Positions 1 to 64,000 of a stretch of 64,000 nt of DNA are shown piece by piece. Location of the stretch: NCBI GenBank assembly GCA_017516865.1, contig JAFXAU010000003.1, positions 11,909 to 75,908 of the forward strand, in the 5' to 3' direction. A program made the translations under genes and the position numbers. The stretch's first letter is position 1, and the number at the start of each line of letters is the position of its first letter. Source of the DNA: Bacteroidales bacterium (lineage in GTDB: Bacteria > Bacteroidota > Bacteroidia > Bacteroidales > UBA1715). The notes under the pieces were generated by a model. It saw only the letters and a list, made by a program, of their open reading frames with translations. It had not been told where the DNA came from and ran no database searches.

Positions 1-177
1 ACGGTAATAGGTGGCTCGACCAACTCCAGCTTTTTTTGTAATGTCGGTTATTGAAATATCCTCGAAAGATATGGTTTTCATAAGTGAAAATAAAGCTTTT
101 ACAATGTAATCTTCCAACTTGTCGTCGGATACTGATTCAACTGCTTTTTTGATACAATCAATATTCTTTTGTTTCAT
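1..177 (-). CDS. TetR/AcrR-family transcriptional regulator, first 59 codons only (runs off the window edge)
   Basis: Reverse-strand ATG at 175-177. Translation MKQKNIDCIKK...ISFEDISITDITKKAGVGRATYYR carries the TetR HTH signature. Divergent from the SDR gene at 270. Confidence 0.7.
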   Translation of the reverse strand, partial: MKQKNIDCIKKAVESVSDDKLEDYIVKALFSLMKTISFEDISITDITKKAGVGRATYYR

Positions 178-215
178 TTGTATATGTTTAGTTTGTTTTT
201 GATACAAATGTAATA

Positions 216-223
216 TATTTTTG
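216..223 (+). promoter_or_regulatory. Bacteroidetes-type -7 promoter box (TAttTTTG) for the SDR gene
   Basis: tatttttg matches TAnnTTTG about 47 nt upstream of the ATG at 270. Confidence 0.45.
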
Positions 224-269
224 CAAATATAAAACAAATGTGTTAGTTTTTATTAAAAAATATAAAATT

Positions 270-1283
270 ATGGCAAATATAGTGTATTTAGTGACAGGAG
301 CGGCAGGATTTTTAGGTGGAACAGTGTGTAGAAAACTTATTGAACGAGGCGAGCGTGTTCGTGCGTTTGTGTTGCCAAACGACCCTGCTATGCGGTTTGT
401 TCCAGCAGAAGCGGAAATTGTACAAGGAGATTTGACAAATAAAAAATCTTTGGAACGATTGTTCGATATTCCTGAAGGAAGTGAGTCAATTGTATTTCAC
501 ATAGCAAGCATTGTGACGGTTGATGCTGAATATAACCCAAAGGTGATGGACGTAAATGTTGGCGGAACCCAAAACATTATCGAGCTTTGTAAAAAACATT
601 CGGAATGTAGAAAACTCGTGTATTGCGGTTCCACAGGTTCTATTGCAGAACTACCCAAGGGACGAAAAATACAAGAACCTTCTTCGTTCAATGTGGAAGG
701 ATTGATGGACTGTTATAGTCAGTCAAAAGCATTGGCGGCTCAAGCAGTGTTAAATGCTGTAAAAACAGACAATCTCAATGCTTGCATCGTTTATCCGTCG
801 GGAATTATGGGCCCCGAAGATTTTGCGATAGGACATACGACTAAAACTATGCTTCAAATTATTCATGGTGAAATGCCTGTAGGAATTGATGGCTCTTTTA
901 ATCTTGTAGATGTAAGAGACCTTGCCGATGGTATTATTTCCGCTGCGGATAGGGGGAAAAAAGGTGAAGGTTATATTCTTGGGAATGAGGTCGTTTCGTT
1001 TAAAGAATTTGCTTCGTTGGTTTCGGAGGAAGCAAATTGTAAGAAAATGAAGTTTTTTATTCCTACGAAATGGGCATACGTAATGGCAAAAATTATGGAA
1101 AAACAGGCACATAAAAAGGGAACAAAACCAGTAATGACAAAATTTGCAGTGTATAATCTCGCCCGGAATAACGAATTTGATTCTTCAAAAGCTCGAAACG
1201 AGTTGGGTTACACGACACGAAGTTATCGTGAGACAGTGCACGATGAAATCAACTGGCTAAAAAGTGTTGGAAAAATCTCCTAA
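270..1283 (+). CDS. NAD(P)-dependent epimerase/dehydratase-family SDR (dihydroflavonol/cinnamoyl-CoA reductase-like)
   Basis: Rossmann motif VTGAAGFLGG directly after MANIVYL and a YSQSK (YxxxK) catalytic motif. The ATG at 270 is preferred over the ORF-track GTG at 240. Confidence 0.8.
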   Translation: MANIVYLVTGAAGFLGGTVCRKLIERGERVRAFVLPNDPAMRFVPAEAEIVQGDLTNKKSLERLFDIPEGSESIVFHIASIVTVDAEYNPKVMDVNVGGTQNIIELCKKHSECRKLVYCGSTGSIAELPKGRKIQEPSSFNVEGLMDCYSQSKALAAQAVLNAVKTDNLNACIVYPSGIMGPEDFAIGHTTKTMLQIIHGEMPVGIDGSFNLVDVRDLADGIISAADRGKKGEGYILGNEVVSFKEFASLVSEEANCKKMKFFIPTKWAYVMAKIMEKQAHKKGTKPVMTKFAVYNLARNNEFDSSKARNELGYTTRSYRETVHDEINWLKSVGKIS

Positions 1284-1292
1284 GTAGAGTTG

Positions 1293-1709
1293 TCATTGCT
1301 TCATCTTCCCAAACATCGCCTTCATCATCTCCTTGTCCATCGGCTGCATAGTGTTGAGTTTGAGCGATTTCACCATTTTGAGCGTACCTTGTTTGTATTT
1401 CTGGAAATGGTCGGTTTTCAGGTGAGCCTGATAGACGGCGTCGTTGGCGTAGATTTCGAGAATGCGGATTTGGCACGAGTCGGCAGGGTCCTGCATCGGA
1501 AACAGGCAGATAACGCCTGGCTCACGCTCCACCGACAGACGGTCAACCTCGGTGGCATACGAAAGGTATTCGCTCAAATATTCGGGATAGACCTCGATTT
1601 CGGCAATGCGGACAATCAATCCGTCAGTGCCTTGCGTGCTGATAACTTTCTGTGACATAACCATTTCTGCTGACATAATCAATGTTATGAGTACGAAATA
1701 CTTTTTCAT
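1293..1709 (-). CDS. Secreted ABM (antibiotic-biosynthesis-monooxygenase-like) domain protein
   Basis: Hydrophobic N-terminal signal MKKYFVLITLIMSAEMVMS followed by an ABM-like core (IAEIEVYPEYL...LEIYANDAVYQAHLKTDHFQKYK). Lies 3 nt downstream of the DXS-like gene. Confidence 0.55.
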   Translation of the reverse strand: MKKYFVLITLIMSAEMVMSQKVISTQGTDGLIVRIAEIEVYPEYLSEYLSYATEVDRLSVEREPGVICLFPMQDPADSCQIRILEIYANDAVYQAHLKTDHFQKYKQGTLKMVKSLKLNTMQPMDKEMMKAMFGKMKQ

Positions 1710-1712
1710 TGG

Positions 1713-3467
1713 CTATACAAATTTCTTCACTCTTTCAACAATCTTTTCCGCCGTAATTCCCAACGATTCAAGCAGTTGCTGCGGATTGTAGCGGTCGTAG
1801 AATTTTTTTTCAAGTCCAAGATTGATTACCTTCATATCCGACGGACCGTAGTACGACGCAATTTTTTCACCGAAACCGCCGTCCACAATGCCGTCTTCCA
1901 ACGTGACGACAAGGCTGTGGCGTGATTTCAGATTCTCCAAAAGTTCTTTGTCCAAGCCACTTCCAAACCTCGGATTGACAAGTGTCGGCTTGAGTCCAAG
2001 TTCCTTTTCGATGGCTGCGGCTGCATCTTCGCCTTTCTGATAGAAATCGCCAAGGGCAATGATGGCGACTTTCTCGCCTTGCTGTTCCACCTTGTATTTG
2101 TTGATGTCGCCGAACGATTTATCCGCCGCACGGTGAGCCACCGCATTGCCAGGAATCAGAATCAAAACGGGGTGTTCCTTTTGGTCGATGGACCAGTCGA
2201 GCATATTGACGTACTCTTCGGCACTCGACGGGCAGAGCACCACCAAATTAGGTATGTTGGTGAAGGCTGCCAAACCGAAGATTCCGAGGTGCGTCACGTC
2301 AGTGAGTCCGTCGAAAGCGGTGAAATTCATTAGCATTGTCACGGGTGCGTTGTTGATGCACACGTCCTGCGAAATTTGGTCGTAGGCACGCTGAAGGAAC
2401 GTCATATTGGTGACAACCAATGGCTTGGCGCCGTTAGTGGCAATGCCCGACGCAATGGCAACAGCGGCTCCTTCGGCAATACCCGTGTCGATGTACTGAC
2501 GGCCGAGTTGCTTGCGTTCCTCAATTCCCAAACCAACCGACATAGGCATAGCGGGCGACACGACAATGAAATCCTTATCTTTTCGAGCCTTGTCCATAAT
2601 GTATTTTGTGGTGATGTCCGAATAGGATTCGCCACTGCCGAAATCTACGGTCGGCTTGCCCGTAGCACGGTCGAACGGCATACACCAGTGCCAGGCCTCA
2701 CGGTTTTCCTCAGCCAAGCGGTAGCCTTTGCCTTTCTGCGTATGTATGTGTACGACAACGGGTTGCGTTGAGTCTTTCACTTTCTCAAACACCTTGATGA
2801 GCGATGCGATGTCGTTGCCGTTTTCCTCGTAGATGTAGTCCAACCCGAACGCACGGAACCAATTGTTTTGCGCTTTGCCGTTGCTATTACGCAATTCTTT
2901 TAGATTCTGATAGATACCGCCGTGAGTTTCGGCAATGGCCTGTTCGTTATCGTTGACAATGATGATGAAATTGCTGCCCAGTTCCGAACCAGCCACGTTG
3001 AGTGCTTCCATAGCCTCGCCGCCCGAGAGCGAGCCGTCGCCTATTACCGCCACAATGTTCTCTTTTCTGTCCAGAATGTCGCGACCTTTTGCAAGTCCAA
3101 GTGCAAGTGCCACCGACGTTGACGTATGTCCGATGTTGAAGAAGTCGTGTTTGCTTTCCTCGGGGTTTGAATATCCCGAATCTTCGGCAAACCTTGTGTC
3201 GTCGATATAACCTGCTTTGCGACCCGTGAGAATTTTGTGGGTGTAACTTTGGTGCGAAACGTCGAAAACGAACTTGTCCGTCGGCGAGTTGAACACATAG
3301 TGCATAGCGATGGTTGCCTCTACAAATCCGAAGTTAGGGCCGAAGTGTCCGCCGATTTTAGTCAGGCGGTTGAACAATGCCTCGCGAATTTCGTCCGCAA
3401 GACGTTCCATATCATTGACCGACAGATTTTTAACGTCGGCAGGTGAGTTGATTTTGTCTAATATCAT
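1713..3467 (-). CDS. 1-deoxy-D-xylulose-5-phosphate synthase-like / transketolase-family TPP enzyme (short paralogue, 584 aa)
   Basis: N-terminus MILDKINSPADVKNLS...LADEIR is typical of DXS. TPP-binding segment VIGDGSLSGGEAMEALN...IIIVNDN is present. Shorter than canonical DXS. Confidence 0.7.
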   Translation of the reverse strand: MILDKINSPADVKNLSVNDMERLADEIREALFNRLTKIGGHFGPNFGFVEATIAMHYVFNSPTDKFVFDVSHQSYTHKILTGRKAGYIDDTRFAEDSGYSNPEESKHDFFNIGHTSTSVALALGLAKGRDILDRKENIVAVIGDGSLSGGEAMEALNVAGSELGSNFIIIVNDNEQAIAETHGGIYQNLKELRNSNGKAQNNWFRAFGLDYIYEENGNDIASLIKVFEKVKDSTQPVVVHIHTQKGKGYRLAEENREAWHWCMPFDRATGKPTVDFGSGESYSDITTKYIMDKARKDKDFIVVSPAMPMSVGLGIEERKQLGRQYIDTGIAEGAAVAIASGIATNGAKPLVVTNMTFLQRAYDQISQDVCINNAPVTMLMNFTAFDGLTDVTHLGIFGLAAFTNIPNLVVLCPSSAEEYVNMLDWSIDQKEHPVLILIPGNAVAHRAADKSFGDINKYKVEQQGEKVAIIALGDFYQKGEDAAAAIEKELGLKPTLVNPRFGSGLDKELLENLKSRHSLVVTLEDGIVDGGFGEKIASYYGPSDMKVINLGLEKKFYDRYNPQQLLESLGITAEKIVERVKKFV

Positions 3468-3520
3468 ATTGTATAAGAATTAACCACAACAGTGGATTAG
3501 TTTAAACATCATTTATTTAC

Positions 3521-3578
3521 ATGCAAAAGTACATTTAATTCCCATTCGTACAGAAAACATAATTCGGGAAAAATTACC
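3521..3578. repeat. Left copy of a ~55-bp direct repeat flanking the ATPase gene
   Basis: atgcaaaagtacatttaattcccattcgtacagaaaacataattcgggaaaaa matches 5268-5325 with 1 indel and about 5 mismatches. Confidence 0.8.
3524..3531 (-). promoter_or_regulatory. -7 promoter box (reverse complement TActTTTG) for the DXS-like operon
   Basis: caaaagta on the plus strand equals TAnnTTTG on the minus strand, 57 nt upstream of the start at 3467. Confidence 0.45.
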
Positions 3579-3588
3579 AATATTTCGG
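3563..3588 (-). promoter_or_regulatory. Direct repeat TTCGG-N16-TTCGG (21-bp spacing), candidate AraC-type activator site
   Basis: ttcgggaaaaattaccaatatttcgg begins 39 nt distal to the -7 box. The same architecture occurs at 13803, 27977 and 34154. Confidence 0.35.
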
Positions 3589-3818
3589 ATGGGGATTCTA
3601 TATAAGACAGTCACCTTCCTGGTTTCCCAAAAATGTTTAGGACGAAATATATTGGTTACTCCAAAATGTTGGGGCGTTATGGTATTATAAATCGCCAAAT
3701 ACAATAATAATTTGCGAGTTTGGCAGATTATAATGTGATAATTCACCAAACTAAATAAAGATTTGTGAGTTTGGCGGATTATACATATATTTGCAACATA
3801 AAACTAAAGCAAAAAGAT

Positions 3819-5243
3819 ATGGAAAAAATTATCGGCAGAGATACAGAGCGCAAGGCACTTAGCCGTTTTATGAAATCGGGGAAAGCCGAGTTTGTGGCTC
3901 TTTATGGACGGCGACGTGTAGGCAAAACATTCCTTGTAAAACAATATTTCAACTCCAAGTTTGATTTTTACATGTCGGGAACAATAGGGGCGCCTATGTC
4001 AGTGCAACTCAGTAATTTCCGCGAAGGACTTATCAATGCTAGTCTTTCTAATGCAAAAATTCCGGCTAATTGGCAAGAAGCGTTTATGACATTGCAACAT
4101 TTACTCGAATCCAAAATGGATAAGAATCGCCGTTGCATTATTTTTATTGATGAAATTCCGTGTCTTGATACTCCGAAATCAGGTTTTACAGGGGCATTAG
4201 ACCATTTTTGGAATACGTGGTGCTCTGATCATAGTAATGTCATGCTAATCATTTGTGGTTCTGCAACTTCATGGATTATAAAAAACATAATTGACAACCA
4301 TGGTGGTCTGCACAATCGAATAACACATGAGATGTATCTGCGTCCTTTCACACTTGGCGAAACGGAGCTGTATCTAAATGAAAATGGGTTCGACTACGGT
4401 CGTTTTGATATTTGCCAATTATATATGGCAACGGGCGGTGTGCCCTACTACCTCAGTCTATTGAACAACAGCAAAAGTGTCGCACAAAATATTGATGCAT
4501 TGTTCTTTGGTCGAGATGCACATCTTAATAATGAATTTGAAAGACTGTTCAAATCGCTTTTCAAAAAAGCAGAGCCGTATATACAAGTGATTGAGACTTT
4601 GGCTTCATCTATATATGGCATGTCGCGCGATGAAATTGTCGAAAAAACAAGAATTACTTCTGGCTCACAATTGACATTGATACTCAGAGATTTGGAAAAT
4701 TGTGATTTTATTCGCCATTTTCGCACTCGTGGGAAAAAAATCCGTGAAAATCAGCACATCTATCAGATAATAGATATGTTTACGATGTTTCATTTCAGAT
4801 TTTGCCGCAAAGAAACTACCGACGAAAATTTTTGGCAAAACTCCATCAATACTCCTGCAGTAAACGCTTGGGCAGGTCTTGCATTTGAGAGAATATGCTT
4901 TTTGCACATTCCTCAGATTAAAAAGGCGTTGGGCATTGACCGCATTCGTACTGAATATTACTCGTGGCGTAGCACTATCACTGAACCGAAATCGCAAATA
5001 GACCTTGCCATCGAACGAGCCGACCGTATGATAAACATCTGTGAGATAAAATTTTGCGATGCGCCATATTCAATTTCAAAAGACGAAGACATGAAACTCC
5101 GCATACGCCTTTCAAACTTCAAAACCGAAACTGGCACACGCCTCGGGCTTTTGCTGACAATGATTACCCCTTTTGGTATCACACAAGGCAAATACAGTGG
5201 ACAAGTGAAAGATGTTGTGACAATGGAAGAACTATTTGGCTGA
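3819..5243 (+). CDS. ATP-binding protein (archaeal-type AAA ATPase with DUF234-like C-terminus)
   Basis: Walker A LYGRRRVGKTF and Walker B IIFIDEIP. The ATG at 3819 (MEKIIGRDTERK) follows tatatttg at about 3785. The ORF-track start at 3765 is less likely. Confidence 0.7.
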   Translation: MEKIIGRDTERKALSRFMKSGKAEFVALYGRRRVGKTFLVKQYFNSKFDFYMSGTIGAPMSVQLSNFREGLINASLSNAKIPANWQEAFMTLQHLLESKMDKNRRCIIFIDEIPCLDTPKSGFTGALDHFWNTWCSDHSNVMLIICGSATSWIIKNIIDNHGGLHNRITHEMYLRPFTLGETELYLNENGFDYGRFDICQLYMATGGVPYYLSLLNNSKSVAQNIDALFFGRDAHLNNEFERLFKSLFKKAEPYIQVIETLASSIYGMSRDEIVEKTRITSGSQLTLILRDLENCDFIRHFRTRGKKIRENQHIYQIIDMFTMFHFRFCRKETTDENFWQNSINTPAVNAWAGLAFERICFLHIPQIKKALGIDRIRTEYYSWRSTITEPKSQIDLAIERADRMINICEIKFCDAPYSISKDEDMKLRIRLSNFKTETGTRLGLLLTMITPFGITQGKYSGQVKDVVTMEELFG

Positions 5244-5267
5244 AATATCAATCGTTCAGTTATGTAT

Positions 5268-5325
5268 ATGCAAAAGTATCATTTAATTCCCATTCGCGCG
5301 GAAAATGTAATTCGGGAAAAAACTG
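5268..5325. repeat. Right copy of the ~55-bp direct repeat flanking the ATPase gene
   Basis: atgcaaaagtatcatttaattcccattcgcgcggaaaatgtaattcgggaaaaa. See 3521-3578. Confidence 0.8.
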
Positions 5326-5378
5326 AAAAAAGACATAAATTGGAAATTATAGTTTTTACAAATTAACTTTAAAACAAA

Positions 5379-7586
5379 ATGCGAATCCTTCTCATCATCC
5401 ACGGTTATCCGCCGTATTATATGGCGGGAAGTGAAGTTTACACTTACAACCTCGCCCGCGAACTCGCAACGAACAACGAGGTGTTTGTTTTTTGCAGATT
5501 TGAGGACAAGACTGTGCCATTGTATCATTATTATGATACTACCGATGACGGCGTAAATATCAGATACATCAACAATTACGAACCGCAAAATGCGACTTTC
5601 TATGATAAATATCTCAATCCGAAAATCGACGATATGTTTCGTGATTATGTGCGTGAGATTAAGCCCGATGTGGTGCATATCGGACACCTGTCGCACCTTT
5701 CAACGCAGATTCCTATAATTGCTAAACGTGAGTTTGGACTACCGGTATTGTTCACAATTCACGATTTTTGGATGTTTTGTCATCGAGGACAATTGATTAA
5801 TCCAAAAAATTGGGAAATTTGTCCGCTGTCGAATGTGAAACAATGCACCGACTGCGCAAGATTTCATTACAACAATCCCACGTTTGAAGAGCGTCTGATT
5901 GAGGAACGAGACGCACATATCAGGAACGTAATGGATTGTATTGATGTGTTTTTCGCGCCGTCGCACACTCTCGAAAAGTTTTTTATCGATATGGGTGTCA
6001 AGAAGGAAAAAGTGTTTTATTCAAAATACGGATTCAACGTTTCAAAAATCCAGAAACACCCGAAACAACTCCACGAAACCATCACTTTTGGTTTTACGGG
6101 AAGGATAATCCACACCAAGGGCGTGCATCTTTTGTGCGAGGCTTTCAGCAAGGTTAATGGCAATGCGCGACTTGTGATTTGGGGCGATGCCAACAGTGAA
6201 TATGGCAGGGATTTGATGACAAAATACTCGGGAAAAAACATCGAATTTAAAGGTCGTTATCACAATGATAATTTGCAGCAAGTGCTTGATTCATTTGATG
6301 TTCTGGTTTGTCCGTCAATTTGGCTTGAAAATGCTCCGCTTGTAATTCAAGAGGCACAAGCCGCAGATCTTCCAGTACTTGTGAGCGACCGTGGCGGAAT
6401 GGCGGAACTTGTTCACTATGGCGAAGATGGATTCACATTTTCACTTGGCAGTGCAGACGATTTGCGTGCAAAAATGCAGGATATTGTTGACAATCCGCAA
6501 AAACTTTTGGCTCTAAAACCGCCAATTGAAAAAGTGCGTTCGATACCCGACGATGCCGCATTTTGTATGCAAAAATACAACGAATTATCTAAAAATCAGG
6601 TAGTTTATCCGCACCGTCCGAGTCCGTGGCGTGTAACTTTCATCACCAATCCCGACAAATGCAACCTGCATTGCAAAATGTGCGACACATTTTCGGCTGA
6701 CAACAGACACAGACTCAAAGAGTTGCTCCGTCCCGAACTGGATTTTTCGGTGATTGAAAAAACGGTGAATCTTCTTTCGCCGCACGGTCTCAGGGAAATT
6801 ATTCCTTCTACAATGGGCGAACCGTTGTTGTACACTCATTTTGCGCAACTTGTGGAATTGTGCCGCAAAAATAACGTCAAAATGAACCTCACCACCAACG
6901 GCACTTTTCCAAAAGAAGGAGTTGATTTTGGGGCAGACAAATTGTTGGAAGTAATGTCGGATGTAAAATTCAGCATCAATGGCATCAATCCCGCTATAAA
7001 TGAGCAAATTATGTGCGGCATTGATACAGAAAAACAATTGCAAAACATTGAGTATTATTTGAAACGACGCAAAAATCTCGGCAGCAAAAGCACCGTAACG
7101 CTCCAATGCACTTTTATGAAATCGAATCTCTACGAACTCGAAACCATAATCCGTTGGGCTATCAACCACGGTGTTGACCGCGTAAAAGGTCATCACCTTT
7201 GGAAAACATCTGATTCATTGGATGTTGAGATGCTCAGAACCGCAGAAAATGCTCCGCTTTGGAACGAGGTTTGCGCCAAATGCCACGCCATTGCCGACGG
7301 CAAAATCAAGTTGGAAAATTTCACACCAATCGACCTTGCCGCTCCCGCCATCGATTCCGACGACACATTCTGTCAATTTCTCGGACAAGAACTTTGGATA
7401 GAATACGACGGGTCGTATCAAATATGTTGCTGTCCGTCAGAGGTTCGCAGAGAATTTGGCGATTTTGGCAACGTCAACAACCTTTCTCCGTTAGAAATGT
7501 GGAACGGCGAAAAATACCGCTCATTTATCGCCAATTGGGGCAACAGTGAAAATTGTAAAAAATGTAATATGAGGAGGAAAAGATAA
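5379..7586 (+). CDS. Fusion protein: GT4-family glycosyltransferase (N-terminal ~400 aa) + radical SAM enzyme with SPASM-type C-terminal Cys cluster
   Basis: N-terminus MRILLIIHGYPPYYMAGSEVY plus the ...ENAPLVIQEAQAADLPVLVSDRGGMAELV retaining-GT signature. CNLHCKMC (CxxxCxxC) lies at nt 6660-6683. C-terminal IEYDGSYQICCCP...CKKC is SPASM-like. Confidence 0.8.
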   Translation: MRILLIIHGYPPYYMAGSEVYTYNLARELATNNEVFVFCRFEDKTVPLYHYYDTTDDGVNIRYINNYEPQNATFYDKYLNPKIDDMFRDYVREIKPDVVHIGHLSHLSTQIPIIAKREFGLPVLFTIHDFWMFCHRGQLINPKNWEICPLSNVKQCTDCARFHYNNPTFEERLIEERDAHIRNVMDCIDVFFAPSHTLEKFFIDMGVKKEKVFYSKYGFNVSKIQKHPKQLHETITFGFTGRIIHTKGVHLLCEAFSKVNGNARLVIWGDANSEYGRDLMTKYSGKNIEFKGRYHNDNLQQVLDSFDVLVCPSIWLENAPLVIQEAQAADLPVLVSDRGGMAELVHYGEDGFTFSLGSADDLRAKMQDIVDNPQKLLALKPPIEKVRSIPDDAAFCMQKYNELSKNQVVYPHRPSPWRVTFITNPDKCNLHCKMCDTFSADNRHRLKELLRPELDFSVIEKTVNLLSPHGLREIIPSTMGEPLLYTHFAQLVELCRKNNVKMNLTTNGTFPKEGVDFGADKLLEVMSDVKFSINGINPAINEQIMCGIDTEKQLQNIEYYLKRRKNLGSKSTVTLQCTFMKSNLYELETIIRWAINHGVDRVKGHHLWKTSDSLDVEMLRTAENAPLWNEVCAKCHAIADGKIKLENFTPIDLAAPAIDSDDTFCQFLGQELWIEYDGSYQICCCPSEVRREFGDFGNVNNLSPLEMWNGEKYRSFIANWGNSENCKKCNMRRKR

Positions 7587-8161
7587 TGAAAACTGCATTT
7601 GTAATCAGACATTCCAACCGTGATTCGGTAACAAATCCCAAAAACCACGCTGAGGTGCTATTAAACGCCGAAGGTGAAAAACGCGCACGCGAATTTGGCA
7701 AAAAATTGGCGCAAGATTTTAAGAAAATTAGGATTTATTCAAGTCCGATTAAGAGGTGTATTCAGACCGGAAAATGTATTCAGGAGGCGTTTGACGATAA
7801 TTCAGATGTGCAATTGAGCACTGTGCTTGGCGAACCTGGACCATACGTTTTTGGCGATACAGCCGATTTGTTTGTAAAATTTGGCACAGTGGGCATTGTG
7901 GAAATGATCGAAAACGGAACGCCGCCGCCTTTTAACCGCAAAGAGGAAGAAGGTGCAAAAATTCTGTTGGATTTTCTGCGTACCGAAACCGACAAATCTG
8001 ACGAAATCACCGCCAATGTTTTCATTACGCACGATGCGTGCATTGCTCCTGTAATCCATTGTTTAACAGGTGAATATTTCGACAAAAACCATTGGATAGA
8101 GTTTCTCGGCGGCTTGAAAATTGAATTTGGCGAAGGATTGTTGAACATCAAAAGGATCTAA
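7586..8161 (+). CDS. Histidine phosphatase (phosphoglycerate-mutase superfamily) protein
   Basis: VIRHSNRD catalytic His motif at the N-terminus and a distal ITHDA His. The start overlaps the upstream stop (TAATG). Confidence 0.65.
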   Translation: MKTAFVIRHSNRDSVTNPKNHAEVLLNAEGEKRAREFGKKLAQDFKKIRIYSSPIKRCIQTGKCIQEAFDDNSDVQLSTVLGEPGPYVFGDTADLFVKFGTVGIVEMIENGTPPPFNRKEEEGAKILLDFLRTETDKSDEITANVFITHDACIAPVIHCLTGEYFDKNHWIEFLGGLKIEFGEGLLNIKRI

Positions 8162-8164
8162 ATT

Positions 8165-9835
8165 ATGGCAAAACCAACAGTAGCAATCTACGGTATCAAA
8201 GACCGCAACACCTTTGAATATCCGGCATACGTCCACGACCACAATCTGTGCGTTATGCAGGACGGAGAAATTGTGCAATATCTTCAATTAGAGCGTGTTA
8301 CACGACGCAAATACGACAACCGTCTCGATTTGTATGTCGAGGATTTAATCGACAAAAAAATCATTGATTGCCCCGATGATTTTGATTTGGTGTGTGTTAA
8401 CGATTTTGTTGGCAATGCATTCACTTCTCAAAACGGTCGGTTGAGGTTTGAGGCTGATTATCAAAACCATCTGAAATTCAACGCGATACCTGCGCACGGA
8501 TATTGGCAATATTCAGGATGGGAAGGCAAGCCAATAAATTCATTTTTAGTGCAACACGAAATCGCCCACATCTGTTCTACATTGCCGTTTTATGGTGATT
8601 TTAAAGAAAATTCGCTTTTGGTGTCGCTCGATGGCGGGTCGTCTTTGGGCAATTATTCCGCCTTCCTTTACCGCGACGGCAAATTTACGCTCATCGAAAA
8701 CAATTGGACGGATTTGGGATTTGCATCAAAGTTTTTCAATGACAATTCTTTTACATTCAGAATGTTGGGAGCAAAACCCGGTGAACATTGCTCCGTGCCA
8801 GGCAAATTGATGGGCTTTGCAAGTTGGGGAAATTACGATTCAGAAATCGAACTGTGGCTCAAAGAAAACCAATTTTTCAAGGATTATTGGCACAAAGAAA
8901 ATGCGATTTTGGAATCTGCAAAACAGCGTTTTGGAATTGTTGCGGAGTTTGACACTCACGACTTTTTTTTGCAAAATTGCGCCGCAACTTTCCAACGAAT
9001 TTTTGAAAATGCAGTATTGCAAAAACTTGAAAATCTGCAATATAAATATCATTGCGAAAACCTCTATTATGGCGGTGGTTGCGCATTAAATATCGTAACA
9101 AACACCAAAATCGTTAAAAGCGGTATGTTTCGCAACGTGTATATTGCACCGTGCTGCAATGACAGCGGGCTGAGCATTGGCGCGGCATTGTTGGAGCGTC
9201 AAAAGGGCAACAAAATCAAAATTCATTCGCCATATTTGAACAATGTTGGAATTGCAATTGACAATGGACAACTGACAATTGACAATGAAACAATCAAACA
9301 GACTGCCGACATCATTCTAAATGGCGGAATAATAGGCATTTGCAATGGTAACGGCGAGGCGGGACCGCGAGCATTGGGAAATCGTAGTTTGATTGCGTTG
9401 CCAAACGACAAGCAAATTTCGCAAAAACTGAGTATGACGGTGAAAAAACGTGAATGGTATCGCCCTGTTGCGCCAATTATGCTCAAAAATATTGCGGAAA
9501 AAGTAACCGTCCAAAATGTGAATCCGCTCGCAAAATTTATGCTGTCGGATTTTGAAATCAAGCACGAATTTGACAAAGATTTGTGCGGTGTAATTCACGC
9601 GAATCAGACGGCACGGATTCAGACATTGGAATCAGAAACCGACAATCCGTTTATGTTTGCATTATTGACGTATTTGTATGAAAATCACGGTATTATGGCG
9701 TTGATAAATACATCCTTCAACGCACAAGGCGAACCGATTGTGCATACAAAAAACGATGCGTTACAAAGTGCAAAACGGATGAATTTGGATGCATTAGTAT
9801 TTAACAATCAATTAATTACAAATGAAAACTTTTAA
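8165..9835 (+). CDS. Carbamoyltransferase, NodU/CmcH family
   Basis: YGIKDRN...HDHNLCVMQDGEIV N-terminal ASKHA/Kae1-like signature, ~556 aa, and C-terminal ...NTSFNAQGEPIV typical of the carbamoyltransferase C-domain. Confidence 0.75.
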   Translation: MAKPTVAIYGIKDRNTFEYPAYVHDHNLCVMQDGEIVQYLQLERVTRRKYDNRLDLYVEDLIDKKIIDCPDDFDLVCVNDFVGNAFTSQNGRLRFEADYQNHLKFNAIPAHGYWQYSGWEGKPINSFLVQHEIAHICSTLPFYGDFKENSLLVSLDGGSSLGNYSAFLYRDGKFTLIENNWTDLGFASKFFNDNSFTFRMLGAKPGEHCSVPGKLMGFASWGNYDSEIELWLKENQFFKDYWHKENAILESAKQRFGIVAEFDTHDFFLQNCAATFQRIFENAVLQKLENLQYKYHCENLYYGGGCALNIVTNTKIVKSGMFRNVYIAPCCNDSGLSIGAALLERQKGNKIKIHSPYLNNVGIAIDNGQLTIDNETIKQTADIILNGGIIGICNGNGEAGPRALGNRSLIALPNDKQISQKLSMTVKKREWYRPVAPIMLKNIAEKVTVQNVNPLAKFMLSDFEIKHEFDKDLCGVIHANQTARIQTLESETDNPFMFALLTYLYENHGIMALINTSFNAQGEPIVHTKNDALQSAKRMNLDALVFNNQLITNENF

Positions 9836-10460
9836 AAATCGACTGAAATTCCACGCGCCCGGTCTTGCTCCCGTGGAAGACGAAACAGGTTGGTATCATA
9901 TTGATACCAAGGAAAATCCGATTTATTCGCAGCGTTACAGTCGAGCATTTGGCTATTACGACGGATTGGCGGCGGTTACGGATTTTGATGGCAATTGTTA
10001 TCATATTGATACTCAGGGCAAACGTGTTTATTTAGAGAATTATGCATTTTGCGGTAATTATCAGGAAATGAAATGTGTTGTTCGTGATTTTGATGGCAAT
10101 TATTATCATATCGATATCAATGGAAAACGTTTGTATTCAAATAATTACCGATATGCTGGGGATTTCAAGGATGGCTATGCCTGCGTGAAACTGCCCGAAT
10201 CTGGAATGTTTATCCACATCGATGGCAAGGGCAACACATTGAACGGCAAACGATTCATTGACCTTGGTGTTTTTCACAAGGGATTTGCCACGGCAAAAGA
10301 TACAAACGGTTGGTATCATATTGATATTCAGGGTAATGAAGTTTACAAACAGCGTTATCAAATTGTAGAACCATTTTACAATGGATTTGCATTGGTAACG
10401 GATTTTGACGATAATAAACTGATAATCAACGAAAAGGGAGAAAAAATATTATGTGTATGA
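9822..10460 (+). CDS. WG/KWG-repeat protein (about six ~34-aa repeats)
   Basis: Recurring GWYHID / YHIDxxGK(R)xY...F.DG.A units. Overlaps both neighbouring genes (14 nt and 10 nt). Confidence 0.7.
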   Translation: MKTFKNRLKFHAPGLAPVEDETGWYHIDTKENPIYSQRYSRAFGYYDGLAAVTDFDGNCYHIDTQGKRVYLENYAFCGNYQEMKCVVRDFDGNYYHIDINGKRLYSNNYRYAGDFKDGYACVKLPESGMFIHIDGKGNTLNGKRFIDLGVFHKGFATAKDTNGWYHIDIQGNEVYKQRYQIVEPFYNGFALVTDFDDNKLIINEKGEKILCV

Positions 10461-11392
10461 TAGACAAAAGAATACTGATTACAGGCGGGCTTGGTTTCAT
10501 TGGTCGTACATTGTTGGAGGCATTAACAATACAAAACTTCGGTGCAAAATTGTATGCAATCGACATCAAAGATATGCCCAAAGACGCGGAATTGTTGAAA
10601 CACAACGTTGATTTTCAACGACTTGACATCCGCGATGAAATTGCAGTCAAAAATTATATAAAAAACAAAAATTTTGACGGCATTGTTCATCTTGCAGCCG
10701 TGAGCCGGGTCGTTGACGCCGAAAAAGACAAGCAAAATTGTATCGAAACCAACTACAAAGGCACAAAATATATCGCTGAAGCCGCCGCCGAAAATCCTGA
10801 TTGTTGGATGATTTTTGGCAGTAGTCGGGAGGTTTATGGAGAACAAAATGTTTTGCCCGTCGCCGAAAATGCCGAACTCCTGCCGATGAACATTTATGGT
10901 TTTTACAAACTTGAAGGCGAGCGGATTATAAAATCGACGGTGAAAAGAAATTGCATTTTGCGATTTTCAAATGTTTATGGCAACGATTACGATATACCCA
11001 CGCGGGTGATTCCGGCGTTTGTGCGCACCGCAATGAGCGGCGGCGAAATCACACTCGAAGGCGGCTCGCAGGTCATCGACTTCACGCATATCAACGACAC
11101 TGTACAGGCAATCATCAAATGTATGCAAATGCTTGATTCTAAACGTTTTGAATCGAAAACAATACACGTACTGCCTGGCGTCGCCAACAAGATTACAGAC
11201 ATAATCGACATCCTACGCGAAATGGGATTAAGATTTTCGGTAAAGGTGAATCCGCCGCGCAATTATGATGTGCAACGTTTTGTGGGCGACCCATCACATC
11301 TGCGGGAAACACTTGGCAATGTGGTAGTTACCGATTTGAGAACAGGAATTAAGAAACTATTGGAAATATATCAACGCTCGTCCCACGATTGA
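10451..11392 (+). CDS. NAD-dependent epimerase/dehydratase (SDR)
   Basis: ITGGLGFIGR Rossmann motif and YGFYK (YxxxK). The start could instead be the ATG at 10457. Confidence 0.8.
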   Translation: MCMIDKRILITGGLGFIGRTLLEALTIQNFGAKLYAIDIKDMPKDAELLKHNVDFQRLDIRDEIAVKNYIKNKNFDGIVHLAAVSRVVDAEKDKQNCIETNYKGTKYIAEAAAENPDCWMIFGSSREVYGEQNVLPVAENAELLPMNIYGFYKLEGERIIKSTVKRNCILRFSNVYGNDYDIPTRVIPAFVRTAMSGGEITLEGGSQVIDFTHINDTVQAIIKCMQMLDSKRFESKTIHVLPGVANKITDIIDILREMGLRFSVKVNPPRNYDVQRFVGDPSHLRETLGNVVVTDLRTGIKKLLEIYQRSSHD

Positions 11393-11979
11393 GGCTTTGG
11401 CCGGCCCCTCAATATTATATTCCTTCTGCTGCTCGGGCTTTCTATCATTTTAATCACTTTCGCAGGACAGCCGCCCACAACGGCATTGTCGGGCACGTCT
11501 TTGGTGACAACCGCGCCTGCCGCCACAATGGCATTCTCGCCGATGGTTACGCCAGCCAGAATGGTTGCGCTTGCACCAATCCAGGCGTTCTTTTTCACAA
11601 CAATCGGCTTGGTGAGCAGAGTGTGGCGTGTTTCGGGGTCTTCAGGATGATACTCGGTGGCCAGAACGCAATGCGGCGCAATGAAAACGCCCTCGCCGAT
11701 GGTGATGCCGCCAAGCGCAAGAAACGTGCAGCCGAAATTCACGAAACTGCCTTTGCCAAACGTAGTTGACTTGCCATAATTGATGTTGAACGGTGGAAAA
11801 ACGCGCACACTCTCGTCAATATCCGAGCCTGTGATTTGCCGCAGATAGCCGCGCACCTCGGCTTCGGTCTTGTAGCCAGTGTTCATTTCGGCCACCAAAG
11901 CCATACAGCGCTGCACGTCGGCATACAGTTCGTCGCTGCCGACGTATGTTTTTCCTGTGAACCGCTCGTCACTATTCAT
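11371..11979 (-). CDS. Maltose/galactoside O-acetyltransferase-like (Mac N-domain + hexapeptide-repeat LbH)
   Basis: Hexapeptide repeats (IGEGVFIAPHCVL..., IGASATILAGVTIGENAIVAAGAVV). The 3' end overlaps the convergent SDR gene by 22 nt. Confidence 0.75.
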   Translation of the reverse strand: MNSDERFTGKTYVGSDELYADVQRCMALVAEMNTGYKTEAEVRGYLRQITGSDIDESVRVFPPFNINYGKSTTFGKGSFVNFGCTFLALGGITIGEGVFIAPHCVLATEYHPEDPETRHTLLTKPIVVKKNAWIGASATILAGVTIGENAIVAAGAVVTKDVPDNAVVGGCPAKVIKMIESPSSRRNIILRGRPKPQSWDER

Positions 11980-12007
11980 TTTTATTCCTTCTGCTCGTCA
12001 TAATTCA

Positions 12008-12595
12008 TTAATACCCAATCGATTTCAGCCATTTTTCAACCTTCGCCTTTTCGGTGCGAACTTCGTGTCCGTAAATCGAGAAGCCATTTTTCACGTTGGC
12101 TTTCGGGAAGGCTTTCTTTACGTCGCTCACGCAACTTGCCAGACCGCTGCCTTCGTGCGTGGTGAACGGATAGACGGTTTTGCCGTCGAGGTTGATGTCT
12201 TTGAACAGCGTGAACATTACCTGCGGATAGGTTCCCCACCAAACAGGTCCACCGATGAACACCGTGTCGTAGCCGCTTAGGTCGGGTGCCTTGCCTTCGT
12301 AAGGTGGTAACTCGCCCTTGTTTGCTTCATCTTGAGCCAAACGGGTGAGCGGTGTGTATGCCATTCCGTCGTACTTGTGCGTAATAATCTCATATTGAGC
12401 CGCACCTGTGAGTTCTGAAATGTAGTCAGCTACAATTTTCGTGTTGCCAACCTTGACGTTACCCACCGAGTAGTTGTCGCCCGCGTGGGAAAAGAAAATT
12501 ACGATTGATTTGCCCATATTGTTTTGATTTTTAGTTGTTTGACCATTGCAAAATGTACTTATCAGCAAGGCCGTCAGTAATAATTTGATTTTCAT
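12008..12595 (-). CDS. Secreted flavodoxin-like protein
   Basis: Signal peptide MKIKLLLTALLISTFCNG followed by a flavodoxin_4-like core (IVIFFSHAGDNYSVG...VFIGGPVWWGTYP). Confidence 0.7.
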   Translation of the reverse strand: MKIKLLLTALLISTFCNGQTTKNQNNMGKSIVIFFSHAGDNYSVGNVKVGNTKIVADYISELTGAAQYEIITHKYDGMAYTPLTRLAQDEANKGELPPYEGKAPDLSGYDTVFIGGPVWWGTYPQVMFTLFKDINLDGKTVYPFTTHEGSGLASCVSDVKKAFPKANVKNGFSIYGHEVRTEKAKVEKWLKSIGY

Positions 12596-12603
12596 AATTT
12601 GTT

Positions 12604-13734
12604 TTATTTCAGTTTGTTATACTCTTCCTCGCTCACCGCTTCCAGCCACTCGTTGGTCGGGTTGGGTTGCAGGTTTTTGTGATATGTCAAGTGTTGCAGC
12701 CACGAGCCTTTGGCGGCACCGTGCCAGTGTTTCACGCCTTCGGGCACCTCAATCACCACGCCTTCCTTGAGTTCCACCGCAGGCTTGCCCCATTCCTGAT
12801 ACCAGCCGTGACCATAGACGCATATCAGCACCTGAACGGCACCGTGATGCACGTGCCAGTTGTTGCGGCAGCCAGGCTCAAATGTCACATTCATAACACT
12901 TTCGCCGTAAGGCGACACGTAACTGCGCCCCGTGAAGTATTGTGCGTAAGCGTCGTTCGGGTTGCCACGACGCCAATACGATTTCAGGTCAACTTGGTCG
13001 TACTCGCTGCGGCTGTTGACCTCAACGCCCAAAACCGCATTCACGGCCTTCAACGCCCTCGATGCGGCCGCATTGCAACAATTCGCCGCCAACGCCACAG
13101 GAATCTGTTGCAGTTGCTCGTCGGTAACACCCATATTGCGTGCCCCACGAACGTGCGCATTCAGTTGTGGCTCAACGCCTTCCAGTCCAGCAAGGGCGCT
13201 CACCGTAACCAACTCACGGTCGGCGTGGGTGAGAACGTCGCGGGCAAAAATGTCGCCGAACAGATGTGCCTTCAGGTAATAATCCTCGGCAGGGCAGAAA
13301 TCGTAGTTGAACGGCTGTCCCGACAGTTGGGTCTGCACCTCGGTGCCCTGTTTCAGTGCGTCGTAATCCTTTGGCAGAGCCGATGCCTCGTTGCCCGCCA
13401 GCACTTTCACACCCTTCGCTTGCCTGTCGCCCACCACACGCTGCAGCACGCCCAGCGCATTGAGCGAACGCGGAAAGCCCGTGTAGGCATAGAGTTGCGA
13501 AAGCGCTTCTTTAATCTGACTTACTGTCAAATCGGCTTCCAAACCATTGTGAATGGCCGATTCGAGCGACACAAGGTCGCCCTGTGCCTCATAGCAGGCG
13601 ATGGCCGACATACAAGCCGCCTGTTTCTCGTTGAATGTCAATGTGTTCATATCCTTAGATTCTGATTGTTTACTATTTCCGCAAGCCGACAGTACGGTAA
13701 GGATTGCGAGTGGAATAATTTGTTTGATATTCAT
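12604..13734 (-). CDS. Lipoprotein: carboxymuconolactone-decarboxylase (AhpD-like) domains fused to a C-terminal cupin
   Basis: Lipobox LSAC after MNIKQIIPLAIL, CMD-like repeats, and cupin motif WHVHHGAVQVLICVYGHGW...GVKHWHGA. The ATG at 13734 is preferred over 13752. Confidence 0.7.
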   Translation of the reverse strand: MNIKQIIPLAILTVLSACGNSKQSESKDMNTLTFNEKQAACMSAIACYEAQGDLVSLESAIHNGLEADLTVSQIKEALSQLYAYTGFPRSLNALGVLQRVVGDRQAKGVKVLAGNEASALPKDYDALKQGTEVQTQLSGQPFNYDFCPAEDYYLKAHLFGDIFARDVLTHADRELVTVSALAGLEGVEPQLNAHVRGARNMGVTDEQLQQIPVALAANCCNAAASRALKAVNAVLGVEVNSRSEYDQVDLKSYWRRGNPNDAYAQYFTGRSYVSPYGESVMNVTFEPGCRNNWHVHHGAVQVLICVYGHGWYQEWGKPAVELKEGVVIEVPEGVKHWHGAAKGSWLQHLTYHKNLQPNPTNEWLEAVSEEEYNKLK

Positions 13735-13763
13735 AAAATTACATTTAAACATTTATCACTATG

Positions 13764-13771
13764 CAAAAATA
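13764..13771 (-). promoter_or_regulatory. -7 promoter box (reverse complement TAttTTTG) for the CMD-cupin/flavodoxin/acetyltransferase operon
   Basis: caaaaata on the plus strand, 30 nt upstream of the ATG at 13734. Confidence 0.45.
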
Positions 13772-13800
13772 CGACACACTTTTTTCTTGCAGAAACATTT

Positions 13801-13926
13801 ATTTCGGGAAGAATTACCCTTATTTCGGTTTTGCCGAAAAATAATCAGCGGTACTTCAGCCGTTATTGCAAGAAGCAGTTGGGAATGTCGCCGCAGGAAT
13901 ACAGAAAGAGTTTGCAACCGAAATAG
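13801..13926 (+). pseudogene. C-terminal remnant of an AraC/XylS-family regulator
   Basis: Translation ...ITLISVLPKNNQRYFSRYCKKQLGMSPQEYRKSLQPK* matches the AraC second-HTH signature (YFSR.FKK..G.SP..YR). No N-terminal part is present. Confidence 0.45.
13803..13828 (-). promoter_or_regulatory. TTCGG-N16-TTCGG direct repeat (candidate AraC-type site)
   Basis: ttcgggaagaattacccttatttcgg, again exactly 39 nt distal to the -7 box. Confidence 0.35.
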
Positions 13927-14002
13927 AACGAATGTTCGTATTAATAGGTATTATAGTTGAATTCCAGCCGCTGAAATGTTTTATTTTTTCAAAAAATGTC
14001 AA

Positions 14003-14010
14003 TATATTTG
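14003..14010 (+). promoter_or_regulatory. -7 promoter box (TAtaTTTG) at the left edge of the defence island
   Basis: tatatttg lies 48 nt upstream of the ORF at 14058. Confidence 0.4.
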
Positions 14011-14057
14011 CATAGAACTTAAAAATAGAATAAAGTTGAATCACATAACTTTAATAA

Positions 14058-14480
14058 ATGACGCAAGAAAATAAAGACATACTGTCACAGGCAGAAGCAT
14101 ATATCGTGAAGTCGCACGACATTCACATTGATGCAGACTATGCAGATTGGATAGCGGACATTAAGAGTCGCTATCTATTCTATGTCGAGAATGTGAGAAA
14201 ACTGAAACGGCTTGTTTCAGTAAATGATGCAGAAAAAATGCACCAAGTTGGTGCAGAATTAATGAGATTAAAACTCCAACAAGTTGTTGGAGAATTGCAG
14301 TTCGCTGTTAATCAAGGCGTAATAAAACTCCACCAAGTTGGTGGAGATATACAACGACTCATTTCAAAATTCAACAACAAAATTGAGATGACATTTCTAC
14401 TGCTATTTAAGTTCAAATCTTGTTACACACTTGTTAAATGTGGTGCTAAGTATATGGTGATAGAAAAGCCAAAGAAGTAG
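14058..14480 (+). pseudogene. Degenerate YhcG/DUF1016 N-terminal-like ORF (no nuclease domain)
   Basis: DYADWIADIKSRY...YLFY...KLQQVVGELQ resembles the N-terminal region of DUF1016 proteins as I recall them. The middle segment and the PD-(D/E)xK C-domain are absent. Contains three palindromes (see findings). Confidence 0.3.
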
Positions 14481-14515
14481 AATCAAATAAACAAGGCAAA
14501 TGCATAAATAACAAT

Positions 14516-16777
14516 ATGGAAGTACAAATTAAAGAAAACAAGATATATGCTCCTCTTAAAGATAAATGGCTAGTCGTAAAGCCAGAAGAGGAAGTGCGCC
14601 AAAGGTACATATGTCGATTGGTGGATAGCTATGGCTATGACTTAAAGCAAATGGATCAGGAGTTGAAAGTAACGAACTCTCAACGAGGCCAAGGTGCTGC
14701 ACGTGCAGATATTGTTATTTGGAAATCGGCTAAAGATAAAACAGACAGTAAAAGTGCCTTTATAGTGGTTGAATGTAAAGCGGAAAGCGTTACTATCCGA
14801 AAGGAGGATTACTATCAAGGCTATAACTATGCTGCATGGGCTGGTGCGGATTTCTTTGTTACCACCAACCTAAAGGAAACTCGTGTCTTTAAAGTCGTAA
14901 AAGGAGAACTCCCTAAGAAACTTGAAGAGATAGTTGACATTCCTACCGCAGAGATGGCAACAGATGAAAAGAAGGTGAAGGAATTGTTAAACCAGACGAA
15001 AGCATTTACCAGAGACGAATTCTCTCGCCTACTTTACAAGTGCCATAATATCATCCGAAATAACGACAAACTATCTCCAGAAGCGGCTTTTGACGAGATT
15101 AGTAAAATTCTTTTTATTAAGATTCGCTATGAGCGTGATAATACTGGCACTCAAATTTTCTCAAAGGATGCATTTGTAAAGCTTAAAGATGCTTATAACA
15201 GCATGAAGTCAAAAGATGCTCCAGAGTTTTATCAATTCTTGTTTGAGAAAACCAAGGAAGATTTTTCCAAAGACAATCTGTTCGATCCAAATGAGACTAT
15301 CCGAATTCGAGAGACAAGTTTCGAAAAGATTGTTGAGGAGCTTCAGGTCTATAATCTCTCTACGACATCTGATGATGTCAAGGGTATTGCATTTGAGAAA
15401 TTCTTGGGACGTACATTCCGTGGAGAATTAGGCCAATTTTTTACGCCACGAACCATTGTTGAGTTTATGGTGTCAGTCCTTGATCCTCAGGAGGGTGAAT
15501 ATATTTGTGACCCATGCTGTGGCAGTGGAGGCTTCTTGATTCGAGCTTTTGAATATGTACGTGAGCAGATTGAATCCGAATTAGAACAACGTAAAGAAGA
15601 GGTAAAAAAGCAACTCATTCCTGAAAATTATGATGATCTGAAACCCAAAGAGCAAGAAGCTATTGATGCCAAAGTATCTGATGCCTTCGCTAAAATGAAC
15701 TTCGAAGTCGATGTCAATAATGCGAAAGGTAGATTACGTAGTTTGTCTTTTGATTGCATTTATGGTACCGATGCTAATCCGCGTATGGCACGTACTGCTA
15801 AGATGAATATGATTATGCATGGTGATGGTCATGGTGGAGTACATCATCATGACGGACTTCTGAATGTCAATGGCATTTGGGATGGTAGATTTGATGTAAT
15901 CCTTACTAATCCTCCATTTGGTGCTCGTGTAGATAAAGACATTAAGATTTCAGAAGCAGATAAGTTCACTGACGAAGCTAAGATAAAAGCTTATGTCAAG
16001 CGATATGGCGAAGAATACCTTACTGCTCTTAGGCAGGTGAATGACCATATAGGCGAATCACTTCTTGACCAATTTGGAGTTGGTAAGATGAGTGGTCTCA
16101 CAGAGGTTCTATTTATAGATCGCTGTTTGAATTTGCTTAAGCCTGGAGGACGTTTAGGCATCGTTTTGCCAGAAGGTGTGCTGAACAATACCAATCTGCA
16201 GAATGTACGGGAATACTTTGAAGGTAGAGCAAAGATACTACTAATTGTTTCTATTCCACAAGATGTATTCATGGCAGCTGGTGCAACAGTTAAACCAAGT
16301 CTCATGTTCTTCAAACGTTTTACGGAAGAAGAACAGGCGCAATACAATGGTATAAAAGTTAAAGCATTCGCAGAAGTCCAAGACAAATATATCGAGGAAT
16401 TAACTTCGATAGAAAATGATTTGGCTAAAAGAGGAAAGGAGGCATTGCCTGCTGCAGAGAAGAAGACTCTTCGAGCAAGGAAAAAAGAAATTGAAGCAGC
16501 GATTGATCAGGAAACAAAAATACTTGTCAAGCAGCGTTTTGATTATGTAATTCCAATCGCTGATATCAAACGTGCGGGCATCAACTCTATTGGTATTAAG
16601 ATTGAAAACGATTTGGAGCCTCTATTAGAAGAGTTTACTAAATATCGCAAGGAAAATAATCTTTGGAATAAACGACATGCGAATACATCATATCAATATA
16701 ATGATGGCAAGATGACCCGTATACAAGAGGTCGATGGTATAGTCTGCGAACCCGAGGTGTTTTATGGTAAAGATTAG
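14516..16777 (+). CDS. hsdM: N6-adenine DNA methyltransferase subunit (gamma-class, HsdM-like) with an N-terminal HsdR_N / PD-(D/E)xK-like domain
   Basis: Catalytic VILTNPPFGA and AdoMet motif ICDPCCGSGGF. The N-terminus carries ADIVIW-x14-VVECKAE (D-x20-E-x-K). 753 aa. Confidence 0.85.
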   Translation: MEVQIKENKIYAPLKDKWLVVKPEEEVRQRYICRLVDSYGYDLKQMDQELKVTNSQRGQGAARADIVIWKSAKDKTDSKSAFIVVECKAESVTIRKEDYYQGYNYAAWAGADFFVTTNLKETRVFKVVKGELPKKLEEIVDIPTAEMATDEKKVKELLNQTKAFTRDEFSRLLYKCHNIIRNNDKLSPEAAFDEISKILFIKIRYERDNTGTQIFSKDAFVKLKDAYNSMKSKDAPEFYQFLFEKTKEDFSKDNLFDPNETIRIRETSFEKIVEELQVYNLSTTSDDVKGIAFEKFLGRTFRGELGQFFTPRTIVEFMVSVLDPQEGEYICDPCCGSGGFLIRAFEYVREQIESELEQRKEEVKKQLIPENYDDLKPKEQEAIDAKVSDAFAKMNFEVDVNNAKGRLRSLSFDCIYGTDANPRMARTAKMNMIMHGDGHGGVHHHDGLLNVNGIWDGRFDVILTNPPFGARVDKDIKISEADKFTDEAKIKAYVKRYGEEYLTALRQVNDHIGESLLDQFGVGKMSGLTEVLFIDRCLNLLKPGGRLGIVLPEGVLNNTNLQNVREYFEGRAKILLIVSIPQDVFMAAGATVKPSLMFFKRFTEEEQAQYNGIKVKAFAEVQDKYIEELTSIENDLAKRGKEALPAAEKKTLRARKKEIEAAIDQETKILVKQRFDYVIPIADIKRAGINSIGIKIENDLEPLLEEFTKYRKENNLWNKRHANTSYQYNDGKMTRIQEVDGIVCEPEVFYGKD

Positions 16778-16783
16778 CATGAT

Positions 16784-18145
16784 ATGGTAAAGATGACATA
16801 TAAGTTTCTACATCTTGCAAACTATAAGGACATTCCCAATTGGAGTGTCCAGTATGCTGATGATGAAGATCTTGGATTTACCAAGAAATACCCAATGGCA
16901 AGGATTGGGGCGTTTCTCGTTAAAAGCAAAGACATCATTGAAGTCGAAGATGATGTTGAATACAAGCAAGTAACCATCAAAATCAATAATGGAGGTGTTG
17001 TTCCGAGAAACAATGGCGAAACCATTTTAGGTTCTAAAATTGGTACTAAGCGTCAGCATGTTGTTCATGCCGGACAGTTTATCATGTCAAAGATTGATGC
17101 ACGTAACGGAGCCTATGGTATAGTTCCAGCAGAATTAGAAGGTGCCATAGTAACTAATGACTTCCCTGTTTTTGATGTAGACACATCAATGATAATCCCT
17201 CAGTTTTTGGTTCTTGTGTCTACAACTGAAAAGTTTGTAGAGTTTGCTCGTAAATGTAGTAGTGGTACAACCAATCGTAAGCGCATTGATATTGATGCTT
17301 TCCTTAATCAGCAGATTCCTCTGCCAAGCATGGAGGAACAGGAAGTGATTTTGAAAGAATATAATAATAAAATTCAAAGGTCAAAACAAAAAGTGAAAGA
17401 ATTGCAATCTATACCCTATAAGATTTCAATTTATCTACAAGAAAATCTTGGTATAAAAGACAGTAAGTCACAAACAGAAAAGCCCGGACATCTAATGTTC
17501 GTGCAACTAGCTAAACTTATAGAATGGGGCGTTGAATTTAATAAAGAAGCAAAAAACAAAATTTCTTCCGATTATCCGATATATAAAGTAAAGGCTCTAT
17601 GTAAAGTTGGTAGCGGAGGTACTCCATCAAGAACAACAAAAAAATATTATGATGGTAATATTCCTTGGATAAAAACAGGTGAAGTCCTAAATAATATAAT
17701 TCTTGATACTGAGGAAAAAATTACACAAGAAGCTATTGCTAATAGTAGTGCTAAATTATTTCCGAAAGGTTCCTTAATTATGGCTATGTATGGGCAAGGT
17801 GAAACAAGAGGACGAACTGCAAAACTTGGAATAGATGCGGCTACGAACCAAGCATGTGCTGTATTGTATGGCATTAATAATTCAATGGTTCTGACAGACT
17901 ACTTGTGGTATTATCTGCAATTTCGATACGATGATATACGTTCAATGGCCTCTGGTAATAATCAACCAAATTTGAATGCAGAAAAGATAAAGAACTACGA
18001 TATTGTAGTTCCACCTATAAGTAAACAAATGCAGTTGATAGATTATGTTAAATCATTAAAAGACAAACAAGAACAGCTAAAGGCTTTATCTACAGAATTA
18101 ATATCTACTGCTTACAAAGAATTTGAACAAAGAATATTTGAATGA
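16784..18145 (+). CDS. hsdS: Restriction-modification specificity subunit (HsdS-like, two TRDs)
   Basis: Two variable domains separated by a conserved helical spacer (LPSMEEQEVILKEYNNKIQRSKQKVKELQ) and a matching C-terminal helix (ISKQMQLIDYVKSLKDKQEQLKAL). Confidence 0.85.
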   Translation: MVKMTYKFLHLANYKDIPNWSVQYADDEDLGFTKKYPMARIGAFLVKSKDIIEVEDDVEYKQVTIKINNGGVVPRNNGETILGSKIGTKRQHVVHAGQFIMSKIDARNGAYGIVPAELEGAIVTNDFPVFDVDTSMIIPQFLVLVSTTEKFVEFARKCSSGTTNRKRIDIDAFLNQQIPLPSMEEQEVILKEYNNKIQRSKQKVKELQSIPYKISIYLQENLGIKDSKSQTEKPGHLMFVQLAKLIEWGVEFNKEAKNKISSDYPIYKVKALCKVGSGGTPSRTTKKYYDGNIPWIKTGEVLNNIILDTEEKITQEAIANSSAKLFPKGSLIMAMYGQGETRGRTAKLGIDAATNQACAVLYGINNSMVLTDYLWYYLQFRYDDIRSMASGNNQPNLNAEKIKNYDIVVPPISKQMQLIDYVKSLKDKQEQLKALSTELISTAYKEFEQRIFE

Positions 18146-18146
18146 T

Positions 18147-19907
18147 ATGAAACTTAAAACTCTTAATATAAAAGGATATAAAAATATCCAAGAACAATAT
18201 TTTAATTTCTCTGCTAATCAGGGCATAATAGCTTTGGTTGGAGAGAACGGCTCTGGTAAAAGTAATTTGCTTGAAGTAATTTCGTATATATTTAATTCAG
18301 CATTTAATGGGATTCCTACAGATTTTGAATACCTAATAGATTACACAATTGATGCCGACAATATTGTATTGACAAATTCCGCAGGCTCCTTGAGTGGCAC
18401 AGTAAACGGTGTAAGTAAAACTATTGATGACCTAAAGGCTCAGTTTCTGCCATCAAGGATTATCGCTAATTATAGTGGCGAAGATTTGCGCCTATTCAAT
18501 AAGTGCTATAAAACCAGCTACGATAAATTTACAAAACAACTGAAAGCACAAGATGAGTTACCAACATTGCCAATGGTGTATATTAATAAGTACTATTGGG
18601 ATTTGTGCCTATTATCACTATATTTTACAGATCATTCTGTTAGAACCGATATCGCTGATTTTTGTAGTACTCAATTAGGAATAAAAAGCGTTCAATCTAT
18701 TACTTTTGAGATTGATTTCGAAATTGCTAAAAATTGGAAAGATAATGAACCTCGCCAACTTTTGCAGGCAATTTTCGCAGTTGATGACTTGTATAAGATG
18801 TCAGAACTTGACAATGATAATGACAATGGTATTATAATTGTAAAAGAAAGGCGTAAAAAAGTTTCAGCAAAAATTACTCTGTCGTTAGAAGAACTGAAAG
18901 AAAGATCAAATACACTATACGGTGAAGATGATAAATTTTTCCTCTTCTTATTTGCAGCCTTCACGTCAAAAGAAAACAAACTACTAAAAAATATTGATTT
19001 TAAATTAGAGCTATCAAATGGCACAATTGTAGGATTGGAGGCTTTAAGCGAAGGCGAGAAAAAACTAATATTAATAGAGTTTATTACTAAGATTCTTGGT
19101 AATAAGAATGCATTAGTTTTGCTTGACGAACCAGATGCGCATACGCATATATCACGTAAAAAGGAACTTTTCAATGCAATAAAATCTTTTGAAGGTCAGA
19201 CTATTCTCACTACACACTCACCTGTGTTTGTAGATATTCTAAAACGGGATAATATAGTTTTTATGAAAGAAGGTCAGCAACAGGACATTGCTATAGCTCA
19301 AGCAATTAATGATATATCAGGAGGGGCACTTGGGGTTATGGAAGGGGCCATTGTATCTGCATCACCATATTTAATTGTTACAGAAGGACCTGGTGATATT
19401 TTACACATCAACAAAGCTATTGAGGTATGGGCAAGAAAAAACCCCAAATATAAAATCTTGGAACATATCCCACTTGTATTTGAAGGAGGTGCAGAGAATG
19501 CAGAAGAGTTTTGTAATTCTGTTATTGCATCAAATATTAGTTTTTACAAATCAGTTGTGTTTGTGTTTGATTATGATACCGCAGGACGAGATGGATCAAA
19601 AGCTATAAACAATCTAAGAATCGAGTCTGTACATACATTATTTTATCACGAGAAGTACCCTGTCGATAATACATCAAATGACTTTTATATAGAAGATTTT
19701 TATCCTCATTCAGTATATAGAGATATACAACTTCCCCATGTCGAAGAAGAACCGAGATATTACCAAATGAAACGTTTTGACAAAGTTCCGGATAGTGTCA
19801 AAAAGAAAATAACAAAACAGCTACGCAACAATAAAATAGAGGATAGTGAATTTGACCTATATGAAAATTTCCTTGATGAATTGTTGAAACTATTTAAAAT
19901 TTCATAA
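18147..19907 (+). CDS. ABC-type ATPase fused to a Toprim/DUF4435-like nuclease domain (OLD-family or fused PARIS AriA-AriB-like)
   Basis: Walker A GENGSGKSN and Walker B LVLLDEPDAHTH. The C-terminal half has LIVTEGPGD...FEGGAEN...FVFDYDTAGRD (Toprim E...DxD). The ATG sits 1 nt after the hsdS stop. Confidence 0.7.
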   Translation: MKLKTLNIKGYKNIQEQYFNFSANQGIIALVGENGSGKSNLLEVISYIFNSAFNGIPTDFEYLIDYTIDADNIVLTNSAGSLSGTVNGVSKTIDDLKAQFLPSRIIANYSGEDLRLFNKCYKTSYDKFTKQLKAQDELPTLPMVYINKYYWDLCLLSLYFTDHSVRTDIADFCSTQLGIKSVQSITFEIDFEIAKNWKDNEPRQLLQAIFAVDDLYKMSELDNDNDNGIIIVKERRKKVSAKITLSLEELKERSNTLYGEDDKFFLFLFAAFTSKENKLLKNIDFKLELSNGTIVGLEALSEGEKKLILIEFITKILGNKNALVLLDEPDAHTHISRKKELFNAIKSFEGQTILTTHSPVFVDILKRDNIVFMKEGQQQDIAIAQAINDISGGALGVMEGAIVSASPYLIVTEGPGDILHINKAIEVWARKNPKYKILEHIPLVFEGGAENAEEFCNSVIASNISFYKSVVFVFDYDTAGRDGSKAINNLRIESVHTLFYHEKYPVDNTSNDFYIEDFYPHSVYRDIQLPHVEEEPRYYQMKRFDKVPDSVKKKITKQLRNNKIEDSEFDLYENFLDELLKLFKIS

Positions 19908-19921
19908 AACACAAAGAGAAA

Positions 19922-20314
19922 GTGACAATATCTAATCGTACTTGGCTTGCCTTTGCCAATAGAAAAAGGTGTCGTCATGCTGATGCAATCCTGAGTCTTG
20001 GTTTCATCAGTTGGAGAATGGGAAGAGCACGTTTCACCATTGGAGATGTTGTGTACCTGTTTATGTCCGATGAACGATGTGTGCGTTTCAAGATGGTAGT
20101 AACTGCAGAAAACTGCAAACGTGAAGATCAGGCATATTGGGTGGAAACGCCTCCAAATGATATTACTTACAAGCTTGAATTACTCGAAGAGTATGATGGT
20201 GCTCATCTTTCTGAACAAGAGTTGTGTAAACATGGTTTCAAAGGAGGTCGAGCGCTGGAGATTCCAAGTTGTAATAATGTTGAATTAATCAATTACATCA
20301 AATCCGTATTCTAA
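19922..20314 (+). CDS. Small hypothetical protein, possibly PUA-like (EVE/ASCH-type) fold
   Basis: GTG start. The pattern TWLAFANRKRC...FISW....F.IGDVVYLFMSD...RFKM is reminiscent of EVE/ASCH N-termini. The stop is 2 nt before the GmrSD-like start. Confidence 0.3.
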   Translation: MTISNRTWLAFANRKRCRHADAILSLGFISWRMGRARFTIGDVVYLFMSDERCVRFKMVVTAENCKREDQAYWVETPPNDITYKLELLEEYDGAHLSEQELCKHGFKGGRALEIPSCNNVELINYIKSVF

Positions 20315-20316
20315 TC

Positions 20317-22398
20317 ATGAAAGGTGACGCACAACCACTAATTAAGTTTTTTGATGGATCTGATAAACGATTCATCATACCTCTTTATCAGCGTAACTAC
20401 GACTGGAAAGAAGAGAACTGCGAACAGTTGTTTCAGGACTTGATGAAACTGCACTATAGTGACCGCAGAAGTCACTTCTTTGGCAGCATTGTGTCAAGCA
20501 TACAGTCTGGAACTGAAGACAGATTCATCATTGATGGTCAACAACGAATTACTACTGTTTCGTTGTTGCTCATTGCGATGGTAAATGCTAAGAAAGAAGG
20601 ACAGATTGAAGCAACTGATGCAAAACTTGTAGAGAAAATCTTCAAGCGTTATCTGGTGGATGAATATCAAGAAGATGAACGAAAGGTGAAACTGAAACCT
20701 ATCAAGAAAGATATGCAGGCTTTTGATGCTTTGCTGTATAAGCCCAAAGAGCAATACATCAAAGAGTCAAATGTTACTCGCAACTATGATTTCTTCTATG
20801 ATAAGATTATTCATTGTGGCTTGACTATTGACGAACTTTTTGAGACCATCAAGAAACTGGAAGTCATCAATATTCGTCTTGACGAAGATGATGACCCACA
20901 GTTGATATTTGAGAGCCTGAACTCTACAGGTCTTGATTTGAGTGAGGCAGACAAGATACGTAATTACTTGCTGATGTCGTTAGATCCAGAAGCTCAGGAT
21001 GACTTGTATACTCGATATTGGAATCCTATTGAAGAGTACACGAAGTATGATCCGTCCTCGTTCGTACGCGATTACCTTACCATGAAGCAAGGAAAGATAG
21101 GACGTATTGATAAGATATACTTTATCTTTAAAGAGTATGCCGAAAATATAAGTATTGACAGGGCTACGCTCTTGGAAGATATGCATCACTATGCCAAGAT
21201 CTATAGCCAAGTGGATAGTGCAACGATAGGTACAGATAAACTGAATAGGAAGTTGAATCAGCTAAGAACGCTGGATTCTACTATTGCTTATCCATTCTTT
21301 ATGGCTTTCTTCGACTATGCATCAAAAGTGGGATTGGCGGAAAACGAGATTTATCGTGTACTTGATGTGATAGAAGCATATTGGGCACGCAGAATCATCT
21401 GTAATCTCCCATCAAATGCTTTGAATAAGGTGTTTGCAACGCTCCATAGAGATGTGTTGAATCATGTCAATAAAGCAGGTGATGATACTGCACCTTCGTA
21501 TATAGATGTACTAACTTATGTCTTGTTGAAGAAGGGGCGTTCTTCTGTCTTTCCTTCTGATGAAGAGGTAAGGGGTGACTTTAAAACTCGTCAGGTATAT
21601 AAGATGCCAGCTAATGCCCGCATGTTTATCTTGGAACGTATGGAGAACCAAGATAACAATGAGCGGCATGATGTGGTGAAGGAGCTGACAGAGAAAAATA
21701 TCACCATAGAACATATCATGCCCCAAACTCTGTCGGATAAGTGGAAAACGGCTTTAGGCGAAGATTGGGAAAGAATTCATGAGCAGTATCTGCACACAAT
21801 GGCAAACCTTACGCTTACTGGATATAATTCTCAATATAGCAATCTCACGTTTATTGAGAAGAGAGACATGGAGAAGGGATTCAAGGATAGTGCATTCCGT
21901 CTGAATAACTCTGTAAAATCGTGCGAACAATGGACGGAAACGGAATTGAAAGCACGTCAGAAAGAACTTCAGAATGTGTTTATGCGCCTCTGGCCCATGC
22001 CAACTACGACTTTTGAGCCACTGAGACGTGAAGCAGAATCTGCATCGCTTGATGATGAAGACTATGAGTTCACAGGCAAGAAGCTGCAAGCATATATGCT
22101 TCATGGGGTTAGATATACTGTTAACACTTGGAAGGAAATGCTCATTCAGGTTTGTGGACACATCCTACTGGAGAAGCGTTCAACTATTGAATGGCTTTGT
22201 GCAAACGAAAAGTGCAGTTTCTCAACCACTCCTGAAGAGTGGAGGCGCGAGCTTGCACCAGGGATGTACGTATGGACAGACAACAGTACTGCCACCAAGA
22301 TTAATATTCTTCATGGCATGTTTGAGGAGTGTAATATCCCTGCATCCGAACTCGTTTTTGAATTCCGTTCAGATCAAGAGGGAGAAGACGAGGAGTAA
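20317..22398 (+). CDS. DUF262 + DUF1524 protein (GmrSD-family type IV modification-dependent restriction endonuclease-like)
   Basis: N-terminal FIIPLYQRNYDWKEENCEQL (DUF262 signature) and central ITIEHIMPQ...MANLTLTGYNSQYSN (DUF1524 His-Me finger signature). Confidence 0.8.
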   Translation: MKGDAQPLIKFFDGSDKRFIIPLYQRNYDWKEENCEQLFQDLMKLHYSDRRSHFFGSIVSSIQSGTEDRFIIDGQQRITTVSLLLIAMVNAKKEGQIEATDAKLVEKIFKRYLVDEYQEDERKVKLKPIKKDMQAFDALLYKPKEQYIKESNVTRNYDFFYDKIIHCGLTIDELFETIKKLEVINIRLDEDDDPQLIFESLNSTGLDLSEADKIRNYLLMSLDPEAQDDLYTRYWNPIEEYTKYDPSSFVRDYLTMKQGKIGRIDKIYFIFKEYAENISIDRATLLEDMHHYAKIYSQVDSATIGTDKLNRKLNQLRTLDSTIAYPFFMAFFDYASKVGLAENEIYRVLDVIEAYWARRIICNLPSNALNKVFATLHRDVLNHVNKAGDDTAPSYIDVLTYVLLKKGRSSVFPSDEEVRGDFKTRQVYKMPANARMFILERMENQDNNERHDVVKELTEKNITIEHIMPQTLSDKWKTALGEDWERIHEQYLHTMANLTLTGYNSQYSNLTFIEKRDMEKGFKDSAFRLNNSVKSCEQWTETELKARQKELQNVFMRLWPMPTTTFEPLRREAESASLDDEDYEFTGKKLQAYMLHGVRYTVNTWKEMLIQVCGHILLEKRSTIEWLCANEKCSFSTTPEEWRRELAPGMYVWTDNSTATKINILHGMFEECNIPASELVFEFRSDQEGEDEE

Positions 22399-22413
22399 TC
22401 AATTTACAAAAGT

Positions 22414-22530
22414 ATGGCTATTATAAAACAAGATACGAACAACATCCCCGAACTCCAATCTCCTTTCGAACAGTTAAGAGAGGTTGATGCCGATGGCAAG
22501 GAATGGTGGAACTCATATAATAGGTGCTAA
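22414..22530 (+). pseudogene. 38-codon fragment resembling the N-terminus of DinD/BRO-N-type proteins
   Basis: MAIIKQDTNNIPELQSPFEQLREVDADGKEWWNSYNRC*. The FE.IR..D..G.E.W segment is DinD-like from memory, then the ORF stops prematurely. Confidence 0.3.
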
Positions 22531-22553
22531 CAATGATTTAATAAAAACGACAT

Positions 22554-23684
22554 ATGAGCGACGAACAGAAATATACGATTCTTGGATTGGATGAATACAT
22601 TCGCCAAGGCGAACCACAGAAGCGTGAGCGTAGCGAAGCTTGGAAGGTTGCTATAGGGCTTCAACAGGTTGATAGGCTCCAGACTTCTGAATATCTGCTT
22701 GATACTGCCAAACGGCATATCGAGGGGGACATCAGTATCATTGAGGCAAAGCAACTTATTGACTCATACTACAAGTCTGCATCTGGACGAAAGGTTATAG
22801 AGAAAGACCGAACAGAAGAGGCGGACAAGGTGGCTGCACGTATAACTGAACTGATAGAGGAAAAAACCTTTTCGTTTACTCCTGCTCAGTTGATTTCTAT
22901 ACATCGTCGCTTGTTTGACGGCATCTATAAGTTAGCTGGTCGCATTCGTGACTATAATATTACGAAGAACGAGTGGGTACTTGGCGGCAAGACTGTGTAT
23001 TATGCCAGTGCAGATACTATCAGCGATACATTGAATTACGATATGGGGCAGGAACGTGAGTTCAGTTATGCAAACATGAATATTGATGAAGCCATTCGTC
23101 ATCTAACCCGTTTCTGTGCTAATCTATGGCAAGTTCATGCGTTTTGCGAAGGTAACACACGAACGACTGCCGTATTTATGATAAAGTATTTACGCACATT
23201 GGGATTCAATGTGGTCAATGATGTCTTTGCTGAGAACTCATGGTATTTCCGAAATGCGCTCGTTCGTGCCAACTATAGTGATTTGACAAATGGCATCACA
23301 GAAACGACAGAGTACTTGGAGCGGTTCTTTCGTAGTATGCTACTTGGAGAGGAACATGATCTTAGGAATAGGATTATGCACGTTGATTGGAACAATGTTG
23401 AGAACGAAACCATATCCCAAAGTGCAAATCACGAAGTTCAAAGTGCAAAAACTGGCGAAGAATTACCCCAAAAGTGCAAAAATTGCACTTTGGAAGAAGT
23501 CGCTCTACTCCGCATAGTGCAAAAGAATCCATCTGCTACCCAAAAGGAGATTGCTGCTGAAATTGGAAAGTCTGAGCGAACCGTCAAATCAATTACCATA
23601 GTGTTGCGAGAGAAGAACATTCTACGTAGAGTGAATGGTAAAAGAAATGGCTATTGGGAAATCGTTGAAGATTCTATTATCTAA
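22554..23684 (+). CDS. Fic/DOC-family protein with a C-terminal winged-helix domain
   Basis: Fic motif variant HAFCEGNTRTTA. The C-terminal LLRIVQKNPSATQKEIAAEIGKSERTVKSITIVLREKNILRR is wHTH-like. Confidence 0.8.
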   Translation: MSDEQKYTILGLDEYIRQGEPQKRERSEAWKVAIGLQQVDRLQTSEYLLDTAKRHIEGDISIIEAKQLIDSYYKSASGRKVIEKDRTEEADKVAARITELIEEKTFSFTPAQLISIHRRLFDGIYKLAGRIRDYNITKNEWVLGGKTVYYASADTISDTLNYDMGQEREFSYANMNIDEAIRHLTRFCANLWQVHAFCEGNTRTTAVFMIKYLRTLGFNVVNDVFAENSWYFRNALVRANYSDLTNGITETTEYLERFFRSMLLGEEHDLRNRIMHVDWNNVENETISQSANHEVQSAKTGEELPQKCKNCTLEEVALLRIVQKNPSATQKEIAAEIGKSERTVKSITIVLREKNILRRVNGKRNGYWEIVEDSII

Positions 23685-23781
23685 CAATCTGGGAAATTGT
23701 AATCTTGCGAATACTAATCAGCTAGTATATATATAAGCAATAGAATATGGCAAATCGAAGAGAAATACGAATAGCACAGCT

Positions 23782-23874
23782 GAGTTCCTAATCTTTCAGA
23801 TAGAGGGAAAGGAACAGGATGTGGAAGTCTATTACAAGGATAAAACTGTTTGGCAACAAGAAATAGAAAGGGGG
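23782..23874 (+). pseudogene. Short remnant resembling the N-terminus of RhuM-family proteins
   Basis: No start codon. ...EFLIFQIEGKEQDVEVYYKDKTVWQQEIERGII* resembles the RhuM N-terminal I.IYQ.EDG...V....TVWL.Q. Confidence 0.25.
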
Positions 23875-23935
23875 ATTATTTGATTCTAAATATCAAACAT
23901 TTTGATATTTTCGCAAGGATTTTAGAATCATAAGA

Positions 23936-25294
23936 ATGCTGAGTTTTCATCCGTTGACAATTTCCGACCGTAAGACGGTGCAGGCGGTGTCGATTAAGGC
24001 AGGACGACGTAATTGCAACTACACGTTTGCCAATCTCGTGGGTTGGCAGTTTTGGTTCCACACCGAAGTGTGCGTGTGGAAAGATGCCGTGGTGCTTCGC
24101 TTCAACTTCGAGGGGAAACGGGCATATATGGTCTGCGTGGAGGGTGATTTGCAACCTGAACTGCTGACGGCTTTATATAAGGACAGCGGTGAAAATCTCA
24201 TGCTCATCGGTCTTGAAGATTCGCAGTTGCAAACTGTCAATACGTTTAATACGAAATGTGTGATTAAGTCCGAACCCTGTCGTAATCAATACGATTATAT
24301 ATATCTTCGGACAAATCTCGCCACGCTCCGAGGTAAAAAACTCAGCGCCAAGCGTAATCACGTCAACCGTTTCCGTGCGGAACATCCCGACTTTGAATAT
24401 CGTCCGCTCACTCCCGAACTTTTCGATGAATGTCGCCGACTCACGGAAATATGGCAGGAAGAGAAAGAGGAAAGTGTGACCATTGATGCCGAGCATCGCG
24501 TAATGGAGACGGTTTTTGCCATTTGGGACGAGTTGGAAATGATAGGAGGAAGCATTTTTGTTGACGGACGAATGGTGGCATTCACCTATGGTGCCGCTGT
24601 GACGACCGACACTTTCGACGTGTGCGTTGAAAAAGCCGACCGTCACGTAGAGGGAGCTTTTGCCATTGTCAATCAGCAATTTGCCGAACATTTGCCCGAG
24701 CAATACATTTATGTAAATCGTGAAGAAGATATGGGACTTGCGGGGCTTCGGCAGTCCAAATTGTCGTACCATCCCGAAATTTTGCTGACCTACAATACCG
24801 TAAAAATTAACAAGTCCTATGTCTTAAAGCGAATGACAGCCGACGACGCACAGTTGACGGTTGACTGGATGGTTCGCCAATACGGTTTCGACCGTCAAGA
24901 GGTGGAATCGTGGGTGCGCGACTTGCATTTCAACTGGCCGCTGAGCGTGAAAGCCGTGGATGCCGACGGAAATGTCGTGGGATTGCTGAATATGAGCGAT
25001 TACCGCATAGAGGAAGAGTCTTCGCACATAGCCGTTGACGCTCCCGATGTGCTTGCAAGTCTTAATGCACGTCGCTACACGGCTGTGTTTTCGTTCATTG
25101 TTGCCGAACCATATCGCGGTTCACGTTTGAACTACGATATGTTCAATTCCATACTGCCAGAGTTGAAATCTTGCTACGATTTCATCTTCATTCCCGTGCT
25201 TCATCGCCTCAAAACTCATCAGTATTGGCAACGCTGGGGTGCCACCGAGTTTTATCGTGATGCGGAATGCGTGTATTACAAACTTGAATTGTAG
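23936..25294 (+). CDS. DUF2156-like (MprF/LysX C-terminal-type acyltransferase fold) protein with an extra C-terminal GNAT-like domain
   Basis: N-terminus MLSFHPLTISDRKTVQ...CNYTFANLVGWQFWF is typical of DUF2156. The C-terminal ~150 aa look GNAT-like. Confidence 0.5.
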   Translation: MLSFHPLTISDRKTVQAVSIKAGRRNCNYTFANLVGWQFWFHTEVCVWKDAVVLRFNFEGKRAYMVCVEGDLQPELLTALYKDSGENLMLIGLEDSQLQTVNTFNTKCVIKSEPCRNQYDYIYLRTNLATLRGKKLSAKRNHVNRFRAEHPDFEYRPLTPELFDECRRLTEIWQEEKEESVTIDAEHRVMETVFAIWDELEMIGGSIFVDGRMVAFTYGAAVTTDTFDVCVEKADRHVEGAFAIVNQQFAEHLPEQYIYVNREEDMGLAGLRQSKLSYHPEILLTYNTVKINKSYVLKRMTADDAQLTVDWMVRQYGFDRQEVESWVRDLHFNWPLSVKAVDADGNVVGLLNMSDYRIEEESSHIAVDAPDVLASLNARRYTAVFSFIVAEPYRGSRLNYDMFNSILPELKSCYDFIFIPVLHRLKTHQYWQRWGATEFYRDAECVYYKLEL

Positions 25295-25307
25295 TTTGAC
25301 GAAAAAG

Positions 25308-26018
25308 TCACTTCAACATTTTATTGATTTGTTTCTCAGTCGCTTGCGGCAACAATTCGTGTAGATGTTCGGCCATACGTTGATATGATTCTTCGGGGGA
25401 GCGTTGGCATAGACAGGCTGAACGTCCCAATAATCGTTCGGGGGTTGTGAGCAGCGACCAGCCGAATCCATATTCCCGTCCGTGTTTGTCGGTTGGATAG
25501 ACAAAATCCTCGGTGACCAAGTAACACGACATTTGTAGTCGGTTGACGTATGCGTCGAATTTGCCACGCATTTTGGGACCAGTGAAACCGCAGGCCGCCC
25601 GCAGTTCACGGGCTATCATGCTTCCTTGTTCTTGAAGCGTCAGAACTATGGCTTCTTCTATGCTGCCAGGTTCCAATTGGGGATTTTTGCTACGTCGCCA
25701 ATTGTAGAAGTCGAGCCACCAATCAAGACTGATGAATCCTGCCTTGCCGTTGAAAAATTTGCCGTAAACGCAGTTGCCTTCTTTGATTGCCGTGCCTTTC
25801 CACGTCCACAAGGGCCATTCCCAACTGCCGTCGTCGAACTGGATGAAACGACATTCTTCCGCCATCATCCCTTCTGCGCAAAAACCTTGCACGCCGCTTT
25901 CGAGCAACGGCAGAAATCCAATTTGCTGAATGCAGTCTATCAAGTCGGGACAGGAATGAATGCCTTGCCTGTCGGTTGCGTGCATATCTTTGAAATAATT
26001 GTCAAAATAATCGCTCAT
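25308..26018 (-). CDS. Hypothetical protein, possibly AlkZ/YcaQ-related
   Basis: 236-aa Trp-rich sequence (WEWPLWTWKG...LDWWLDFYNWRR). The assignment is from memory of AlkZ-related proteins only. Confidence 0.3.
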   Translation of the reverse strand: MSDYFDNYFKDMHATDRQGIHSCPDLIDCIQQIGFLPLLESGVQGFCAEGMMAEECRFIQFDDGSWEWPLWTWKGTAIKEGNCVYGKFFNGKAGFISLDWWLDFYNWRRSKNPQLEPGSIEEAIVLTLQEQGSMIARELRAACGFTGPKMRGKFDAYVNRLQMSCYLVTEDFVYPTDKHGREYGFGWSLLTTPERLLGRSACLCQRSPEESYQRMAEHLHELLPQATEKQINKMLK

Positions 26019-26042
26019 TTTTTTCGGACTTGATAATGCGTG

Positions 26043-26294
26043 TTAGTTAAGATTCAAACGTTTCTCGCCGTTTTGAATGTAAATTTCCTCGTATTTGAGA
26101 CCTTCTTCGGCTGGCTTGATTTCCACCACGTCGGCAGAAATCTGCTTGGTAAGTTCATCAACAATGGAACGTACATTGCCGGTATAACTATAATATGCCA
26201 CCAGCGTCCTGCCAATTTGTTCCGCATAGACTTTGTTATTCCTTGAACAACAAGTACATAGAATTAAAATCAACAAAAAAGAAAAATATCTCAT
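26043..26294 (-). pseudogene. Truncated lipoprotein flavodoxin (about 83 aa of an expected ~170-190)
   Basis: MRYFSFLLILILCTCC lipobox then LVAYYSYTGNVRSIVDEL...ADVVEIKP (flavodoxin N-terminal half). Terminates early compared with the paralogue at 12008-12595. Confidence 0.4.
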
Positions 26295-26307
26295 AACTAA
26301 GAGAATT

Positions 26308-27015
26308 TTATTTACAACTAAATTCAACTATAGCGCTTACCTTGTCGTTTACCGACAGTGAAACCGTTACGACATCGTCTGTGGTAAAAACCGTAGGGAT
26401 TAGCACTTCGCCATATTTTGTTGCGATTTTATATTCCACCCGAAGACTTTTCACATTAAAATTATCTGGAAGAAGTTCCATTGCCATGCGGATGTAATTC
26501 GCATTGTTCACGTGTCGGTTGTAGTCGATGTCGGATTTCATCACGGGAATAGCGTCGTATTTCACGCCGCCGTCCTTGGGCAACACAATTCGGTGTTCTT
26601 TGTAATCCATTTCCAATTGCGAATCCAAAGCCATTGTTTCGAGCGTTGCCGCGTCAATACGTTTTAGCCGCCCCGTTGCCTTGTCGATAAAAGCTCCCAG
26701 ACTCCACGTTTTGTAGCAGGGATTTCCGTCGGAGTCGTAAATAAACGTGTTGCGATAGCCGAACATTGGTTTCATGTCGTAAACCGACGTTGTTACCGTG
26801 AGATTCTCCTTGTATTGCGGCACACGCATAATTTCCACCTGACGGAATGCCAGCACCTGAGTCATATTTTGGTCGGCAAAATATTGTTTTATGCCCGGCT
26901 CGCTGTCTATCCACAGTTCGGAACAGTCCTGCATCATTTGGAGAGCGGAATAAAGTTTTAGTCGCCCTTCGCTGTTGCAGGTACTTATGGTTACTTTGTG
27001 ATTTAAACTGTACAT
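26308..27015 (-). CDS. Acyl-ACP thioesterase (FatA/B-like double hot-dog)
   Basis: The size and the sequence KVTISTCNSEGRLKLYSALQMMQD...DIDYNRHVNNANYIRMAME match the acyl-ACP thioesterase family. Confidence 0.7.
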   Translation of the reverse strand: MYSLNHKVTISTCNSEGRLKLYSALQMMQDCSELWIDSEPGIKQYFADQNMTQVLAFRQVEIMRVPQYKENLTVTTSVYDMKPMFGYRNTFIYDSDGNPCYKTWSLGAFIDKATGRLKRIDAATLETMALDSQLEMDYKEHRIVLPKDGGVKYDAIPVMKSDIDYNRHVNNANYIRMAMELLPDNFNVKSLRVEYKIATKYGEVLIPTVFTTDDVVTVSLSVNDKVSAIVEFSCK

Positions 27016-27033
27016 TTTTCCTCCGTTTGTTAT

Positions 27034-27921
27034 TTAAGCCGCCCTGTATTCCGTAGGCGTTTTTCCTGTTTTTCGTTTGAAGAAGCGGACAAAATGTTGT
27101 GGATAGCCGAATCCCAGTCGGTCGCTTACTTGAGCTATGCTGAGCGTCTGACTGTTGAGCAGTTCCTTGGCACGGTTTACAATGTGGTCGGCAATGAAAT
27201 CTTGTGCTGTCTTGCCTGTTTCCACTTTTACCAATTCTCCGAAATAGCCAGCTGTGAGGTTGCATTTTTCGGCAAAATATGCCACCGTCGGGATGCCTTG
27301 GGTTTCGGCGTGATTGTCGATATAGTCGTTCAGCAGCGATTCAAATTTCTGTACCGTCACGTGGTTGATTTCCTCACGGGTGATGAACTGGCGGTCGTAG
27401 AAACGCAGGCAGTAGTTCAGCAGCAGTTCTATATTGGAAACAATCAGTTCGCGGCTGTGCTTGTCGATTGCGTGTTGCAGTTCCTGCTGAATCATAGCCA
27501 GCACGCTACGGAAAATCTCGATTTCGCTTGTGGAAAGATGCAGTGCCTCGTTGCTTGAGTAGGAGAAAAACTCATATCGCGAAATTTGCCGTCCCAACTG
27601 CGTGCGAGCTAGAAAATCGGGATGGAAGAGCAATGCCGTCCATTTTGGATTTGGCACTTCGGGATTCGGTTCAATGTGGATTGCTTGTCCAGGGGCGAAT
27701 GAAGTCACAGTCATTTCGTCGAAGTCATATTTTGTGCGGCCATACGAAAGTTTGCAGCCCTTGTTTTCCTTCAGAAACAGAGCATACACACCATAGTGAA
27801 CCAAGCATTCGTCAATGGGCGTTTGCTTGTCGTAGCGAACCACGCTCACAAGCGGATGTAGGGTTTCAAAACCGTAGAAATCGTTAAACTGCTGAACAGT
27901 GTCGAAATGTATTTCGTTCAT
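27034..27921 (-). CDS. AraC-family transcriptional regulator
   Basis: C-terminal dual HTH (...IPTVAYFAEKCNLTAGYFGELVKVETGKTAQDF...LSIAQVSDRLGFGYPQHFVRFFKRKTGKTPTEYR). The ATG at 27921 (MNEIHFDTV) follows the -7 box. Confidence 0.85.
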   Translation of the reverse strand: MNEIHFDTVQQFNDFYGFETLHPLVSVVRYDKQTPIDECLVHYGVYALFLKENKGCKLSYGRTKYDFDEMTVTSFAPGQAIHIEPNPEVPNPKWTALLFHPDFLARTQLGRQISRYEFFSYSSNEALHLSTSEIEIFRSVLAMIQQELQHAIDKHSRELIVSNIELLLNYCLRFYDRQFITREEINHVTVQKFESLLNDYIDNHAETQGIPTVAYFAEKCNLTAGYFGELVKVETGKTAQDFIADHIVNRAKELLNSQTLSIAQVSDRLGFGYPQHFVRFFKRKTGKTPTEYRAA

Positions 27922-27935
27922 TTTCTTTGTTTTTG

Positions 27936-27943
27936 CAAATATA
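27936..27943 (-). promoter_or_regulatory. -7 promoter box (reverse complement TAtaTTTG) for the AraC/thioesterase operon
   Basis: caaatata on the plus strand, 15 nt upstream of the ATG at 27921. Confidence 0.45.
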
Positions 27944-27976
27944 CGGCAAAATGCCAAAATATGCCGATGGACGGAT

Positions 27977-28001
27977 TTCGGAAAGAATTACCAAAATTGA
28001 G
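27977..28001 (-). promoter_or_regulatory. TTCGG-N16-TTGAG copy of the AraC-type direct-repeat motif
   Basis: ttcggaaagaattaccaaaattgag, 41 nt distal to the -7 box. The second half-site is degenerate. Confidence 0.3.
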
Positions 28002-28136
28002 GGTTACATTTTAATGCTCAATGCCATCTTCAAATGTCCGTTGTTTTGTGTGGAGTGTGACATTTCATTATTTATTTGGGGGCTTGTTTTATATAGAAAC
28101 ACACTATAAGATTTATTCCACTTTTCCCAAAATTTC

Positions 28137-28144
28137 TATATTTG
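28137..28144 (+). promoter_or_regulatory. -7 promoter box (TAtaTTTG) for the AlbA_2-domain gene
   Basis: tatatttg lies 63 nt upstream of the ATG at 28207. Confidence 0.4.
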
Positions 28145-28206
28145 CAAAAGTATAAACGTAAAATAAAAACAACGATTTGAAATAAAATTCAACTTAAACA
28201 CCCATA

Positions 28207-29577
28207 ATGATAGAAACAAACCGCATAGAATTTAAACGAGAACTGACTCCCGACCTTGATTTGGAGAAGGAGGTTGTGGCCTTTCTCAATTACCATGAAG
28301 GAGGAATGATTTATATTGGTATTGATGATGACGGGCTCCCTGTCGGCGTGAAGGACATAGATGGGGATATGCTTAAAATCAAGGACCGCATTCGTACAGG
28401 AATATCTCCATCGCCCATGGGGTTGTTTGATGTCAAGGTCGAAGAAATCGACAATATTTCTGTCATTAAGATTTTTATCGCCAGTGGAAGCGATAAACCT
28501 TATTACAAAACTCGTTATGGTCTGTCGGAGAAGGGATGTTTTATGCGTGTTGGTACGGCAGCCGAACCTATGACCAACGAGCAGATCGAAGACCTTTTTT
28601 CCCGAAAAGTGCACAACACACTCAAAAATGTAGTTTCGCCGCGACAGGATTTGACTTTTGTTCAGCTAAAAATATACTACACCGAAAAAGGGTTTCAACT
28701 CAACGATAATTTTATCCGTTCACTTGATTTGATGACTGACGACGGGAAATACAATTATGTGGCATATCTACTCGCCGATGAGAATGGTAATTCTATGAAA
28801 TTGGCAAAATATGCAGGCACAGACCGTTACGACCTTATTTCAAACAACGAGTACGGCTATTGCTGCCTGATTACTGCCACAAGGAAAGTGCTTGACAAAC
28901 TTGATGTGGAAAACAAAGTGTCATCGAAAATTACACCGACAAGGCGTATAGACACACCGCAATGGGACAGGTTATCCGTAAGAGAAGCTGTAATAAATGC
29001 TGTTGTCCATAACGATTATATTTATGGAGCACCATCGAAGATTGAACTTTTTTCCGACCGTTTAGAAATCACTTCCATAGGCAGGATTCCGTTAGGTTTG
29101 ACGAAAGATGATTTTTTCAATGGTGTGAGTTTGCCTCGTAACAGGGAACTTATGCGTGTGTTCCGTGATGTAGAAATGGTAGAATCGCTTGGCTCGGGGA
29201 TGAACCGCATTATGCGTACCTATGGACGTGAAAATTTCGAGTTCGGCAACAATTACGTACGTATGATTGTACCGTATCATTGGATTCCAGAAAACGACGA
29301 AGAGGTAAACGAGGAAGTAGAACGTTCTCAGAAAATGGATTCGAAAGTAAAAAATGTCGGAAGTGATGTCGGTAGTTTGTCGGAAGTGCAACTCACTGAT
29401 AGACAAAATAAAATATGCCATATTTTGAAAGAAAATCCCAATGCATCTGCAAAACAAATGTCGGAAGTTTTGTCGGTGGTTCAACGAACTATTGAAAGAG
29501 ACCTTGCTGTTTTACAGCAGAAAGGTGTTATAAAGCATTTTGGCAATACTAGTGGTGGTCATTGGGAATTTTTATAA
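28207..29577 (+). CDS. AlbA_2 (Schlafen-like) + HATPase_c_4-like + wHTH putative DNA-binding regulator (often annotated RecG-like)
   Basis: N-terminal ETNRIEFKRELTPDLDLEKEVVAFLNYHEGGMIYIGIDDDG (AlbA_2 signature). C-terminal LTDRQNKICHILKENPNASAKQMSEVLSVVQRTIERDLAVLQQKG is wHTH-like. Confidence 0.7.
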   Translation: MIETNRIEFKRELTPDLDLEKEVVAFLNYHEGGMIYIGIDDDGLPVGVKDIDGDMLKIKDRIRTGISPSPMGLFDVKVEEIDNISVIKIFIASGSDKPYYKTRYGLSEKGCFMRVGTAAEPMTNEQIEDLFSRKVHNTLKNVVSPRQDLTFVQLKIYYTEKGFQLNDNFIRSLDLMTDDGKYNYVAYLLADENGNSMKLAKYAGTDRYDLISNNEYGYCCLITATRKVLDKLDVENKVSSKITPTRRIDTPQWDRLSVREAVINAVVHNDYIYGAPSKIELFSDRLEITSIGRIPLGLTKDDFFNGVSLPRNRELMRVFRDVEMVESLGSGMNRIMRTYGRENFEFGNNYVRMIVPYHWIPENDEEVNEEVERSQKMDSKVKNVGSDVGSLSEVQLTDRQNKICHILKENPNASAKQMSEVLSVVQRTIERDLAVLQQKGVIKHFGNTSGGHWEFL

Positions 29578-29810
29578 TATAAACAAGATATAAAACTTTA
29601 ATGTAAAAACAAGAAACAGAAAGATTTGAAGTAACATATTGAGCTTTAGATTTTAATCTCTATTCTGAAAAATCGCCAATTTTAAGTCTCGGAGAGGAAA
29701 GTCGATTGAAGTTCACGCATTGGCGTGGATTGATTCGTGCTTATCCGAGACAGGTGTTTGGCGATACCTTCAGAATAGTAAGCAATAAACGAACAATTGA
29801 CGCCTTTTTT

Positions 29811-30032
29811 ATGCACATAGGGAACGCAATATATAATGAACTGAAACGGCAAGGACGCACGGTAGTGTGGTTTGCCAAAACCTTGCCGTGCAACCGAAGC
29901 ACTGCCTACGACATATTTAGCCGCCCCACCATTGACATAGAGCAACTTTCGCGCATTTGCAAAATGTTGAACCACAACTTCTTTACTGATTTGCAACACG
30001 AAATGCAACGCAATTTGCAGGAAAAAGTGTAG
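29811..30032 (+). CDS. Small HTH-type DNA-binding protein
   Basis: MHIGNAIYNELKRQGRTVVWFAKTLPCNRSTAYDIFSRPTIDIEQLSRICKMLNHNFF is an XRE-like HTH. The internal ATG at 29811 is preferred. Confidence 0.45.
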   Translation: MHIGNAIYNELKRQGRTVVWFAKTLPCNRSTAYDIFSRPTIDIEQLSRICKMLNHNFFTDLQHEMQRNLQEKV

Positions 30033-30133
30033 GGAAATTACCGACAGTTCTGTCGGGATATTACATACGCACTTTCCTTTGATAATCAATTAGTTATAGT
30101 TAGTTTTGCTGAAAACCTAAAAATTATAAAAAC

Positions 30134-30589
30134 ATGGAAGAAAATAATTTTAAAGAAGCGAAATTGTTGGATATTGACAGTGTAAGAATTGTAAGGTATC
30201 TTGTAATTGATGGTTATTGCGTGATTTATTTTCGTAAAATCACAAAAGACTATAATATCTCTGTTATCAAAAAGGAAATAGGACCGGATGATATATTATT
30301 TCCAGAACCCGATGGTGTTGATAATGCAATATTAGCGATTGTAGAAAAAGCATTAAAATTGTCTAAGACGCAAATAGAAAAAAGACAACTAAATTCTGAG
30401 TTCCTTGTTTTAGACATTCAAAAAGAAAGTTTGTCAAATAAAAAAAACAATCCTCATGTGGAAATCGTTTTATGCTGGAAAGAAAAGTGTAAGCATATTC
30501 CTGTTTTCACTTTCGATAAAGGCAAACCAATAAATAATATGTGTGATGAGGATCTTTTAAGTAAAGTTAAAGAAGTAGAATTTTTATAA
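30134..30589 (+). CDS. Hypothetical protein
   Basis: 151-aa ORF with no signal peptide, immediately upstream of the LRR protein gene. No recognisable motif. Confidence 0.35.
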   Translation: MEENNFKEAKLLDIDSVRIVRYLVIDGYCVIYFRKITKDYNISVIKKEIGPDDILFPEPDGVDNAILAIVEKALKLSKTQIEKRQLNSEFLVLDIQKESLSNKKNNPHVEIVLCWKEKCKHIPVFTFDKGKPINNMCDEDLLSKVKEVEFL

Positions 30590-30596
30590 TTTAGCC

Positions 30597-31952
30597 ATGA
30601 AAAAACTTTTTACACTTTTTCTCACGCTATTTGTAGCAAGTAGCGTGTGGGCAGATGATTATGTGGAGAGAGAGGGAATAAAATATCGTTTACAGCGTAT
30701 ATATGATGCTGAAAAGAAAGATTTCATATACATCGCATACGTAAGTAGTAACGATTATTCTGGAAGTGTGACGACAATTGATACATTGGTTAATAATAAT
30801 GGTTATAAATATTCTGTGATAGCGATTGATCGTGAGGCTTTTGAGGATTGTACAGGTTTGACTTCCATTACTATTCCAAACAGTGTAACTTCAATTGGAT
30901 ATGGTGCGTTTGCAAACTGTACTCGCTTGACCAGCGTAACCATCCCAAACAGTGTTGAGAAAATTAGTTCTTCTGCATTCTCTAATTGTATAAGTCTGAC
31001 ATCCATTACCATTCCAGAAAGTGTAACTTCAATTGGAGAGGGTGCGTTTGGTGGCTGTAAAAACTTAACTTCTGTAAATATGAACAGAGTTGAGACAATT
31101 GGTGAGGGAGCTTTTAAGGGTTGTACAAGTTTAACTTCCATTACTATTCCAGAAAGTGTAACCTCAATTGGAAGGGGGGCTTTTGAAAAAACTGGTCTGA
31201 AATCAATAACAATAGCTTGTAATTTGATGAATTGTAAGGAGATGATGGGTATTGCAGATGATATAAATGATGCAACTGTAACTATATTAAGTAGTGTTAC
31301 TTCAATTAATCCTTTTCAGTACATTGGGTTTGGTCAAGGTATATCGATTTATTTTGAAGGAATGGAACCACCAGTTTTCTATGAGTGGGTGTATGACGAA
31401 TATGATTTAACATATGAGCTAAAGGAATGCGAAGAATGTGACGCTTCGTCAATGGTCACATATGGTGGACTAAAAAAAGTGTCTGTCCCTTGCGAAGCCA
31501 TAGAGACATATAAAGAAAAATGGCCTAATATAGCCGATATGTTGTCTGGACAACCCGATGTATGGTATGATAAGGAACGTTGTACGATACAGTTAACTCT
31601 TGATTGCCCAAATTATATAATGGAAGTCGTCCCAGCTCCAGGTTATAGATTTGTAGAATGGAATGATGGTAATACAGATATCAAACGTATTGTTGCAGTA
31701 GGTTCAAAAAAATCTTTTAGAGCAAGGGTAGAACCTATAGATAATAATAATAACAACAATAATACCAATACTGCCATTTCTGAGATTTCCAATGCCAAGG
31801 CTATTACAATCGTAAACGGTCAAATCCTTGTAAACGACGAAGCACCAGCATTCGTGGAAACCGTTTCAGGTCAGAAAATCGCAAATGCAAACCTCAAATC
31901 GGGTGTGTATTTTGTGGTGGTAGATGGCGAAATGGTAAAGGTGATGAAATAA
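30597..31952 (+). CDS. BspA-like leucine-rich-repeat surface protein with a T9SS C-terminal sorting domain
   Basis: Signal peptide, at least five LRR_5 units (LTSITIPxSVTSIGxGAFxxC), a poly-Asn linker, and a C-terminal ...GVYFVVVDGEMVKVMK T9SS CTD-like tail. Confidence 0.8.
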   Translation: MKKLFTLFLTLFVASSVWADDYVEREGIKYRLQRIYDAEKKDFIYIAYVSSNDYSGSVTTIDTLVNNNGYKYSVIAIDREAFEDCTGLTSITIPNSVTSIGYGAFANCTRLTSVTIPNSVEKISSSAFSNCISLTSITIPESVTSIGEGAFGGCKNLTSVNMNRVETIGEGAFKGCTSLTSITIPESVTSIGRGAFEKTGLKSITIACNLMNCKEMMGIADDINDATVTILSSVTSINPFQYIGFGQGISIYFEGMEPPVFYEWVYDEYDLTYELKECEECDASSMVTYGGLKKVSVPCEAIETYKEKWPNIADMLSGQPDVWYDKERCTIQLTLDCPNYIMEVVPAPGYRFVEWNDGNTDIKRIVAVGSKKSFRARVEPIDNNNNNNNTNTAISEISNAKAITIVNGQILVNDEAPAFVETVSGQKIANANLKSGVYFVVVDGEMVKVMK

Positions 31953-31982
31953 TGCACAATGCATAATTCACAATGCACAATT

Positions 31983-32012
31983 AAGGGATTTCTGCAAGGA
32001 AGTCCCTTTTTT
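31983..32012 (+). terminator. Rho-independent terminator after the LRR gene
   Basis: aagggatttctgcaaggaagtccc hairpin followed by tttttt. Confidence 0.65.
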
Positions 32013-32181
32013 AGTGCATAAAAAAAAGTTTGATTATTAAGTATTTGCACCTGAATAGTTGTAAATTTTCTAAAAATACTTGCATCCTCTATCTAAATTA
32101 GAGTATATTTGCATTGCAGTCCCGGTAATTCCTCTCCCAAACAGAGTGTTGGTGAAGAATCCGGGTTTTATTTTTTATACC

Positions 32182-32868
32182 ATGAATGAATTAGAAATTA
32201 TGTTTGCCGCATTCTCTGCCCAACGTTTGAGCAAATATATTGCTTATAACAATGGCGATGCCGCACAAGTTGTAAAACACTACAAGTCAAATTTACGACT
32301 TGCCGAATCTTTGTATGTTAGTCTGTCCATCTTCGAAGTCACACTTCGTAACGCTTTGAGTCGTGAACTACGTGGCTTTGCAGGAATGGAAGACTGGTTT
32401 GAATTATTCTACACTACTTCCGAATTACAGCCACTTATTTCCGATATTGATAAAGCAAAGCGGCAAATCCACCATCGAGGGGAAGTTGTAACTACCAATA
32501 AAATTATTTCGGAATTGACTTTTGGATTCTGGGTAACGTTGCTTAACAGCCAATATGAACGAGTTTTGTGGAAATCACTTCGAAAAGCATTCCCTTATAT
32601 GCCTAAACAAATCCGCAAACGTAAGAATGTCTCTGCGCCTTGTAACTCGCTTCGACGTTTACGAAATCGAATTTTTCACCACGAAAGTATTTGTTGGGAT
32701 TTGAAATATGTGACTTCTTTGCACGAAGAACTAATCACCGTTCTTGGTTGGATGAATGCTGAAATGCCCCAATGGCTCGCAACCATTGATAATTTCAACA
32801 ATGTGACCACTTTTATCTATAATGATATGGGGTGGAATAATGAGAACAAAAAAGAAACTCTTTCATAA
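32182..32868 (+). CDS. Abi_2-family (AbiD/AbiF-like) abortive-infection protein
   Basis: MNELEIMFAAFSAQRLSKYI...LAESLYVSLSIFEVTLRNAL...LRRLRNRIFHHE matches the Abi-like family. The ATG at 32182 follows tatatttg at about 32103. Confidence 0.7.
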   Translation: MNELEIMFAAFSAQRLSKYIAYNNGDAAQVVKHYKSNLRLAESLYVSLSIFEVTLRNALSRELRGFAGMEDWFELFYTTSELQPLISDIDKAKRQIHHRGEVVTTNKIISELTFGFWVTLLNSQYERVLWKSLRKAFPYMPKQIRKRKNVSAPCNSLRRLRNRIFHHESICWDLKYVTSLHEELITVLGWMNAEMPQWLATIDNFNNVTTFIYNDMGWNNENKKETLS

Positions 32869-32898
32869 ATTTCGAGAGGCAACATAGAGTTGTAATTA

Positions 32899-32927
32899 AG
32901 GAATTTCCGCAAGGAAATCCCTTTTTT
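32899..32927 (+). terminator. Rho-independent terminator after the Abi gene (homologous to 31983-32012)
   Basis: aaggaatttccgcaaggaaatccc hairpin followed by tttttt. Confidence 0.6.
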
Positions 32928-32995
32928 CAACTCAACATCGGTTACTGTTTTCATTTATGAAAAAAGTAACAGAATAGCATCGTGTTATTGCAGAA

Positions 32996-34087
32996 TTACT
33001 TCAAATTCTCTTTGAAAAACGCTTCGATTTTGTCGTATGGAATCTTGTTGTTTTTGTCGTCGTAAAGGTCGGTGTGGACGGCATCGGGGATAATCATAAT
33101 CTCTTTATTACCGTCTTTCATACTTTTGCCGTCGCACTTTTTGCCCGTCATTTTTTCAAATGCGTATTCGCTGAAATAGCGGCTGTGGGCTTTTTCGCCG
33201 TGAATCAGCAGCACAGGGGTTGCAATCTCGTGAGCGTAGCAAAGCAACGGCTGGTTCAGGAACGACTGGCAACCTGTCACATTCCAACCGTCGTTGGAGT
33301 TGCCGCTCCGTTTGTGGTAGCCACGCGGAGTTTTGTAATAATCGTAATAATCCTTCACAAACCACGGAGCGTCGTCGGGCAACGGGTCGATTACGCCGCC
33401 GGCACGTTTGTAACTGCCCGTGCGGAAGTCTTCGGTACGTTGAGCCGCAATTGCCTTGCGTTTTTCCATACGCTGTTCGGGCGTGTTCTCGCTGCCAAAA
33501 TATCCTTCAACATTGACTTTGCTCATATCGTACATTGTTGATGCTACCGTCGCTTTGATTCTCGGGTCGAGAGCGGCCGCGTTGATTGCCATTCCGCCCC
33601 AGCCGCAAACGCCAATGATTCCGATACGTTCAGCGTCAACATTTTCCTGAACTGACAGGAAGTCAACCGCCGCAAGGAAATCTTCGGTGTTGATGTCGGG
33701 CGAGGCCATACGACGAGGTTCTCCGCCACTTTCGCCCGTAAACGACGGGTCGAACGCAAGGGTAATTAATCCCCGTTCAGCCATGTGTTGTGCGTAAAGT
33801 CCGCTGGTTTGTTCCTTCACCGCTCCGAACGGCCCCGAAACGGCGATTGCCGCCAATTTGCCTTGTGCGTTTTTGGGCGTGTACATATCGGCTGCCAATT
33901 CAATTCCGTAACGATTGCGAAACGTAACTTTCTTGTGGTCAACGTTTTCGCTTTGTGGGAAAACTTTGTCCCATTCCTGTGTCAATTCAAGTTCTTGTTT
34001 CTGATTATCCATATTTCTTTCTTGTTTTTGTTGCGAGCAGCTTGCCAACAAAGCCACACACGCACCGATTAATACTAATTTTTTCAT
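32996..34087 (-). CDS. Lipoprotein alpha/beta hydrolase (dienelactone-hydrolase / YcjY-like)
   Basis: MKKLVLIGACVALLASC lipobox and nucleophile elbow GVCGWGG (GxCxG, Cys in place of Ser as in dienelactone hydrolases). The ATG at 34087 is preferred. Confidence 0.65.
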   Translation of the reverse strand: MKKLVLIGACVALLASCSQQKQERNMDNQKQELELTQEWDKVFPQSENVDHKKVTFRNRYGIELAADMYTPKNAQGKLAAIAVSGPFGAVKEQTSGLYAQHMAERGLITLAFDPSFTGESGGEPRRMASPDINTEDFLAAVDFLSVQENVDAERIGIIGVCGWGGMAINAAALDPRIKATVASTMYDMSKVNVEGYFGSENTPEQRMEKRKAIAAQRTEDFRTGSYKRAGGVIDPLPDDAPWFVKDYYDYYKTPRGYHKRSGNSNDGWNVTGCQSFLNQPLLCYAHEIATPVLLIHGEKAHSRYFSEYAFEKMTGKKCDGKSMKDGNKEIMIIPDAVHTDLYDDKNNKIPYDKIEAFFKENLK

Positions 34088-34113
34088 ATTATCCTTTTTT
34101 GAATTATCAAAAG

Positions 34114-34121
34114 CAAAAGTA
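34114..34121 (-). promoter_or_regulatory. -7 promoter box (reverse complement TActTTTG) for the hydrolase gene
   Basis: caaaagta on the plus strand, 27 nt upstream of the ATG at 34087. Confidence 0.4.
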
Positions 34122-34153
34122 TTCATTTCACATCAAAATGATTGTATCTAAAT

Positions 34154-34179
34154 TTTGGGAAAAGTTACCAAAATTTTGG
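34154..34179 (-). promoter_or_regulatory. TTTGG-N16-TTTGG copy of the AraC-type direct-repeat motif
   Basis: tttgggaaaagttaccaaaattttgg, 40 nt distal to the -7 box. Confidence 0.3.
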
Positions 34180-34231
34180 GATTTTTTATGCGGAAGGACA
34201 ATTTTATAGTTTTTCATTTTTCATGAAAACC

Positions 34232-34642
34232 CTATTGCTTTCTGTTTATATATTCCGAAAGAGTTTGAATATATTTATTGGTTTCTGCATACAATTCGTC
34301 TGCCATTTCTTTGTCGCAGAAAAAGAAATCATCGTAATCGCCCGTCTGCCGTTTTTCAAAAAGTGTGGAAAAGGTTTTACCGATTTCAATAGGGAAAATA
34401 CCTGTTTTTATAAACTGTAAACCAAGCATAGTTTTTGCTCCACTATGCGTGTGGGTGACCAAATTGTGTTTAAGAAATAGTGCGATTGTTGCATAGTAGC
34501 AAGCATAATATAGGCGATTTATGGTCGCATTGTAAAAACCGCTGTTGAGAAGAAGTTCTGCTTCTTTCAATGTTTCGGTTGCCCTGGATAACCGATATTG
34601 AATTAAATCGTTTCTATTTTCTTCTGGAAGAGTTTCTTTCAT
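34232..34642 (-). CDS. HEPN-domain protein (putative toxin partner of the MNT)
   Basis: The HEPN-like helical protein ends with ...EKRQTGDYDD (R-x4-DY type motif). Overlaps the MNT gene by 4 nt. Confidence 0.65.
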   Translation of the reverse strand: MKETLPEENRNDLIQYRLSRATETLKEAELLLNSGFYNATINRLYYACYYATIALFLKHNLVTHTHSGAKTMLGLQFIKTGIFPIEIGKTFSTLFEKRQTGDYDDFFFCDKEMADELYAETNKYIQTLSEYINRKQ

Positions 34643-34953
34643 AATATAATGCCTTCATTGGTTACGTTTATATAAAAAGGTGTTTTTATGGGGCGTCGTT
34701 CCCATTGTTTTTTTGTCATTACCAACGGACTGATGGATACGCCGTATTGTAGTTCTATTTCGTATAAAGGTGTTGTTAATTCGTTTTCACGTAACAAAGA
34801 AACGTGCGTATCGTTTACCAAGATCAGTAAATCGATGTCGCTTTCGTCTGTTGCATCGCCACGAGCCTGCGAACCATACAAAATCACCTGCACATCGTCT
34901 TTCCACGAATGAGCAATGTTTTTTATTTCGTTTATGACATCTTGGCGAACCAT
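34639..34953 (-). CDS. Minimal nucleotidyltransferase (MNT) domain protein
   Basis: YGSQARGDATDESDIDLL (GS-x9-DxD pol-beta NTase motif). A -7 box (reverse complement tatatttg) lies at about 34969-34976. Confidence 0.75.
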   Translation of the reverse strand: MVRQDVINEIKNIAHSWKDDVQVILYGSQARGDATDESDIDLLILVNDTHVSLLRENELTTPLYEIELQYGVSISPLVMTKKQWERRPIKTPFYINVTNEGIIL

Positions 34954-35119
34954 ATTTTTTGATTGTAGGCAAATATATGTTAAATCACACCTAATAGCAA
35001 GAAAAAATAGCTCAATCTTTTATCGCTATTAATGGGGATTCGTATGTTTTTGATAATCTGTATAAAACAAACAGCCGAACACCCACTGGTATTCGGCTGT
35101 ACAAAACAAAACTTAAAAA

Positions 35120-35680
35120 TTATAGCAAATCACATTTTTTCGTTGTACGTTCCGCAAGACGCATGGCGAGAATGGAAACGGGAATTGTTAGAATCAGTAC
35201 GACAATCAATACGGGAATGTTGTCGATAACGGGTTTCATAAGTTCGTCGTATCCTGTGGGCATTTCTTCCACGGCAGCCGCAAGCGAGCCTTCTGTGTCG
35301 GTCCACCAATGGGCGGTGTATGCGAAAAATGAAAACGCAAACGGGATGAAACTTACGCGAACGCCTTTCAGCGTGTCGTATCCGTAAATCAATCTGATGA
35401 TTTCGGAGAAGGCAGTCAAAATAATGATTCCCACGATATAGGACAAATCCGCTTCGCCCGTTATCAGTCCTACCACAAGCATAAATCCGTTTAAGACCGT
35501 AGCTGCCCCGAAATTACGGATTTCAATCGCGGTATAGAGATAGATGAATGCGAACAAAAACGGCAAAATTGCGCCAATGTAGGCGTAACACATAGGATGA
35601 ATCAAACCACTTGCCGAACCAAGTATATATACGGCAAGATAGGCAATTGCCAAGAGAAGAATTTTTGATACAGTTTTCAT
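35120..35680 (-). CDS. Small polytopic membrane protein (possibly an MptD/ECF S-component-like family)
   Basis: About 5-6 hydrophobic helices in 186 aa. The family assignment is tentative and from memory. Confidence 0.4.
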   Translation of the reverse strand: MKTVSKILLLAIAYLAVYILGSASGLIHPMCYAYIGAILPFLFAFIYLYTAIEIRNFGAATVLNGFMLVVGLITGEADLSYIVGIIILTAFSEIIRLIYGYDTLKGVRVSFIPFAFSFFAYTAHWWTDTEGSLAAAVEEMPTGYDELMKPVIDNIPVLIVVLILTIPVSILAMRLAERTTKKCDLL

Positions 35681-35819
35681 TGCTTTATGTTTAACTAATT
35701 ATTCTGTGGCAAAACTAATCACCATAAGGATATTGGTAAATCGCCATTTATGGGGATTTACAAGAAGAATTTTTTGAAATCGTTGATTTTTTGCTATCTT
35801 TACGAAAAAAAATCTATAA

Positions 35820-36731
35820 ATGAAAAAAGCAATTCTAAAAATAGTATTTTTTTTACTTTGGCTGAATGGTGTTTTTTGCTGGCAGTCATGCTCGTCTTCT
35901 CAAACAGATTCCACAACACACAACCAAACAGATTCTTTAACATATCCCCCAATAGTAACGGAAAATTACACACCGCCACCGACGGATGAAGAATTATATT
36001 GGGACAGTCTTTTACATATTGGAGATAGTTTGTTGTTTAATTGTGATTGGGTGAAACCATATGCCAAAGCTTTATACAATGATTACATAAAAAGCACAGA
36101 AGAGGATGAGTTCTTTAGGTCTGATTTTTACTATGTTCGCTTTGAGGATTATTTCTTTTGTGATGATATTTTTGAAATGACGGTAGAAAATTGTCGAGAT
36201 TTGCTTGAGCGGATGTTGTACGACATTTCAGGCGAGGAAATCGAGAATACGTTATACTATCAAATAAATAATAGTTTTTTGTCACTTGACTTAAGATACA
36301 AAAATGATTATATTGGAGGATATGATGTTGGCTATGTAATTTATGACCATGGCATAGTTGAAGAAATGCACGGAGGTGCTGCCGGAGAAGAATTATTTAC
36401 TACAATTTATGGCTATTCTGTGTGTGATACAATGCATAATATCCATATGCGTTGGTCTGCTGTTTATGAGGGTGATGATCCTTCAACACTTGGGGATTAT
36501 GATGAGAAAACAAAATACTTAGTTGGTGACAAAGAAGTTTCAGAAGATTTTTACGAAAAATCATTAGAGCATTATAAGGATTCTGCGAAATCATTGTATG
36601 ATTCGCCTTGCGAACATTCAACAATAGCCATAGAGGCAATTTTTGATATGAATTCTATTGCAAAAATATTTGGATATAAAAATCCTAAGAGTAAAAAACA
36701 ATCTTTAAAAGAATTTATACGAGGAATATAA
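35820..36731 (+). CDS. Hypothetical lipoprotein
   Basis: Signal/lipobox MKKAILKIVFFLLWLNGVFCWQSC. Asp/Glu/Tyr-rich mature part with no motif. Confidence 0.5.
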   Translation: MKKAILKIVFFLLWLNGVFCWQSCSSSQTDSTTHNQTDSLTYPPIVTENYTPPPTDEELYWDSLLHIGDSLLFNCDWVKPYAKALYNDYIKSTEEDEFFRSDFYYVRFEDYFFCDDIFEMTVENCRDLLERMLYDISGEEIENTLYYQINNSFLSLDLRYKNDYIGGYDVGYVIYDHGIVEEMHGGAAGEELFTTIYGYSVCDTMHNIHMRWSAVYEGDDPSTLGDYDEKTKYLVGDKEVSEDFYEKSLEHYKDSAKSLYDSPCEHSTIAIEAIFDMNSIAKIFGYKNPKSKKQSLKEFIRGI

Positions 36732-37866
36732 ACCTGTGCATATCCAACCGCAAAATGTTTTTGATTTCGTCAACCGACGGTGTTTTTGCAAAAACAATGG
36801 CAAAAACTGGCTTTGTGGTGTGGTCAATTCTGCGGATTTCCAACGGATTCTGTATGTGTTGCAAATATGCGTCGAAATCAATGTGGGTGATAGCGTTCTT
36901 ATCAACGTCCGACGGGACTTCCGCCATAGTGAAATAGTATAACTCGTCGTCGGCGTTTTTCAAGATGTTCTTCCAGTCGGGTTTCAATTGGTTGAAATAA
37001 TATTCGTACACATTGATTCCCCACGCGTGCTGGGCAATGTCGGTGATGCACCAACCACAAAAACGGAGCGGATTCATTTCTATCGGAATAATTCTGTTTC
37101 CGTTAACACGCAGTTCCAAATGAAACGGAAAATTTTGAAAATCAAGCGTTTGACCTATTTTATCCAATAGCGATTGGAATGGTTCAAGGTATGTTTTTAT
37201 AATTTCTTTTGATGTGAAATATGCACGGTCGGAAACGTCTTTCTCGTCGAAAAACGGATGTTTGAAGATGTTCAAGATTGTAGATTTTCCATTTCCGTCG
37301 AAATAGGCGTCGATTGCAAATTCCTCACCGTCAATGAGTTCTTCGACTATAAAATTGTTTATGTCAACCACAGTGGCAGGAAACACGTCACGTATTTTTT
37401 CAATCTCCAACGCAAGCGTGTTAAGCGTTGCGTGCCATTCGTCGGCATTTCTTACGGGATATACGCCAAAACTGAGAAAACCCACGCTTGGTTTGAGAAT
37501 CAACGGAAACTTCAACGCAGCCGTGTCGATGGTGCGGAGTTGCTGGAACGTGCGTTCTTCAAAGAAATAGTCGGGGTACAAAGAACGCAATTTACGACGG
37601 AAAGCCGCCTTGTTCTTGCACAATTCAACCATCGTGGCGAGTTTTGTACCTGACAGTTTCTCTGTAATCCAACCAATGGCATTCTCGGAATTTGTGTAAA
37701 ACAATTTTTTTTCGTTAGAATAACAACGTACCGCTGAATCAGACGAAATCAATTGATTTGTAGGAATATAGCGACTTGCAAAATCGTTTTGCAACACGTT
37801 GAACGAATTTTTCTGTATGGTGTCGATTAAAAAATCCGACACGTATGGCTCTTCTAAAAGTATCAT
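36715..37866 (-). CDS. ATP-grasp domain protein
   Basis: LILKPSVGFLSFGVYPV...VEELIDGEEFAIDAYFDGNG is an ATP-grasp signature. The ATG at 37866 (MILLEEPY) is preferred. The 3' end overlaps the convergent gene by 17 nt. Confidence 0.6.
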   Translation of the reverse strand: MILLEEPYVSDFLIDTIQKNSFNVLQNDFASRYIPTNQLISSDSAVRCYSNEKKLFYTNSENAIGWITEKLSGTKLATMVELCKNKAAFRRKLRSLYPDYFFEERTFQQLRTIDTAALKFPLILKPSVGFLSFGVYPVRNADEWHATLNTLALEIEKIRDVFPATVVDINNFIVEELIDGEEFAIDAYFDGNGKSTILNIFKHPFFDEKDVSDRAYFTSKEIIKTYLEPFQSLLDKIGQTLDFQNFPFHLELRVNGNRIIPIEMNPLRFCGWCITDIAQHAWGINVYEYYFNQLKPDWKNILKNADDELYYFTMAEVPSDVDKNAITHIDFDAYLQHIQNPLEIRRIDHTTKPVFAIVFAKTPSVDEIKNILRLDMHRFIFLV

Positions 37867-38109
37867 ATAGTATTTGTTCCTTATTAAAAACGCCGCAAAT
37901 GTACTGCTAAAAACGGAACGGACAAACTTACGCATTCGCTAATTCTTATGATTCAAGTGTTCCTGTGTAGAATTATTTTTTGATTTTTATCGACTTTTCC
38001 CTATCTTTACGCAATGAAATTAAAATGCCAAACTTGTGAAAATTTATAACTTATTGTATATCAATAATATATGGGGGGGGTAAATTCTTCCTTTCATTAT
38101 TGTGATGTA

Positions 38110-38153
38110 AAAGCGTCTTGCTCGGTGGAATGTGCTGAGGGACGCTTTTTTTA
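38110..38153 (+). terminator. Orphan plus-strand intrinsic terminator
   Basis: aaagcgtc...gacgcttt stem with an inner ctc/gag extension, followed by ttttttt. There is no annotated plus-strand gene upstream. Confidence 0.5.
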
Positions 38154-38208
38154 TTTAGGAGGTAGGATTTATGAGTTTTGAATTATGGGAATATATAATG
38201 ATTGACAA

Positions 38209-38351
38209 GGAGACCCTTCGCTTCGCTCAGGGTGACGGTTCTGCTGGTATAGTGGGAAGGGAAAGGAAGGATTTTTCTCAGAAAAATCCTTCCTTCCCCT
38301 TCAAATAATAGCCGTCATGTCGAACGAAGCGGAGCGGAGTGAGACATCTCG
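38209..38351. repeat. MITE-like composite: imperfect terminal inverted repeats flanking a ~20-bp-stem hairpin
   Basis: Left arm gagacccttcgcttcgctcagggtgacgg, right arm ccgtcatgtcgaacgaagcggagcggagtgagacatctc, central hairpin 38254-38302 (ggaaggattttt/aaaaatccttcc core). Confidence 0.55.
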
Positions 38352-38391
38352 TCGAAAAAAGAAAAATATTGTTTAACTAAAACATATACAT
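38311..38391 (+). repeat. Copy 1 of an ~80-bp duplicated 5' region preceding secreted-protein genes
   Basis: cgtcatgtcgaacgaagcggagcggagtgagacatctc...aaaaaagaaaaata...ttgtttaa...tatga recurs at 38900-38984. Confidence 0.75.
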
Positions 38392-38853
38392 ATGAACAAA
38401 AAACTAATTACAACAATGGCACTTGTGGCGGCGGCGGTTGGGTCGTTTGCGCAGAGTGCGGTTTCGTCGGCGGGCTACGAGGCCACGGGCGATGGAACGG
38501 TGAGTGCCACCATTGGGCAGGTTGCCTACCTTACGGCTACGGGCGACGGCGGAAGCATTGCGCAGGGCGTTCAGCAAGCCTTTGAAATTACAACGGAAAC
38601 GGGCATTGAAATCACCGAAATTCAACTTTCGGCATACCCGAACCCAACGAGCGACGTGCTGAACCTGAAAATTGATGGCGATTTTGGCACTGTGACCTAC
38701 GCTTTGTACAACAATTCTTCGGCATTGGTGACGAAAGGCACGGCAAACGGTTCGGAAACCCAAATACAAATGGGTGCGTACAAACCAGGCGTGTATTTCC
38801 TTGAAGTGAAGATGGACGGGAAGGCGAAGAAATTCAAAGTAGTTAGGAATTAG
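38392..38853 (+). CDS. Small secreted protein with a T9SS C-terminal sorting domain
   Basis: Signal peptide MNKKLITTMALVAAAVGSFAQ. C-terminal LSAYPNPTSDVLNLKI...GVYFLEVKMDGKAKKFKVVRN is a T9SS CTD. Confidence 0.75.
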   Translation: MNKKLITTMALVAAAVGSFAQSAVSSAGYEATGDGTVSATIGQVAYLTATGDGGSIAQGVQQAFEITTETGIEITEIQLSAYPNPTSDVLNLKIDGDFGTVTYALYNNSSALVTKGTANGSETQIQMGAYKPGVYFLEVKMDGKAKKFKVVRN

Positions 38854-38899
38854 TATTAATGCGTAATGCTTAATACATAATGCACAATTCACAATGATT

Positions 38900-38984
38900 G
38901 TCGTCATGTCGAACGAAGCGGAGCGGAGTGAGACATCTCATCAAAAAAGAAAAATAAATTTTGTTTAATTAAATACGTATAAAA
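38900..38984 (+). repeat. Copy 2 of the duplicated 5' region
   Basis: See 38311-38391. Confidence 0.75.
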
Positions 38985-40355
38985 ATGAAGAAATTAGTTT
39001 TAACATTGACTTTGGCGATTGCGGCATTGTTGTCGTTCGCCCAGATTCCGCAGACATTCAGTTACCAAGGCGTGGTGCGGGACGCGGAAAGCAAGATTGT
39101 GGCAGAAAAGCCGATTACGGTAAACGTGCAGATTTTGCAGGGAACCGACGAAGGAACGGAGGTTTACGCTGAAACTCACGAAGTTACCACCAACGCAAAC
39201 GGTTTGATGACCTTTGAATTGGGTAGCAAGAACGCTGAGGATTTTGCAAAAATTGATTGGAGCAATGCTCCATATTTTGTAAAAACCGTTGCCGAATTCG
39301 ACGGCAAGCAGATTTCGGGCGTAACCCCGCTGTTGGCAGTGCCATACGCACTCTATGCCGCAAAGGCAGGAAGCGCCGATGTTGATTTGAGCGGCTATGC
39401 CACAAAAGACGAGATTCCAAACGTGGAAGGTTTGGCAAGCGAAAATTATGTAAATGAAAAAGTTGCGGCAATTGAAATCCCCGAAGTGGATTTGAGCAAC
39501 TACTACCCCAAAACCGATGTTGATGCTTTGCTTGCTGAATTGAATGCAAAAATTGCGAAACTTGATTTACAATTGAATCCGCCAGAATCTGGTGTAATAG
39601 AATTCGCTTTTTCCGTTTCGGCAGAAAAACAGATTTATTTCTCGAAAGGAAACCTGCAATACCAAGCAAGCACAGGCACGTGGCGTTTTGCCGAACACCA
39701 ATATGACATTATCGGTGACGACAACGCAAACATTTCCTCTACAAACAGCGGTTGGATAGACCTGTTTGGTTGGGGGACAAGCGGCTACAACGGCAAAAAT
39801 CCATATATGACAAGCACGGGTTCCGATTATGGAGATGGTTACAACGACATTGCAGGCACGAACTATGATTGGGGCGTGTACAATGCAATTTCCAACGGTG
39901 GAAACCAAGCAGGACAATGGCGGACGCTTACAACCGATGAGTGGTATTATGTGATAAATACCCGTACAAACGCTTCGAGCAAATATGGTGTTGCAAGCGT
40001 TAATGGAGTGAATGGCTTGATATTGTTGCCCGACGAGTGGACATTGCCCGAAGGCATTGTGTTCACAAGCGGAGTGGCGAATGATGGACGTATCGAATAC
40101 TACTCGACTGTGAATAGTTATACAGCAAACGAATGGGCGAAGATGGAAGCAAATGGAGCCGTGTTTCTTCCTGCTGCTGGCCTCCGCGTCGAATCAAATA
40201 TGATCGATGTGGGTTTCATAGGCAACTACTGGTCGAGTTCGTATTACGACGGTCTCAATGCCTTCTGTCTGAGCTTCTGTAGCGACTTTGCGAGCAAGGG
40301 TATGGGCGGAAGAATAGCCGGGTACTCTGTCCGCCTTGTGCAAGAGGTGGAATAG
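38985..40355 (+). CDS. Secreted protein with a C-terminal FISUMP/DUF1566-like domain
   Basis: Signal peptide MKKLVLTLTLAIAALLSFAQ. C-terminal GNLQYQ...WIDLFGWGTSG...WRTLTTDEW...GAVFLPAAG...YWSSS...GYSVRLVQE pattern. Confidence 0.5.
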   Translation: MKKLVLTLTLAIAALLSFAQIPQTFSYQGVVRDAESKIVAEKPITVNVQILQGTDEGTEVYAETHEVTTNANGLMTFELGSKNAEDFAKIDWSNAPYFVKTVAEFDGKQISGVTPLLAVPYALYAAKAGSADVDLSGYATKDEIPNVEGLASENYVNEKVAAIEIPEVDLSNYYPKTDVDALLAELNAKIAKLDLQLNPPESGVIEFAFSVSAEKQIYFSKGNLQYQASTGTWRFAEHQYDIIGDDNANISSTNSGWIDLFGWGTSGYNGKNPYMTSTGSDYGDGYNDIAGTNYDWGVYNAISNGGNQAGQWRTLTTDEWYYVINTRTNASSKYGVASVNGVNGLILLPDEWTLPEGIVFTSGVANDGRIEYYSTVNSYTANEWAKMEANGAVFLPAAGLRVESNMIDVGFIGNYWSSSYYDGLNAFCLSFCSDFASKGMGGRIAGYSVRLVQEVE

Positions 40356-40386
40356 TTAGGAAGTAGGATTTAGGAGATAGGAAAGG

Positions 40387-40412
40387 GGCGGAAGAGATTT
40401 CGCTCCTTTTTT
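40387..40412 (+). terminator. Intrinsic terminator after 38985-40355
   Basis: gcggaagagatttcgc hairpin followed by tccttttttt. Confidence 0.55.
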
Positions 40413-40500
40413 TGTGTGCATTGTGGAACGCAAGTGAAAAAGGTTGTGGTACAATAAGATGAAAAAAGCTTAAGGTATTGACAACCGATGTAGAATTTTG

Positions 40501-40508
40501 TATATTTG
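40501..40508 (+). promoter_or_regulatory. -7 promoter box (TAtaTTTG) for the candidate sRNA
   Basis: tatatttg with an upstream ttg(aca) at about 40478. Confidence 0.4.
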
Positions 40509-40513
40509 CATTG

Positions 40514-40627
40514 TCCTTTGATACGGAAAGAGTAATCTTAGACGTCATCGGGCAAAGCCGATTAAATTCGTGAAACTTAGCACTAAGGTGACTGTAGTTA
40601 TGGAGAAAGGAGACTTTCTCCTTTTTT
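40514..40627 (+). ncRNA. Candidate ~115-nt small RNA (promoter-to-terminator unit with no credible ORF)
   Basis: Bounded by the -7 box at 40501-40508 and a strong terminator at 40602-40627. Internal hairpins atcgg/ccgat and cttag/ctaag. Confidence 0.35.
40602..40627 (+). terminator. Strong plus-strand intrinsic terminator
   Basis: ggagaaag-gaga-ctttctcc (8-bp stem, 4-nt loop) followed by T6. No T-run on the minus strand. Confidence 0.7.
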
Positions 40628-41309
40628 ATTTGTTTTGTATCCAAATTCGTCGGAAAAATTTTGGATAATCATTTTTCTGAACATCTACTGCGGTTGTCTT
40701 TATTAAACGGCTACCTTTAAATATAATCACATTTTTTAATTCACAATTTCGCTCAAATGCAGATTTTATTGTACGTGCTATGTAATCAACATCGTGTGTT
40801 CCAATAATATTTACTGCAATATGCTCTGATTGTTTGGCTCCTTTGTGCAAACGGTGATCAAGGGAATTTTTGCCGTTTAGTGTTTTGGCTTCAACGTAAA
40901 ATAAAAAACTCTTTTTTCGAACAATAAAATCAGCACTTGTGGAATGCATAGGATTTGGCAATAAGAAGACATCATATCCGTTTGCCACAAATTTCTGTGC
41001 TATTTGCAGATTATTAGGAATTTCGCCAGTTTTTAGTATTTCGTCATATTGGTTTTTGTACAAGGTAAAAATTTTGTTTTCCGTCGTAGAAAAACGTTGC
41101 ATTTCGGCAAAGTCAGGTTGGGCAACTATCCATTTCAACACATCAACTTTCTCACGATTGGTGGTAAACGAATAATAGTCTTTCAAGGCGTTGCTAATCG
41201 TAGTTCCTTGATAGACAACAGGCTTCTCATACTCGACTGCGGGTTCGCACACGAGTACAATTACATCTTCCGTACGCTCTGGGTACGGTGTTGGTTCTTT
41301 CTCAATCAT
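40626..41309 (-). CDS. Hypothetical protein with a C-terminal PD-(D/E)xK-like motif
   Basis: SADFIVRKKSFLFYVEAKT (D-x12-E-x-K). The ATG at 41309 lies 8 nt from a -7 box (caaatata, 41317-41324). Confidence 0.4.
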   Translation of the reverse strand: MIEKEPTPYPERTEDVIVLVCEPAVEYEKPVVYQGTTISNALKDYYSFTTNREKVDVLKWIVAQPDFAEMQRFSTTENKIFTLYKNQYDEILKTGEIPNNLQIAQKFVANGYDVFLLPNPMHSTSADFIVRKKSFLFYVEAKTLNGKNSLDHRLHKGAKQSEHIAVNIIGTHDVDYIARTIKSAFERNCELKNVIIFKGSRLIKTTAVDVQKNDYPKFFRRIWIQNK

Positions 41310-41372
41310 GATGCGACAAATATAGGAAAAATGGGGAACTCCACAATGTAGAAAGTTCAATAATACAAAAAC

Positions 41373-41404
41373 AAAGAACTACCGCCATAAGACGATAGTT
41401 CTTT
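41373..41404 (-). terminator. Minus-strand intrinsic terminator ending the cysE transcription unit
   Basis: The minus strand reads aaagaacta-N14-tagttcttt followed by gtttttgt. Confidence 0.5.
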
Positions 41405-41429
41405 CATTATTTTTTCTCATTGTAAAGAT

Positions 41430-41555
41430 TTAGTTTTTCCCAATAGGAACAAGAATCTTGACTGTTATATTCCGTCCCATATTATACACGCCTTGTTTTC
41501 CCGTCAACACGTTGACATCCGTGGCGACCATCGGTTTCGCCATCGGATTTGCCAT
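41430..41555 (-). CDS. Possible 41-aa small ORF between cysE and its terminator
   Basis: MANPMAKPMVATDVNVLTGKQGVYNMGRNITVKILVPIGKN. This is the only part of the 100-aa track ORF that does not overlap cysE. No known motif. Confidence 0.2.
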   Translation of the reverse strand: MANPMAKPMVATDVNVLTGKQGVYNMGRNITVKILVPIGKN

Positions 41556-41644
41556 GATGATGGTGCTCGACGTGGTGATGGGGTAACTTTCATCATCTGA
41601 GAAATCGGATTTATTGCCCGACAGAGCTGACAATCCCCTTTTTC

Positions 41645-42538
41645 TTATACTCCAGCCCCGTCGAAAAAGGTTTCCGAAACTGCTTTTTGCTGTACAATCT
41701 TCGAATGCGGCTTCACACTTTCGGTAACCCAAATGTTACCACCAATCACGGTGTCGTGCCCGATTGTAATACGTCCTAAAATCGACGAATTGGAATAAAT
41801 TGTGACATTGTCCTCTATTATCGGGTGGCGCGGGGTGTTCACCGGCTGACCGTTTTCGTTATAGGTAAACTTCTTCGCTCCTAACGTAACGCCCTGATAC
41901 AAAGTGACATGGTTGCCAATTATGCAGGTTTCTCCAATCACCACGCCCGTGCCATGGTCAATTGAAAAATATTCGCCGATTTTGGCTCCGGGATGAATGT
42001 CGATACCCGTCGCCGAATGTGCCATTTCCGTTATGATTCGCGGTAATACGGGAACTTTCAGCTCCAACAGTGCATGTGCCACACGATAGTGGACCATAAC
42101 CTGCACGATGGGATAGCAAAAAATTATCTCGCCGTACGACGTCACGGCAGGGTCGGAATCATACATTGCTTCAATATCGGTATAAAGCACACGTTTTATT
42201 TCGGGAATTTTTTCAAGAAACTGGAGCGTGATTTTTTCCACTTCCTCTACCGTTTTTCCTCCGTTGAAACTATTGAAACTCAGGGAAATCTGTTCCTCAA
42301 GTTCTTTCGCAATTTGTTCCACGTTTATCCCAATGCGGTACATACGGCTATCCTGACTGTTTATTTCGGCACCGAAAAAGCCGGGAAAGAAAATCTGCCT
42401 CAACAGTTCTATAATATGTTTCACAGCGTCAATCGAAGGCAGGCGGCATTCTTTTGCACGCATATTTTTTTCTTTTTCTTCAATGTTGGACAGTATGGCC
42501 ACATTTTTAGCCAAAATTTCTCGTTTATTCATTCTCAT
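41645..42538 (-). CDS. cysE: Serine O-acetyltransferase
   Basis: LbH hexapeptide region (GIDIHPGAKIGEYFSIDHGTGVVIGETCIIGNHVTLYQGVTLG) with a long Bacteroidetes-type N-terminal helical domain. Confidence 0.85.
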   Translation of the reverse strand: MRMNKREILAKNVAILSNIEEKEKNMRAKECRLPSIDAVKHIIELLRQIFFPGFFGAEINSQDSRMYRIGINVEQIAKELEEQISLSFNSFNGGKTVEEVEKITLQFLEKIPEIKRVLYTDIEAMYDSDPAVTSYGEIIFCYPIVQVMVHYRVAHALLELKVPVLPRIITEMAHSATGIDIHPGAKIGEYFSIDHGTGVVIGETCIIGNHVTLYQGVTLGAKKFTYNENGQPVNTPRHPIIEDNVTIYSNSSILGRITIGHDTVIGGNIWVTESVKPHSKIVQQKAVSETFFDGAGV

Positions 42539-42540
42539 CT

Positions 42541-42587
42541 TTTTTTATTAAAATAGGACGTAACAGATGGCTACGTCCTATTTTTCC
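42541..42587 (-). terminator. Hairpin (11-bp stem) flanked by A/T runs between the desulfurase gene and cysE
   Basis: aataggacgta-acagatggc-tacgtcctatt. The minus strand is followed by ttttaataaaaaa. Could act as a partial terminator or processing site. Confidence 0.45.
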
Positions 42588-42601
42588 ATAGTTAGTTGTC
42601 G

Positions 42602-44218
42602 TTATTTTGTGTTGCCCACAATTCGTCTGAGAGCATCCGTCAGGCGGTCAACTTCCTCGCGGGTGTTATAGACTGCAAACGTGGGACGGACAGACATTTC
42701 GTAGCCCAAGGCACGCAATGCCGGCTGTGCACAATGGTGTCCCGCACGAACGGCAATTCCTTCTTTGTCGAGCATTTGTCCGACTTGAGGAGCAGGAATG
42801 CCGGGAATGTCGAACGAAACCACGCTCACGCGTTTTTGGGGATTTCCCATAAGTGTGATGCCCGGAATGAGTGCGATTTGCTGGCGTGCGTACTCGGTCA
42901 GGTCATGTTCGTGGCGTTCAATATTGTGAATGCCGACACTGCTGACAAAATCAAGAGCGTAGCCCAAACCAATAGCGTCGGCAATGTTAGGCGTGCCTGC
43001 TTCGAAACGGGCAGGAGGTTCGTTGAACTCAGTTTTTTCTATGGTCACATCCTTTATCATATTGCCACCGCCCTGCCACGGGGGAAGTAGTTCCAACGCC
43101 TCTTTCTTGCCGTAAATCACGCCGATTCCCGACGGACCGTATATTTTGTGTCCCGAAAAAACAAAATAGTCGCAATCCATATCCTGCACGTCGATTTTGG
43201 TATGTGCAACCGACTGCGCCCCGTCAATCAGCACGGGAATGTTGTGCGAGTGGGCAATTTTTATGATGGTTTTCACATCGTTGATTGTCCCGAACGTATT
43301 GTTAACGTGACCCACCGAGATGAATTTCGTCCGTGGTGTTATCAGTCGCTCAAGCTCTGGCAAAATCAAGTCACCGTTTTTGTCAATAGGAATCGCCCGT
43401 AGTTCCGCATTGCGTTCCTTGCACACTTGCTGCCACGGCACAATGTTGGCGTGGTGGTCGAGTGTTGACACAATCACGTTGTCGTTCTCCAGCAGATACT
43501 TGCGTCCAAATGTCTGAGCCACAAGGTTGATACCTTCGGTTGTGCCACGAACAAACACGATGTTGTCGGTTGACGGAGCATTGATGAACCGTGCAACTTT
43601 CTCGCGTGCCGCCTCGTACTGGTCGGTAGCCCGTGCGGCAAGCGTGTGTGCTCCTCGGTGAATGTTTGAATAGTCAGTCTTGTAGAAATGGCTGAGACCG
43701 TCAATCACACGCAAGGGTTTTTGTGTGGATGCCCCATTGTCGAACCACACCAAATCTTTCCCGTTCACCTTCTGGTCGAGAATAGGGAACTGCTTCCGAA
43801 TCTCCGTTTGGTCTATCGTATCGGCTTCCTCGTAGTGCAGGTTGCGCACGAGTTCCGTTTCGGGAATGCCAATGCCAAATCCGTTGTCTGTCAGCAGACA
43901 CTTTTTCGAGTCTGGCTCCACATCGTCAGCGGAACGGGAATGCGTGATTTTCGAGGGGGCTTCGTATGTCTGTATATCTTCGCCAAAATACTTCTCCACT
44001 ACACTTTTGAACATTTCGGTTTCGCTTGCCGAAAGTTCACCCGCCAACGGAAACTGGGGCATTTGGAATCCGTCGAAATCAGCTTCGGAAGTCGTGGGAA
44101 CTTGCGCCCGCACCGGATTTTCATCTGGCACGGGGGCGTCGCCGTCGAGTCCAATTTGCGGAATATGTCCCAATTCGGGAATATCTGGTCGAAAATTATC
44201 TAATTCGTTACCGTACAT
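42602..44218 (-). CDS. SufS-type (class V aminotransferase) cysteine desulfurase with a ~135-aa disordered N-terminal extension; predicted encapsulin cargo
   Basis: PLP-Lys motif FSGHKIYGPSG and catalytic-Cys loop RAGHHCAQP. The N-terminal 1-135 is Pro/Asp/Glu-rich with no fold signature. The start overlaps the shell gene stop (TAATG). Confidence 0.85.
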   Translation of the reverse strand: MYGNELDNFRPDIPELGHIPQIGLDGDAPVPDENPVRAQVPTTSEADFDGFQMPQFPLAGELSASETEMFKSVVEKYFGEDIQTYEAPSKITHSRSADDVEPDSKKCLLTDNGFGIGIPETELVRNLHYEEADTIDQTEIRKQFPILDQKVNGKDLVWFDNGASTQKPLRVIDGLSHFYKTDYSNIHRGAHTLAARATDQYEAAREKVARFINAPSTDNIVFVRGTTEGINLVAQTFGRKYLLENDNVIVSTLDHHANIVPWQQVCKERNAELRAIPIDKNGDLILPELERLITPRTKFISVGHVNNTFGTINDVKTIIKIAHSHNIPVLIDGAQSVAHTKIDVQDMDCDYFVFSGHKIYGPSGIGVIYGKKEALELLPPWQGGGNMIKDVTIEKTEFNEPPARFEAGTPNIADAIGLGYALDFVSSVGIHNIERHEHDLTEYARQQIALIPGITLMGNPQKRVSVVSFDIPGIPAPQVGQMLDKEGIAVRAGHHCAQPALRALGYEMSVRPTFAVYNTREEVDRLTDALRRIVGNTK

Positions 44219-45657
44219 TATTTTTCAATTTGATTTCTATGTTGATAATCATGATAATAGCCAACTTCCACGTTTTCAAGAACAGCTATGGCATCGTCGG
44301 TAAGACTTGCAAGACTGAAATATTTTGTAAGCAAGTAGCTTGCCACGCCATATTGGTCTAATCCCATAAGCCGTGCCGACAAAGAAGGGGCAATTTCGCC
44401 AGGAATGCCTGCCTGATGCAGACCAACAACTCCTTGTTCCTTTTCGCCCGTGCGAACCAAAATAATATCGGTTGTGCCAACGCCGCGACTCGTCAGATAT
44501 TGGCCTTTAATCTCGACTTTGTCAGACGGAATGATTGGCACGCCACGCCACGTAATCACTTTTGTTCCAAACAAATCAATCGATACAGGCGGAACACCGC
44601 GCCACGTACATTCACGCTCGAAAGCGGCTATGGCACGTGGATGAGCGATGAAAAACGCCGGTTCTTTCCAAACGAGCGACAAAAGTTCGTCAAGGTCGTC
44701 GGGAGTCGGCGCACCATAGCGGGCGCTGATTTTGTAACCGGGAGCGGCCTGTGCCAACAAACCGAACTTTTTGTTGTTAATGAGTTCCCATTCCTGACGT
44801 TCCTTGATACTTTCGATTGAAAGACGCAACTGCTGTTCCAGCTGATTGTAAGGAGCGTTGAACAAATCGCTTACACGAGTATGTACACGGACAACCGTCT
44901 GTAATGTGTTGAGAGAATATTCCGTCGGATTTTCTTCGTAGTCGATATACGTTTCGGGAATAATGTTGTCCTCTTCGTGACCAGAAACAAGGTCGATGTG
45001 CTTTTCGCCGTGGTCGTTCACCGTTGCTTTCAGACGAAGATGGTCGTCAACCGCATTGTTGAACTGTTCGCGGAAATTCGGCTTTTCGTCGATTAATTTT
45101 TCAAGAGCGGGAGTTTCCAACTGGAGAAATGTGGAATTTGTGAGCGAACGAACCGTAACGGTTGAGTCTGCGGCACTAAGCAAATCGGATTCGCCAAAAT
45201 ATTCGCCTGCGCCCAACAATGCAATACGAAGTTCCTCGCCGTGGATTCCCGTGCTGATTACTTCTGCCTGTCCGCTTGCGACAATAAAGAATTTTTGTTT
45301 GTCCTTGCCTTGTGTGATAAGATTTTTACCACGTTTTACCTCTACGGGGACGAAATTCCGTGCAAGGTCGGCTACAATTTCCTGGTCAATGCTTGAAAAA
45401 AGCGGAATTTGACGCAAATCTTTCGCCGTGAAACTTGCCACACCGTCGAAATATTGAATAGCGATTCGGTCGGCTTTTTTCAGTTCCACCTTCGTGCGGT
45501 TTACACGGTATGTACCACTTTCCACCTGCGTCCAAGGTAATAATTTCAAGAGAAGACGAGGAGTAATTGACCCCATCTGCGGGGGTGTTTTGGTTGTGTT
45601 TGCAAGTTTTCGAGCCGTTGCTGTCGTAATACTGCGTTGAATGTTACTGTCTGCCAT
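44218..45657 (-). CDS. Family 2 encapsulin nanocompartment shell protein with an inserted cNMP-binding-like domain (2B architecture)
   Basis: N-arm ARKLANTTKTPPQMGSITPRLLLKLLPWTQVESGTYRVN. C-terminal GAPTPDDLDELLSLVWKEPAFFIAHPRAIAAFERECTWRGVPP...SLASLTDDAIAVLENVEV closely matches my recollection of SrpI-type family 2 shells. Residues ~78-200 are CRP-like (FGE). Confidence 0.85.
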   Translation of the reverse strand: MADSNIQRSITTATARKLANTTKTPPQMGSITPRLLLKLLPWTQVESGTYRVNRTKVELKKADRIAIQYFDGVASFTAKDLRQIPLFSSIDQEIVADLARNFVPVEVKRGKNLITQGKDKQKFFIVASGQAEVISTGIHGEELRIALLGAGEYFGESDLLSAADSTVTVRSLTNSTFLQLETPALEKLIDEKPNFREQFNNAVDDHLRLKATVNDHGEKHIDLVSGHEEDNIIPETYIDYEENPTEYSLNTLQTVVRVHTRVSDLFNAPYNQLEQQLRLSIESIKERQEWELINNKKFGLLAQAAPGYKISARYGAPTPDDLDELLSLVWKEPAFFIAHPRAIAAFERECTWRGVPPVSIDLFGTKVITWRGVPIIPSDKVEIKGQYLTSRGVGTTDIILVRTGEKEQGVVGLHQAGIPGEIAPSLSARLMGLDQYGVASYLLTKYFSLASLTDDAIAVLENVEVGYYHDYQHRNQIEK

Positions 45658-45687
45658 AATTTCTGTTTTAAAATGTTAATCAATATG

Positions 45688-46086
45688 TTATCTTAATTGT
45701 ATTTTTTCTTTGACTTCGCCGCCAACAATCGAAAAAGCGTTGAATACAGGTCTTTCGTCGGCAAGCGAGAGAATGAAATAGAGAATGTTCGGGTCGAACG
45801 CAAGCCGTATGTCTTCCGCCGACGGACGCGACGGCGAGGCGGGGTGGCTGTGCCAATTCCCTACAATCACCAATCCGTTTTGCCGTGCATATTTAACCGC
45901 CGCGAACTGCTCCTTCGGGTCGAAACTGAAATGCTCCTCCGACTGGTCGATGTTACGCATAGGATAGCTCACCGTGGCCGTTTTATTGTCGGGTCCCAAC
46001 AGATAGCCGCACGATTCAATCGGTGCGTCGTTCCGTGCTTGTGCCAACAGCGACTGGTACGCTTCTTCCGTTATTGTTATTTCCAT
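45688..46086 (-). CDS. JAMM/MPN+ (Mov34) metalloprotease, Mec+/HcyD/QbsD-like
   Basis: The upstream Glu (PIESCGYLLG) and HSHPASPSRPSAED (H-x-H-x7-S-x2-D) are present. 132 aa. Confidence 0.85.
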   Translation of the reverse strand: MEITITEEAYQSLLAQARNDAPIESCGYLLGPDNKTATVSYPMRNIDQSEEHFSFDPKEQFAAVKYARQNGLVIVGNWHSHPASPSRPSAEDIRLAFDPNILYFILSLADERPVFNAFSIVGGEVKEKIQLR

Positions 46087-46088
46087 CT

Positions 46089-46310
46089 TTATTTCCGAAT
46101 TGTAACTTTATGAATATTTCCTTCCACTTTGCTGATATCCAGCACCTTAAAACCCTGTTCGGTTGCCGAGCGTGGTACATTGTTGAGTGGTTCGCCATCG
46201 GTAAGCAACACTTCGAGAATGTCGCCTTCGGCTATTTGAGCCAATTTCAGTTTGGTCTTTACAAACGTCATTGGGCAATGTTCCTTTGTTATGTCTAACG
46301 TGTGGGTCAT
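46089..46310 (-). CDS. TusA/SirA-like sulfur carrier protein
   Basis: 73 aa with an N-terminal LDITKEHCPMTFVKTK (Cys-Pro motif of the TusA family). Confidence 0.75.
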   Translation of the reverse strand: MTHTLDITKEHCPMTFVKTKLKLAQIAEGDILEVLLTDGEPLNNVPRSATEQGFKVLDISKVEGNIHKVTIRK

Positions 46311-46350
46311 AGGAGTTAAAATTTAAGAGTTAAGAGTTATGAATGATTTG

Positions 46351-46830
46351 CTAAATGAACATGGTTCTTCCGCCTTCGGACAATTCCAAAAATGTTGCGA
46401 CACCCAGCGTGTCTTTCACTTCGTGGATAAAGTCAGATTGTTGAAGACCGAGTACGTGCATTGCCATTTCGCAAGCGTACAAGTTCACGCCGAGGGCTGT
46501 AGCCGCCTCCACAAGTTCCTCGAGCGTCGCCACGTTGTTTTTACGCATCAGCGAGCGGAAGATTTTTGGACCTATGCCACAAAAATTGAATCGGCTTGTA
46601 GGCGTCACATGCAAGCCGCCCATCATAAATCCGAACATTTTCGTGAGCCAGTTTCCGCCCACAAACGAGCGTCCTTTCTTTTGTTTTATGGCGTCGAGCC
46701 CCCAAAACGTAAAGAAAATGTTTACTTCGTAACCTACCGCGGCCGCTCCAGTCGCAAGCGTAAATACAGCCGTCAGTTTGTCAAATTCGCCAGAAAAGGC
46801 AATTAAGGAAAGTTTCTTTGTTTCTGCCAT
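46351..46830 (-). CDS. DsrE/DsrF/DrsH-like sulfur-relay family protein
   Basis: KKLSLIAFSGEFDKLTAVFTLATGAAAVGYEVNIFFTFWGL...ACEMAMHVLG...ATFLE matches the family pattern from memory. The ATG at 46830 is preferred. Confidence 0.65.
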   Translation of the reverse strand: MAETKKLSLIAFSGEFDKLTAVFTLATGAAAVGYEVNIFFTFWGLDAIKQKKGRSFVGGNWLTKMFGFMMGGLHVTPTSRFNFCGIGPKIFRSLMRKNNVATLEELVEAATALGVNLYACEMAMHVLGLQQSDFIHEVKDTLGVATFLELSEGGRTMFI

Positions 46831-46838
46831 AGTGATAT

Positions 46839-47654
46839 TTATTTTTTGTGAGAAGCAAGGTCGCACGTACCTTGTTCATAATCAATTAATTGAGTTATTG
46901 TTGGATGTTCACCGCAAAGAGAACAATTTTCACGTCGTTTTACGTTTATTTTTCTGAAATCCATTGTTTTTGCGTTGAATGTCAGCAATTTGTCGGTCAA
47001 CAATTCGCCAACGCCTGTTATGTATTTCAATGCTTCGGCGGCTTGGATTGTGCCCAACATTCCCGCAATTGCGCCCAGCACTCCCGCCTGCGAGCAAGTG
47101 GGAACCGCATTTGGTGGCGGCGGTGTTTTAAACATGCAACGGTAGCAAGCGTGTCCCGGAACGTATGTGAACGTTTGCCCTTCAAAACGGAGTATTCCAC
47201 CGTGGCTAAAAGGTTTTCCTGCCATTACGCACGCATCGTTAATGAGAAATTTCACAGGGAAATTATCGGTTCCGTCAATCACAAAATCGTAGTCTTTTAT
47301 AATGTCGAGAGCGTTGCTTGCCCATAGGAAATCCTTGTGGGTAACCACTTTCACGTGTGGATTTATTGCATTCATCGTCTCCTTTGCCGATTCAACCTTC
47401 GGTTTCCCGACATCGGGTGTCGTGTGGATAATTTGTCGCTGTAGATTGCTTAAATCAACCACATCGCCGTCAACTATTCCTATGGTTCCAATTCCTGCCG
47501 CAGCCAAGTACATGGCAACCGGGGCACCCAATCCGCCTGCTCCCACGACAAGAACTTTTGCCTCGCGTATTTTTTCCTGACCCTCGACGCCCACATCTTT
47601 AAGCAATATGTGACGGGAATAGCGGGTCAATTCTTCTTCCGTAAAATCAAACAT
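46839..47654 (-). CDS. MoeB/ThiF/HesA-type E1-like adenylyltransferase (no rhodanese domain)
   Basis: RYSRHILL...VLVVGAGGLGAP nucleotide loop, DLSNLQRQ, Zn motifs CYRC and CSLC, and conserved PTCSQAGVLG. Confidence 0.85.
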   Translation of the reverse strand: MFDFTEEELTRYSRHILLKDVGVEGQEKIREAKVLVVGAGGLGAPVAMYLAAAGIGTIGIVDGDVVDLSNLQRQIIHTTPDVGKPKVESAKETMNAINPHVKVVTHKDFLWASNALDIIKDYDFVIDGTDNFPVKFLINDACVMAGKPFSHGGILRFEGQTFTYVPGHACYRCMFKTPPPPNAVPTCSQAGVLGAIAGMLGTIQAAEALKYITGVGELLTDKLLTFNAKTMDFRKINVKRRENCSLCGEHPTITQLIDYEQGTCDLASHKK

Positions 47655-47691
47655 AGTTCGTGTGTTTTAAATTAAAGTTATGGATATGGTT

Positions 47692-47904
47692 TTACTTGCT
47701 TCCGCCTCCCATAAAGTACAGAAAATCAACGGAATCACCTTCGTTAAGAATGGTCGTGTCGAAATCCTCTCTATCGACAAATTCTTCGTTTACCTGCACA
47801 CTGACCATTTCTGGCTGTGCCACGTTATTTTGTTTTATCAGCTCCGCCACGGAAATGGGGAGTTTTACTTCTTGATTTTCACCGTTTACTGTAATTGTCG
47901 CCAT
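47692..47904 (-). CDS. ThiS/MoaD-family ubiquitin-like sulfur carrier with a C-terminal GG followed by extra residues (…MGGGSK)
   Basis: 70 aa. MATITVNGENQEV...ILNEGDSVDFLYFMGGGSK* is a ThiS-like beta-grasp pattern with the diglycine not at the terminus. Confidence 0.75.
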   Translation of the reverse strand: MATITVNGENQEVKLPISVAELIKQNNVAQPEMVSVQVNEEFVDREDFDTTILNEGDSVDFLYFMGGGSK

Positions 47905-47925
47905 AATACGTTGATTTTTAAACTG

Positions 47926-48856
47926 TTACTTACTAAATAATGTTGTTGACAGGTACCGTTCGCCAGAATCGGGCAAAAGAACCACAATTCGTTTTCCCTT
48001 GTTTTCGGGGCGCTTTGCAATTTCAATCGCGGCGTGCAAAGCAGCACCCGACGAAATCCCCACTAAAATACCTTCGCGTCGTGAAATGTAGCGTGCCGCC
48101 TCAAAAGCATCATCGTCGGCCACCCGGAATATTTCGTCGTACACTCGAGTGTTGAGAATTTTGGGAATAAATCCCGCTCCTATACCCTGTAGTTTGTGTG
48201 GTCCCGCCTTGTGTCCCGACAACACGGCACTTCCCAGTGGTTCCACTGCATGCCTTAGCGTCGGGATTTTGTTTTTTCAGCGTCTCTCCAATACCAGTAA
48301 TTGTTCCGCCTGTTCCGACTCCAGCGACAAAAAAGTCAATCTGCCCGTCGGTGTCGGCTATAATTTCTTGTGCCGTCGTTTCGATGTGGGCTTCGGGATT
48401 GGCAGGATTTTCGAACTGTTGCGGAATGAATGCATTGCCAATCTCCGCCGCCAATTCCTTTGCTTTCCTAATAGATCCTGGCATTCCCTCGTAAGCGGGC
48501 GTGAGCACCAGTTCCGCACCCAACGCCTTCAGCAGAGAACGACGTTCTTTGCTCATGGAGTCGGGCATCGTAAGAATCAATCTGTAGCCACGAGTGGCGG
48601 CAACCAAAGCCAGCCCGATGCCAGTGTTGCCGCTCGTTGGTTCTATAATTACCGTTCGGCTGTCAATCAACCCTTTTTTCTCGGCTTTTTCTATAAGAAA
48701 CAGCCCAACGCGGTCCTTCACACTTCGTCCCGGATTCAAAAACTCAAGTTTCGCCACAATTTGCGCTTTTGTTTTCTGCTCCTTCTCGATTTTCGAAAGT
48801 TCCAAAAGTGGCGTACCACCTATCAATTGTGTTATATCGCCTGCTATCTTTGCCAT
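47926..48856 (-). pseudogene. cysK: Cysteine synthase (O-acetylserine sulfhydrylase) CysK/CysM-like, split by a frameshift near 48247-48251
   Basis: The N-part (48856 downwards) has SVKDR (PLP Lys), TSGNTG and GVGTGGTITG up to ...KKQNPDAKA. The C-part ([12 protein letters not shown]...GISSGAAL...) continues in another frame (ORF 47926-48246). Confidence 0.8.
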
Positions 48857-48887
48857 TTTCTTAGACCTTTGTTTTACAATCACGATG

Positions 48888-48895
48888 CAAATATA
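48888..48895 (-). promoter_or_regulatory. -7 promoter box (reverse complement TAtaTTTG) for the sulfur-relay/encapsulin operon
   Basis: caaatata on the plus strand, 32 nt upstream of the cysK ATG at 48856. Confidence 0.45.
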
Positions 48896-48948
48896 AAACA
48901 ATTAACATACAAACCTACTATGTTAATAGGTTATTTTTAAAAATTTTT

Positions 48949-48956
48949 TATTTTTG
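48949..48956 (+). promoter_or_regulatory. -7 promoter box (TAttTTTG) for the divergent MetY-like gene
   Basis: tatttttg lies 34 nt upstream of the ATG at 48990. Confidence 0.45.
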
Positions 48957-48989
48957 CACTGTTAAACGACAATTATACAATATTATAAT

Positions 48990-50171
48990 ATGGAAAAACA
49001 AACAAAAACAGTACGCACGTCGCAAAAGATTTCCGACGCATACGGAGCACTCAACATGCCAGTTTATAATTCGGCCGCCTACGGCTTTCCTTCGGCAAAA
49101 GCAATGGCAGACGCTTTTGTGGGCAGAACCGATTCTCCAACGTATTCACGTGTGTCTAATCCTACGGTTGCATATTTTGAAGAACGGGTTGCCCAACTCA
49201 GTGGAGCAAAGCACGTTTTTGCCTTTAACTCGGGTATGGCGGCGATTAGCTGCACGCTTTTTGCACTCGCTGCGAGCGGAAAAAACATCGTTACTTCGGC
49301 ACATCTGTTCGGGAACACCGTTTCGTTATTAACGAACACTTTGGGACGGTTCGGAGTTGAAACACGCTTTGTCGATTTGCTCGACAGCGAGGCGGTTGCA
49401 AATGCAATAGACGACAACACGGCCTGCGTGTTTCTTGAAATCATCACCAATCCGCAACTCGAGGTTGTTGACATTCAGAGTCTTTCGTCAATCACCAAAA
49501 AGAAAAACATTCCGCTTGTCGCCGACACCACTATTATTCCGTTCACGCAATTTAGCGCGGAAGCGTTAGGAGTTGACATTGAAGTGCTTTCGAGCACAAA
49601 ATACATTTCGGGCGGAGCGACGACATTGGGCGGCTTGGTGCTTGACTATGGAAATTTCCCGCAATTATACCGTTATATGAAGTTCGAACTTCTTTATAAC
49701 ATTGGTAGTTATATGACGCCTCAGGTCGCTTTTATGCAGACACTTGGCCTTGAAACATTGGATATGCGTTACCGCACGCAGGCAAACAACGCCCTCGAAC
49801 TTGCCCGAAGGTTGAAACAAGTTCCCGAAATTATAGATGTAAATTACGTCGGACTGAGCGACAACGTGTTCCACACGCTGGCAAAAGCTCAATTTGGAGG
49901 AACATTTGGAGCAATGCTCACCATTGATTTGGAAGACAAACAGCATGCGTTTGCTTTTATCGATAATTTGAAACTTATCAGTCGCGCAACCAATCTTTTC
50001 GACAGCAAATCGCTGGCTATCCACCCTGCATCAACAATATTTGGCGCTTTTGCAGGTTCACAGCGTCGCGCTATGAACGTACGCGACAACACCGTGCGAC
50101 TCAGCATAGGATTGGAAGACGTGAAAGATTTATATGACGATATTGTTCAGGCACTAAAAGGATCTATTTAA
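48990..50171 (+). CDS. Cys/Met-metabolism PLP enzyme (O-acetylhomoserine sulfhydrylase MetY-like / gamma-lyase family)
   Basis: YSRVSNPT, SGMAAI and PLP-Lys motif LSSTKYISG. 393 aa. Confidence 0.75.
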   Translation: MEKQTKTVRTSQKISDAYGALNMPVYNSAAYGFPSAKAMADAFVGRTDSPTYSRVSNPTVAYFEERVAQLSGAKHVFAFNSGMAAISCTLFALAASGKNIVTSAHLFGNTVSLLTNTLGRFGVETRFVDLLDSEAVANAIDDNTACVFLEIITNPQLEVVDIQSLSSITKKKNIPLVADTTIIPFTQFSAEALGVDIEVLSSTKYISGGATTLGGLVLDYGNFPQLYRYMKFELLYNIGSYMTPQVAFMQTLGLETLDMRYRTQANNALELARRLKQVPEIIDVNYVGLSDNVFHTLAKAQFGGTFGAMLTIDLEDKQHAFAFIDNLKLISRATNLFDSKSLAIHPASTIFGAFAGSQRRAMNVRDNTVRLSIGLEDVKDLYDDIVQALKGSI

Positions 50172-50341
50172 AGACCATTATAAAAATTCATGTCATATTG
50201 AGAATTGCTAAAACGATATGAATGTATGCGACGTATGTTACATGTGATTTTATCTATGATTTGGCAATAATACCTAAAAATGATTATTGGAGCAAAAAAC
50301 GAAAATGTGTACATTCGCAGGGTAAAAATTAGCGTAAAGCA

Positions 50342-51301
50342 ATGAAGAATCTCAAGATGTACGAGCCGAGCGACAAGATGATAACGCTTATAAAGGACAA
50401 CTACAGCGTGTTGCAGGCTCTGGGCTCATTCGGCATCAATCTTGGCTTTGGCGACAAAACCGTAAACGAAACCTGCGAACTAAACGGTGTTGACACATAC
50501 ACATTTCTTGCCGTGGTCAATCTCCAACTGAACAACGTGGGCAATTTCGAAGACGATGAAAAAATCAGCGTTCCCACATTGCTACGCTATTTGAAGGCAA
50601 GTCACGCCTATTATCTTGATTTTCAGCTCCCTTTCATTCGTCGCGAACTTGCGGAAAGCATTGATGAAAACGACAAAATGGGCAGACTAATACTCAAATT
50701 TTATGATGACTACGCGCACGAAGTGCAACAGCACATGAAATACGAGGATAAAACGCTGTTCCCCTACGTTCAGTCGCTTATTGAAGGCCGTCCCGCAAGC
50801 AACTACACAATAGAAACGTTTTCGAAACATCACGAACAGACCGACAAGAAATTGCGTGAATTGAAGTTGATGATTATCAAATATTTACCTACCGACGCAA
50901 AACGTAATAATTTACTTACGTCTACGCTGTACGACATCTACAACAACGAAGAATGGCTCCGTCATCACGCCGATGTCGAAGACTTTATATTTACGCCAGC
51001 CATCCGCCGTATGGAACACCAACACAAACAAAATGACGTTACGAAGAACATCACCACCATGATTCGTAACTCCGACACCGAGCAAAGCGAACCAATCTCC
51101 GAACGCGAAAAGGATGTCATCATTGGCGTTGTGCAAGGCTTGCAAAATAAGGAAATCGCCGACAAACTGTGCATTTCGGTCAACACCGTCATTACCCATA
51201 GACGAAACATTGCCAGAAAACTGCAAATTCACTCGCCATCTGGACTTACCATTTATGCCATCGTCAACGGACTGGTTGATATTTCAAGCGTGAAACTATA
51301 A
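50342..51301 (+). CDS. LuxR-type HTH regulator with a hemerythrin/RIC-like N-terminal sensor region
   Basis: HEVQQHMKYEDKTLFPYV, HHEQTDKKL and RHHADVEDFIF form an H/E hemerythrin-like pattern. C-terminal EREKDVIIGVVQGLQNKEIADKLCISVNTVITHRRNI is a LuxR HTH. Confidence 0.6.
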   Translation: MKNLKMYEPSDKMITLIKDNYSVLQALGSFGINLGFGDKTVNETCELNGVDTYTFLAVVNLQLNNVGNFEDDEKISVPTLLRYLKASHAYYLDFQLPFIRRELAESIDENDKMGRLILKFYDDYAHEVQQHMKYEDKTLFPYVQSLIEGRPASNYTIETFSKHHEQTDKKLRELKLMIIKYLPTDAKRNNLLTSTLYDIYNNEEWLRHHADVEDFIFTPAIRRMEHQHKQNDVTKNITTMIRNSDTEQSEPISEREKDVIIGVVQGLQNKEIADKLCISVNTVITHRRNIARKLQIHSPSGLTIYAIVNGLVDISSVKL

Positions 51302-51408
51302 ATTACACATTGAACATTTCGTTTGTGAATATTTAGTTTATTGTTTTTTCTTATAGATAACCATCGTTTTCTTGTATATTCTTACTTTTGTTTCGTGATT
51401 TTATTGAA

Positions 51409-51999
51409 ATGAAGGTATTTCCAAAAATAAATTCCCTTTCAAACGACGATTTGGCAACCTACCCGTACAATTCCTTTGCAGGAAAAATCACGGTGATTTC
51501 CGATGTGCGGAAGGTTGACGATGCTGTTGCATACCTCTCAAAGTGCAGCGTGCTTGGCTTTGATACGGAAACACGCCCGACATTCACAAAAAATCACACT
51601 AACTCGGTGGCTCTCTTACAATTAAGCGACGAAAAACAAGCATTTTTGTTTCGTCTCAATATGATTGGACTGCCCCCATCGCTTACGAATTTGCTTGCCA
51701 ACGAATCAATCAAAAAAATTGGCGTTGCTGTTCACGACGACATTAAAGGATTACAGAAACTCTCCCCTTTCAATCCTAAAAATTTCATTGACTTACAAAC
51801 AATTGCAAAACAATTGCACATCGAAGCCATGGGTTTACGAAAACTGACCCCTATCGCATTGGGATTCAAGATTTCAAAGCGCCAACAGTTGTCGAATTGG
51901 GAAAACGTTTTTCTTTCGCGGGCGCAACGACAATACGCCGCCACCGACGCATGGGTAAGCCTACGGATTTATCAACAATTACAACCCTTTACTTTATGA
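51409..51999 (+). CDS. 3'-5' exonuclease (RNase D / DnaQ-like DEDDy)
   Basis: LGFDTETRP (ExoI), AVHDDIKGL (ExoII) and QYAATDAW (ExoIII). The stop overlaps the rlmI start (ATGA). Confidence 0.7.
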   Translation: MKVFPKINSLSNDDLATYPYNSFAGKITVISDVRKVDDAVAYLSKCSVLGFDTETRPTFTKNHTNSVALLQLSDEKQAFLFRLNMIGLPPSLTNLLANESIKKIGVAVHDDIKGLQKLSPFNPKNFIDLQTIAKQLHIEAMGLRKLTPIALGFKISKRQQLSNWENVFLSRAQRQYAATDAWVSLRIYQQLQPFTL

Positions 52000-53171
52000 T
52001 ACACATTACATTACGACACGGAAAAGAACAAAGTGCAAAACGTCTTCACCCATGGATTTTTTCTGGTGCAATTGCAAAAATGTCGGGAACACCCGACGAA
52101 GGCGATTTGGTAAAAGTCTATTCCGCCAACGGCGAATTTTTGGCAATCGGACATTACCAGAAATCATCAATTGCTGTACGAATTTTGAGTTTCAACGACA
52201 TTGCAATCGACCAAAATTTTTGGAATGAACGCATTGCGTCGGCATACAACTACCGCAAACAATTGGGACTTGTAAACAATTCTGAGACAAATTGTTTTCG
52301 TCTTGTCCATGGCGAGGGCGACAATCTTTCGGGTTTGGTGATTGACTACTATAACGGAACTGCCGTGGTGCAATGCCATTCTGTGGGAATGTTCAAAAAC
52401 CTCAATTGTATTGCAAAAGCATTGCAGCAAACAATGGGAGAACAACTTACAGCAATTTACAACAAAAGCGAAAGCACTCTCCCATTCAAAGCTGGCATAG
52501 AAAACAATGACGGACTGCTTTGGGGAGAAATCAAAACGGAAAACGCCTTGGAATACGGCAATTCATTCTTTATAGACTGGATTCAAGGACAAAAAACAGG
52601 ATTTTTCATCGACCAACGCGAAAATCGAAAGTTGGTGGAACATTACGCAAAAGGAAAATCGGTACTGAACACGTTCTGTTACACAGGCGGATTTTCGGTG
52701 TATGCCCTCCGTGGCGGTGCCAAAAAAGTCGTCTCGGTTGACTGCTCAGCACGTGCTATTGAACTGACCGACAAAACTGTGGCGATGAACTTCCCCGACG
52801 CCGAACACACTTCGGTTGTGAGCGACACGTTCAAATATTTGGACAACAACAAGGACGAATTCGACCTCATAATTCTCGACCCACCTGCATTTGCGAAACA
52901 CGGGAAAGTCTTAAACAATGCTCTGCAAGGTTATAAACGATTGAATATGAAAGCGATAGAACAAATCAAAAAAGGTGGAATTCTATTCACGTTTTCATGT
53001 TCACAAGCCGTAAGCAAGGAAGAATTTCGGAAATCGGTATTCGCCGCAGCAGCAAACACCAAACGTAACGTCCGAATTCTGCACCAACTCACCCAACCTG
53101 CCGACCACCCTATCAGCATTTATCATCCCGAAGGTGAATATTTGAAAGGTTTGGTGTTGCAAATAGAATAA
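51996..53171 (+). CDS. rlmI: 23S rRNA (cytosine-C5) methyltransferase RlmI-like (PUA + class I SAM MTase)
   Basis: N-terminal RLHPWIFSGAI (PUA-type). NTFCYTGGFS and ILDPPAF are SAM-MTase motifs. Confidence 0.7.
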   Translation: MIHITLRHGKEQSAKRLHPWIFSGAIAKMSGTPDEGDLVKVYSANGEFLAIGHYQKSSIAVRILSFNDIAIDQNFWNERIASAYNYRKQLGLVNNSETNCFRLVHGEGDNLSGLVIDYYNGTAVVQCHSVGMFKNLNCIAKALQQTMGEQLTAIYNKSESTLPFKAGIENNDGLLWGEIKTENALEYGNSFFIDWIQGQKTGFFIDQRENRKLVEHYAKGKSVLNTFCYTGGFSVYALRGGAKKVVSVDCSARAIELTDKTVAMNFPDAEHTSVVSDTFKYLDNNKDEFDLIILDPPAFAKHGKVLNNALQGYKRLNMKAIEQIKKGGILFTFSCSQAVSKEEFRKSVFAAAANTKRNVRILHQLTQPADHPISIYHPEGEYLKGLVLQIE

Positions 53172-53251
53172 AAATACGTTCATCGGAGTAAAAAGTCGGC
53201 GCTTTTGTTCATTTTTTTGGATAGTTATCTTTACTTTGCAAAAAAATTGAA

Positions 53252-54115
53252 ATGAGACGTTCTTACAAATTAGGCTTAATCGTTCTGGCATTGCTTGGTA
53301 TCGTTGCCTTTACCGTTCCGTCTAAAAAAAATCCGGACAAAAAACAGAAAATGGAAAATCCAATTGTAGCATTCGAAACAAACTATGGCGTAATTAAAGT
53401 GAAACTCTATAACGAGACGCCACTACATCGTGACAATTTCATTAAACTTGCCGAAGAACACTACTTCGACAGTTTATTGTTCCACCGTGTCATTGAAAAC
53501 TTCATGATTCAGGCAGGCGACCCAAATTCTAAAGGCGCCGCACCTGGTGTAATGCTTGGGACTGGCGGACCAGGCTACACTATTCCTGCTGAATTCAATC
53601 CAAATTTAATTCACAAGAAAGGCGCATTGGCAGCAGCACGATTAGGAGGTCCGCAAAATCCGAAGAAAGAATCCTCTGGTTCTCAATTCTATATTGTTGT
53701 AGGACAGAAAGTTCCAATGGAACAGTTAGATGCAATGGCGGCACAAAAAAGCGAACAGGCAAAAGGAGAATACATACAAACACAACTCTACAAGCCTGAA
53801 AATAAAGATGTTTTGAACGAACTCATCACGTTGCAAAAAGCAGGCGACCGCGAAAATTTCATGATAAAATGGAACGCATTTGAAGAAAAATATGCCGATT
53901 CGCTCAAAACAATACCGACATACAATTATACAGAAAATCAGAAAAACATTTATCAAACCCTTGGAGGAACTCCACACCTCGACATGGATTACACCGTTTT
54001 CGGTGAAGTAATCGACGGACTTTCCGTTGTCGACTCAATCGCTGCGGTAAAAACAGACAGAGCAAACCGTCCATTGGAAGATGTAATTATAATTAAAGTC
54101 TCAGTTGAAAAATAA
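53252..54115 (+). CDS. Cyclophilin-type peptidyl-prolyl isomerase with an insertion, membrane/periplasm-anchored
   Basis: Signal/anchor LIVLALLGIVAF. FHRVIENFMIQAGDP...GSQFYIV...VFGEVIDG is a cyclophilin signature. Confidence 0.8.
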   Translation: MRRSYKLGLIVLALLGIVAFTVPSKKNPDKKQKMENPIVAFETNYGVIKVKLYNETPLHRDNFIKLAEEHYFDSLLFHRVIENFMIQAGDPNSKGAAPGVMLGTGGPGYTIPAEFNPNLIHKKGALAAARLGGPQNPKKESSGSQFYIVVGQKVPMEQLDAMAAQKSEQAKGEYIQTQLYKPENKDVLNELITLQKAGDRENFMIKWNAFEEKYADSLKTIPTYNYTENQKNIYQTLGGTPHLDMDYTVFGEVIDGLSVVDSIAAVKTDRANRPLEDVIIIKVSVEK

Positions 54116-54120
54116 ACGAT

Positions 54121-55143
54121 ATGTTGCAAATTATTGATAAACTGCTTAAAGACGTTGAAAATTTCAAAGCAGAAAACAAAGAACAAGTTGAAGATTTCCG
54201 TTTAAAATTCCTTTCAAAAAAAGGTGAAATAAGCAAAGTTTTTGAAGAATTCAGAAACGTTCCAAATGAACAGAAAAAAGAATTCGGACAAAAAATCAAT
54301 ATGCTCAAACAGAGTGCGTTAGCTAAATTCGAAGCATTGCAAAACAATCTTGGAAACAACGACAACGATGAAAACGGCAACATTGACTTGTCTCTTCCTG
54401 GAACTCCAGTGGAATTAGGCAGTCATCACCCCCTATCAATTGTTAGAAACGAAATCATTGATATTTTTTCCCGTATCGGCTTCACGGTTGCCGAAGGTCC
54501 CGAAGTCGAAGACGATTGGCACGTCTTTTCATCGCTGAACTTTCCACCTGAACATCCCGCACGCGACATGCAGGACACGTTCTTCATTGAAAAAAATCCC
54601 GACATTCTACTCCGTACGCATACATCATCGGTACAAACACGAGTAATGGAACACACGCAACCGCCAATCCGTTCGATTTTTCCTGGTCGCGTATTCCGTA
54701 ACGAAGCAATTTCGGCACGTGCCCACTGCGTATTCCACCAAATTGAAGGTCTTTACGTAGACACAAACGTTTCTTTTGCCGATTTAAAACAAACATTGTT
54801 ATATTTTGCAAAAGAAATGTTCGGCACAAGTACGCAAATACGTCTTCGTCCGTCATATTTCCCATTTACAGAACCGTCTGCCGAAATGGATATTTCTTGT
54901 TCCATTTGTGGCGGAAAAGGTTGTGCTGTTTGTAAAGGGACAGGCTGGCTCGAAATACTTGGATGCGGCATGGTAGACCCTAATGTACTTAAAAACTGTA
55001 ACATCGACGCAGACAAATACACAGGCTTTGCTTTCGGCATGGGCGTTGAGCGAATAGCCATGTTAAAATACCAAGTAAAGGATATTCGCTTATTCTTCAA
55101 AAACGATACCCGATTCATTAAACAATTCGAAGCGGCAAAATAA
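54121..55143 (+). CDS. pheS: Phenylalanine--tRNA ligase alpha subunit
   Basis: HPLSIVRNEI...FPPEHPARDMQDTFF...LRTHTSSVQ...FRNEAISARAH...FPFTEPSAE...GFAFGMGVERIAM are class II motifs. Confidence 0.9.
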   Translation: MLQIIDKLLKDVENFKAENKEQVEDFRLKFLSKKGEISKVFEEFRNVPNEQKKEFGQKINMLKQSALAKFEALQNNLGNNDNDENGNIDLSLPGTPVELGSHHPLSIVRNEIIDIFSRIGFTVAEGPEVEDDWHVFSSLNFPPEHPARDMQDTFFIEKNPDILLRTHTSSVQTRVMEHTQPPIRSIFPGRVFRNEAISARAHCVFHQIEGLYVDTNVSFADLKQTLLYFAKEMFGTSTQIRLRPSYFPFTEPSAEMDISCSICGGKGCAVCKGTGWLEILGCGMVDPNVLKNCNIDADKYTGFAFGMGVERIAMLKYQVKDIRLFFKNDTRFIKQFEAAK

Positions 55144-55153
55144 TTTCTTATAT

Positions 55154-55182
55154 GTAGAGACGATGTTGCATATCGTCTCTAC
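55154..55182 (+). terminator. Hairpin terminator after pheS
   Basis: gtagagacgat-gttgcat-atcgtctctac (11-bp stem) with a weak T-tract. Confidence 0.5.
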
Positions 55183-55257
55183 AATTATTCCACATCCAAC
55201 AAACATTTTTCATTATAAAATTACGCAATTAAATGTTGCTTAATTTCATATAATATC

Positions 55258-55265
55258 TATTTTTG
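55258..55265 (+). promoter_or_regulatory. -7 promoter box (TAttTTTG) 8 nt before the MATE start codon
   Basis: tatttttg ends at 55265 and the ATG is at 55274, which implies a leaderless or near-leaderless mRNA. Confidence 0.4.
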
Positions 55266-55273
55266 CGCCCGCT

Positions 55274-56647
55274 ATGGTACGAGATCTAACAAAGGGGCGT
55301 CCTGCCAATGTTATACTGCTGTTTGCATTTCCAATAATATTGGGGAACGTGTTCCAACAAATATACAGCGTGGTTGATTCTATCATCGTCGGCAGGTACG
55401 TCAGTTATCAAGCATTGGCAGGTGTGGGAATCACCAACGGTCTGACTTTTTTCATCTTTGGCTTTGTAATTGGAATCACAAGTGGATTGGGCATCATGAC
55501 TGCACAGTTTTTTGGTGCAAAAAACTTCAAACGAATGAGACAGTCGCTTGGAACAGGCTTCATTATTTGTTTAGGGCTTTCGTTCATACTTACACTCCTT
55601 GCCGCAGCAAGCATCCGCCCATCCTTACAATTTATAGGTGCTTCCGACGAAATCTACGATTATTCGTGTGACTATCTGAGAATCATTTATTTCGGTCTCA
55701 TCACCCAAGTGGCATATAACATGGTTGCATGCATCCTACGTGCTTTGGGCGACAGCAAAACACCTCTGTACTTCCTTATCTTCTCGTCGGTACTGAACAT
55801 TGGATTAGACATATTTTTTGTAAAAACTTTCGGCTGGGGCGTGAAAGGTGTAGCATGGGCCACAGTCGTGTCGCAACTTGTTTCAGCAATATTTTGTTTT
55901 GGATACGTATTTACCCGTTATACAAATTTGAGACTTATCGGCGAAGATTTCCGAACCAGTTGGAGTTTTATCTGGGAACATTTGCGTGTGGGACTACCTA
56001 TGGCGTTACAATTCAGCATCACAGCCTTCGGTGTAATTGTGCTATATTCTGCGCTGAACCACTTTCCTACCACATACATTGCAGGATTCACAACAGCCAG
56101 CAAAATCCAGAGTCTCGGCATGTTGGTGCCAATTTCATTGGGTGTGGCAATTGCGAACTATGTAGGACAGAATTATGGTGCGGGAAATTTAGTAAGAATG
56201 CGTGTCGGCGTGAATTCCGCACTGATTATGGCAATCGCTGTATGTGCCGTAGTGAGCATAGGCATGGCGTATCTTGCCCAACCACTTACATCGATGTTTC
56301 TTGACCCGAATATTTCTGGCGATTTATCGGAAATTTATGCCGCATCAACACAATATCTATACATTTCTGCCCTATTCTTCCCATTCCTTTTCGTGCTGTT
56401 TATTTACCGAAACGCATTGCAAGGCGTAGGAAAGACATTTATGCCACTGATGGCCGGCGTAGCAGAACTATTGATACGTGTAGTCGCCTCGCTCGTATTG
56501 CCTAAATATTTTGGCTATCAAGGCGTAATTTTAGTCGATGTATTGGCATGGGTAGGCGCATGCACATTGCTTTTCATCTCTTATAGAATCCAAATGCCAA
56601 ACTGGGACCACACATTGCACCAATATAAGTGGGGACGCACCCATTAG
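55274..56647 (+). CDS. MATE-family multidrug/sodium efflux transporter
   Basis: 12-TM profile. N-terminal LLFAFPIILGNVFQQIYSVVDSIIVGR is typical of the MATE family. Confidence 0.8.
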   Translation: MVRDLTKGRPANVILLFAFPIILGNVFQQIYSVVDSIIVGRYVSYQALAGVGITNGLTFFIFGFVIGITSGLGIMTAQFFGAKNFKRMRQSLGTGFIICLGLSFILTLLAAASIRPSLQFIGASDEIYDYSCDYLRIIYFGLITQVAYNMVACILRALGDSKTPLYFLIFSSVLNIGLDIFFVKTFGWGVKGVAWATVVSQLVSAIFCFGYVFTRYTNLRLIGEDFRTSWSFIWEHLRVGLPMALQFSITAFGVIVLYSALNHFPTTYIAGFTTASKIQSLGMLVPISLGVAIANYVGQNYGAGNLVRMRVGVNSALIMAIAVCAVVSIGMAYLAQPLTSMFLDPNISGDLSEIYAASTQYLYISALFFPFLFVLFIYRNALQGVGKTFMPLMAGVAELLIRVVASLVLPKYFGYQGVILVDVLAWVGACTLLFISYRIQMPNWDHTLHQYKWGRTH

Positions 56648-56772
56648 ATTTTATAGCATGACGACTGAAATTTTTAAACTCTTTCGTCACATCTCCCCTA
56701 TTTTGAAGTATTTTTGATATATTTGTATTGTTCTTTTGAAAAATAAATGTTTCACATCAAAATTGTACTAAA

Positions 56773-57198
56773 ATGACGGTTAAGCAAATTTCAGTTTTTT
56801 TGGAAAACAAATATGGCAGACTAAACGAGATTTTGGCTATTCTGCGTGACGAAAGTGTAAAAGTTGTTGCTGCGACATTGGCTGACACCATTGACTACGG
56901 AATTCTTCGTATTCTTACCACCGACCAGCAAAAGGCTTACAGAATTTTGCTTGAACATGCTGTTTCGGCAAATATGAGCGAAGTGCTTGCCGTGTCGTTT
57001 AATTCACAATTAGACACATTGTCGAACACGGTTGAGAAATTTACTCAGGCTGGCATCACTATTGAATACATGTACTGTTTTTCGTTGTGCGGAAAATCAA
57101 TTTTGGTATTGAGAACCAACAACATGACGGCAGCTATCGACGTTGTACGAAAAAATAATCTTACCGTTCTGTCGGAAACCGACCTGATGAACCTTTAA
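56773..57198 (+). CDS. ACT-domain protein
   Basis: MTVKQISVFLENKYGRLNEILAIL... two ACT-like beta-alpha-beta units in 141 aa. Confidence 0.6.
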   Translation: MTVKQISVFLENKYGRLNEILAILRDESVKVVAATLADTIDYGILRILTTDQQKAYRILLEHAVSANMSEVLAVSFNSQLDTLSNTVEKFTQAGITIEYMYCFSLCGKSILVLRTNNMTAAIDVVRKNNLTVLSETDLMNL

Positions 57199-57242
57199 TT
57201 ACTGAGTAATGTTCAACACCAAATGAGCAGTGAAAATTCATA

Positions 57243-57277
57243 AAATAATCACAAATTTCTTACATTTGTGATTATTT
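57243..57277 (+). terminator. Hairpin terminator after the ACT gene
   Basis: aaataatcacaaat-ttcttac-atttgtgattattt (14-bp stem) followed by tgtttc. Confidence 0.55.
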
Positions 57278-57290
57278 TGTTTCTATTAAT

Positions 57291-58322
57291 ATGAAAAAAA
57301 CATTGTTTATCGGCGGAACAGGAACTATCAGCACCGCCATCTCCAAACGGATTGCACAGTCCGACGAATGGGAATTGTATGTATTGAACCGTGGTTCACG
57401 AAACAACATACTTCCCCCTAACGTGCACTCTATCGTGGTAAACGACGTGAACGACGAAGCCGAGGTGACCAAAGCCCTCAACGGACTGTCGTTCGACTGC
57501 GTTTGTGATTTCATTTGTTTCGTGCCGTCGCAGATTGAACGCGATTATCGCATATTCAAAGGAATAACGAAGCAATTTATGTTCATCAGCTCGGCATCGG
57601 CATATCAAAAACCGCTCGGAAATTATGTGATAAACGAAGGCACACCGCTTGCAAATCCATACTGGCAGTACTCCCGCGACAAAATTGCCTGCGAGGATTT
57701 TCTGATGAAAAAATATCGGGAAGAACAATTTCCTATAACAATCATCCGACCAAGCCACACCTACGACGAACGCTCGATTCCGCTTGGCGTACACGGCAAA
57801 AACGGCAGTTGGCAGGTTGTGAAACGAATGTTGGAAGGCAAACCTGTCATTATCCATGGTGACGGCACTTCACTGTGGACATTCACCCACAACAGCGACT
57901 TTGCAAAAGGTTTCGTCGGTTTGATGGGAAATCCACACGCCATTGGCGAAGCGTTCCAAATCACGTCAGATGAATCGGTTACGTGGAATCAGGCATATCA
58001 GAGCATTGCCGACGCTCTCGGCGTGGAATTTAAGCCCTACTATGTATCCTCGGAATTTCTCGCTGCTGTCAGCGACTACGATTTTACCGGCAGTTTGATT
58101 GGCGACAAGGCAAATTCCGTGGTGTTCGACAACACGAAACTCAAACGTGCGGTTCCCGAATTCAAAGCTACCGTCCGTTTTGACCAAGGAGTGCGGAAAA
58201 CAATAGAATTTGTACTCGCACATCCCGAATACCAACGGGAAGACAAGGATTTTGACCATTGGTGCGATACAGTAATTGCCCAATTGGAAGAAACAAAAAA
58301 ACGAATCGTTGAAAATCTGTAA
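57291..58322 (+). CDS. NAD-dependent epimerase/dehydratase-family SDR
   Basis: FIGGTGTIS Rossmann motif at the N-terminus. 343 aa. Confidence 0.7.
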   Translation: MKKTLFIGGTGTISTAISKRIAQSDEWELYVLNRGSRNNILPPNVHSIVVNDVNDEAEVTKALNGLSFDCVCDFICFVPSQIERDYRIFKGITKQFMFISSASAYQKPLGNYVINEGTPLANPYWQYSRDKIACEDFLMKKYREEQFPITIIRPSHTYDERSIPLGVHGKNGSWQVVKRMLEGKPVIIHGDGTSLWTFTHNSDFAKGFVGLMGNPHAIGEAFQITSDESVTWNQAYQSIADALGVEFKPYYVSSEFLAAVSDYDFTGSLIGDKANSVVFDNTKLKRAVPEFKATVRFDQGVRKTIEFVLAHPEYQREDKDFDHWCDTVIAQLEETKKRIVENL

Positions 58323-58338
58323 TTAACTCACTATCAGA

Positions 58339-59883
58339 ATGAAAAAGTTTATTTGCATAGTTTCATTTTTCTGCATTGCCACATTTTCGGCGTTTTCACA
58401 AGGTTACCGAAATCCTATAATTTCGGGCATGGCACCCGACCCGAGCGTGTGCCGCGTAGGCGACGATTATTATTTGGTGACAAGTTCCTTCATTCAAAAT
58501 CCAGCATTGCCGATTTATCACAGCAAAGACTTAATTAATTGGAAACTAATAAATTATGCCGTAACAGACGAAAATGGTCTTGACTTGAGCAAGGGCGAAG
58601 GAATGTATGCGCCTACAATCCGTTACAATCCCCACGACAGCACATTCTACGTGATTTGCACCAACGTAGGCGGTGGTCAAAATTTCATAGTTCATTCCAA
58701 ACACCCCGATTCAACGTGGAGCAAGCCCGTATGGCTGACAAATCCACGAATGGGAATTGACCCGTCGCTGTTTTTCGAAAATGACGGCACTTGCTATATG
58801 CAATGCACAGGTGACAACAATATTATTCAGATAATGATAGACCCGAAAACCGGCGAAGAAATTTCATCGTTCCATTACCTGACCGACGGACTTGGCGGCC
58901 GCTATCCCGAAGGACCACACATGTACAAGGTCGGCAATTATTATTATTTGATGATTTCCGAAGGCGGAACCGAGTTTGGACATCACGTGAATCTGTTCCG
59001 CAGCGACGACATTTGGGGGCCGTTTATGCCTGCACCGAATAATCCCATACTTTCGCACGTTGGGAAAAATGCGCAATCAAACCCGATTCAATGTACGGGA
59101 CACGCAGATTTGATTGAGGCGCACGATGGCTCGTGGTGGATGGTTTTCTTAGCAACTCGACCGATTTTGTGGGCGTTTTATCCGCTTGGCCGCGAAACAT
59201 TCCTTGCTCCTATAGAGTGGAAAAACGGTTGGTTAACAGCGAACGGAAACGGCACCGTTACAGAAGAAATGAACGTGAAAACCCTTCCGCAAAACTCGGA
59301 AAAATCAATCTCGCAACGAAAAAATTCGGTACGCGTAATATATGGGTTCGAGCACGGAATTTCGAACGATTGGAATGCGTATCGTGTTTCACCAAAGACA
59401 GTTGCGACAAAAGTTTCCGAAGGAATTGAAATCAAAGCGAGCAACGACTATGACGCATTCATTGGCGTTCGGCAACTGGATTATTATATGGATGCGGAAA
59501 TAAAACTTGAAATCGCCGACTGGGAAGGCGAAGCAGGCATTTGCGTCCATCACGACGACGGCAAACGCTACAATCTTGCCTTAGTTCGCGAAAACGGCAA
59601 AGCATTTATAAAATCGGAATGTTTGTTCAATAGCGTAAATCAAGTTCAAACCGTTGAAATTGATTCAAAGACGCACGTTGTATATTTGAAAATCAGTTCA
59701 CAAAAAGAATTGTACAAATTCTATTGGAAGTACGACAATTCGTCAAAAGACAACGTTTGGCGGGAAATCGGGCAAATGGATTCCCATTTTCTTGCAGGCG
59801 GATTTTCGGGTTTGTTAGTCGGTCCGTATGTAAAAAAAGGCAAAGCAACGACTAATTGGTTCTGCGTTACCTACCATAAATAA
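58339..59883 (+). CDS. Glycoside hydrolase family 43 (beta-xylosidase/alpha-L-arabinofuranosidase) with a C-terminal beta-sandwich domain
   Basis: Signal peptide. NPIISGMAPDPSVCRVGDDYYLVTSSF and EGPHMYKVGNYYYLMISEGGT are GH43 signatures. Confidence 0.8.
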   Translation: MKKFICIVSFFCIATFSAFSQGYRNPIISGMAPDPSVCRVGDDYYLVTSSFIQNPALPIYHSKDLINWKLINYAVTDENGLDLSKGEGMYAPTIRYNPHDSTFYVICTNVGGGQNFIVHSKHPDSTWSKPVWLTNPRMGIDPSLFFENDGTCYMQCTGDNNIIQIMIDPKTGEEISSFHYLTDGLGGRYPEGPHMYKVGNYYYLMISEGGTEFGHHVNLFRSDDIWGPFMPAPNNPILSHVGKNAQSNPIQCTGHADLIEAHDGSWWMVFLATRPILWAFYPLGRETFLAPIEWKNGWLTANGNGTVTEEMNVKTLPQNSEKSISQRKNSVRVIYGFEHGISNDWNAYRVSPKTVATKVSEGIEIKASNDYDAFIGVRQLDYYMDAEIKLEIADWEGEAGICVHHDDGKRYNLALVRENGKAFIKSECLFNSVNQVQTVEIDSKTHVVYLKISSQKELYKFYWKYDNSSKDNVWREIGQMDSHFLAGGFSGLLVGPYVKKGKATTNWFCVTYHK

Positions 59884-59891
59884 GTTATGGG

Positions 59892-61019
59892 TTAATCCAT
59901 ATTGGATAATCGATTGAATTCCGTCATCCATAATTCAGGTACGACGCCGTTTTCGAATGATTCATAATCCTTTCGGGAGCAAGGAATTATCCTTTTCCGT
60001 CCTGTTGAGCCAATTGGAACCTCTACCCACATTGTTTGTGAAATCAATGATTCGTAAAAACAAATATCTTGCGGAAACATAGGATGTTTCAGGTAGCGTT
60101 TCAAATACATATCATCATCGGAAAAATCGCACGACTCGTTTTTTCGCTGCGAAATACCGTCGAGTACATGCCACAATATCTGCCCCGCCAATTTCTCCGA
60201 AATCTCCGCATTATCTTTTGACGGATTATATTCCGAAAGATGGAATACATTCATTCGTGGTGAATATCCTGCATACCATGCAACTTGACAAATTTGCTCA
60301 GAATACAAACCGTTTACATTCGCGCCAGCAGGATTATCAGAGTATCTGACGGCATTCATATCGAGCGAAACAATCTGCGCATCACGAATAAATGATTCCG
60401 AACTGGTAATCAACGTATTACAATCTCCAAGCCGCATATACGAATAGTTATTTTCTCTTATCAATTTATAGGCTTCGCGAGAAGAAAGATATTCTTGTAT
60501 GCCGACAAAAATAACTCGTAACAGAGGACACGCATCAACTATCTTTTGAATATATGTTTGATTGGTAAACACGTCGTCTTCCGCCCAATCAATTTGCGAA
60601 TCGACAAGACAAACAGCAGGATATGCAACCCGTCCGATTCCAGCTTTGAGTACAGGAGACAATGCTTCCTGCGTTCCTCCGAAAACGATTATCGGCTTGC
60701 CGTACAACGCCAATTGATTGACACAGAATTCAAGATTTTTATACGAATCGTCAACCGATGCACCTTTTACGCAATTTCCAACATCTATTATCATCATCGG
60801 TTTCGATGTCTGAAACAAACGATACAGACTTCGGCGGATGGCATTCGTTCCAGCCGAAACACCTACGTTATTTGAATTTCTGTCTTCAGAATAACCAATT
60901 AAAAAAGCATCGGCAGAAACCAGCAACGAATCATCGTACGACGAAACCGTCTGCACATTAAAATGAACATCATCATAATCGTTCAAAACAACGGGTTCGA
61001 GTACTTCAGACAAATCCAT
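59892..61019 (-). CDS. Arginase/formiminoglutamase-fold protein with degenerate metal-binding motifs
   Basis: The motif positions read FGGTQEA (expected GGxH), VDSQID (expected DxHxD) and SLDMNAV (expected DxD). Confidence 0.5.
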   Translation of the reverse strand: MDLSEVLEPVVLNDYDDVHFNVQTVSSYDDSLLVSADAFLIGYSEDRNSNNVGVSAGTNAIRRSLYRLFQTSKPMMIIDVGNCVKGASVDDSYKNLEFCVNQLALYGKPIIVFGGTQEALSPVLKAGIGRVAYPAVCLVDSQIDWAEDDVFTNQTYIQKIVDACPLLRVIFVGIQEYLSSREAYKLIRENNYSYMRLGDCNTLITSSESFIRDAQIVSLDMNAVRYSDNPAGANVNGLYSEQICQVAWYAGYSPRMNVFHLSEYNPSKDNAEISEKLAGQILWHVLDGISQRKNESCDFSDDDMYLKRYLKHPMFPQDICFYESLISQTMWVEVPIGSTGRKRIIPCSRKDYESFENGVVPELWMTEFNRLSNMD

Positions 61020-63511
61020 TATTTTGTCTTTTTAACTTCGGCAATTTCGTAACATTGCTGCAATGTCAAATTTTCTGGTTTGACATTCTTTGAAATTCGG
61101 AAATATTTCTTTTTGTAATATACGCATGGATGTCCCCAACGGTCAAGCATGACTTTTACATTTGCATCTTCTGGAAAATCCTTTATACTTCGCTTTTCGT
61201 CGCTTTCACGTTTACGGAGAATAATTTGCTCTGCCTCTTCTATTGTCACAGAGAAAACATCCGGGTCGTTTTTCTTTAACGAAATAAATTTGCCTTTGTG
61301 AGCCAAGAACGGTCCGAAACGCCCATTGTTCGCCATAACAGGTTCTCCCTCGAATTCGCCGACTTTACGAGGCAGCACGAACATCGTCAATGCTTCCTGT
61401 AACGTAATTGTATCAGGATTTTGTCCTTTCAGCAGGCTCACGCTTTTTTTATCGTCGTCGGTCGATTCTCCCAATTGTAAAAACTGACTGAAACGACCAT
61501 TACGTACGTATACGTTTTTACCAGTTGCAGGGTCCACGCCGAGAAGTCTGCCTTCGTTGCCTTGTTTCAACATCTTAAGTGCATCGTTCAGCGTAACTGT
61601 TTCAATTTTATATTTCTTATTGAGAGCGACGTAGATAGGTTTTTCCACATCGTCTTGTTTACCAAGCTGAACCATGGAACCGAAACGTCCAATACGCACA
61701 GAAACCTGTCGACCTGTTTCGGGGTCAACACCCAAAACACGTTCACCGTTTCCTCTCTCCGATGTTTCCATAGTTTCTTCGACACGAGAATGGAACGGTC
61801 CGTAGAATTTCGACAACATTTGAACCCAACCGATTTTTCCAACAGCGATTTCGTCAAATTCCTGTTCTACTGAAGCCGTGAAGTTGTAATCCATAATTTC
61901 GTCGAAATATTTCATCAAGAAATCGTTCACAACCATGCCGATGTCTGTCGGAAATAACTTATTTTTTTCTGTATCATAGTTCTCAGTTGCGACAGAAGCG
62001 GAAACCACTCCATTTTTCAACGTCAATTTATTATATTGACGTTTTTGTCCCGAACGGTCTTCTTTTACAATATAGCCACGTTTTTGTATGGTTGAAATTG
62101 TCGGAGCATAGGTTGACGGACGGCCGATGCCGAGTTCTTCCAACTTACGCACCAACGTTGCTTCCGTGTAACGAGGAGGATGTTGCGTAAAACGTTCCGT
62201 AGCTTCAATCGAGGCATTTTTCACAGGTGCACCGACATTCAGTGACGGCAATACAACTGCTTCGTCTTCAACCGTATCATCGTCAGAAGACTCGATATAC
62301 ATTTTCAAAAATCCGTCGAATGTGATTGTTTCACCCTTTGCTACAAAAGCCACATTTTTCAAATCTGGACTTGTAATGTTCAAAATGGTACTTTCTATTT
62401 GAGCATCAACCATTTGCGAAGCAAGAGTACGTTTACGTATCAAATCATACAGACGTTGTTCGTCGGCATTTGACGAAACAACTTCCGTGTCGATGAACGT
62501 CGGGCGAATGGCTTCGTGAGCTTCCTGTGCACCCTTCGACTTAGTTTCATACTTTCTTACCTTTGAATAATTTGCCCCGAAATTTTCGGTGATATATTTC
62601 TTTGCCGTTCCAATTGCCAAGGCAGACAAGTTAACGGAATCCGTACGCATATATGTAATTCGTCCCGATTCGTACAACTGTTGTGCTATTTGCATTGTTT
62701 TTGCAACTGGGAATGAGAATTTTCGGCTTGCTTCCTGTTGTAACGTAGACGTTGTAAACGGCGGAGCCGGATGTTTTACCGATGGTTTTTTCTCACATGA
62801 CGAAACAGAAAACGATGCCGTTTTTGCTTTTTCCAAGAATGACTCGGCATCTTTTTTCGACGTGAAGCGTTTATTTAATTCGGCGGTAAACTTATATTTT
62901 TTGCCGCCTTCTTCGTTAACGAAATCAGCAACCACACGATATGAAGACTCTGTTTTGAAAGCATTGATTTCGCGTTCGCGTTCAACAATAATACGGACAG
63001 CAACAGACTGAACACGACCGGCAGAAAGTTGCGGCTTAACTTTTTTCCAAAGAATTGGCGACAATTCAAAACCAACCAATCTATCGAGAACGCGGCGAGC
63101 TTGTTGAGCATCAACAAGTTTCAAATTAATAGTACGTGGCGATTTGAGTGATTCCACAATTGCGTCCTTTGTAATTTCATGAAACACAATACGTTTTGTG
63201 GTTTTTACAGGAAGTTTCAGCACTTCTGCCAAATGCCATGCGATGGCTTCTCCCTCGCGGTCCTCATCGGATGCTAGCCATACGGTCTTAGTTTCTTTTA
63301 CAGCTTTCCGCAGTTCTGCGACCAATTTCTTTTTATCAGAAGAAATTTCGTATAACGGAGCAAACGAGTTCTCCACGTCAATTCCTAAACCTTTCTTCTC
63401 CAAATCGCGGATATGCCCATAACTCGACATCACCGTAAAATCTTTTCCCAAGAATTTTCCGATAGTCTTTGCTTTTGCAGGAGACTCGACAATCACCAAA
63501 TTTTCCGTCAT
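61019..63511 (-). CDS. topA: DNA topoisomerase I
   Basis: Toprim LVIVESPAKAKTIGKFLG...ASDEDREGEAIAWH and active-site region YMRTDS, plus three C-terminal GRFG-type repeats. The ATG at 63511 is preferred. Confidence 0.9.
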   Translation of the reverse strand: MTENLVIVESPAKAKTIGKFLGKDFTVMSSYGHIRDLEKKGLGIDVENSFAPLYEISSDKKKLVAELRKAVKETKTVWLASDEDREGEAIAWHLAEVLKLPVKTTKRIVFHEITKDAIVESLKSPRTINLKLVDAQQARRVLDRLVGFELSPILWKKVKPQLSAGRVQSVAVRIIVEREREINAFKTESSYRVVADFVNEEGGKKYKFTAELNKRFTSKKDAESFLEKAKTASFSVSSCEKKPSVKHPAPPFTTSTLQQEASRKFSFPVAKTMQIAQQLYESGRITYMRTDSVNLSALAIGTAKKYITENFGANYSKVRKYETKSKGAQEAHEAIRPTFIDTEVVSSNADEQRLYDLIRKRTLASQMVDAQIESTILNITSPDLKNVAFVAKGETITFDGFLKMYIESSDDDTVEDEAVVLPSLNVGAPVKNASIEATERFTQHPPRYTEATLVRKLEELGIGRPSTYAPTISTIQKRGYIVKEDRSGQKRQYNKLTLKNGVVSASVATENYDTEKNKLFPTDIGMVVNDFLMKYFDEIMDYNFTASVEQEFDEIAVGKIGWVQMLSKFYGPFHSRVEETMETSERGNGERVLGVDPETGRQVSVRIGRFGSMVQLGKQDDVEKPIYVALNKKYKIETVTLNDALKMLKQGNEGRLLGVDPATGKNVYVRNGRFSQFLQLGESTDDDKKSVSLLKGQNPDTITLQEALTMFVLPRKVGEFEGEPVMANNGRFGPFLAHKGKFISLKKNDPDVFSVTIEEAEQIILRKRESDEKRSIKDFPEDANVKVMLDRWGHPCVYYKKKYFRISKNVKPENLTLQQCYEIAEVKKTK

Positions 63512-63853
63512 TTCGTTTCTTTCCTTTTTAGATTCAATTTTCAAAAACCGACATGCATACATTATAATCGGTTCAAATTCGGCTACAAAAATACATTTTT
63601 TTTGAAACATGAAAGTTGAAACGAAAAAATAGGAGCATTTTATCTCGAAATTCTACAGTTTTATTTCTTCAATCCGACACTCTTTTCAATAAAAATAAAA
63701 TATGGTCTACAATAATTATTTACGAACCACAAAGAAGACTTATTCTTAATGAATAAGCTTAAATGACAATTCCGATTTTTCAAGAACTCTTTCTTATATT
63801 TTTATCTCTTTTTTCAATAATCATTGTATTTTTGCGACACAATTACAAAAACA

Positions 63854-64000
63854 ATGGAAAAAATCATCATTTTAGACTTCGGCTCGCAGACGACACAGCT
63901 CATAGGTCGCCGTGTCCGCGAATTAGACATGTTCTGCGAAATCGTTCCCTACAACAAGTTTCCGAAAGACGACAAGGACGTTATCGGTGTGATTTTAAGC
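63854..64000 (+). CDS. guaA: GMP synthase (glutamine-hydrolysing), first 49 codons only
   Basis: [34 protein letters not shown] is the classic GuaA GATase N-terminus. Truncated by the window end. Confidence 0.8.

Follow-up and report, generated by a model that had tools for sequence, protein, structure and literature searches.

A family 2B encapsulin locus of Bacteroidales that links a predicted cysteine desulfurase cargo to persulfide- and thiocarboxylate-type sulfur-carrier genes

Why would the gene for a protein nanocompartment stand among genes for protein-bound sulfur carriers? In the window, i.e., the whole 64,000-nucleotide stretch of Bacteroidales DNA analyzed here, such a cluster occupies the minus strand from 41645 to 48856. 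An earlier note had described nine co-directional genes with tiny gaps or overlaps behind a single −7 box, and we found all nine open reading frames where it had placed them, spaced −1 to 63 nt apart. A Bacteroidetes-type −7 box (TATATTTG; 48888..48895, minus strand) precedes the start of cysK by 32 nt and is a candidate operon promoter; the sole other intergenic minus-strand match in the cluster is TAGGTTTG at 48910-48917, and within the cluster one more match on the minus strand overlaps the start codon of E1. Because the motif is not enriched over the whole window (76 found versus 64.8 expected), the box, though present, argues weakly for a single promoter. We infer co-transcription of the cluster from the gene spacing and this one promoter-like box. 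The hairpin that had been noted between the desulfurase gene and cysE is real (42550..42584, minus strand; a 15-bp stem followed by UUUU, −19.7 kcal/mol, z = −5.5); it is terminator-like, recurs in the same species, and is missing from other species. The cysE/EpsC-type serine O-acetyltransferase gene (41645..42538, minus strand; Hexapep and SATase_N), barely above the NF041874 SAT EpsC model (150.8 versus a cutoff of 150), sits behind this hairpin and is linked in just 6 of 40 relatives. A second terminator-like hairpin downstream of cysE (41373..41404, minus strand; −19.7 kcal/mol, z = −6.0) is the probable end of the transcription unit.

Gene identities were drawn from curated HMMs, which supported those proposed earlier except for the type of the shell. 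The shell gene (44218..45657, minus strand; SrpI-like and cNMP_binding) had been noted as a family 2 encapsulin, with SrpI-type shells as the precedent. We reject the SrpI type (family 2A): Beside an N-arm and an HK97-like domain, the protein carries an inserted cNMP-binding-fold domain (~residues 76-210) and is hence family 2B, with a score of 562 against a cutoff of 400 on the family 2B model NF041163. Bacteroidales shells form a tight clade, with at least 76% mutual identity and at most 48% identity to the nearest other full-length representatives. The stop codon of the shell gene is overlapped by the start codon of the gene for the predicted cargo, a SufS-type cysteine desulfurase (42602..44218, minus strand; Aminotran_5, 472 bits; TIGR01979 SufS, 544 versus a cutoff of 475), in which the pyridoxal phosphate (PLP) lysine (SGHK) and the catalytic cysteine (GHHCA) are both present. 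On the cargo model of family 2A, the desulfurase reaches 690 against a cutoff of 800. Its acidic, poorly conserved N-terminal extension spans ~135 amino acids (aa), and the extensions of its relatives are variable (78 to 163 aa) with two short conserved motifs; judged from sequence, such a domain is typical of the family and favors the depot reading set out below.

Two putative sulfur carriers accompany the shell and its cargo. The DsrE2B-like sulfurtransferase (46351..46830, minus strand; PF13686, 137 bits) is encoded by the best-conserved accessory gene. Of the solved structures, 2QS7 (SSO1126, a DsrE2B) matches it best, the YACE cysteine is invariant in 74 of 74 orthologues, and the protein scores under the NCBIfam DsrE2 cutoff (73.7 versus 210). 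TusA (46089..46310, minus strand; PF01206, 78.8 bits) has an active-site CPMT motif, which is found in 71 of 75 orthologues, and its gene adjoins the shell block in all 40 loci. A sulfite-reductase-like gene occurs in a single relative, the Parabacteroides cluster L035, where it is fused to TusA; this fusion ties TusA to a second reduced-sulfur source within the cluster.

The thiocarboxylate-type genes comprise a carrier, an activating enzyme, and a protease. The ThiS-like carrier (47692..47904, minus strand; PF02597; TIGR01683 thiS, 67.5 versus a cutoff of 37.45) is a pro-protein ending in GGGSK. Since all 64 ThiS orthologues bear a variable removable tail after GG(G), a processing protease is needed, and the cluster encodes a JAMM/MPN+ metalloprotease (45688..46086, minus strand; PF14464 (Prok-JAB), 88.8 bits; ESCG … HSHP…S..D) whose motif 64 of 65 orthologues retain. 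The MoeB/ThiF-type E1 adenylyltransferase (46839..47654, minus strand; 271 aa; PF00899, 284 bits) has two CxxC motifs and a crossover-loop cysteine (PTCSQAGVLG), and its best solved relative is Escherichia coli MoeB (1JW9). The earlier observation that it lacks a rhodanese domain extends to its orthologues: None of the 65 has one, all fall in the 260- to 299-aa length bins (64 below 280 aa), and all keep both CxxC motifs.

The type of the two synthases is informative about the product. The cysteine synthase A gene cysK (47926..48856, minus strand) is broken, as had been noted: The reading frame shifts between 48856-48260 and 48246-47926, and an alignment with six relatives shows that 2 nt present in all of them are deleted here, near 48247. 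The frameshift is private to this sequence: cysK is intact in six contigs encoding an identical shell protein. The intact CysK of the same species passes the TIGR01139 cysK model (454 versus a cutoff of 351), stays below the cysM cutoff (282 versus 394), and has CysK1-type proteins as its best solved relatives; by these scores it is a canonical sulfide-type CysK, not CysM. It might also accept a thiocarboxylate, and nothing found here points to that. Divergent from the cluster, behind a −7 motif match (TATTTTTG, 48949-48956), lies a MetY-type O-acetylhomoserine sulfhydrylase gene (48990..50171, plus strand; PF01053, 327 bits). The best solved relative of its product is MetY of Wolinella succinogenes (3RI6), to which it is about half identical and which scores 328 bits versus 218 for the next (110 ahead); this resemblance marks it as specifically the Wolinella thiocarboxylate-dependent type. 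The adjoining gene, for a hemerythrin-domain/LuxR-HTH protein that is possibly a local regulator (50342..51301, plus strand; loci L081-L086), has no match in the loci of other species and is conserved within this species only.

Is this adjacency of two sulfur systems a property of the lineage? The earlier note had proposed a neighborhood survey for ThiS, E1, JAMM, TusA, and DsrE, and we counted linkage in 40 species-level relatives with enough flank around the shell gene. In all 40, the shell gene is joined by those for the DsrE2-like protein, TusA, and the desulfurase, which makes the two carrier genes constant neighbors of shell and desulfurase; cysK is present in 39, ThiS/E1/JAMM in 37, and MetY in 34. 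At least 12 gene orders were found, including an inversion of the ThiS block. The proposed physical coupling of the two systems is thus kept across dozens of species despite repeated shuffling, and the adjacency of encapsulin and sulfur-carrier genes is far beyond chance. Dysgonomonas-like and Viscerimonas loci hold only cysK-dsrE2-tusA-enc-CD, with ThiS/E1/JAMM/MetY absent within 10 kb. Hence the invariant partner set is cysK-dsrE2-tusA, and ThiS/E1/JAMM/MetY are a frequent addition. In four outgroup lineages, five loci with a desulfurase encapsulin had none of the partner genes.

The best explanation, to which we give about even credence, is a sulfur depot coupled to a protein-bound relay whose end product would be homocysteine, running from CysK through the desulfurase, DsrE2/TusA, and E1/ThiS to MetY. 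Going by family membership, CysK would make cysteine from sulfide and from O-acetylserine provided by CysE. By homology with the characterized desulfurase encapsulins of family 2A, the desulfurase would be packaged in the family 2B shell through its disordered N-terminal domain and would convert cysteine to alanine, the sulfur being held as persulfide or elemental sulfur. Given their invariant gene linkage, the DsrE2B-like protein and TusA may replace the rhodanese of family 2A operons and take over the stored sulfur as cysteine persulfides; to cross the shell, the sulfur may have to travel as a small-molecule persulfide or polysulfide. JAMM would trim the ThiS-like pro-protein to expose Gly-Gly, and the rhodanese-less E1 would adenylate the trimmed carrier, on which the TusA/DsrE2 persulfide would yield a thiocarboxylate. 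If the analogy with HcyS/HcyF/HcyD/MetY holds, the Wolinella-type MetY would join this thiocarboxylate to O-acetylhomoserine, and JAMM would free homocysteine for methionine synthesis. The net effect would be that cysteine sulfur is stored and then delivered to methionine without free sulfide.

This reading bears on a puzzle that had been raised at the outset, namely, that cysteine would be consumed to make cysteine. With CysK of the sulfide type and MetY of the Wolinella type, the puzzle is best resolved by the homocysteine output that had been offered as one alternative, with CysK feeding the desulfurase. Several points weigh on the other side. The broken cysK of this sequence counts against the depot reading, and the isolated five-gene core implies that ThiS is not a necessary endpoint of the relay. 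In the rumen, free sulfide is abundant, and it can thiolate adenylated carriers in vitro, so the relay may not be needed. TusA and DsrE2 have no recognizable loading domain and are too large for known shell pores, which makes their contact with the encapsulated enzyme hard to explain. The prototype Metallosphaera DsrE2B, moreover, was unreactive with every sulfur compound tried (PMC4175335).

A distinctly less probable account, if still a serious one, is an island of sulfur-metabolism genes under common regulation and without direct hand-off, in which the encapsulin and HcyS-type modules answer the same sulfur signal, free sulfide thiolates ThiS, and TusA/DsrE2 serve, e.g., tRNA thiolation or the molybdenum cofactor. 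The stand-alone cores fit it, as does the ThiS block, which shifts as a whole and turns up upstream, downstream, or inverted, and further Cys/Met enzymes gather in the clusters as they would in such an island: a PatB C-S lyase, present at 10 or more loci, and a second Cys_Met_Meta_PP enzyme. Yet ThiS/E1/JAMM persist in 37 of 40 loci through many rearrangements, tighter than cysE; the dsrE2-tusA pair sits between E1 and JAMM in 19 of 40, the order of the window; and the usual persulfide supplier, a rhodanese domain, is missing from the E1. We consider it unlikely that the cluster is a sulfide/cysteine detoxification sink, where CysK fixes excess sulfide, the encapsulated desulfurase immobilizes it in inert, elemental form, TusA/DsrE2 only tune or prime the process, and the amino-acid genes adjoin through shared substrates. 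The habitats of the hosts (rumen and gut metagenome-assembled genomes, MAGs) are indeed sulfide-rich and cysteine-reduced, CysK belongs to the ordinary sulfide-using type, and detoxification was proposed for family 2A systems (PMC10836720), but in the characterized systems of family 2A induction follows sulfur starvation rather than excess, and a sink leaves the ThiS/E1/JAMM/MetY linkage and the invariant persulfide-carrier pair unexplained. Very improbable is that ThiS/E1/JAMM serve the making of thiamin or molybdopterin, or SAMP-type ubiquitin-like tagging of proteins, instead of homocysteine formation: ThiS passes the thiS model, and, with scores below cutoff, the E1 resembles MoeB and the SAMP-activating UbaA and JAMM a desampylase, whereas thiG/thiH/thiC and moaE are absent from every cluster, the carrier requires C-terminal processing, and the conserved partner is a Wolinella-type MetY. 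Chance adjacency, or a "shell" that is a phage capsid remnant, has nothing in its favor and virtually no probability left: The survey (partners kept in 40 and 37 of 40 genomes) refutes it, and against it also stand the above-cutoff family 2B score, the lack of any shell relative in 2.9 million viral contigs, and the lack of phage genes near the locus.

The depot-and-relay reading is best seen against known systems. Encapsulated desulfurases store elemental sulfur, and the route of its remobilization is an acknowledged gap for which a rhodanese was proposed (PMC10836720); the linkage in many rumen and gut Bacteroidales species points to a way out, open to testing, for the sulfur of such nanocompartments. 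The searchable literature yielded no paper linking encapsulins with TusA or thiocarboxylates, in keeping with the earlier impression that this coupling had not been described. With family 2A (SrpI of Synechococcus elongatus; Acinetobacter baumannii), the locus shares an HK97-like SrpI-type shell domain (~55% identity there), a SufS-type cargo gene directly downstream of the shell, a disordered N-terminal loading domain, and a cysteine-synthesis enzyme and sulfurtransferase in the operon. It differs in the inserted cNMP-binding-fold domain, in a TusA/DsrE2B-like pair instead of rhodanese, in CysK rather than an acetyltransferase as the cysteine-synthesis partner (39 versus 6 of 40), in the attached thiocarboxylate pathway, and in a shorter cargo N-terminal domain; sulfur storage, the demonstrated activity of family 2A desulfurase encapsulins, is a prediction for this locus. 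The encapsulin literature searched holds no characterized family 2B desulfurase system. The Streptomyces family 2B shells (2-methylisoborneol and geosmin; 9BJE, 9BHU) resemble ours over the full length, inserted domain included (378 bits to 9BJE), and in the absence of the cAMP-phosphate arginine, but those systems have two shell genes and a terpene cyclase as cargo, and ours has one shell gene and a desulfurase as predicted cargo.

The W. succinogenes HcyS/HcyF/HcyD/MetY system has the same ThiS-like carrier with a removable C-terminal tail, E1, and JAMM, and its MetY is the closest solved relative of ours. Its cluster was reportedly tied to sulfate assimilation and sulfite reductase by Krishnamoorthy and Begley in 2011, whereas the sulfur-source genes here are those of an encapsulated desulfurase and TusA/DsrE2, the TusA fusion of L035 being the one sulfite-reductase-like exception. 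Mycobacterium tuberculosis CysO/CysM/Mec+/MoeZ likewise clusters a ThiS-like carrier, E1, JAMM, and a cysteine synthase, but our synthase is CysK-type, and our E1, unlike MoeZ, has no rhodanese domain. Finally, in the rhd-tusA-dsrE2 and dsrE3A-dsrE2B-tusA relays of sulfur oxidizers (Allochromatium, Metallosphaera), dsrE2-type and tusA genes likewise stand side by side and the active-site cysteines are conserved. The locus here differs from them: The DsrE2-like protein is below the DsrE2 cutoff, no Hdr-like or Dsr complex is present, the hosts are fermentative anaerobes of the gut, and the two genes lie within an assimilatory cluster that includes an encapsulin.

The nine closely spaced minus-strand genes that the earlier note had read as a single operon were all recovered, with intergenic gaps of -1 to 63 nt, and Pfam and NCBIfam models placed each product in its family. 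Downstream of cysK follow genes for a ThiS-like carrier with the C-terminus GGGSK (47692-47904), a ThiF/MoeB-type E1 (46839-47654), a DsrE/DsrF-like protein (46351-46830), TusA (46089-46310), a JAMM protease (45688-46086), an encapsulin shell (enc, 44218-45657), a SufS-type cysteine desulfurase with an N-terminal extension (CD, 42602-44218), and the serine O-acetyltransferase CysE (41645-42538), all on the minus strand. Ahead of them lies a -7 box of the Bacteroidetes type (TATATTTG, 48888-48895), and a second box (TATTTTTG, 48949-48956, plus strand) faces a divergent MetY gene. The first box is present where the single promoter had been placed, but the window shows no enrichment of the motif (76 observed versus 64.8 expected), and the claim of a single promoter therefore leans mainly on the gene spacing. 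The hairpin reported between the desulfurase gene and cysE proved to be strong and terminator-like (15-bp stem, z = -5.5), and a second terminator-like hairpin was found 3′ of cysE. A role for the former as a conserved regulatory element was ruled out, since it occurs in this species only, and a search for riboswitches matched no Rfam family at 41000-51500, even with E values up to 1.

Linkage of these genes extends well beyond the window. A search with the shell protein against one genome per species (GTDB) yielded 544 relatives; the best 80 of the 544, which were kept, were all at least 80% identical and all derived from MAGs of rumen or gut Bacteroidales (Prevotella, Paludibacteraceae, Salinivirgaceae, Bacteroidaceae, and Parabacteroides). 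The window proteins were placed on these 80 loci by tblastn, and partners were counted in those 40 whose flanks extend at least 4.5 kb upstream and at least 5.5 kb downstream of the shell gene. This survey, which the earlier note had proposed, found the DsrE2-like protein, TusA, and the desulfurase in 40/40 loci, CysK in 39/40, ThiS, E1, and JAMM, which moved together, in 37/40, and MetY in 34/40. CysE, listed earlier as a member of the cluster, is indeed a serine O-acetyltransferase in the window, but it was linked in only 6 of the 40 related species. The 40 loci displayed at least 12 gene orders, with the ThiS-E1-JAMM block upstream of cysK, downstream of the desulfurase gene, or inverted, and 19 of them shared the order of the window, where dsrE2-tusA lies between E1 and JAMM. 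That the genes stay linked across species despite so many rearrangements strongly supports a functional tie and rules out adjacency by chance. The most conserved proteins of the set were the shell, the DsrE2-like protein, and the E1. A rhodanese was found neither in the tblastn survey of the relatives, nor in the Pfam gene tables of 11 further loci, nor among the inserted genes of seven loci.

Several other genes vary around this set. A gene pair that encodes a 398-aa ATP-grasp protein and a 251-aa esterase (13059-15015 of the relative locus L004) adjoins the cluster or sits inside it in six loci in all (L004, L007, L008, L021, L030, and L031); the ATP-grasp gene at 36715-37935 of the window was ruled out as an orthologue (23% identity). 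Downstream of cysE, at 38985-41400, content differs between contigs of the same species with identical shells (L081-L086; Zip transporter, methyltransferase, and others), and the window itself encodes a 226-aa protein with a weak, below-cutoff match to a CdiA C-terminal toxin and a 456-aa protein without a Pfam match. Further upstream in the window, 28207-29577 and 30597-31952 encode a Schlafen AlbA_2/HATPase_c_4/HTH protein and a BspA-type leucine-rich-repeat protein, which are unrelated to the cluster.

The shell protein carries an HK97-fold SrpI-like domain (PF19307, 374.6 bits), passes the family 2B model NF041163 (561.7 versus a cutoff of 400), and aligns to the solved shells 9BJE, 6X8M, and 8T6R, over its full length and with 378 bits in the case of 9BJE, the Streptomyces family 2B shell. 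It is predicted to assemble into an icosahedral shell and to load cargo. Its inserted domain of cNMP-binding fold (PF00027, 58.4 bits, residues 105-191) lacks the cAMP-phosphate arginine, as do the Streptomyces family 2B shells, whose domains are exposed on the outer surface and have no affinity for cAMP (PMC11550324). Across 75 orthologues, the insert (residues 76-210) was the least conserved part of the shell, with a mean column conservation of 0.79, whereas the HK97 domain reached 0.93 and the linker at 211-235 reached 0.98. A phage capsid remnant was ruled out, as a search of viral contigs turned up no relative, the shell passes the family 2B model, and the neighbors are metabolic. The stop codon of the shell gene and the start of the desulfurase gene overlap, and the desulfurase retains the PLP lysine and the catalytic cysteine and passes the SufS subfamily model (544 versus 475); it stays below the family 2A cargo model NF041166 (690.5 versus a cutoff of 800), to which only the catalytic domain aligns (residues 123-533). 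The N-terminal extension (~135 aa here, 78 to 163 aa in relatives), described earlier as disordered, is acidic and proline-rich and is, at the level of sequence, a predicted loading domain: It is poorly conserved save for two motifs, F.xVVxKYF.E and DNGFGIGIPETxxVRNLHYEEADT, and a poorly conserved N-terminal domain with short motifs is the described pattern of family 2 cargo loading (PMC8049743, PMC10836720).

Both candidate sulfur carriers retain their cysteine motifs. TusA (PF01206, 78.8 versus 28.6) carries CPMT at residues 12-15, a motif present in 71/75 orthologues, and the YACE motif of the DsrE2-like protein occurs in 74/74. The latter matches PF13686 (136.9 versus 25), scores below the NCBIfam DsrE2 cutoff (73.7 versus 210), and shows no linkage to Dsr or Hdr genes. 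Among solved structures, the nearest to it is 2QS7 (SSO1126), assigned to DsrE2B by Liu et al. (PMC4175335). With a median identity of 86 to 92% across species, the DsrE2-like protein is as conserved as the shell and more so than the desulfurase, TusA, ThiS, and JAMM, which hints at a tightly constrained interaction. As a query, it returned 120 best matches that were all at least 83% identical and hence uninformative on encapsulin-free contexts. Apparent DsrE2 gene fusions were discarded, as the longer database entries were start-codon or assembly artefacts. In a Parabacteroides MAG (L035:11991-14342), a 783-aa sulfite/nitrite-reductase-like protein (NIR_SIR plus a ferredoxin-like half domain) is fused to a C-terminal TusA domain, immediately 3′ of the shell and desulfurase genes. 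This fusion, the sole case among 94 loci, ties TusA to another reduced-sulfur source in the same cluster.

The remaining genes resemble a thiocarboxylate pathway. The carrier matches PF02597 and TIGR01683, and a variable tail of at least one residue follows the GG(G) in 64/64 orthologues; the E1 matches PF00899, and the JAMM protease matches PF14464, with its HxH…S..D motif kept in 64/65. As had been pointed out, the E1 has no rhodanese domain: It comprises 271 aa with a ThiF domain only, covering positions 15-274 of the 392 of the MoeZ model, and all 65 of 65 orthologues, each with two CxxC motifs, are too short to hold one (bins of 260 to 299 aa, 64 of them below 280 aa). The closest solved relative of MetY is 3RI6 at 328 bits, 110 ahead of the next (218 bits). 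This entry, with about half of the aligned positions identical to the window MetY, is the O-acetylhomoserine sulfhydrylase of Wolinella succinogenes, which acts in the thiocarboxylate pathway of HcyS (Krishnamoorthy and Begley 2011; Tran et al. 2011). Adjoining MetY, at 50342-51301, lies a gene whose product combines a hemerythrin domain with a LuxR-type HTH and weakly matches the RIC iron-sulfur repair family. Its conservation is limited to the same species, and it may control the divergent genes in response to oxygen, NO, or iron.

The cysK gene of the window is, as first noticed, split over two frames, and alignment with relatives located a 2-nt deletion near 48247 (within 48240-48255), either a strain-specific pseudogene or an assembly error. 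Because cysK is intact (310 aa) in 6/6 metagenome contigs that encode an identical shell protein, the lesion is private to the window sequence, if it is not an error of assembly. The intact same-species CysK passes the cysK equivalog model (454 versus a cutoff of 351) and fails the cysM model (282.6 versus 394.2), and its best solved relatives are of the CysK1 type. These model scores, along with the rhodanese-less E1, rule out a pathway of the M. tuberculosis CysM type.

We propose a route in which CysK would make cysteine, and the encapsulated desulfurase would strip off its sulfur and store it. DsrE2 and TusA would then stand in for the rhodanese of family 2A operons and bring persulfide to the adenylated, JAMM-processed ThiS, after which MetY would make homocysteine and JAMM would release it. 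Every sulfur-transfer step here is one that we infer, and we consider the chances evenly balanced that the relay runs from the desulfurase via DsrE2/TusA and ThiS to homocysteine. The earlier note had suggested that a compartment-confined desulfurase hands persulfide to TusA and DsrE for loading of the carrier; this reading is supported in part and is refined here to a core of cysK-dsrE2-tusA-enc-CD, with homocysteine as the likely output. It had also raised the puzzle that cysteine would be consumed to make cysteine, which is removed if cysteine is an intermediate rather than the product, and the same assignment explains the sulfide-using kind of cysteine synthase. The route is weakest in its physical side: Neither TusA nor DsrE2 has a loading domain or fits through the known pores, so that either surface docking on the shell or a small carrier of persulfide would be needed. 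A more elaborate version, which we hold to be possible but somewhat doubtful, is that the shell is a gated depot with its own TusA-DsrE2B pair, which would tap the sulfur, perhaps while docked to the external cNMP-fold domains, and feed it to the thiocarboxylate carrier for homocysteine.

A co-regulated sulfur island with no direct hand-off is still plausible, if rather unlikely in our view, and two sets of loci speak for it. First, the core can stand alone: A protein cluster that includes Dysgonomonas (shell identity 77%) and the cultured Viscerimonas tarda contains cysK-dsrE2-tusA-enc-CD in compact form, flanked by unrelated polysaccharide-utilization genes, with no ThiS, E1, JAMM, or MetY within 10 kb of the core. 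The invariant core thus consists of five genes, and the thiocarboxylate block is an addition that is dominant in the rumen lineages. Second, other Cys/Met enzymes accrete at these loci. A PatB-family C-S lyase (TIGR04350, 467 bits, L048:7070-8245) recurs inside the cluster in at least 10 relative loci in all (besides L048: L049, L055, L062, L068, L015, L016, L017, L022, and L010), where it follows the desulfurase gene or separates MetY from cysK, and L010 has a second Cys_Met_Meta_PP enzyme in addition. A detoxification sink for sulfide or cysteine would account for CysK and the shell but leaves the ThiS block unexplained, and we regard it as improbable. Thiamin, molybdopterin, or protein-tagging roles of ThiS/E1/JAMM are very improbable, as the partner genes are missing, and the first two were rejected as the main reading given the lack of thiG, thiH, and moaE and the processed tail of the carrier.

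Comparison with other shells indicates the limits of the association. Among the representatives of a library clustered at 50% identity, the nearest other full-length shells do not exceed 48% identity, which sets the Bacteroidales shells apart as a discrete clade. The one relative of the nearest representative that was recovered, from a metagenome contig that also encodes Bacteroidota-type secretion-tail proteins, has shell and desulfurase only, as does a family 2B locus on a Kitasatospora plasmid; the family 2A plasmid loci of Azospirillum and Methylosinus hold shell, desulfurase, and cysE, and shell and desulfurase, respectively. TusA, DsrE2, CysK, and ThiS are absent from the metagenome-contig locus and the three plasmid loci. 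Some distant family 2 shells far exceed the usual length, namely P0285 (848 aa), P0289 (617 aa), and P0301 (997 aa); P0301 has Laminin_G_3 lectin-like repeats behind a family 2A-type shell domain, and the extra parts of the other two gave no Pfam match.

Desulfurase encapsulins rank with the most common protein compartments of bacteria. Their storage of elemental sulfur was shown in 2024, and Benisch et al., who left out family 2B and distinguished four operon types based on rhodanese and acetyltransferase, state that the remobilization of the sulfur is unknown, likewise its destination (PMC10836720). The operon type described here supplies candidate exit carriers, TusA and the DsrE2B-like protein, and for most rumen lineages it also suggests where the sulfur may go, from ThiS thiocarboxylate via MetY to homocysteine, so that the question of sulfur retrieval becomes directly testable. 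The result is a concrete and widely conserved hypothesis, drawn entirely from genomic context, that addresses a question acknowledged as open and does so in gut bacteria of high abundance. The gated-depot version, if true, would complete for the first time a path that leads sulfur from storage in an encapsulin to a defined metabolic product, and it would be a third way from cysteine sulfur to methionine, beside cystathionine transsulfuration and direct sulfhydrylation with free sulfide. The operon type would also assign a function to DsrE2B, supply a persulfide donor for the rhodanese-less E1, and place a family 2B desulfurase encapsulin, together with its non-cAMP ligand domain, in a physiological setting for the first time. 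The system is carried by abundant Bacteroidales of the rumen and gut (Prevotella, Paludibacteraceae, and Bacteroidaceae), and its core by the cultured relatives Dysgonomonas and Viscerimonas tarda, so that the sulfur and methionine economy of these communities may depend on it.

Among known systems, one point of comparison is the canonical desulfurase-encapsulin operon. The survey by Andreas and Giessen counts 199 family 2B desulfurase operons with acetyltransferase and rhodanese as enriched partners, and its supplementary legend mentions sulfur, cofactor, and amino-acid genes nearby in generic terms (PMC8346489). Our full-text literature search returned no relevant paper joining an encapsulin with TusA or with a thiocarboxylate, in line with the first impression that such a coupling had not been described, and none joining TusA/DsrE2 with a thiocarboxylate, HcyS, or CysO. 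We therefore class the cluster as a new desulfurase-encapsulin operon type joined to an HcyS-type pathway, and not as a new category. Where the canonical operon would have a rhodanese, every counted locus has TusA and the DsrE2-like protein instead. In contrast to CysO/CysM/Mec+/MoeZ of M. tuberculosis, the synthase here is not of the CysM type, and the E1 is not fused to a rhodanese as in MoeZ. With the HcyS/HcyF/HcyD/MetY pathway of Wolinella, the cluster shares a carrier with Gly-Gly and a removable tail, an E1, and a JAMM protease that are encoded together, and the sulfite-reductase-like gene in the Parabacteroides locus recalls the sulfite reductase of the Wolinella cluster.

Follow-up and report, generated by a model that had tools for sequence, protein, structure and literature searches.

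The shell gene described here encodes an ordinary member of a catalogued encapsulin type, family 2B with a cysteine desulfurase (CyD) as presumed cargo, and the resulting nanocompartment most likely encloses this desulfurase in a rumen Bacteroidales bacterium. The arginine missing from its CNB-fold domain is itself a published family trait. Two features go beyond the literature searched: the dependence of the arginine replacement on clade, and the covariation of that replacement, Ser165, with an Ala to Asp/Glu change at position 158. These exact substitutions may hold a clue to the ligand.

[quoted passage not shown] Profile-HMM searches with the 2B and cNMP_binding models, proposed as a check, give scores above all curated cut-offs: NCBIfam NF041163, the family 2B shell model, matches the open reading frame with 561.7 bits (cut-off 400), Pfam PF19307 (SrpI-like) with 374.6 bits (cut-off 22.8), and PF00027, over residues 105-191, with 58.4 bits (cut-off 27.5). 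Structure comparison recovers both the HK97 and the CNB folds. The best PDB fold match of the AlphaFold model is the Streptomyces griseus 2B shell 9BHU (E 1.7e-30), followed by 2A shells (8WOL, 8T6R, 6X8M) and then by canonical CNB domains, which superpose with rmsd values of 2.2-2.7 Å and target TM-scores of 0.75-0.81; confidence in the model of the whole protomer is low (pTM 0.39). PF19307, NF041163 and the fold matches all identify an SrpI-like (family 2) HK97-fold shell domain, and sequence searches of the PDB return 9BJE (E 8e-112) and SrpI 6X8M (E 6e-104). The ATG start is correct, since homologues span residues 1 to 479. Searching the window (the whole stretch of 64,000 nucleotides analysed) by tblastn finds one copy of the shell gene, and the system is therefore single-component. 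The nearest loci belong to rumen Bacteroidales MAGs, in keeping with the Bacteroidota host first proposed. Relatives are encoded in more than 544 species-level genomes, with at least 7997 matching protein clusters.

Table 1. Features of the shell locus, in window coordinates.
Feature	Position	Strand	Description
Terminator-like hairpin 3' of SAT	41373..41404	-	14 pairs then T-run; consensus pattern only
Serine O-acetyltransferase (SAT), CysE/EpsC type	41645..42538	-	Last gene of unit
SufS-type cysteine desulfurase (CyD), presumed cargo	42602..44218	-	538 aa; TIGR01979 and Aminotran_5
Shell gene, family 2B encapsulin	44218..45657	-	479 aa; ATG start
HK97-like (SrpI-like) shell-forming part	44260..45033	-	Residues 209-466; PF19307, E 2e-112
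E-loop insertion	44992..45489	-	Residues ~57-222: beta-beta-alpha subdomain (57-80), CNB-fold domain (81-200), linker
Phosphate-binding-cassette equivalent	45145..45198	-	Residues 154-171, FGESDLLSAADSTVTVRS
N-arm	45490..45657	-	Residues 1-56; strongly conserved, like 2A N-arm
JAB/JAMM metallopeptidase	45688..46086	-	132 aa; PF14464, 88.8 bits; intact motif HSHPASPSRPSAED
TusA/SirA sulfur carrier	46089..46310	-	73 aa; PF01206, 78.8 bits (cut-off 28.6)
DsrE2-like sulfur-relay protein (DrsE_2 family)	46351..46866	-	PF13686, 136.9 bits
ThiF/MoeB-type E1 adenylyltransferase	46839..47654	-	271 aa; PF00899, 283.6 bits
ThiS-like sulfur-carrier protein	47692..47904	-	70 aa; PF02597, 49 bits
cysK (O-acetylserine sulfhydrylase), frameshifted	47926..48901	-	Two ORFs, frames -1 and -2
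O-acetylhomoserine/O-succinylhomoserine sulfhydrylase family enzyme (OAHS)	48990..50171	+	PF01053, 326.9 bits

The next gene downstream, taken at the outset to encode a desulfurase, is of SufS type by its TIGR01979 sufS match (543.8 bits, cut-off 475), and alignment shows its N-terminal extension to be variable. The Aminotran_5 match covers residues 157-526, with the PLP-Lys motif SGHK (355) and the Cys-loop motif GHHC (493) intact. The ATG of CyD overlaps the TAA of the shell gene by one base (TAATG), and the two genes adjoin in 74 of 80 species-level loci. The extension, ~110-150 residues long, is acidic, Pro-rich, variable in length and poorly conserved, with a conserved GFGIGIPE at 113-120; its composition and low conservation suggest that it is disordered, as is typical of cargo encoded beside family 2B shells. 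Against the 2A-cargo model NF041166, CyD scores 690.5 bits, below the cut-off of 800, and the match is limited to profile positions 213-623, the catalytic domain, rather than the full length of a 2A cargo protein. Neither of the loading motifs published for 2A cargo, LARLANEFFS and AASPYYFLDG, can be recognised in the extension. SAT (NF041874, 150.8 bits, cut-off 150; TIGR01172, E 4e-47), an accessory gene already described in desulfurase encapsulin operons (PMC10836720), is linked in only 15 of the 80 loci. The original prediction held that a 2B shell beside a desulfurase deserves attention, unless a survey had already described the pairing as a common operon type; because 199 such operons in 9 phyla are on record (PMC8346489), that claim fails. 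Desulfurase cargo accounts for ~9% of 2B systems (Andreas et al. 2024, PMC11550324), and the literature searched holds no characterised desulfurase-type 2B shell.

The shell locus also carries a set of sulfur-transfer genes. Gene order around the shell gene is reshuffled between lineages, and across the same 80 loci TusA-like matches occur in 75, DsrE2 in 73 (frequently immediately upstream of the shell gene), E1 and JAB in 65 each, ThiS in 64, CysK in ~64 and OAHS, which here is divergent from the shell cluster, in 55. The full TusA/DsrE2/ThiS/E1/JAB/CysK/OAHS set also occurs at a Bacteroidota locus with 68% identity. In locus L085 the TusA position is occupied as in the window. TusA has Cys12 within a CPM motif; E1 has GAGGLG and two CxxC motifs and is devoid of a rhodanese domain; the ThiS-like protein ends in ...MGGGSK, its Gly-Gly thus capped by two additional residues. 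The true start of the DsrE2-like gene may be the internal Met13. The cysK gene, part of the proposed sulfur output, is intact in 68 loci and broken in the window by a frameshift near 48245-48250, where 4 nt stand in place of the 6 nt of relatives (K-V-V-AVEP).

ThiS-JAB-E1-SirA-OAHS neighbourhoods are a known type of sulfur-transfer cluster (PMC1779556), and their linkage to the encapsulin in Bacteroidales suggests a path for exporting sulfur from the compartment, a point beyond the literature searched. The genes could instead be a mere co-located sulfur regulon, with no dedicated hand-over from an encapsulin that on its own detoxifies cysteine or stores sulfur, as proposed for 2A systems. Such independence is exemplified by encapsulin-free ThiS-E1-JAB-OAHS clusters (PMC1779556) and by desulfurase-type 2B loci outside Bacteroidota that do without the sulfur-transfer genes: L081 and L084 have only the shell gene and CyD, L083 has SAT and L082 has a rhodanese. 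It is harder to square with linkage in 64-75 of the 80 species-level genomes despite shuffled gene order. Moreover, rhodanese is the proposed sulfur acceptor in 2A operons (PMC10836720) and the ORFs scanned in the window include none; TusA and DsrE2, classical persulfide carriers, could fill the acceptor role there. Mere co-location is accordingly judged the less likely interpretation of the linkage, though one to be taken seriously.

Within the shell protein, residues 7-68 and 223-474 align to both ends of solved family 2A shells, which delimits the insertion relative to 2A to residues ~57-222 and places the PF00027 domain in the E-loop, between the aligning segments. The family-2 N-arm, HK97-like C-terminal part and CRP/cNMP-like insertion named in the original prediction are thus all present, with residues 78-200 at nt 45058-45426, as given there. 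The N-arm aligns with the N-termini of SrpI and Mmp1 (per-stretch E ~1e-10); among 192 clade members its mean column entropy is 0.32, 59% of its columns are invariant, and its dN/dS is 0.04. In the fold search, the HK97 part is 45-57% identical to 2A and 2B shells of solved structure. The insertion is modelled with pLDDT 78-90 over residues 60-215, and strands 68-70 and 73-75 and helix 78-81 appear with good pLDDT; a metal-binding beta-beta-alpha subdomain precedes the CNB domain in 2B shells (Andreas 2024, PMC11550324). Variability within the shell protein peaks in the CNB domain (entropy 1.01 versus 0.30), as reported before (PMC12407261), and dN/dS is 0.069 for the CNB domain/insertion versus 0.031 for the HK97 part. 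Clade members conserve F195 and F199 in the C-helix region, and every cassette type keeps FGE along with three glycines of the beta-barrel, G129, G151 and G155. Folding alone could account for the conservation of FGE.

The cassette, FGESDLLSAADSTVTVRS, lies exactly where first reported and has the same length as the PKA cassette FGELALIYGTPRAATVKA. The absence of the canonical arginine was read correctly at the outset; the residues opposite Pro-Arg were misplaced by one, since ungapped comparison, MAFFT and HMMER against sites A and B of PKA RI-alpha all give Asp164-Ser165 rather than Ala-Asp. No arginine at or beside this position appears in the corrected alignments. Arg170 is an ordinary beta-7 basic residue (CAP R87, PKA Lys), and Arg144 is equally present in relatives that retain the cassette arginine. 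The Gly-Glu of the eight-stranded beta-barrel CNB cassette is conserved as Gly155-Glu156. The phosphate-clamping arginine (CAP R82, PKA RI-alpha R209/R333) is Ser165, and the small alanine that gives the phosphate its space (PKA A202/A326) is Asp158. Loss of the cassette arginine is reported to be near-universal in 2B shells, and cAMP binding is experimentally absent (PMC11550324), as also in a 2026 geosmin preprint; the original suggestion that the domain may have a ligand other than cAMP/cGMP, or only a structural role, agrees with this current view of the field. The replacement differs by clade, with Trp in actinobacterial-type shells and Ser in the desulfurase clade of this shell, and a sister desulfurase clade retains the canonical arginine. 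The loss is conserved among homologues: position 165 is Ser, rarely Ala, throughout the 192-member clade (entropy 0.1, near-invariant) and in all sequences of at least 55% identity, from Bacteroidota, Leptospiraceae and Planctomycetota. Position 158 covaries with it, being Ala or Ser in 44/44 Arg-type relatives and Asp or Glu in ~160/176 Ser/Ala-type (Arg-less) ones; 26 relatives combine Glu at 158 with Ser at 165. The positions that separate the clades, D119, D/E158, S165 and V167, gather in and around the cassette and are fixed across three phyla.

Purifying selection on the CNB domain, and the fixation of its cassette residues across phyla, indicate that it is not decaying; given the non-canonical cassette, it is therefore most likely a sensor of a non-cyclic-nucleotide ligand, or a fixed lid, that sets the opening of the two-fold pore. 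A domain that binds no small molecule at all would be a structural lid or spacer, partly covering the two-fold pores and stabilising the shell, its conserved residues serving folding and contacts with the HK97 surface or a neighbouring domain. A ligand has been found for no 2B domain, and none is seen in cryo-EM maps (PMC11550324; 2026 geosmin preprint); the high variability of the domain (PMC12407261) and the retention of FGE and the three glycines in all cassette types, as fold-keeping residues would be retained, are consistent with such a role. Clustering of the clade-separating positions at the cassette in three phyla, coupling of the Arg to Ser change with Ala to Asp/Glu, a pattern not expected from relaxed drift, and the dN/dS of the domain argue against it, and a ligand-free lid is rather unlikely.

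A more specific proposal, that a nucleoside-like metabolite gates the compartment, comes from trypanosomatid PKA regulatory subunits, whose CNB domains bind nucleosides through a 'ribose-binding cassette' (PMC10959531). There, an acidic residue at the alanine site binds the ribose hydroxyls and excludes the cyclic phosphate, and a small polar residue replaces the arginine; with A202->E311 and R209->T318, TbPKAR binds inosine, guanosine and adenosine in place of cAMP (PMC10959531). The corresponding shell residues are G155, E156, D158 and S165, the covariation of position 158 with arginine loss follows the same pattern, and the fold matches of the shell include 6H4G, the converted TbPKAR mutant. 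The analogy, however, concerns two positions only, the acidic residue is Asp, one methylene shorter than Glu, and neither the kinetoplastid capping Tyr nor the alpha-D lid, which cover the purine in CNB domains with nanomolar affinity for nucleosides, is identified in the shell. The covariation itself reflects few independent events, in about three lineages, and below 70% identity Asp or Glu occupies position 158 in only 6 of ~15 Arg-less representatives. A nucleoside sensor is thus improbable on present evidence. Non-canonical binding of cAMP or cGMP is the least credible proposal by far: PF00027 scores above its cut-off and PKA and PKG CNB domains are the closest solved sequence relatives of the domain (E ~1e-15, nearer than actinobacterial 2B domains), but the arginine is missing, an acidic side chain takes the place of the cyclic phosphate, Arg-less CNB domains are unresponsive to cAMP, and two 2B shells have tested negative (PMC11550324; 2026 geosmin preprint).

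Taken as a whole, the locus probably specifies a single-component family 2B shell with desulfurase cargo and a non-cNMP sensor or lid domain, wired to a sulfur relay. The present analysis establishes the identity and domain architecture of the shell protein, along with its cassette residues, its conservation, the selection acting on it and the linkage of its neighbours; shell assembly, loading of the cargo, storage of sulfur and the external placement of the CNB domain are carried over from published homologues. On the model of solved family 2 shells, 60 copies would form a T=1 shell, with the HK97-like part as the wall and the E-loop CNB-fold domain predicted outside, above the two-fold axes; in 2B shells, the CNB domains lie above the two-fold pores and cAMP is not bound (PMC11550324). 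CyD, translationally coupled to the shell, would enter the lumen via its disordered extension and convert L-cysteine to alanine and sulfane sulfur, which may be retained inside as in the Acinetobacter 2A system; a 2A desulfurase encapsulin stores S0 (PMC10836720). With Ser165 for the clamping arginine and Asp158 in the phosphate space, canonical cAMP/cGMP binding by the CNB domain should be impossible, and we infer that another ligand might gate the two-fold pores through it. In Bacteroidales, the compartment would feed a TusA/DsrE2 persulfide relay and the ThiS/E1/JAB thiocarboxylate system with CysK and OAHS. The hand-over from TusA/DsrE2 to ThiS is conjectural, linkage alone being no proof of direct transfer, and the likely output would be cysteine-derived or stored sulfur passed to homocysteine and cysteine synthesis.

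Among solved systems, S. griseus Sg Enc (9BHU) and S. lydicus Sl-Enc1/2 (9BJE, 9BIX) have the same architecture, an HK97 protomer with an E-loop CNB-fold domain, and are the best matches of the shell in sequence and fold. The cassette arginine is absent from all of them, with Trp in the Streptomyces shells and Ser here, where the cassette loop is one residue shorter. The N-arm here is strongly conserved and 2A-like in comparison, the CNB domain is nearer in sequence to PKA/PKG domains than to the Streptomyces ones, and the Streptomyces shells have terpene-cyclase cargo or cargo from a xylulose-kinase operon, in contrast to the desulfurase here. That cargo class, SufS-type CyD, is shared with the 2A encapsulins SrpI of S. 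elongatus (6X8M), A. baumannii (8T6R) and Mycobacterium Mmp1 (8WOL), whose HK97 parts are 49-57% identical to that of this shell. Both are sulfur-metabolism loci with SAT as an accessory, and 2A CyD likewise has a disordered N-terminal loading domain, although here the extension is shorter and the published 2A motifs are missing from it. The 2A shells have no CNB-fold insertion, and their published operon types combine Enc and CD with an optional rhodanese and an optional SAT (PMC10836720), whereas TusA, DsrE2, ThiS, E1, JAB, CysK and OAHS are linked here in place of rhodanese. The locus belongs to the 2B desulfurase operons of Andreas & Giessen 2021 (PMC8346489), in which a 2B shell stands beside a CyD with a disordered N-terminus; in the literature searched, this class appears in genome surveys only, with no structure, ligand data or TusA/DsrE2/ThiS context described. 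The CNB domains of TbPKAR (6FLO) and TcPKAR (6HYI) have the same fold and the same paired cassette changes (Gly-Glu kept, Ala to acidic, Arg to small polar), with Glu in a eukaryotic kinase regulator as opposed to Asp in a capsid-like shell.

For the linked genes, CysO-MoeZ-Mec-CysM of Mycobacterium and HcyS-HcyF-HcyD-MetY of Wolinella are related thiocarboxylate systems. The closest parallels are the ThiS/E1/JAB thiocarboxylate operons of types 4c and 4e (Iyer, Burroughs & Aravind 2006, PMC1779556), which share with this locus a capped ThiS Gly-Gly, JAB, and a rhodanese-less E1 with SirA/TusA, cysteine synthase and O-acetylhomoserine sulfhydrylase. Where type 4e has sulfate-reduction genes, this locus carries the presumably encapsulated desulfurase and the DsrE2-like protein, the probable source of sulfur.

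The shell gene (see the table) passes the curated NCBIfam family 2B equivalog NF041163, scoring 561.7 bits against a cut-off of 400, and both folds assigned to its product in the original prediction, HK97 and cNMP-like, are present in profile matches and in Foldseek searches with an AlphaFold model. The Pfam SrpI-like family PF19307 matches residues 209-466 (E 2e-112), and cNMP_binding, PF00027, matches residues 105-191 (58.4 bits, cut-off 27.5). The best sequence relatives in the PDB are the 2B shells of Streptomyces lydicus and S. griseus (9BJE, E 8e-112; 9BIX; 9BHU), followed by the 2A desulfurase shells SrpI, Mmp1 and that of Acinetobacter (E ~1e-100 or better). Because the 2A shells align in two separate pieces, to shell residues 7-68 and 223-474, an insertion of ~166 residues, which contains the cNMP-binding-fold (CNB) domain, is placed at the E-loop. 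The AlphaFold model, built from 108 homologues, has a pLDDT of 78-90 over the inserted domain (residues 60-215) and a confident HK97 core; its extended arms are poor and the whole-protomer pTM is 0.39, as expected of a lone capsid protomer. Foldseek retrieves 9BHU first (E 1.7e-30), 2A shells second and canonical CNB domains third (CAP/CRP, PKG, PKA, HCN and MloK1; rmsd 2.2-2.7 Å, target TM-scores 0.75-0.81). A prophage capsid remnant is ruled out by the equivalog score, the conserved desulfurase partner and the lack of phage genes around the locus. No second shell gene, as in a two-component system, was found within the window.

The partner enzyme, the SufS-type desulfurase CyD, retains its PLP lysine (SGHK) and catalytic Cys loop (GHHC), and its ATG overlaps the stop codon of the shell gene (TAATG). 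Across 73 orthologues the first 110-150 residues are acidic, Pro-rich, length-variable and poorly conserved, an extension that in sequence character matches the cargo-loading domain as defined for SrpI (PMC8049743). The two published 2A loading motifs are unrecognizable in this extension, which shows only a weak KYF island and, immediately ahead of the catalytic domain, a conserved GFGIGIPE. CyD falls under the 2A-cargo equivalog cut-off (690 vs 800 bits), with the catalytic domain alone matched.

Features of the window, with linkage of cluster genes to shell homologues; rows from cysK to the hairpin follow the minus-strand order, upstream to downstream
Feature	Position (nt)	Strand	Linked loci (of 80 species-level loci)	Remarks
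GT4 glycosyltransferase-radical-SAM/SPASM fusion	5379-7586	+		735 aa
Defence island	~14516-29577			GC down to 0.33
cysK	47926-48901	-	~64	Frameshifted; upstream end of order
cysK junction	48245-48250			Two reading frames
ThiS-like carrier	47692-47904	-	64-65	Ends GG-SK
ThiF/MoeB-type E1	46839-47654	-	64-65	No rhodanese domain
DsrE2-like protein	46351-46866	-	73	
TusA/SirA sulfur carrier	46089-46310	-	75	73 aa; PF01206, 78.8 bits; in apparent intergenic gap
JAB peptidase	45688-46086	-	64-65	Intact JAMM motif
Shell	44218-45657	-		479 aa
Cassette of shell	45145-45198			Residues 154-171
CyD, SufS-family desulfurase	42602-44218	-	74	TIGR01979, 543.8 bits vs 475
Serine acetyltransferase (SAT)	41645-42538	-	15	Downstream of CyD
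Hairpin	41404-41373	-		14 pairs + T-run; after SAT
O-acetylhomoserine sulfhydrylase (OAHS)			55	Diverges from cluster
Hemerythrin-LuxR regulator	50342-51301	+		Diverges from cluster

The phosphate-binding-cassette equivalent, FGESDLLSAADSTVTVRS, lies where it had originally been placed and equals the PKA cassette in length. Ungapped comparison, MAFFT and HMMER against both PKA RI-alpha sites agree that Gly155-Glu156 correspond to the canonical Gly-Glu, Asp158 to the canonical Ala (A202/A326 of PKA RI-alpha), Asp164 to the canonical Pro, and Ser165 to the canonical Arg (R209/R333, the equivalent of CAP R82). The earlier equation of Pro-Arg with Ala-Asp was off by one residue, the true pairing being Asp164-Ser165. 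The missing Arg is itself borne out, as the corrected alignment has none at or beside position 165. Relocation of the pocket Arg was also considered, with Arg144 on strand beta-5 and Arg170, the usual beta-7 basic residue, as conserved candidates, and was rejected because relatives with an intact cassette Arg have both just as often. The locus most probably encodes a desulfurase-type 2B shell with an outside domain that does not bind cNMP.

A desulfurase-type 2B encapsulin is an already catalogued kind. Andreas & Giessen (2021) recorded cysteine-desulfurase cargo in 1281 operons of family 2A and 199 of family 2B, the latter spanning nine phyla with a distribution similar to that of 2A, whose members include Bacteroidetes (PMC8346489), and desulfurases are found in ~9% of 2B systems (Andreas et al. 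2024, PMC11550324). These surveys refute the suggestion that the pairing of a 2B shell with a desulfurase is noteworthy in itself. Arg loss is no special feature either, being published as a family trait: nearly all 2B shells are described as lacking the cassette Arg, and Sg Enc did not bind cAMP in DSF, activity assays or cryo-EM, leading to proposals of other ligands (PMC11550324), a position on cAMP binding by the 2B domain restated in 2025 (PMC12407261). Taken as a whole, the original observation holds after the one-residue correction and its interpretation in part, but its novelty is lost to published surveys and experiments. A literature search found no paper on experimental characterization of a desulfurase-loaded 2B shell. 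Relatives of the shell are abundant, with at least 7997 related protein clusters in a word-indexed search; the best 120 of these are 76-99% identical to it and bear the names Paludibacteraceae, Salinivirgaceae, Prevotella, Bacteroidaceae, Parabacteroides, Tannerellaceae and Dysgonomonadaceae. More than 544 loci in one-genome-per-species contigs encode a shell relative, the nearest among them (97% identity) coming from rumen Bacteroidales MAGs.

The residue at the Arg position follows clade. In an alignment of 108 sequences that are 47-99% identical to the shell, Ser occupies this position in 66, Arg in 34 and Ala in 4. Sequences at least 55% identical to the shell, which derive from Bacteroidota, Leptospiraceae and Planctomycetota, all have Ser or rarely Ala, mostly as Pro-Ser. 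The neighbouring group, at 47-54% identity, retains the full canonical cassette FGE-[IM]-A-L-[LI]-x3-P-R-T-A-T-V, and one member, from Omnitrophota, carries the NCBI name family 2B shell; Trp is found in more distant actinobacterial-type representatives. Arg-type shells adjoin desulfurases too, at related loci L081 (8001-9422) and L084 (8001-9419), so the statement that essentially all 2B shells lack the Arg fails for the desulfurase branch, and their cassettes make these shells candidates for real cNMP binding. This clade-specific pattern of arginine replacement goes beyond the searchable literature. A crude neighbour-joining tree built on the HK97 parts, a sketch without support values rather than a test, splits Ser-type shells into at least two clades and leaves Arg-type shells paraphyletic, so the Arg-type cassette is probably ancestral. 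On the same tree 2A-length shells without the insertion interleave with 2B shells, suggesting that the CNB-fold domain was gained or lost more than once.

Several further features of the relatives were observed. The Arg-type clade is sizeable, including proteins P0271-P0298 and others with the cassette FGEIALL...PRTATV. Two-component desulfurase systems, each with two adjacent 2B shell genes, occur at L082 (8001-10970, Planctomicrobium) and L083 (6521-9440, Leptospiraceae); all four shells have a Ser-type cassette, and in one of them residue 158 is Gly, not Asp/Glu. Three shell homologues exceed the typical ~480 aa, namely P0305 (701 aa, with an additional PF13385, Laminin_G_3-like, domain), P0121 (848 aa, with ~370 additional C-terminal residues) and P0125 (617 aa); they could be shell fusions or gene-calling artefacts.

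Among 192 distinct members of the clade, no part of the shell varies more than the inserted domain (mean column entropy 1.01 vs 0.30 for the HK97 part), with F154, G155, E156, S165 (entropy 0.1), V169 and scattered other residues fixed within it. Pairwise Nei-Gojobori dN/dS over 76 gap-free genes is 0.069 for the domain vs 0.031 for the HK97 part. Purifying selection on the domain is strong, if roughly twofold looser than on the shell wall. We infer that the domain either senses some ligand that is not a cyclic nucleotide or serves as a fixed lid. Small molecules outside the nucleoside class take whatever probability the other two readings leave, and a purely structural role is rather unlikely. 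The strong conservation and 2A-like character of the N-arm suggest two-fold pores that are closed or able to close, in line with a speculation by Andreas et al. on 2B shells of the desulfurase type (PMC11550324).

The third reading, a nucleoside-like ligand, draws on a coupled change at position 158. This residue is Ala or Ser in all 44 Arg-type sequences and Asp or Glu in ~160 of the 176 Ser/Ala-type sequences; since the sequences are related, independent events at 158 and 165 are few, the change being seen in about three lineages. When only representatives with less than 70% identity are considered, Ala/Ser is present in 23 of 23 Arg-types and Asp/Glu in 6 of ~15 Arg-less sequences, a set that includes some misaligned Trp-types. 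A scan for positions separating Arg-type from Ser-type yields D119, D/E158, S165, V167, L185 and L209, clustered around the cassette. In trypanosomatid PKA regulatory subunits, conversion of A202 to Glu and of R209 to a polar residue leads to binding of inosine, guanosine and adenosine instead of cAMP; the Glu contacts the 3' and 5' hydroxyls of the ribose and collides with a cyclic phosphate, and reversion of the residues restores the cyclic-nucleotide response (PMC10959531). The shell has changed at the same two positions (Ala to acidic, Arg to small polar), a coincidence in favour of a nucleoside-like ligand, but its acidic residue is Asp, where those subunits have Glu. This parallel amounts to a lead and not to a finding, and such a ligand is considerably less probable than a structural domain. 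As of July 2026, no ligand of the outside 2B domains had been identified, and the clade-specific cassettes make the question concretely testable.

The sulfur genes around the shell are widely linked to it, in an order that varies between lineages across the 80 loci. A Bacteroidota locus with a 68% identical shell reads CysK-ThiS-DsrE2-TusA-Enc-CyD (Enc, shell). Outside Bacteroidota, the accessory genes are SAT and two shell genes in Leptospiraceae; Planctomicrobium has a rhodanese and CysK along with two shell genes; Arg-type loci, also outside Bacteroidota, have none beyond shell and CyD. The cysK junction holds 4 nt (GCAT, within GCATGCA) vs 6 expected, a 2-nt deletion. In protein-level comparison relatives read K-V-V-AVEPLG here and the gene is intact in 68 related loci; blastn of the junction against relatives found nothing at their divergence. 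Either cysK is a genuine pseudogene here or the assembly is wrong at this point.

The divergent regulator is a fusion of a hemerythrin domain (di-iron, RIC-like) with a DNA-binding domain of the LuxR/GerE type, and weak homologues (29-40% identity) lie close to the cluster in ~22 of 80 loci; it may control the sulfur genes in response to redox state or oxygen. Across the 64 kb no Rfam family reaches the gathering threshold as riboswitch or other RNA control, and no tRNA genes were found. A sigma-70-like promoter scan (23 sites vs 15.8 ± 4.0 expected) is uninformative; Bacteroidota promoters differ from this consensus. The hairpin is the only noteworthy item of the promoter and terminator scans. 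Elsewhere in the window, the low-GC defence island contains type I R-M methylase and specificity subunits together with an AAA_15/AAA_21 ATPase, a GmrSD endonuclease and a Fic-HTH protein; a Schlafen/AlbA_2-HATPase protein follows further along. The GT4-radical-SAM fusion lies in a polysaccharide-biosynthesis stretch with epimerases and a carbamoyltransferase.

To the gene identity, architecture, cassette residues, conservation, selection and linkage shown by the present analysis, a mechanism can be added by borrowing from characterized homologues. The shell would form a 60-subunit T=1 assembly loaded with CyD through its disordered N-terminus, S0 would accumulate within from cysteine, and the CNB-fold domains would sit outside, above the two-fold pores. 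Persulfide or stored sulfur may then pass to TusA/DsrE2. The ThiS tail, ...GGGSK, has its Gly-Gly capped by two residues, and this cap, together with an intact JAMM peptidase in the same minus-strand cluster, suggests that C-terminal trimming precedes thiocarboxylation: the JAB peptidase would cut the Ser-Lys cap, E1 would make the ThiS thiocarboxylate, and OAHS and CysK would use it for homocysteine and cysteine. That the clade's outside domain is, in addition, a nucleoside/ribose-ligand sensor gating the two-fold pores, with stored sulfur passing via TusA/DsrE2 to ThiS, is improbable. If true, the domain would have been re-tooled by a trypanosome-PKA-type switch (Ala to acidic, Arg to small polar) for a ligand that is not a cyclic phosphate; binding of this ligand would set whether the pores of the compartment, which stores sulfur, are open or closed, and a dedicated TusA/DsrE2 relay would draw the sulfur to ThiS thiocarboxylate, for use in making homocysteine and cysteine. 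It would follow that the first truly cNMP-gated encapsulins are those of the sister desulfurase clade with FGE-x-A-L...P-R-T-A-T.

Three aspects remain of interest: cassette types that differ by clade, an Ala/Arg switch resembling that of PKA, and conservation of the TusA/DsrE2/ThiS context. Sulfur retrieval from desulfurase compartments has so far prompted only a rhodanese guess (PMC10836720), and the tightly linked TusA/DsrE2/ThiS/E1/JAB genes, carried by hundreds of Bacteroidales genomes from rumen and gut, are a candidate route. Because these bacteria are abundant in ruminants, the encapsulin system may have a role in the rumen economy of cysteine, methionine and sulfide. Literature searches found no papers linking encapsulins with thiocarboxylate carriers or DsrE. 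ThiS-JAB-E1-SirA-OAHS neighbourhoods have themselves been known since 2006, with an E1 lacking rhodanese for which SirA/TusA is thought to stand in (PMC1779556). Published desulfurase operons comprise Enc and CD, with or without rhodanese and with or without SAT (PMC10836720), whereas the shell described here is set in a TusA/DsrE2/ThiS/E1/JAB/CysK/OAHS context.
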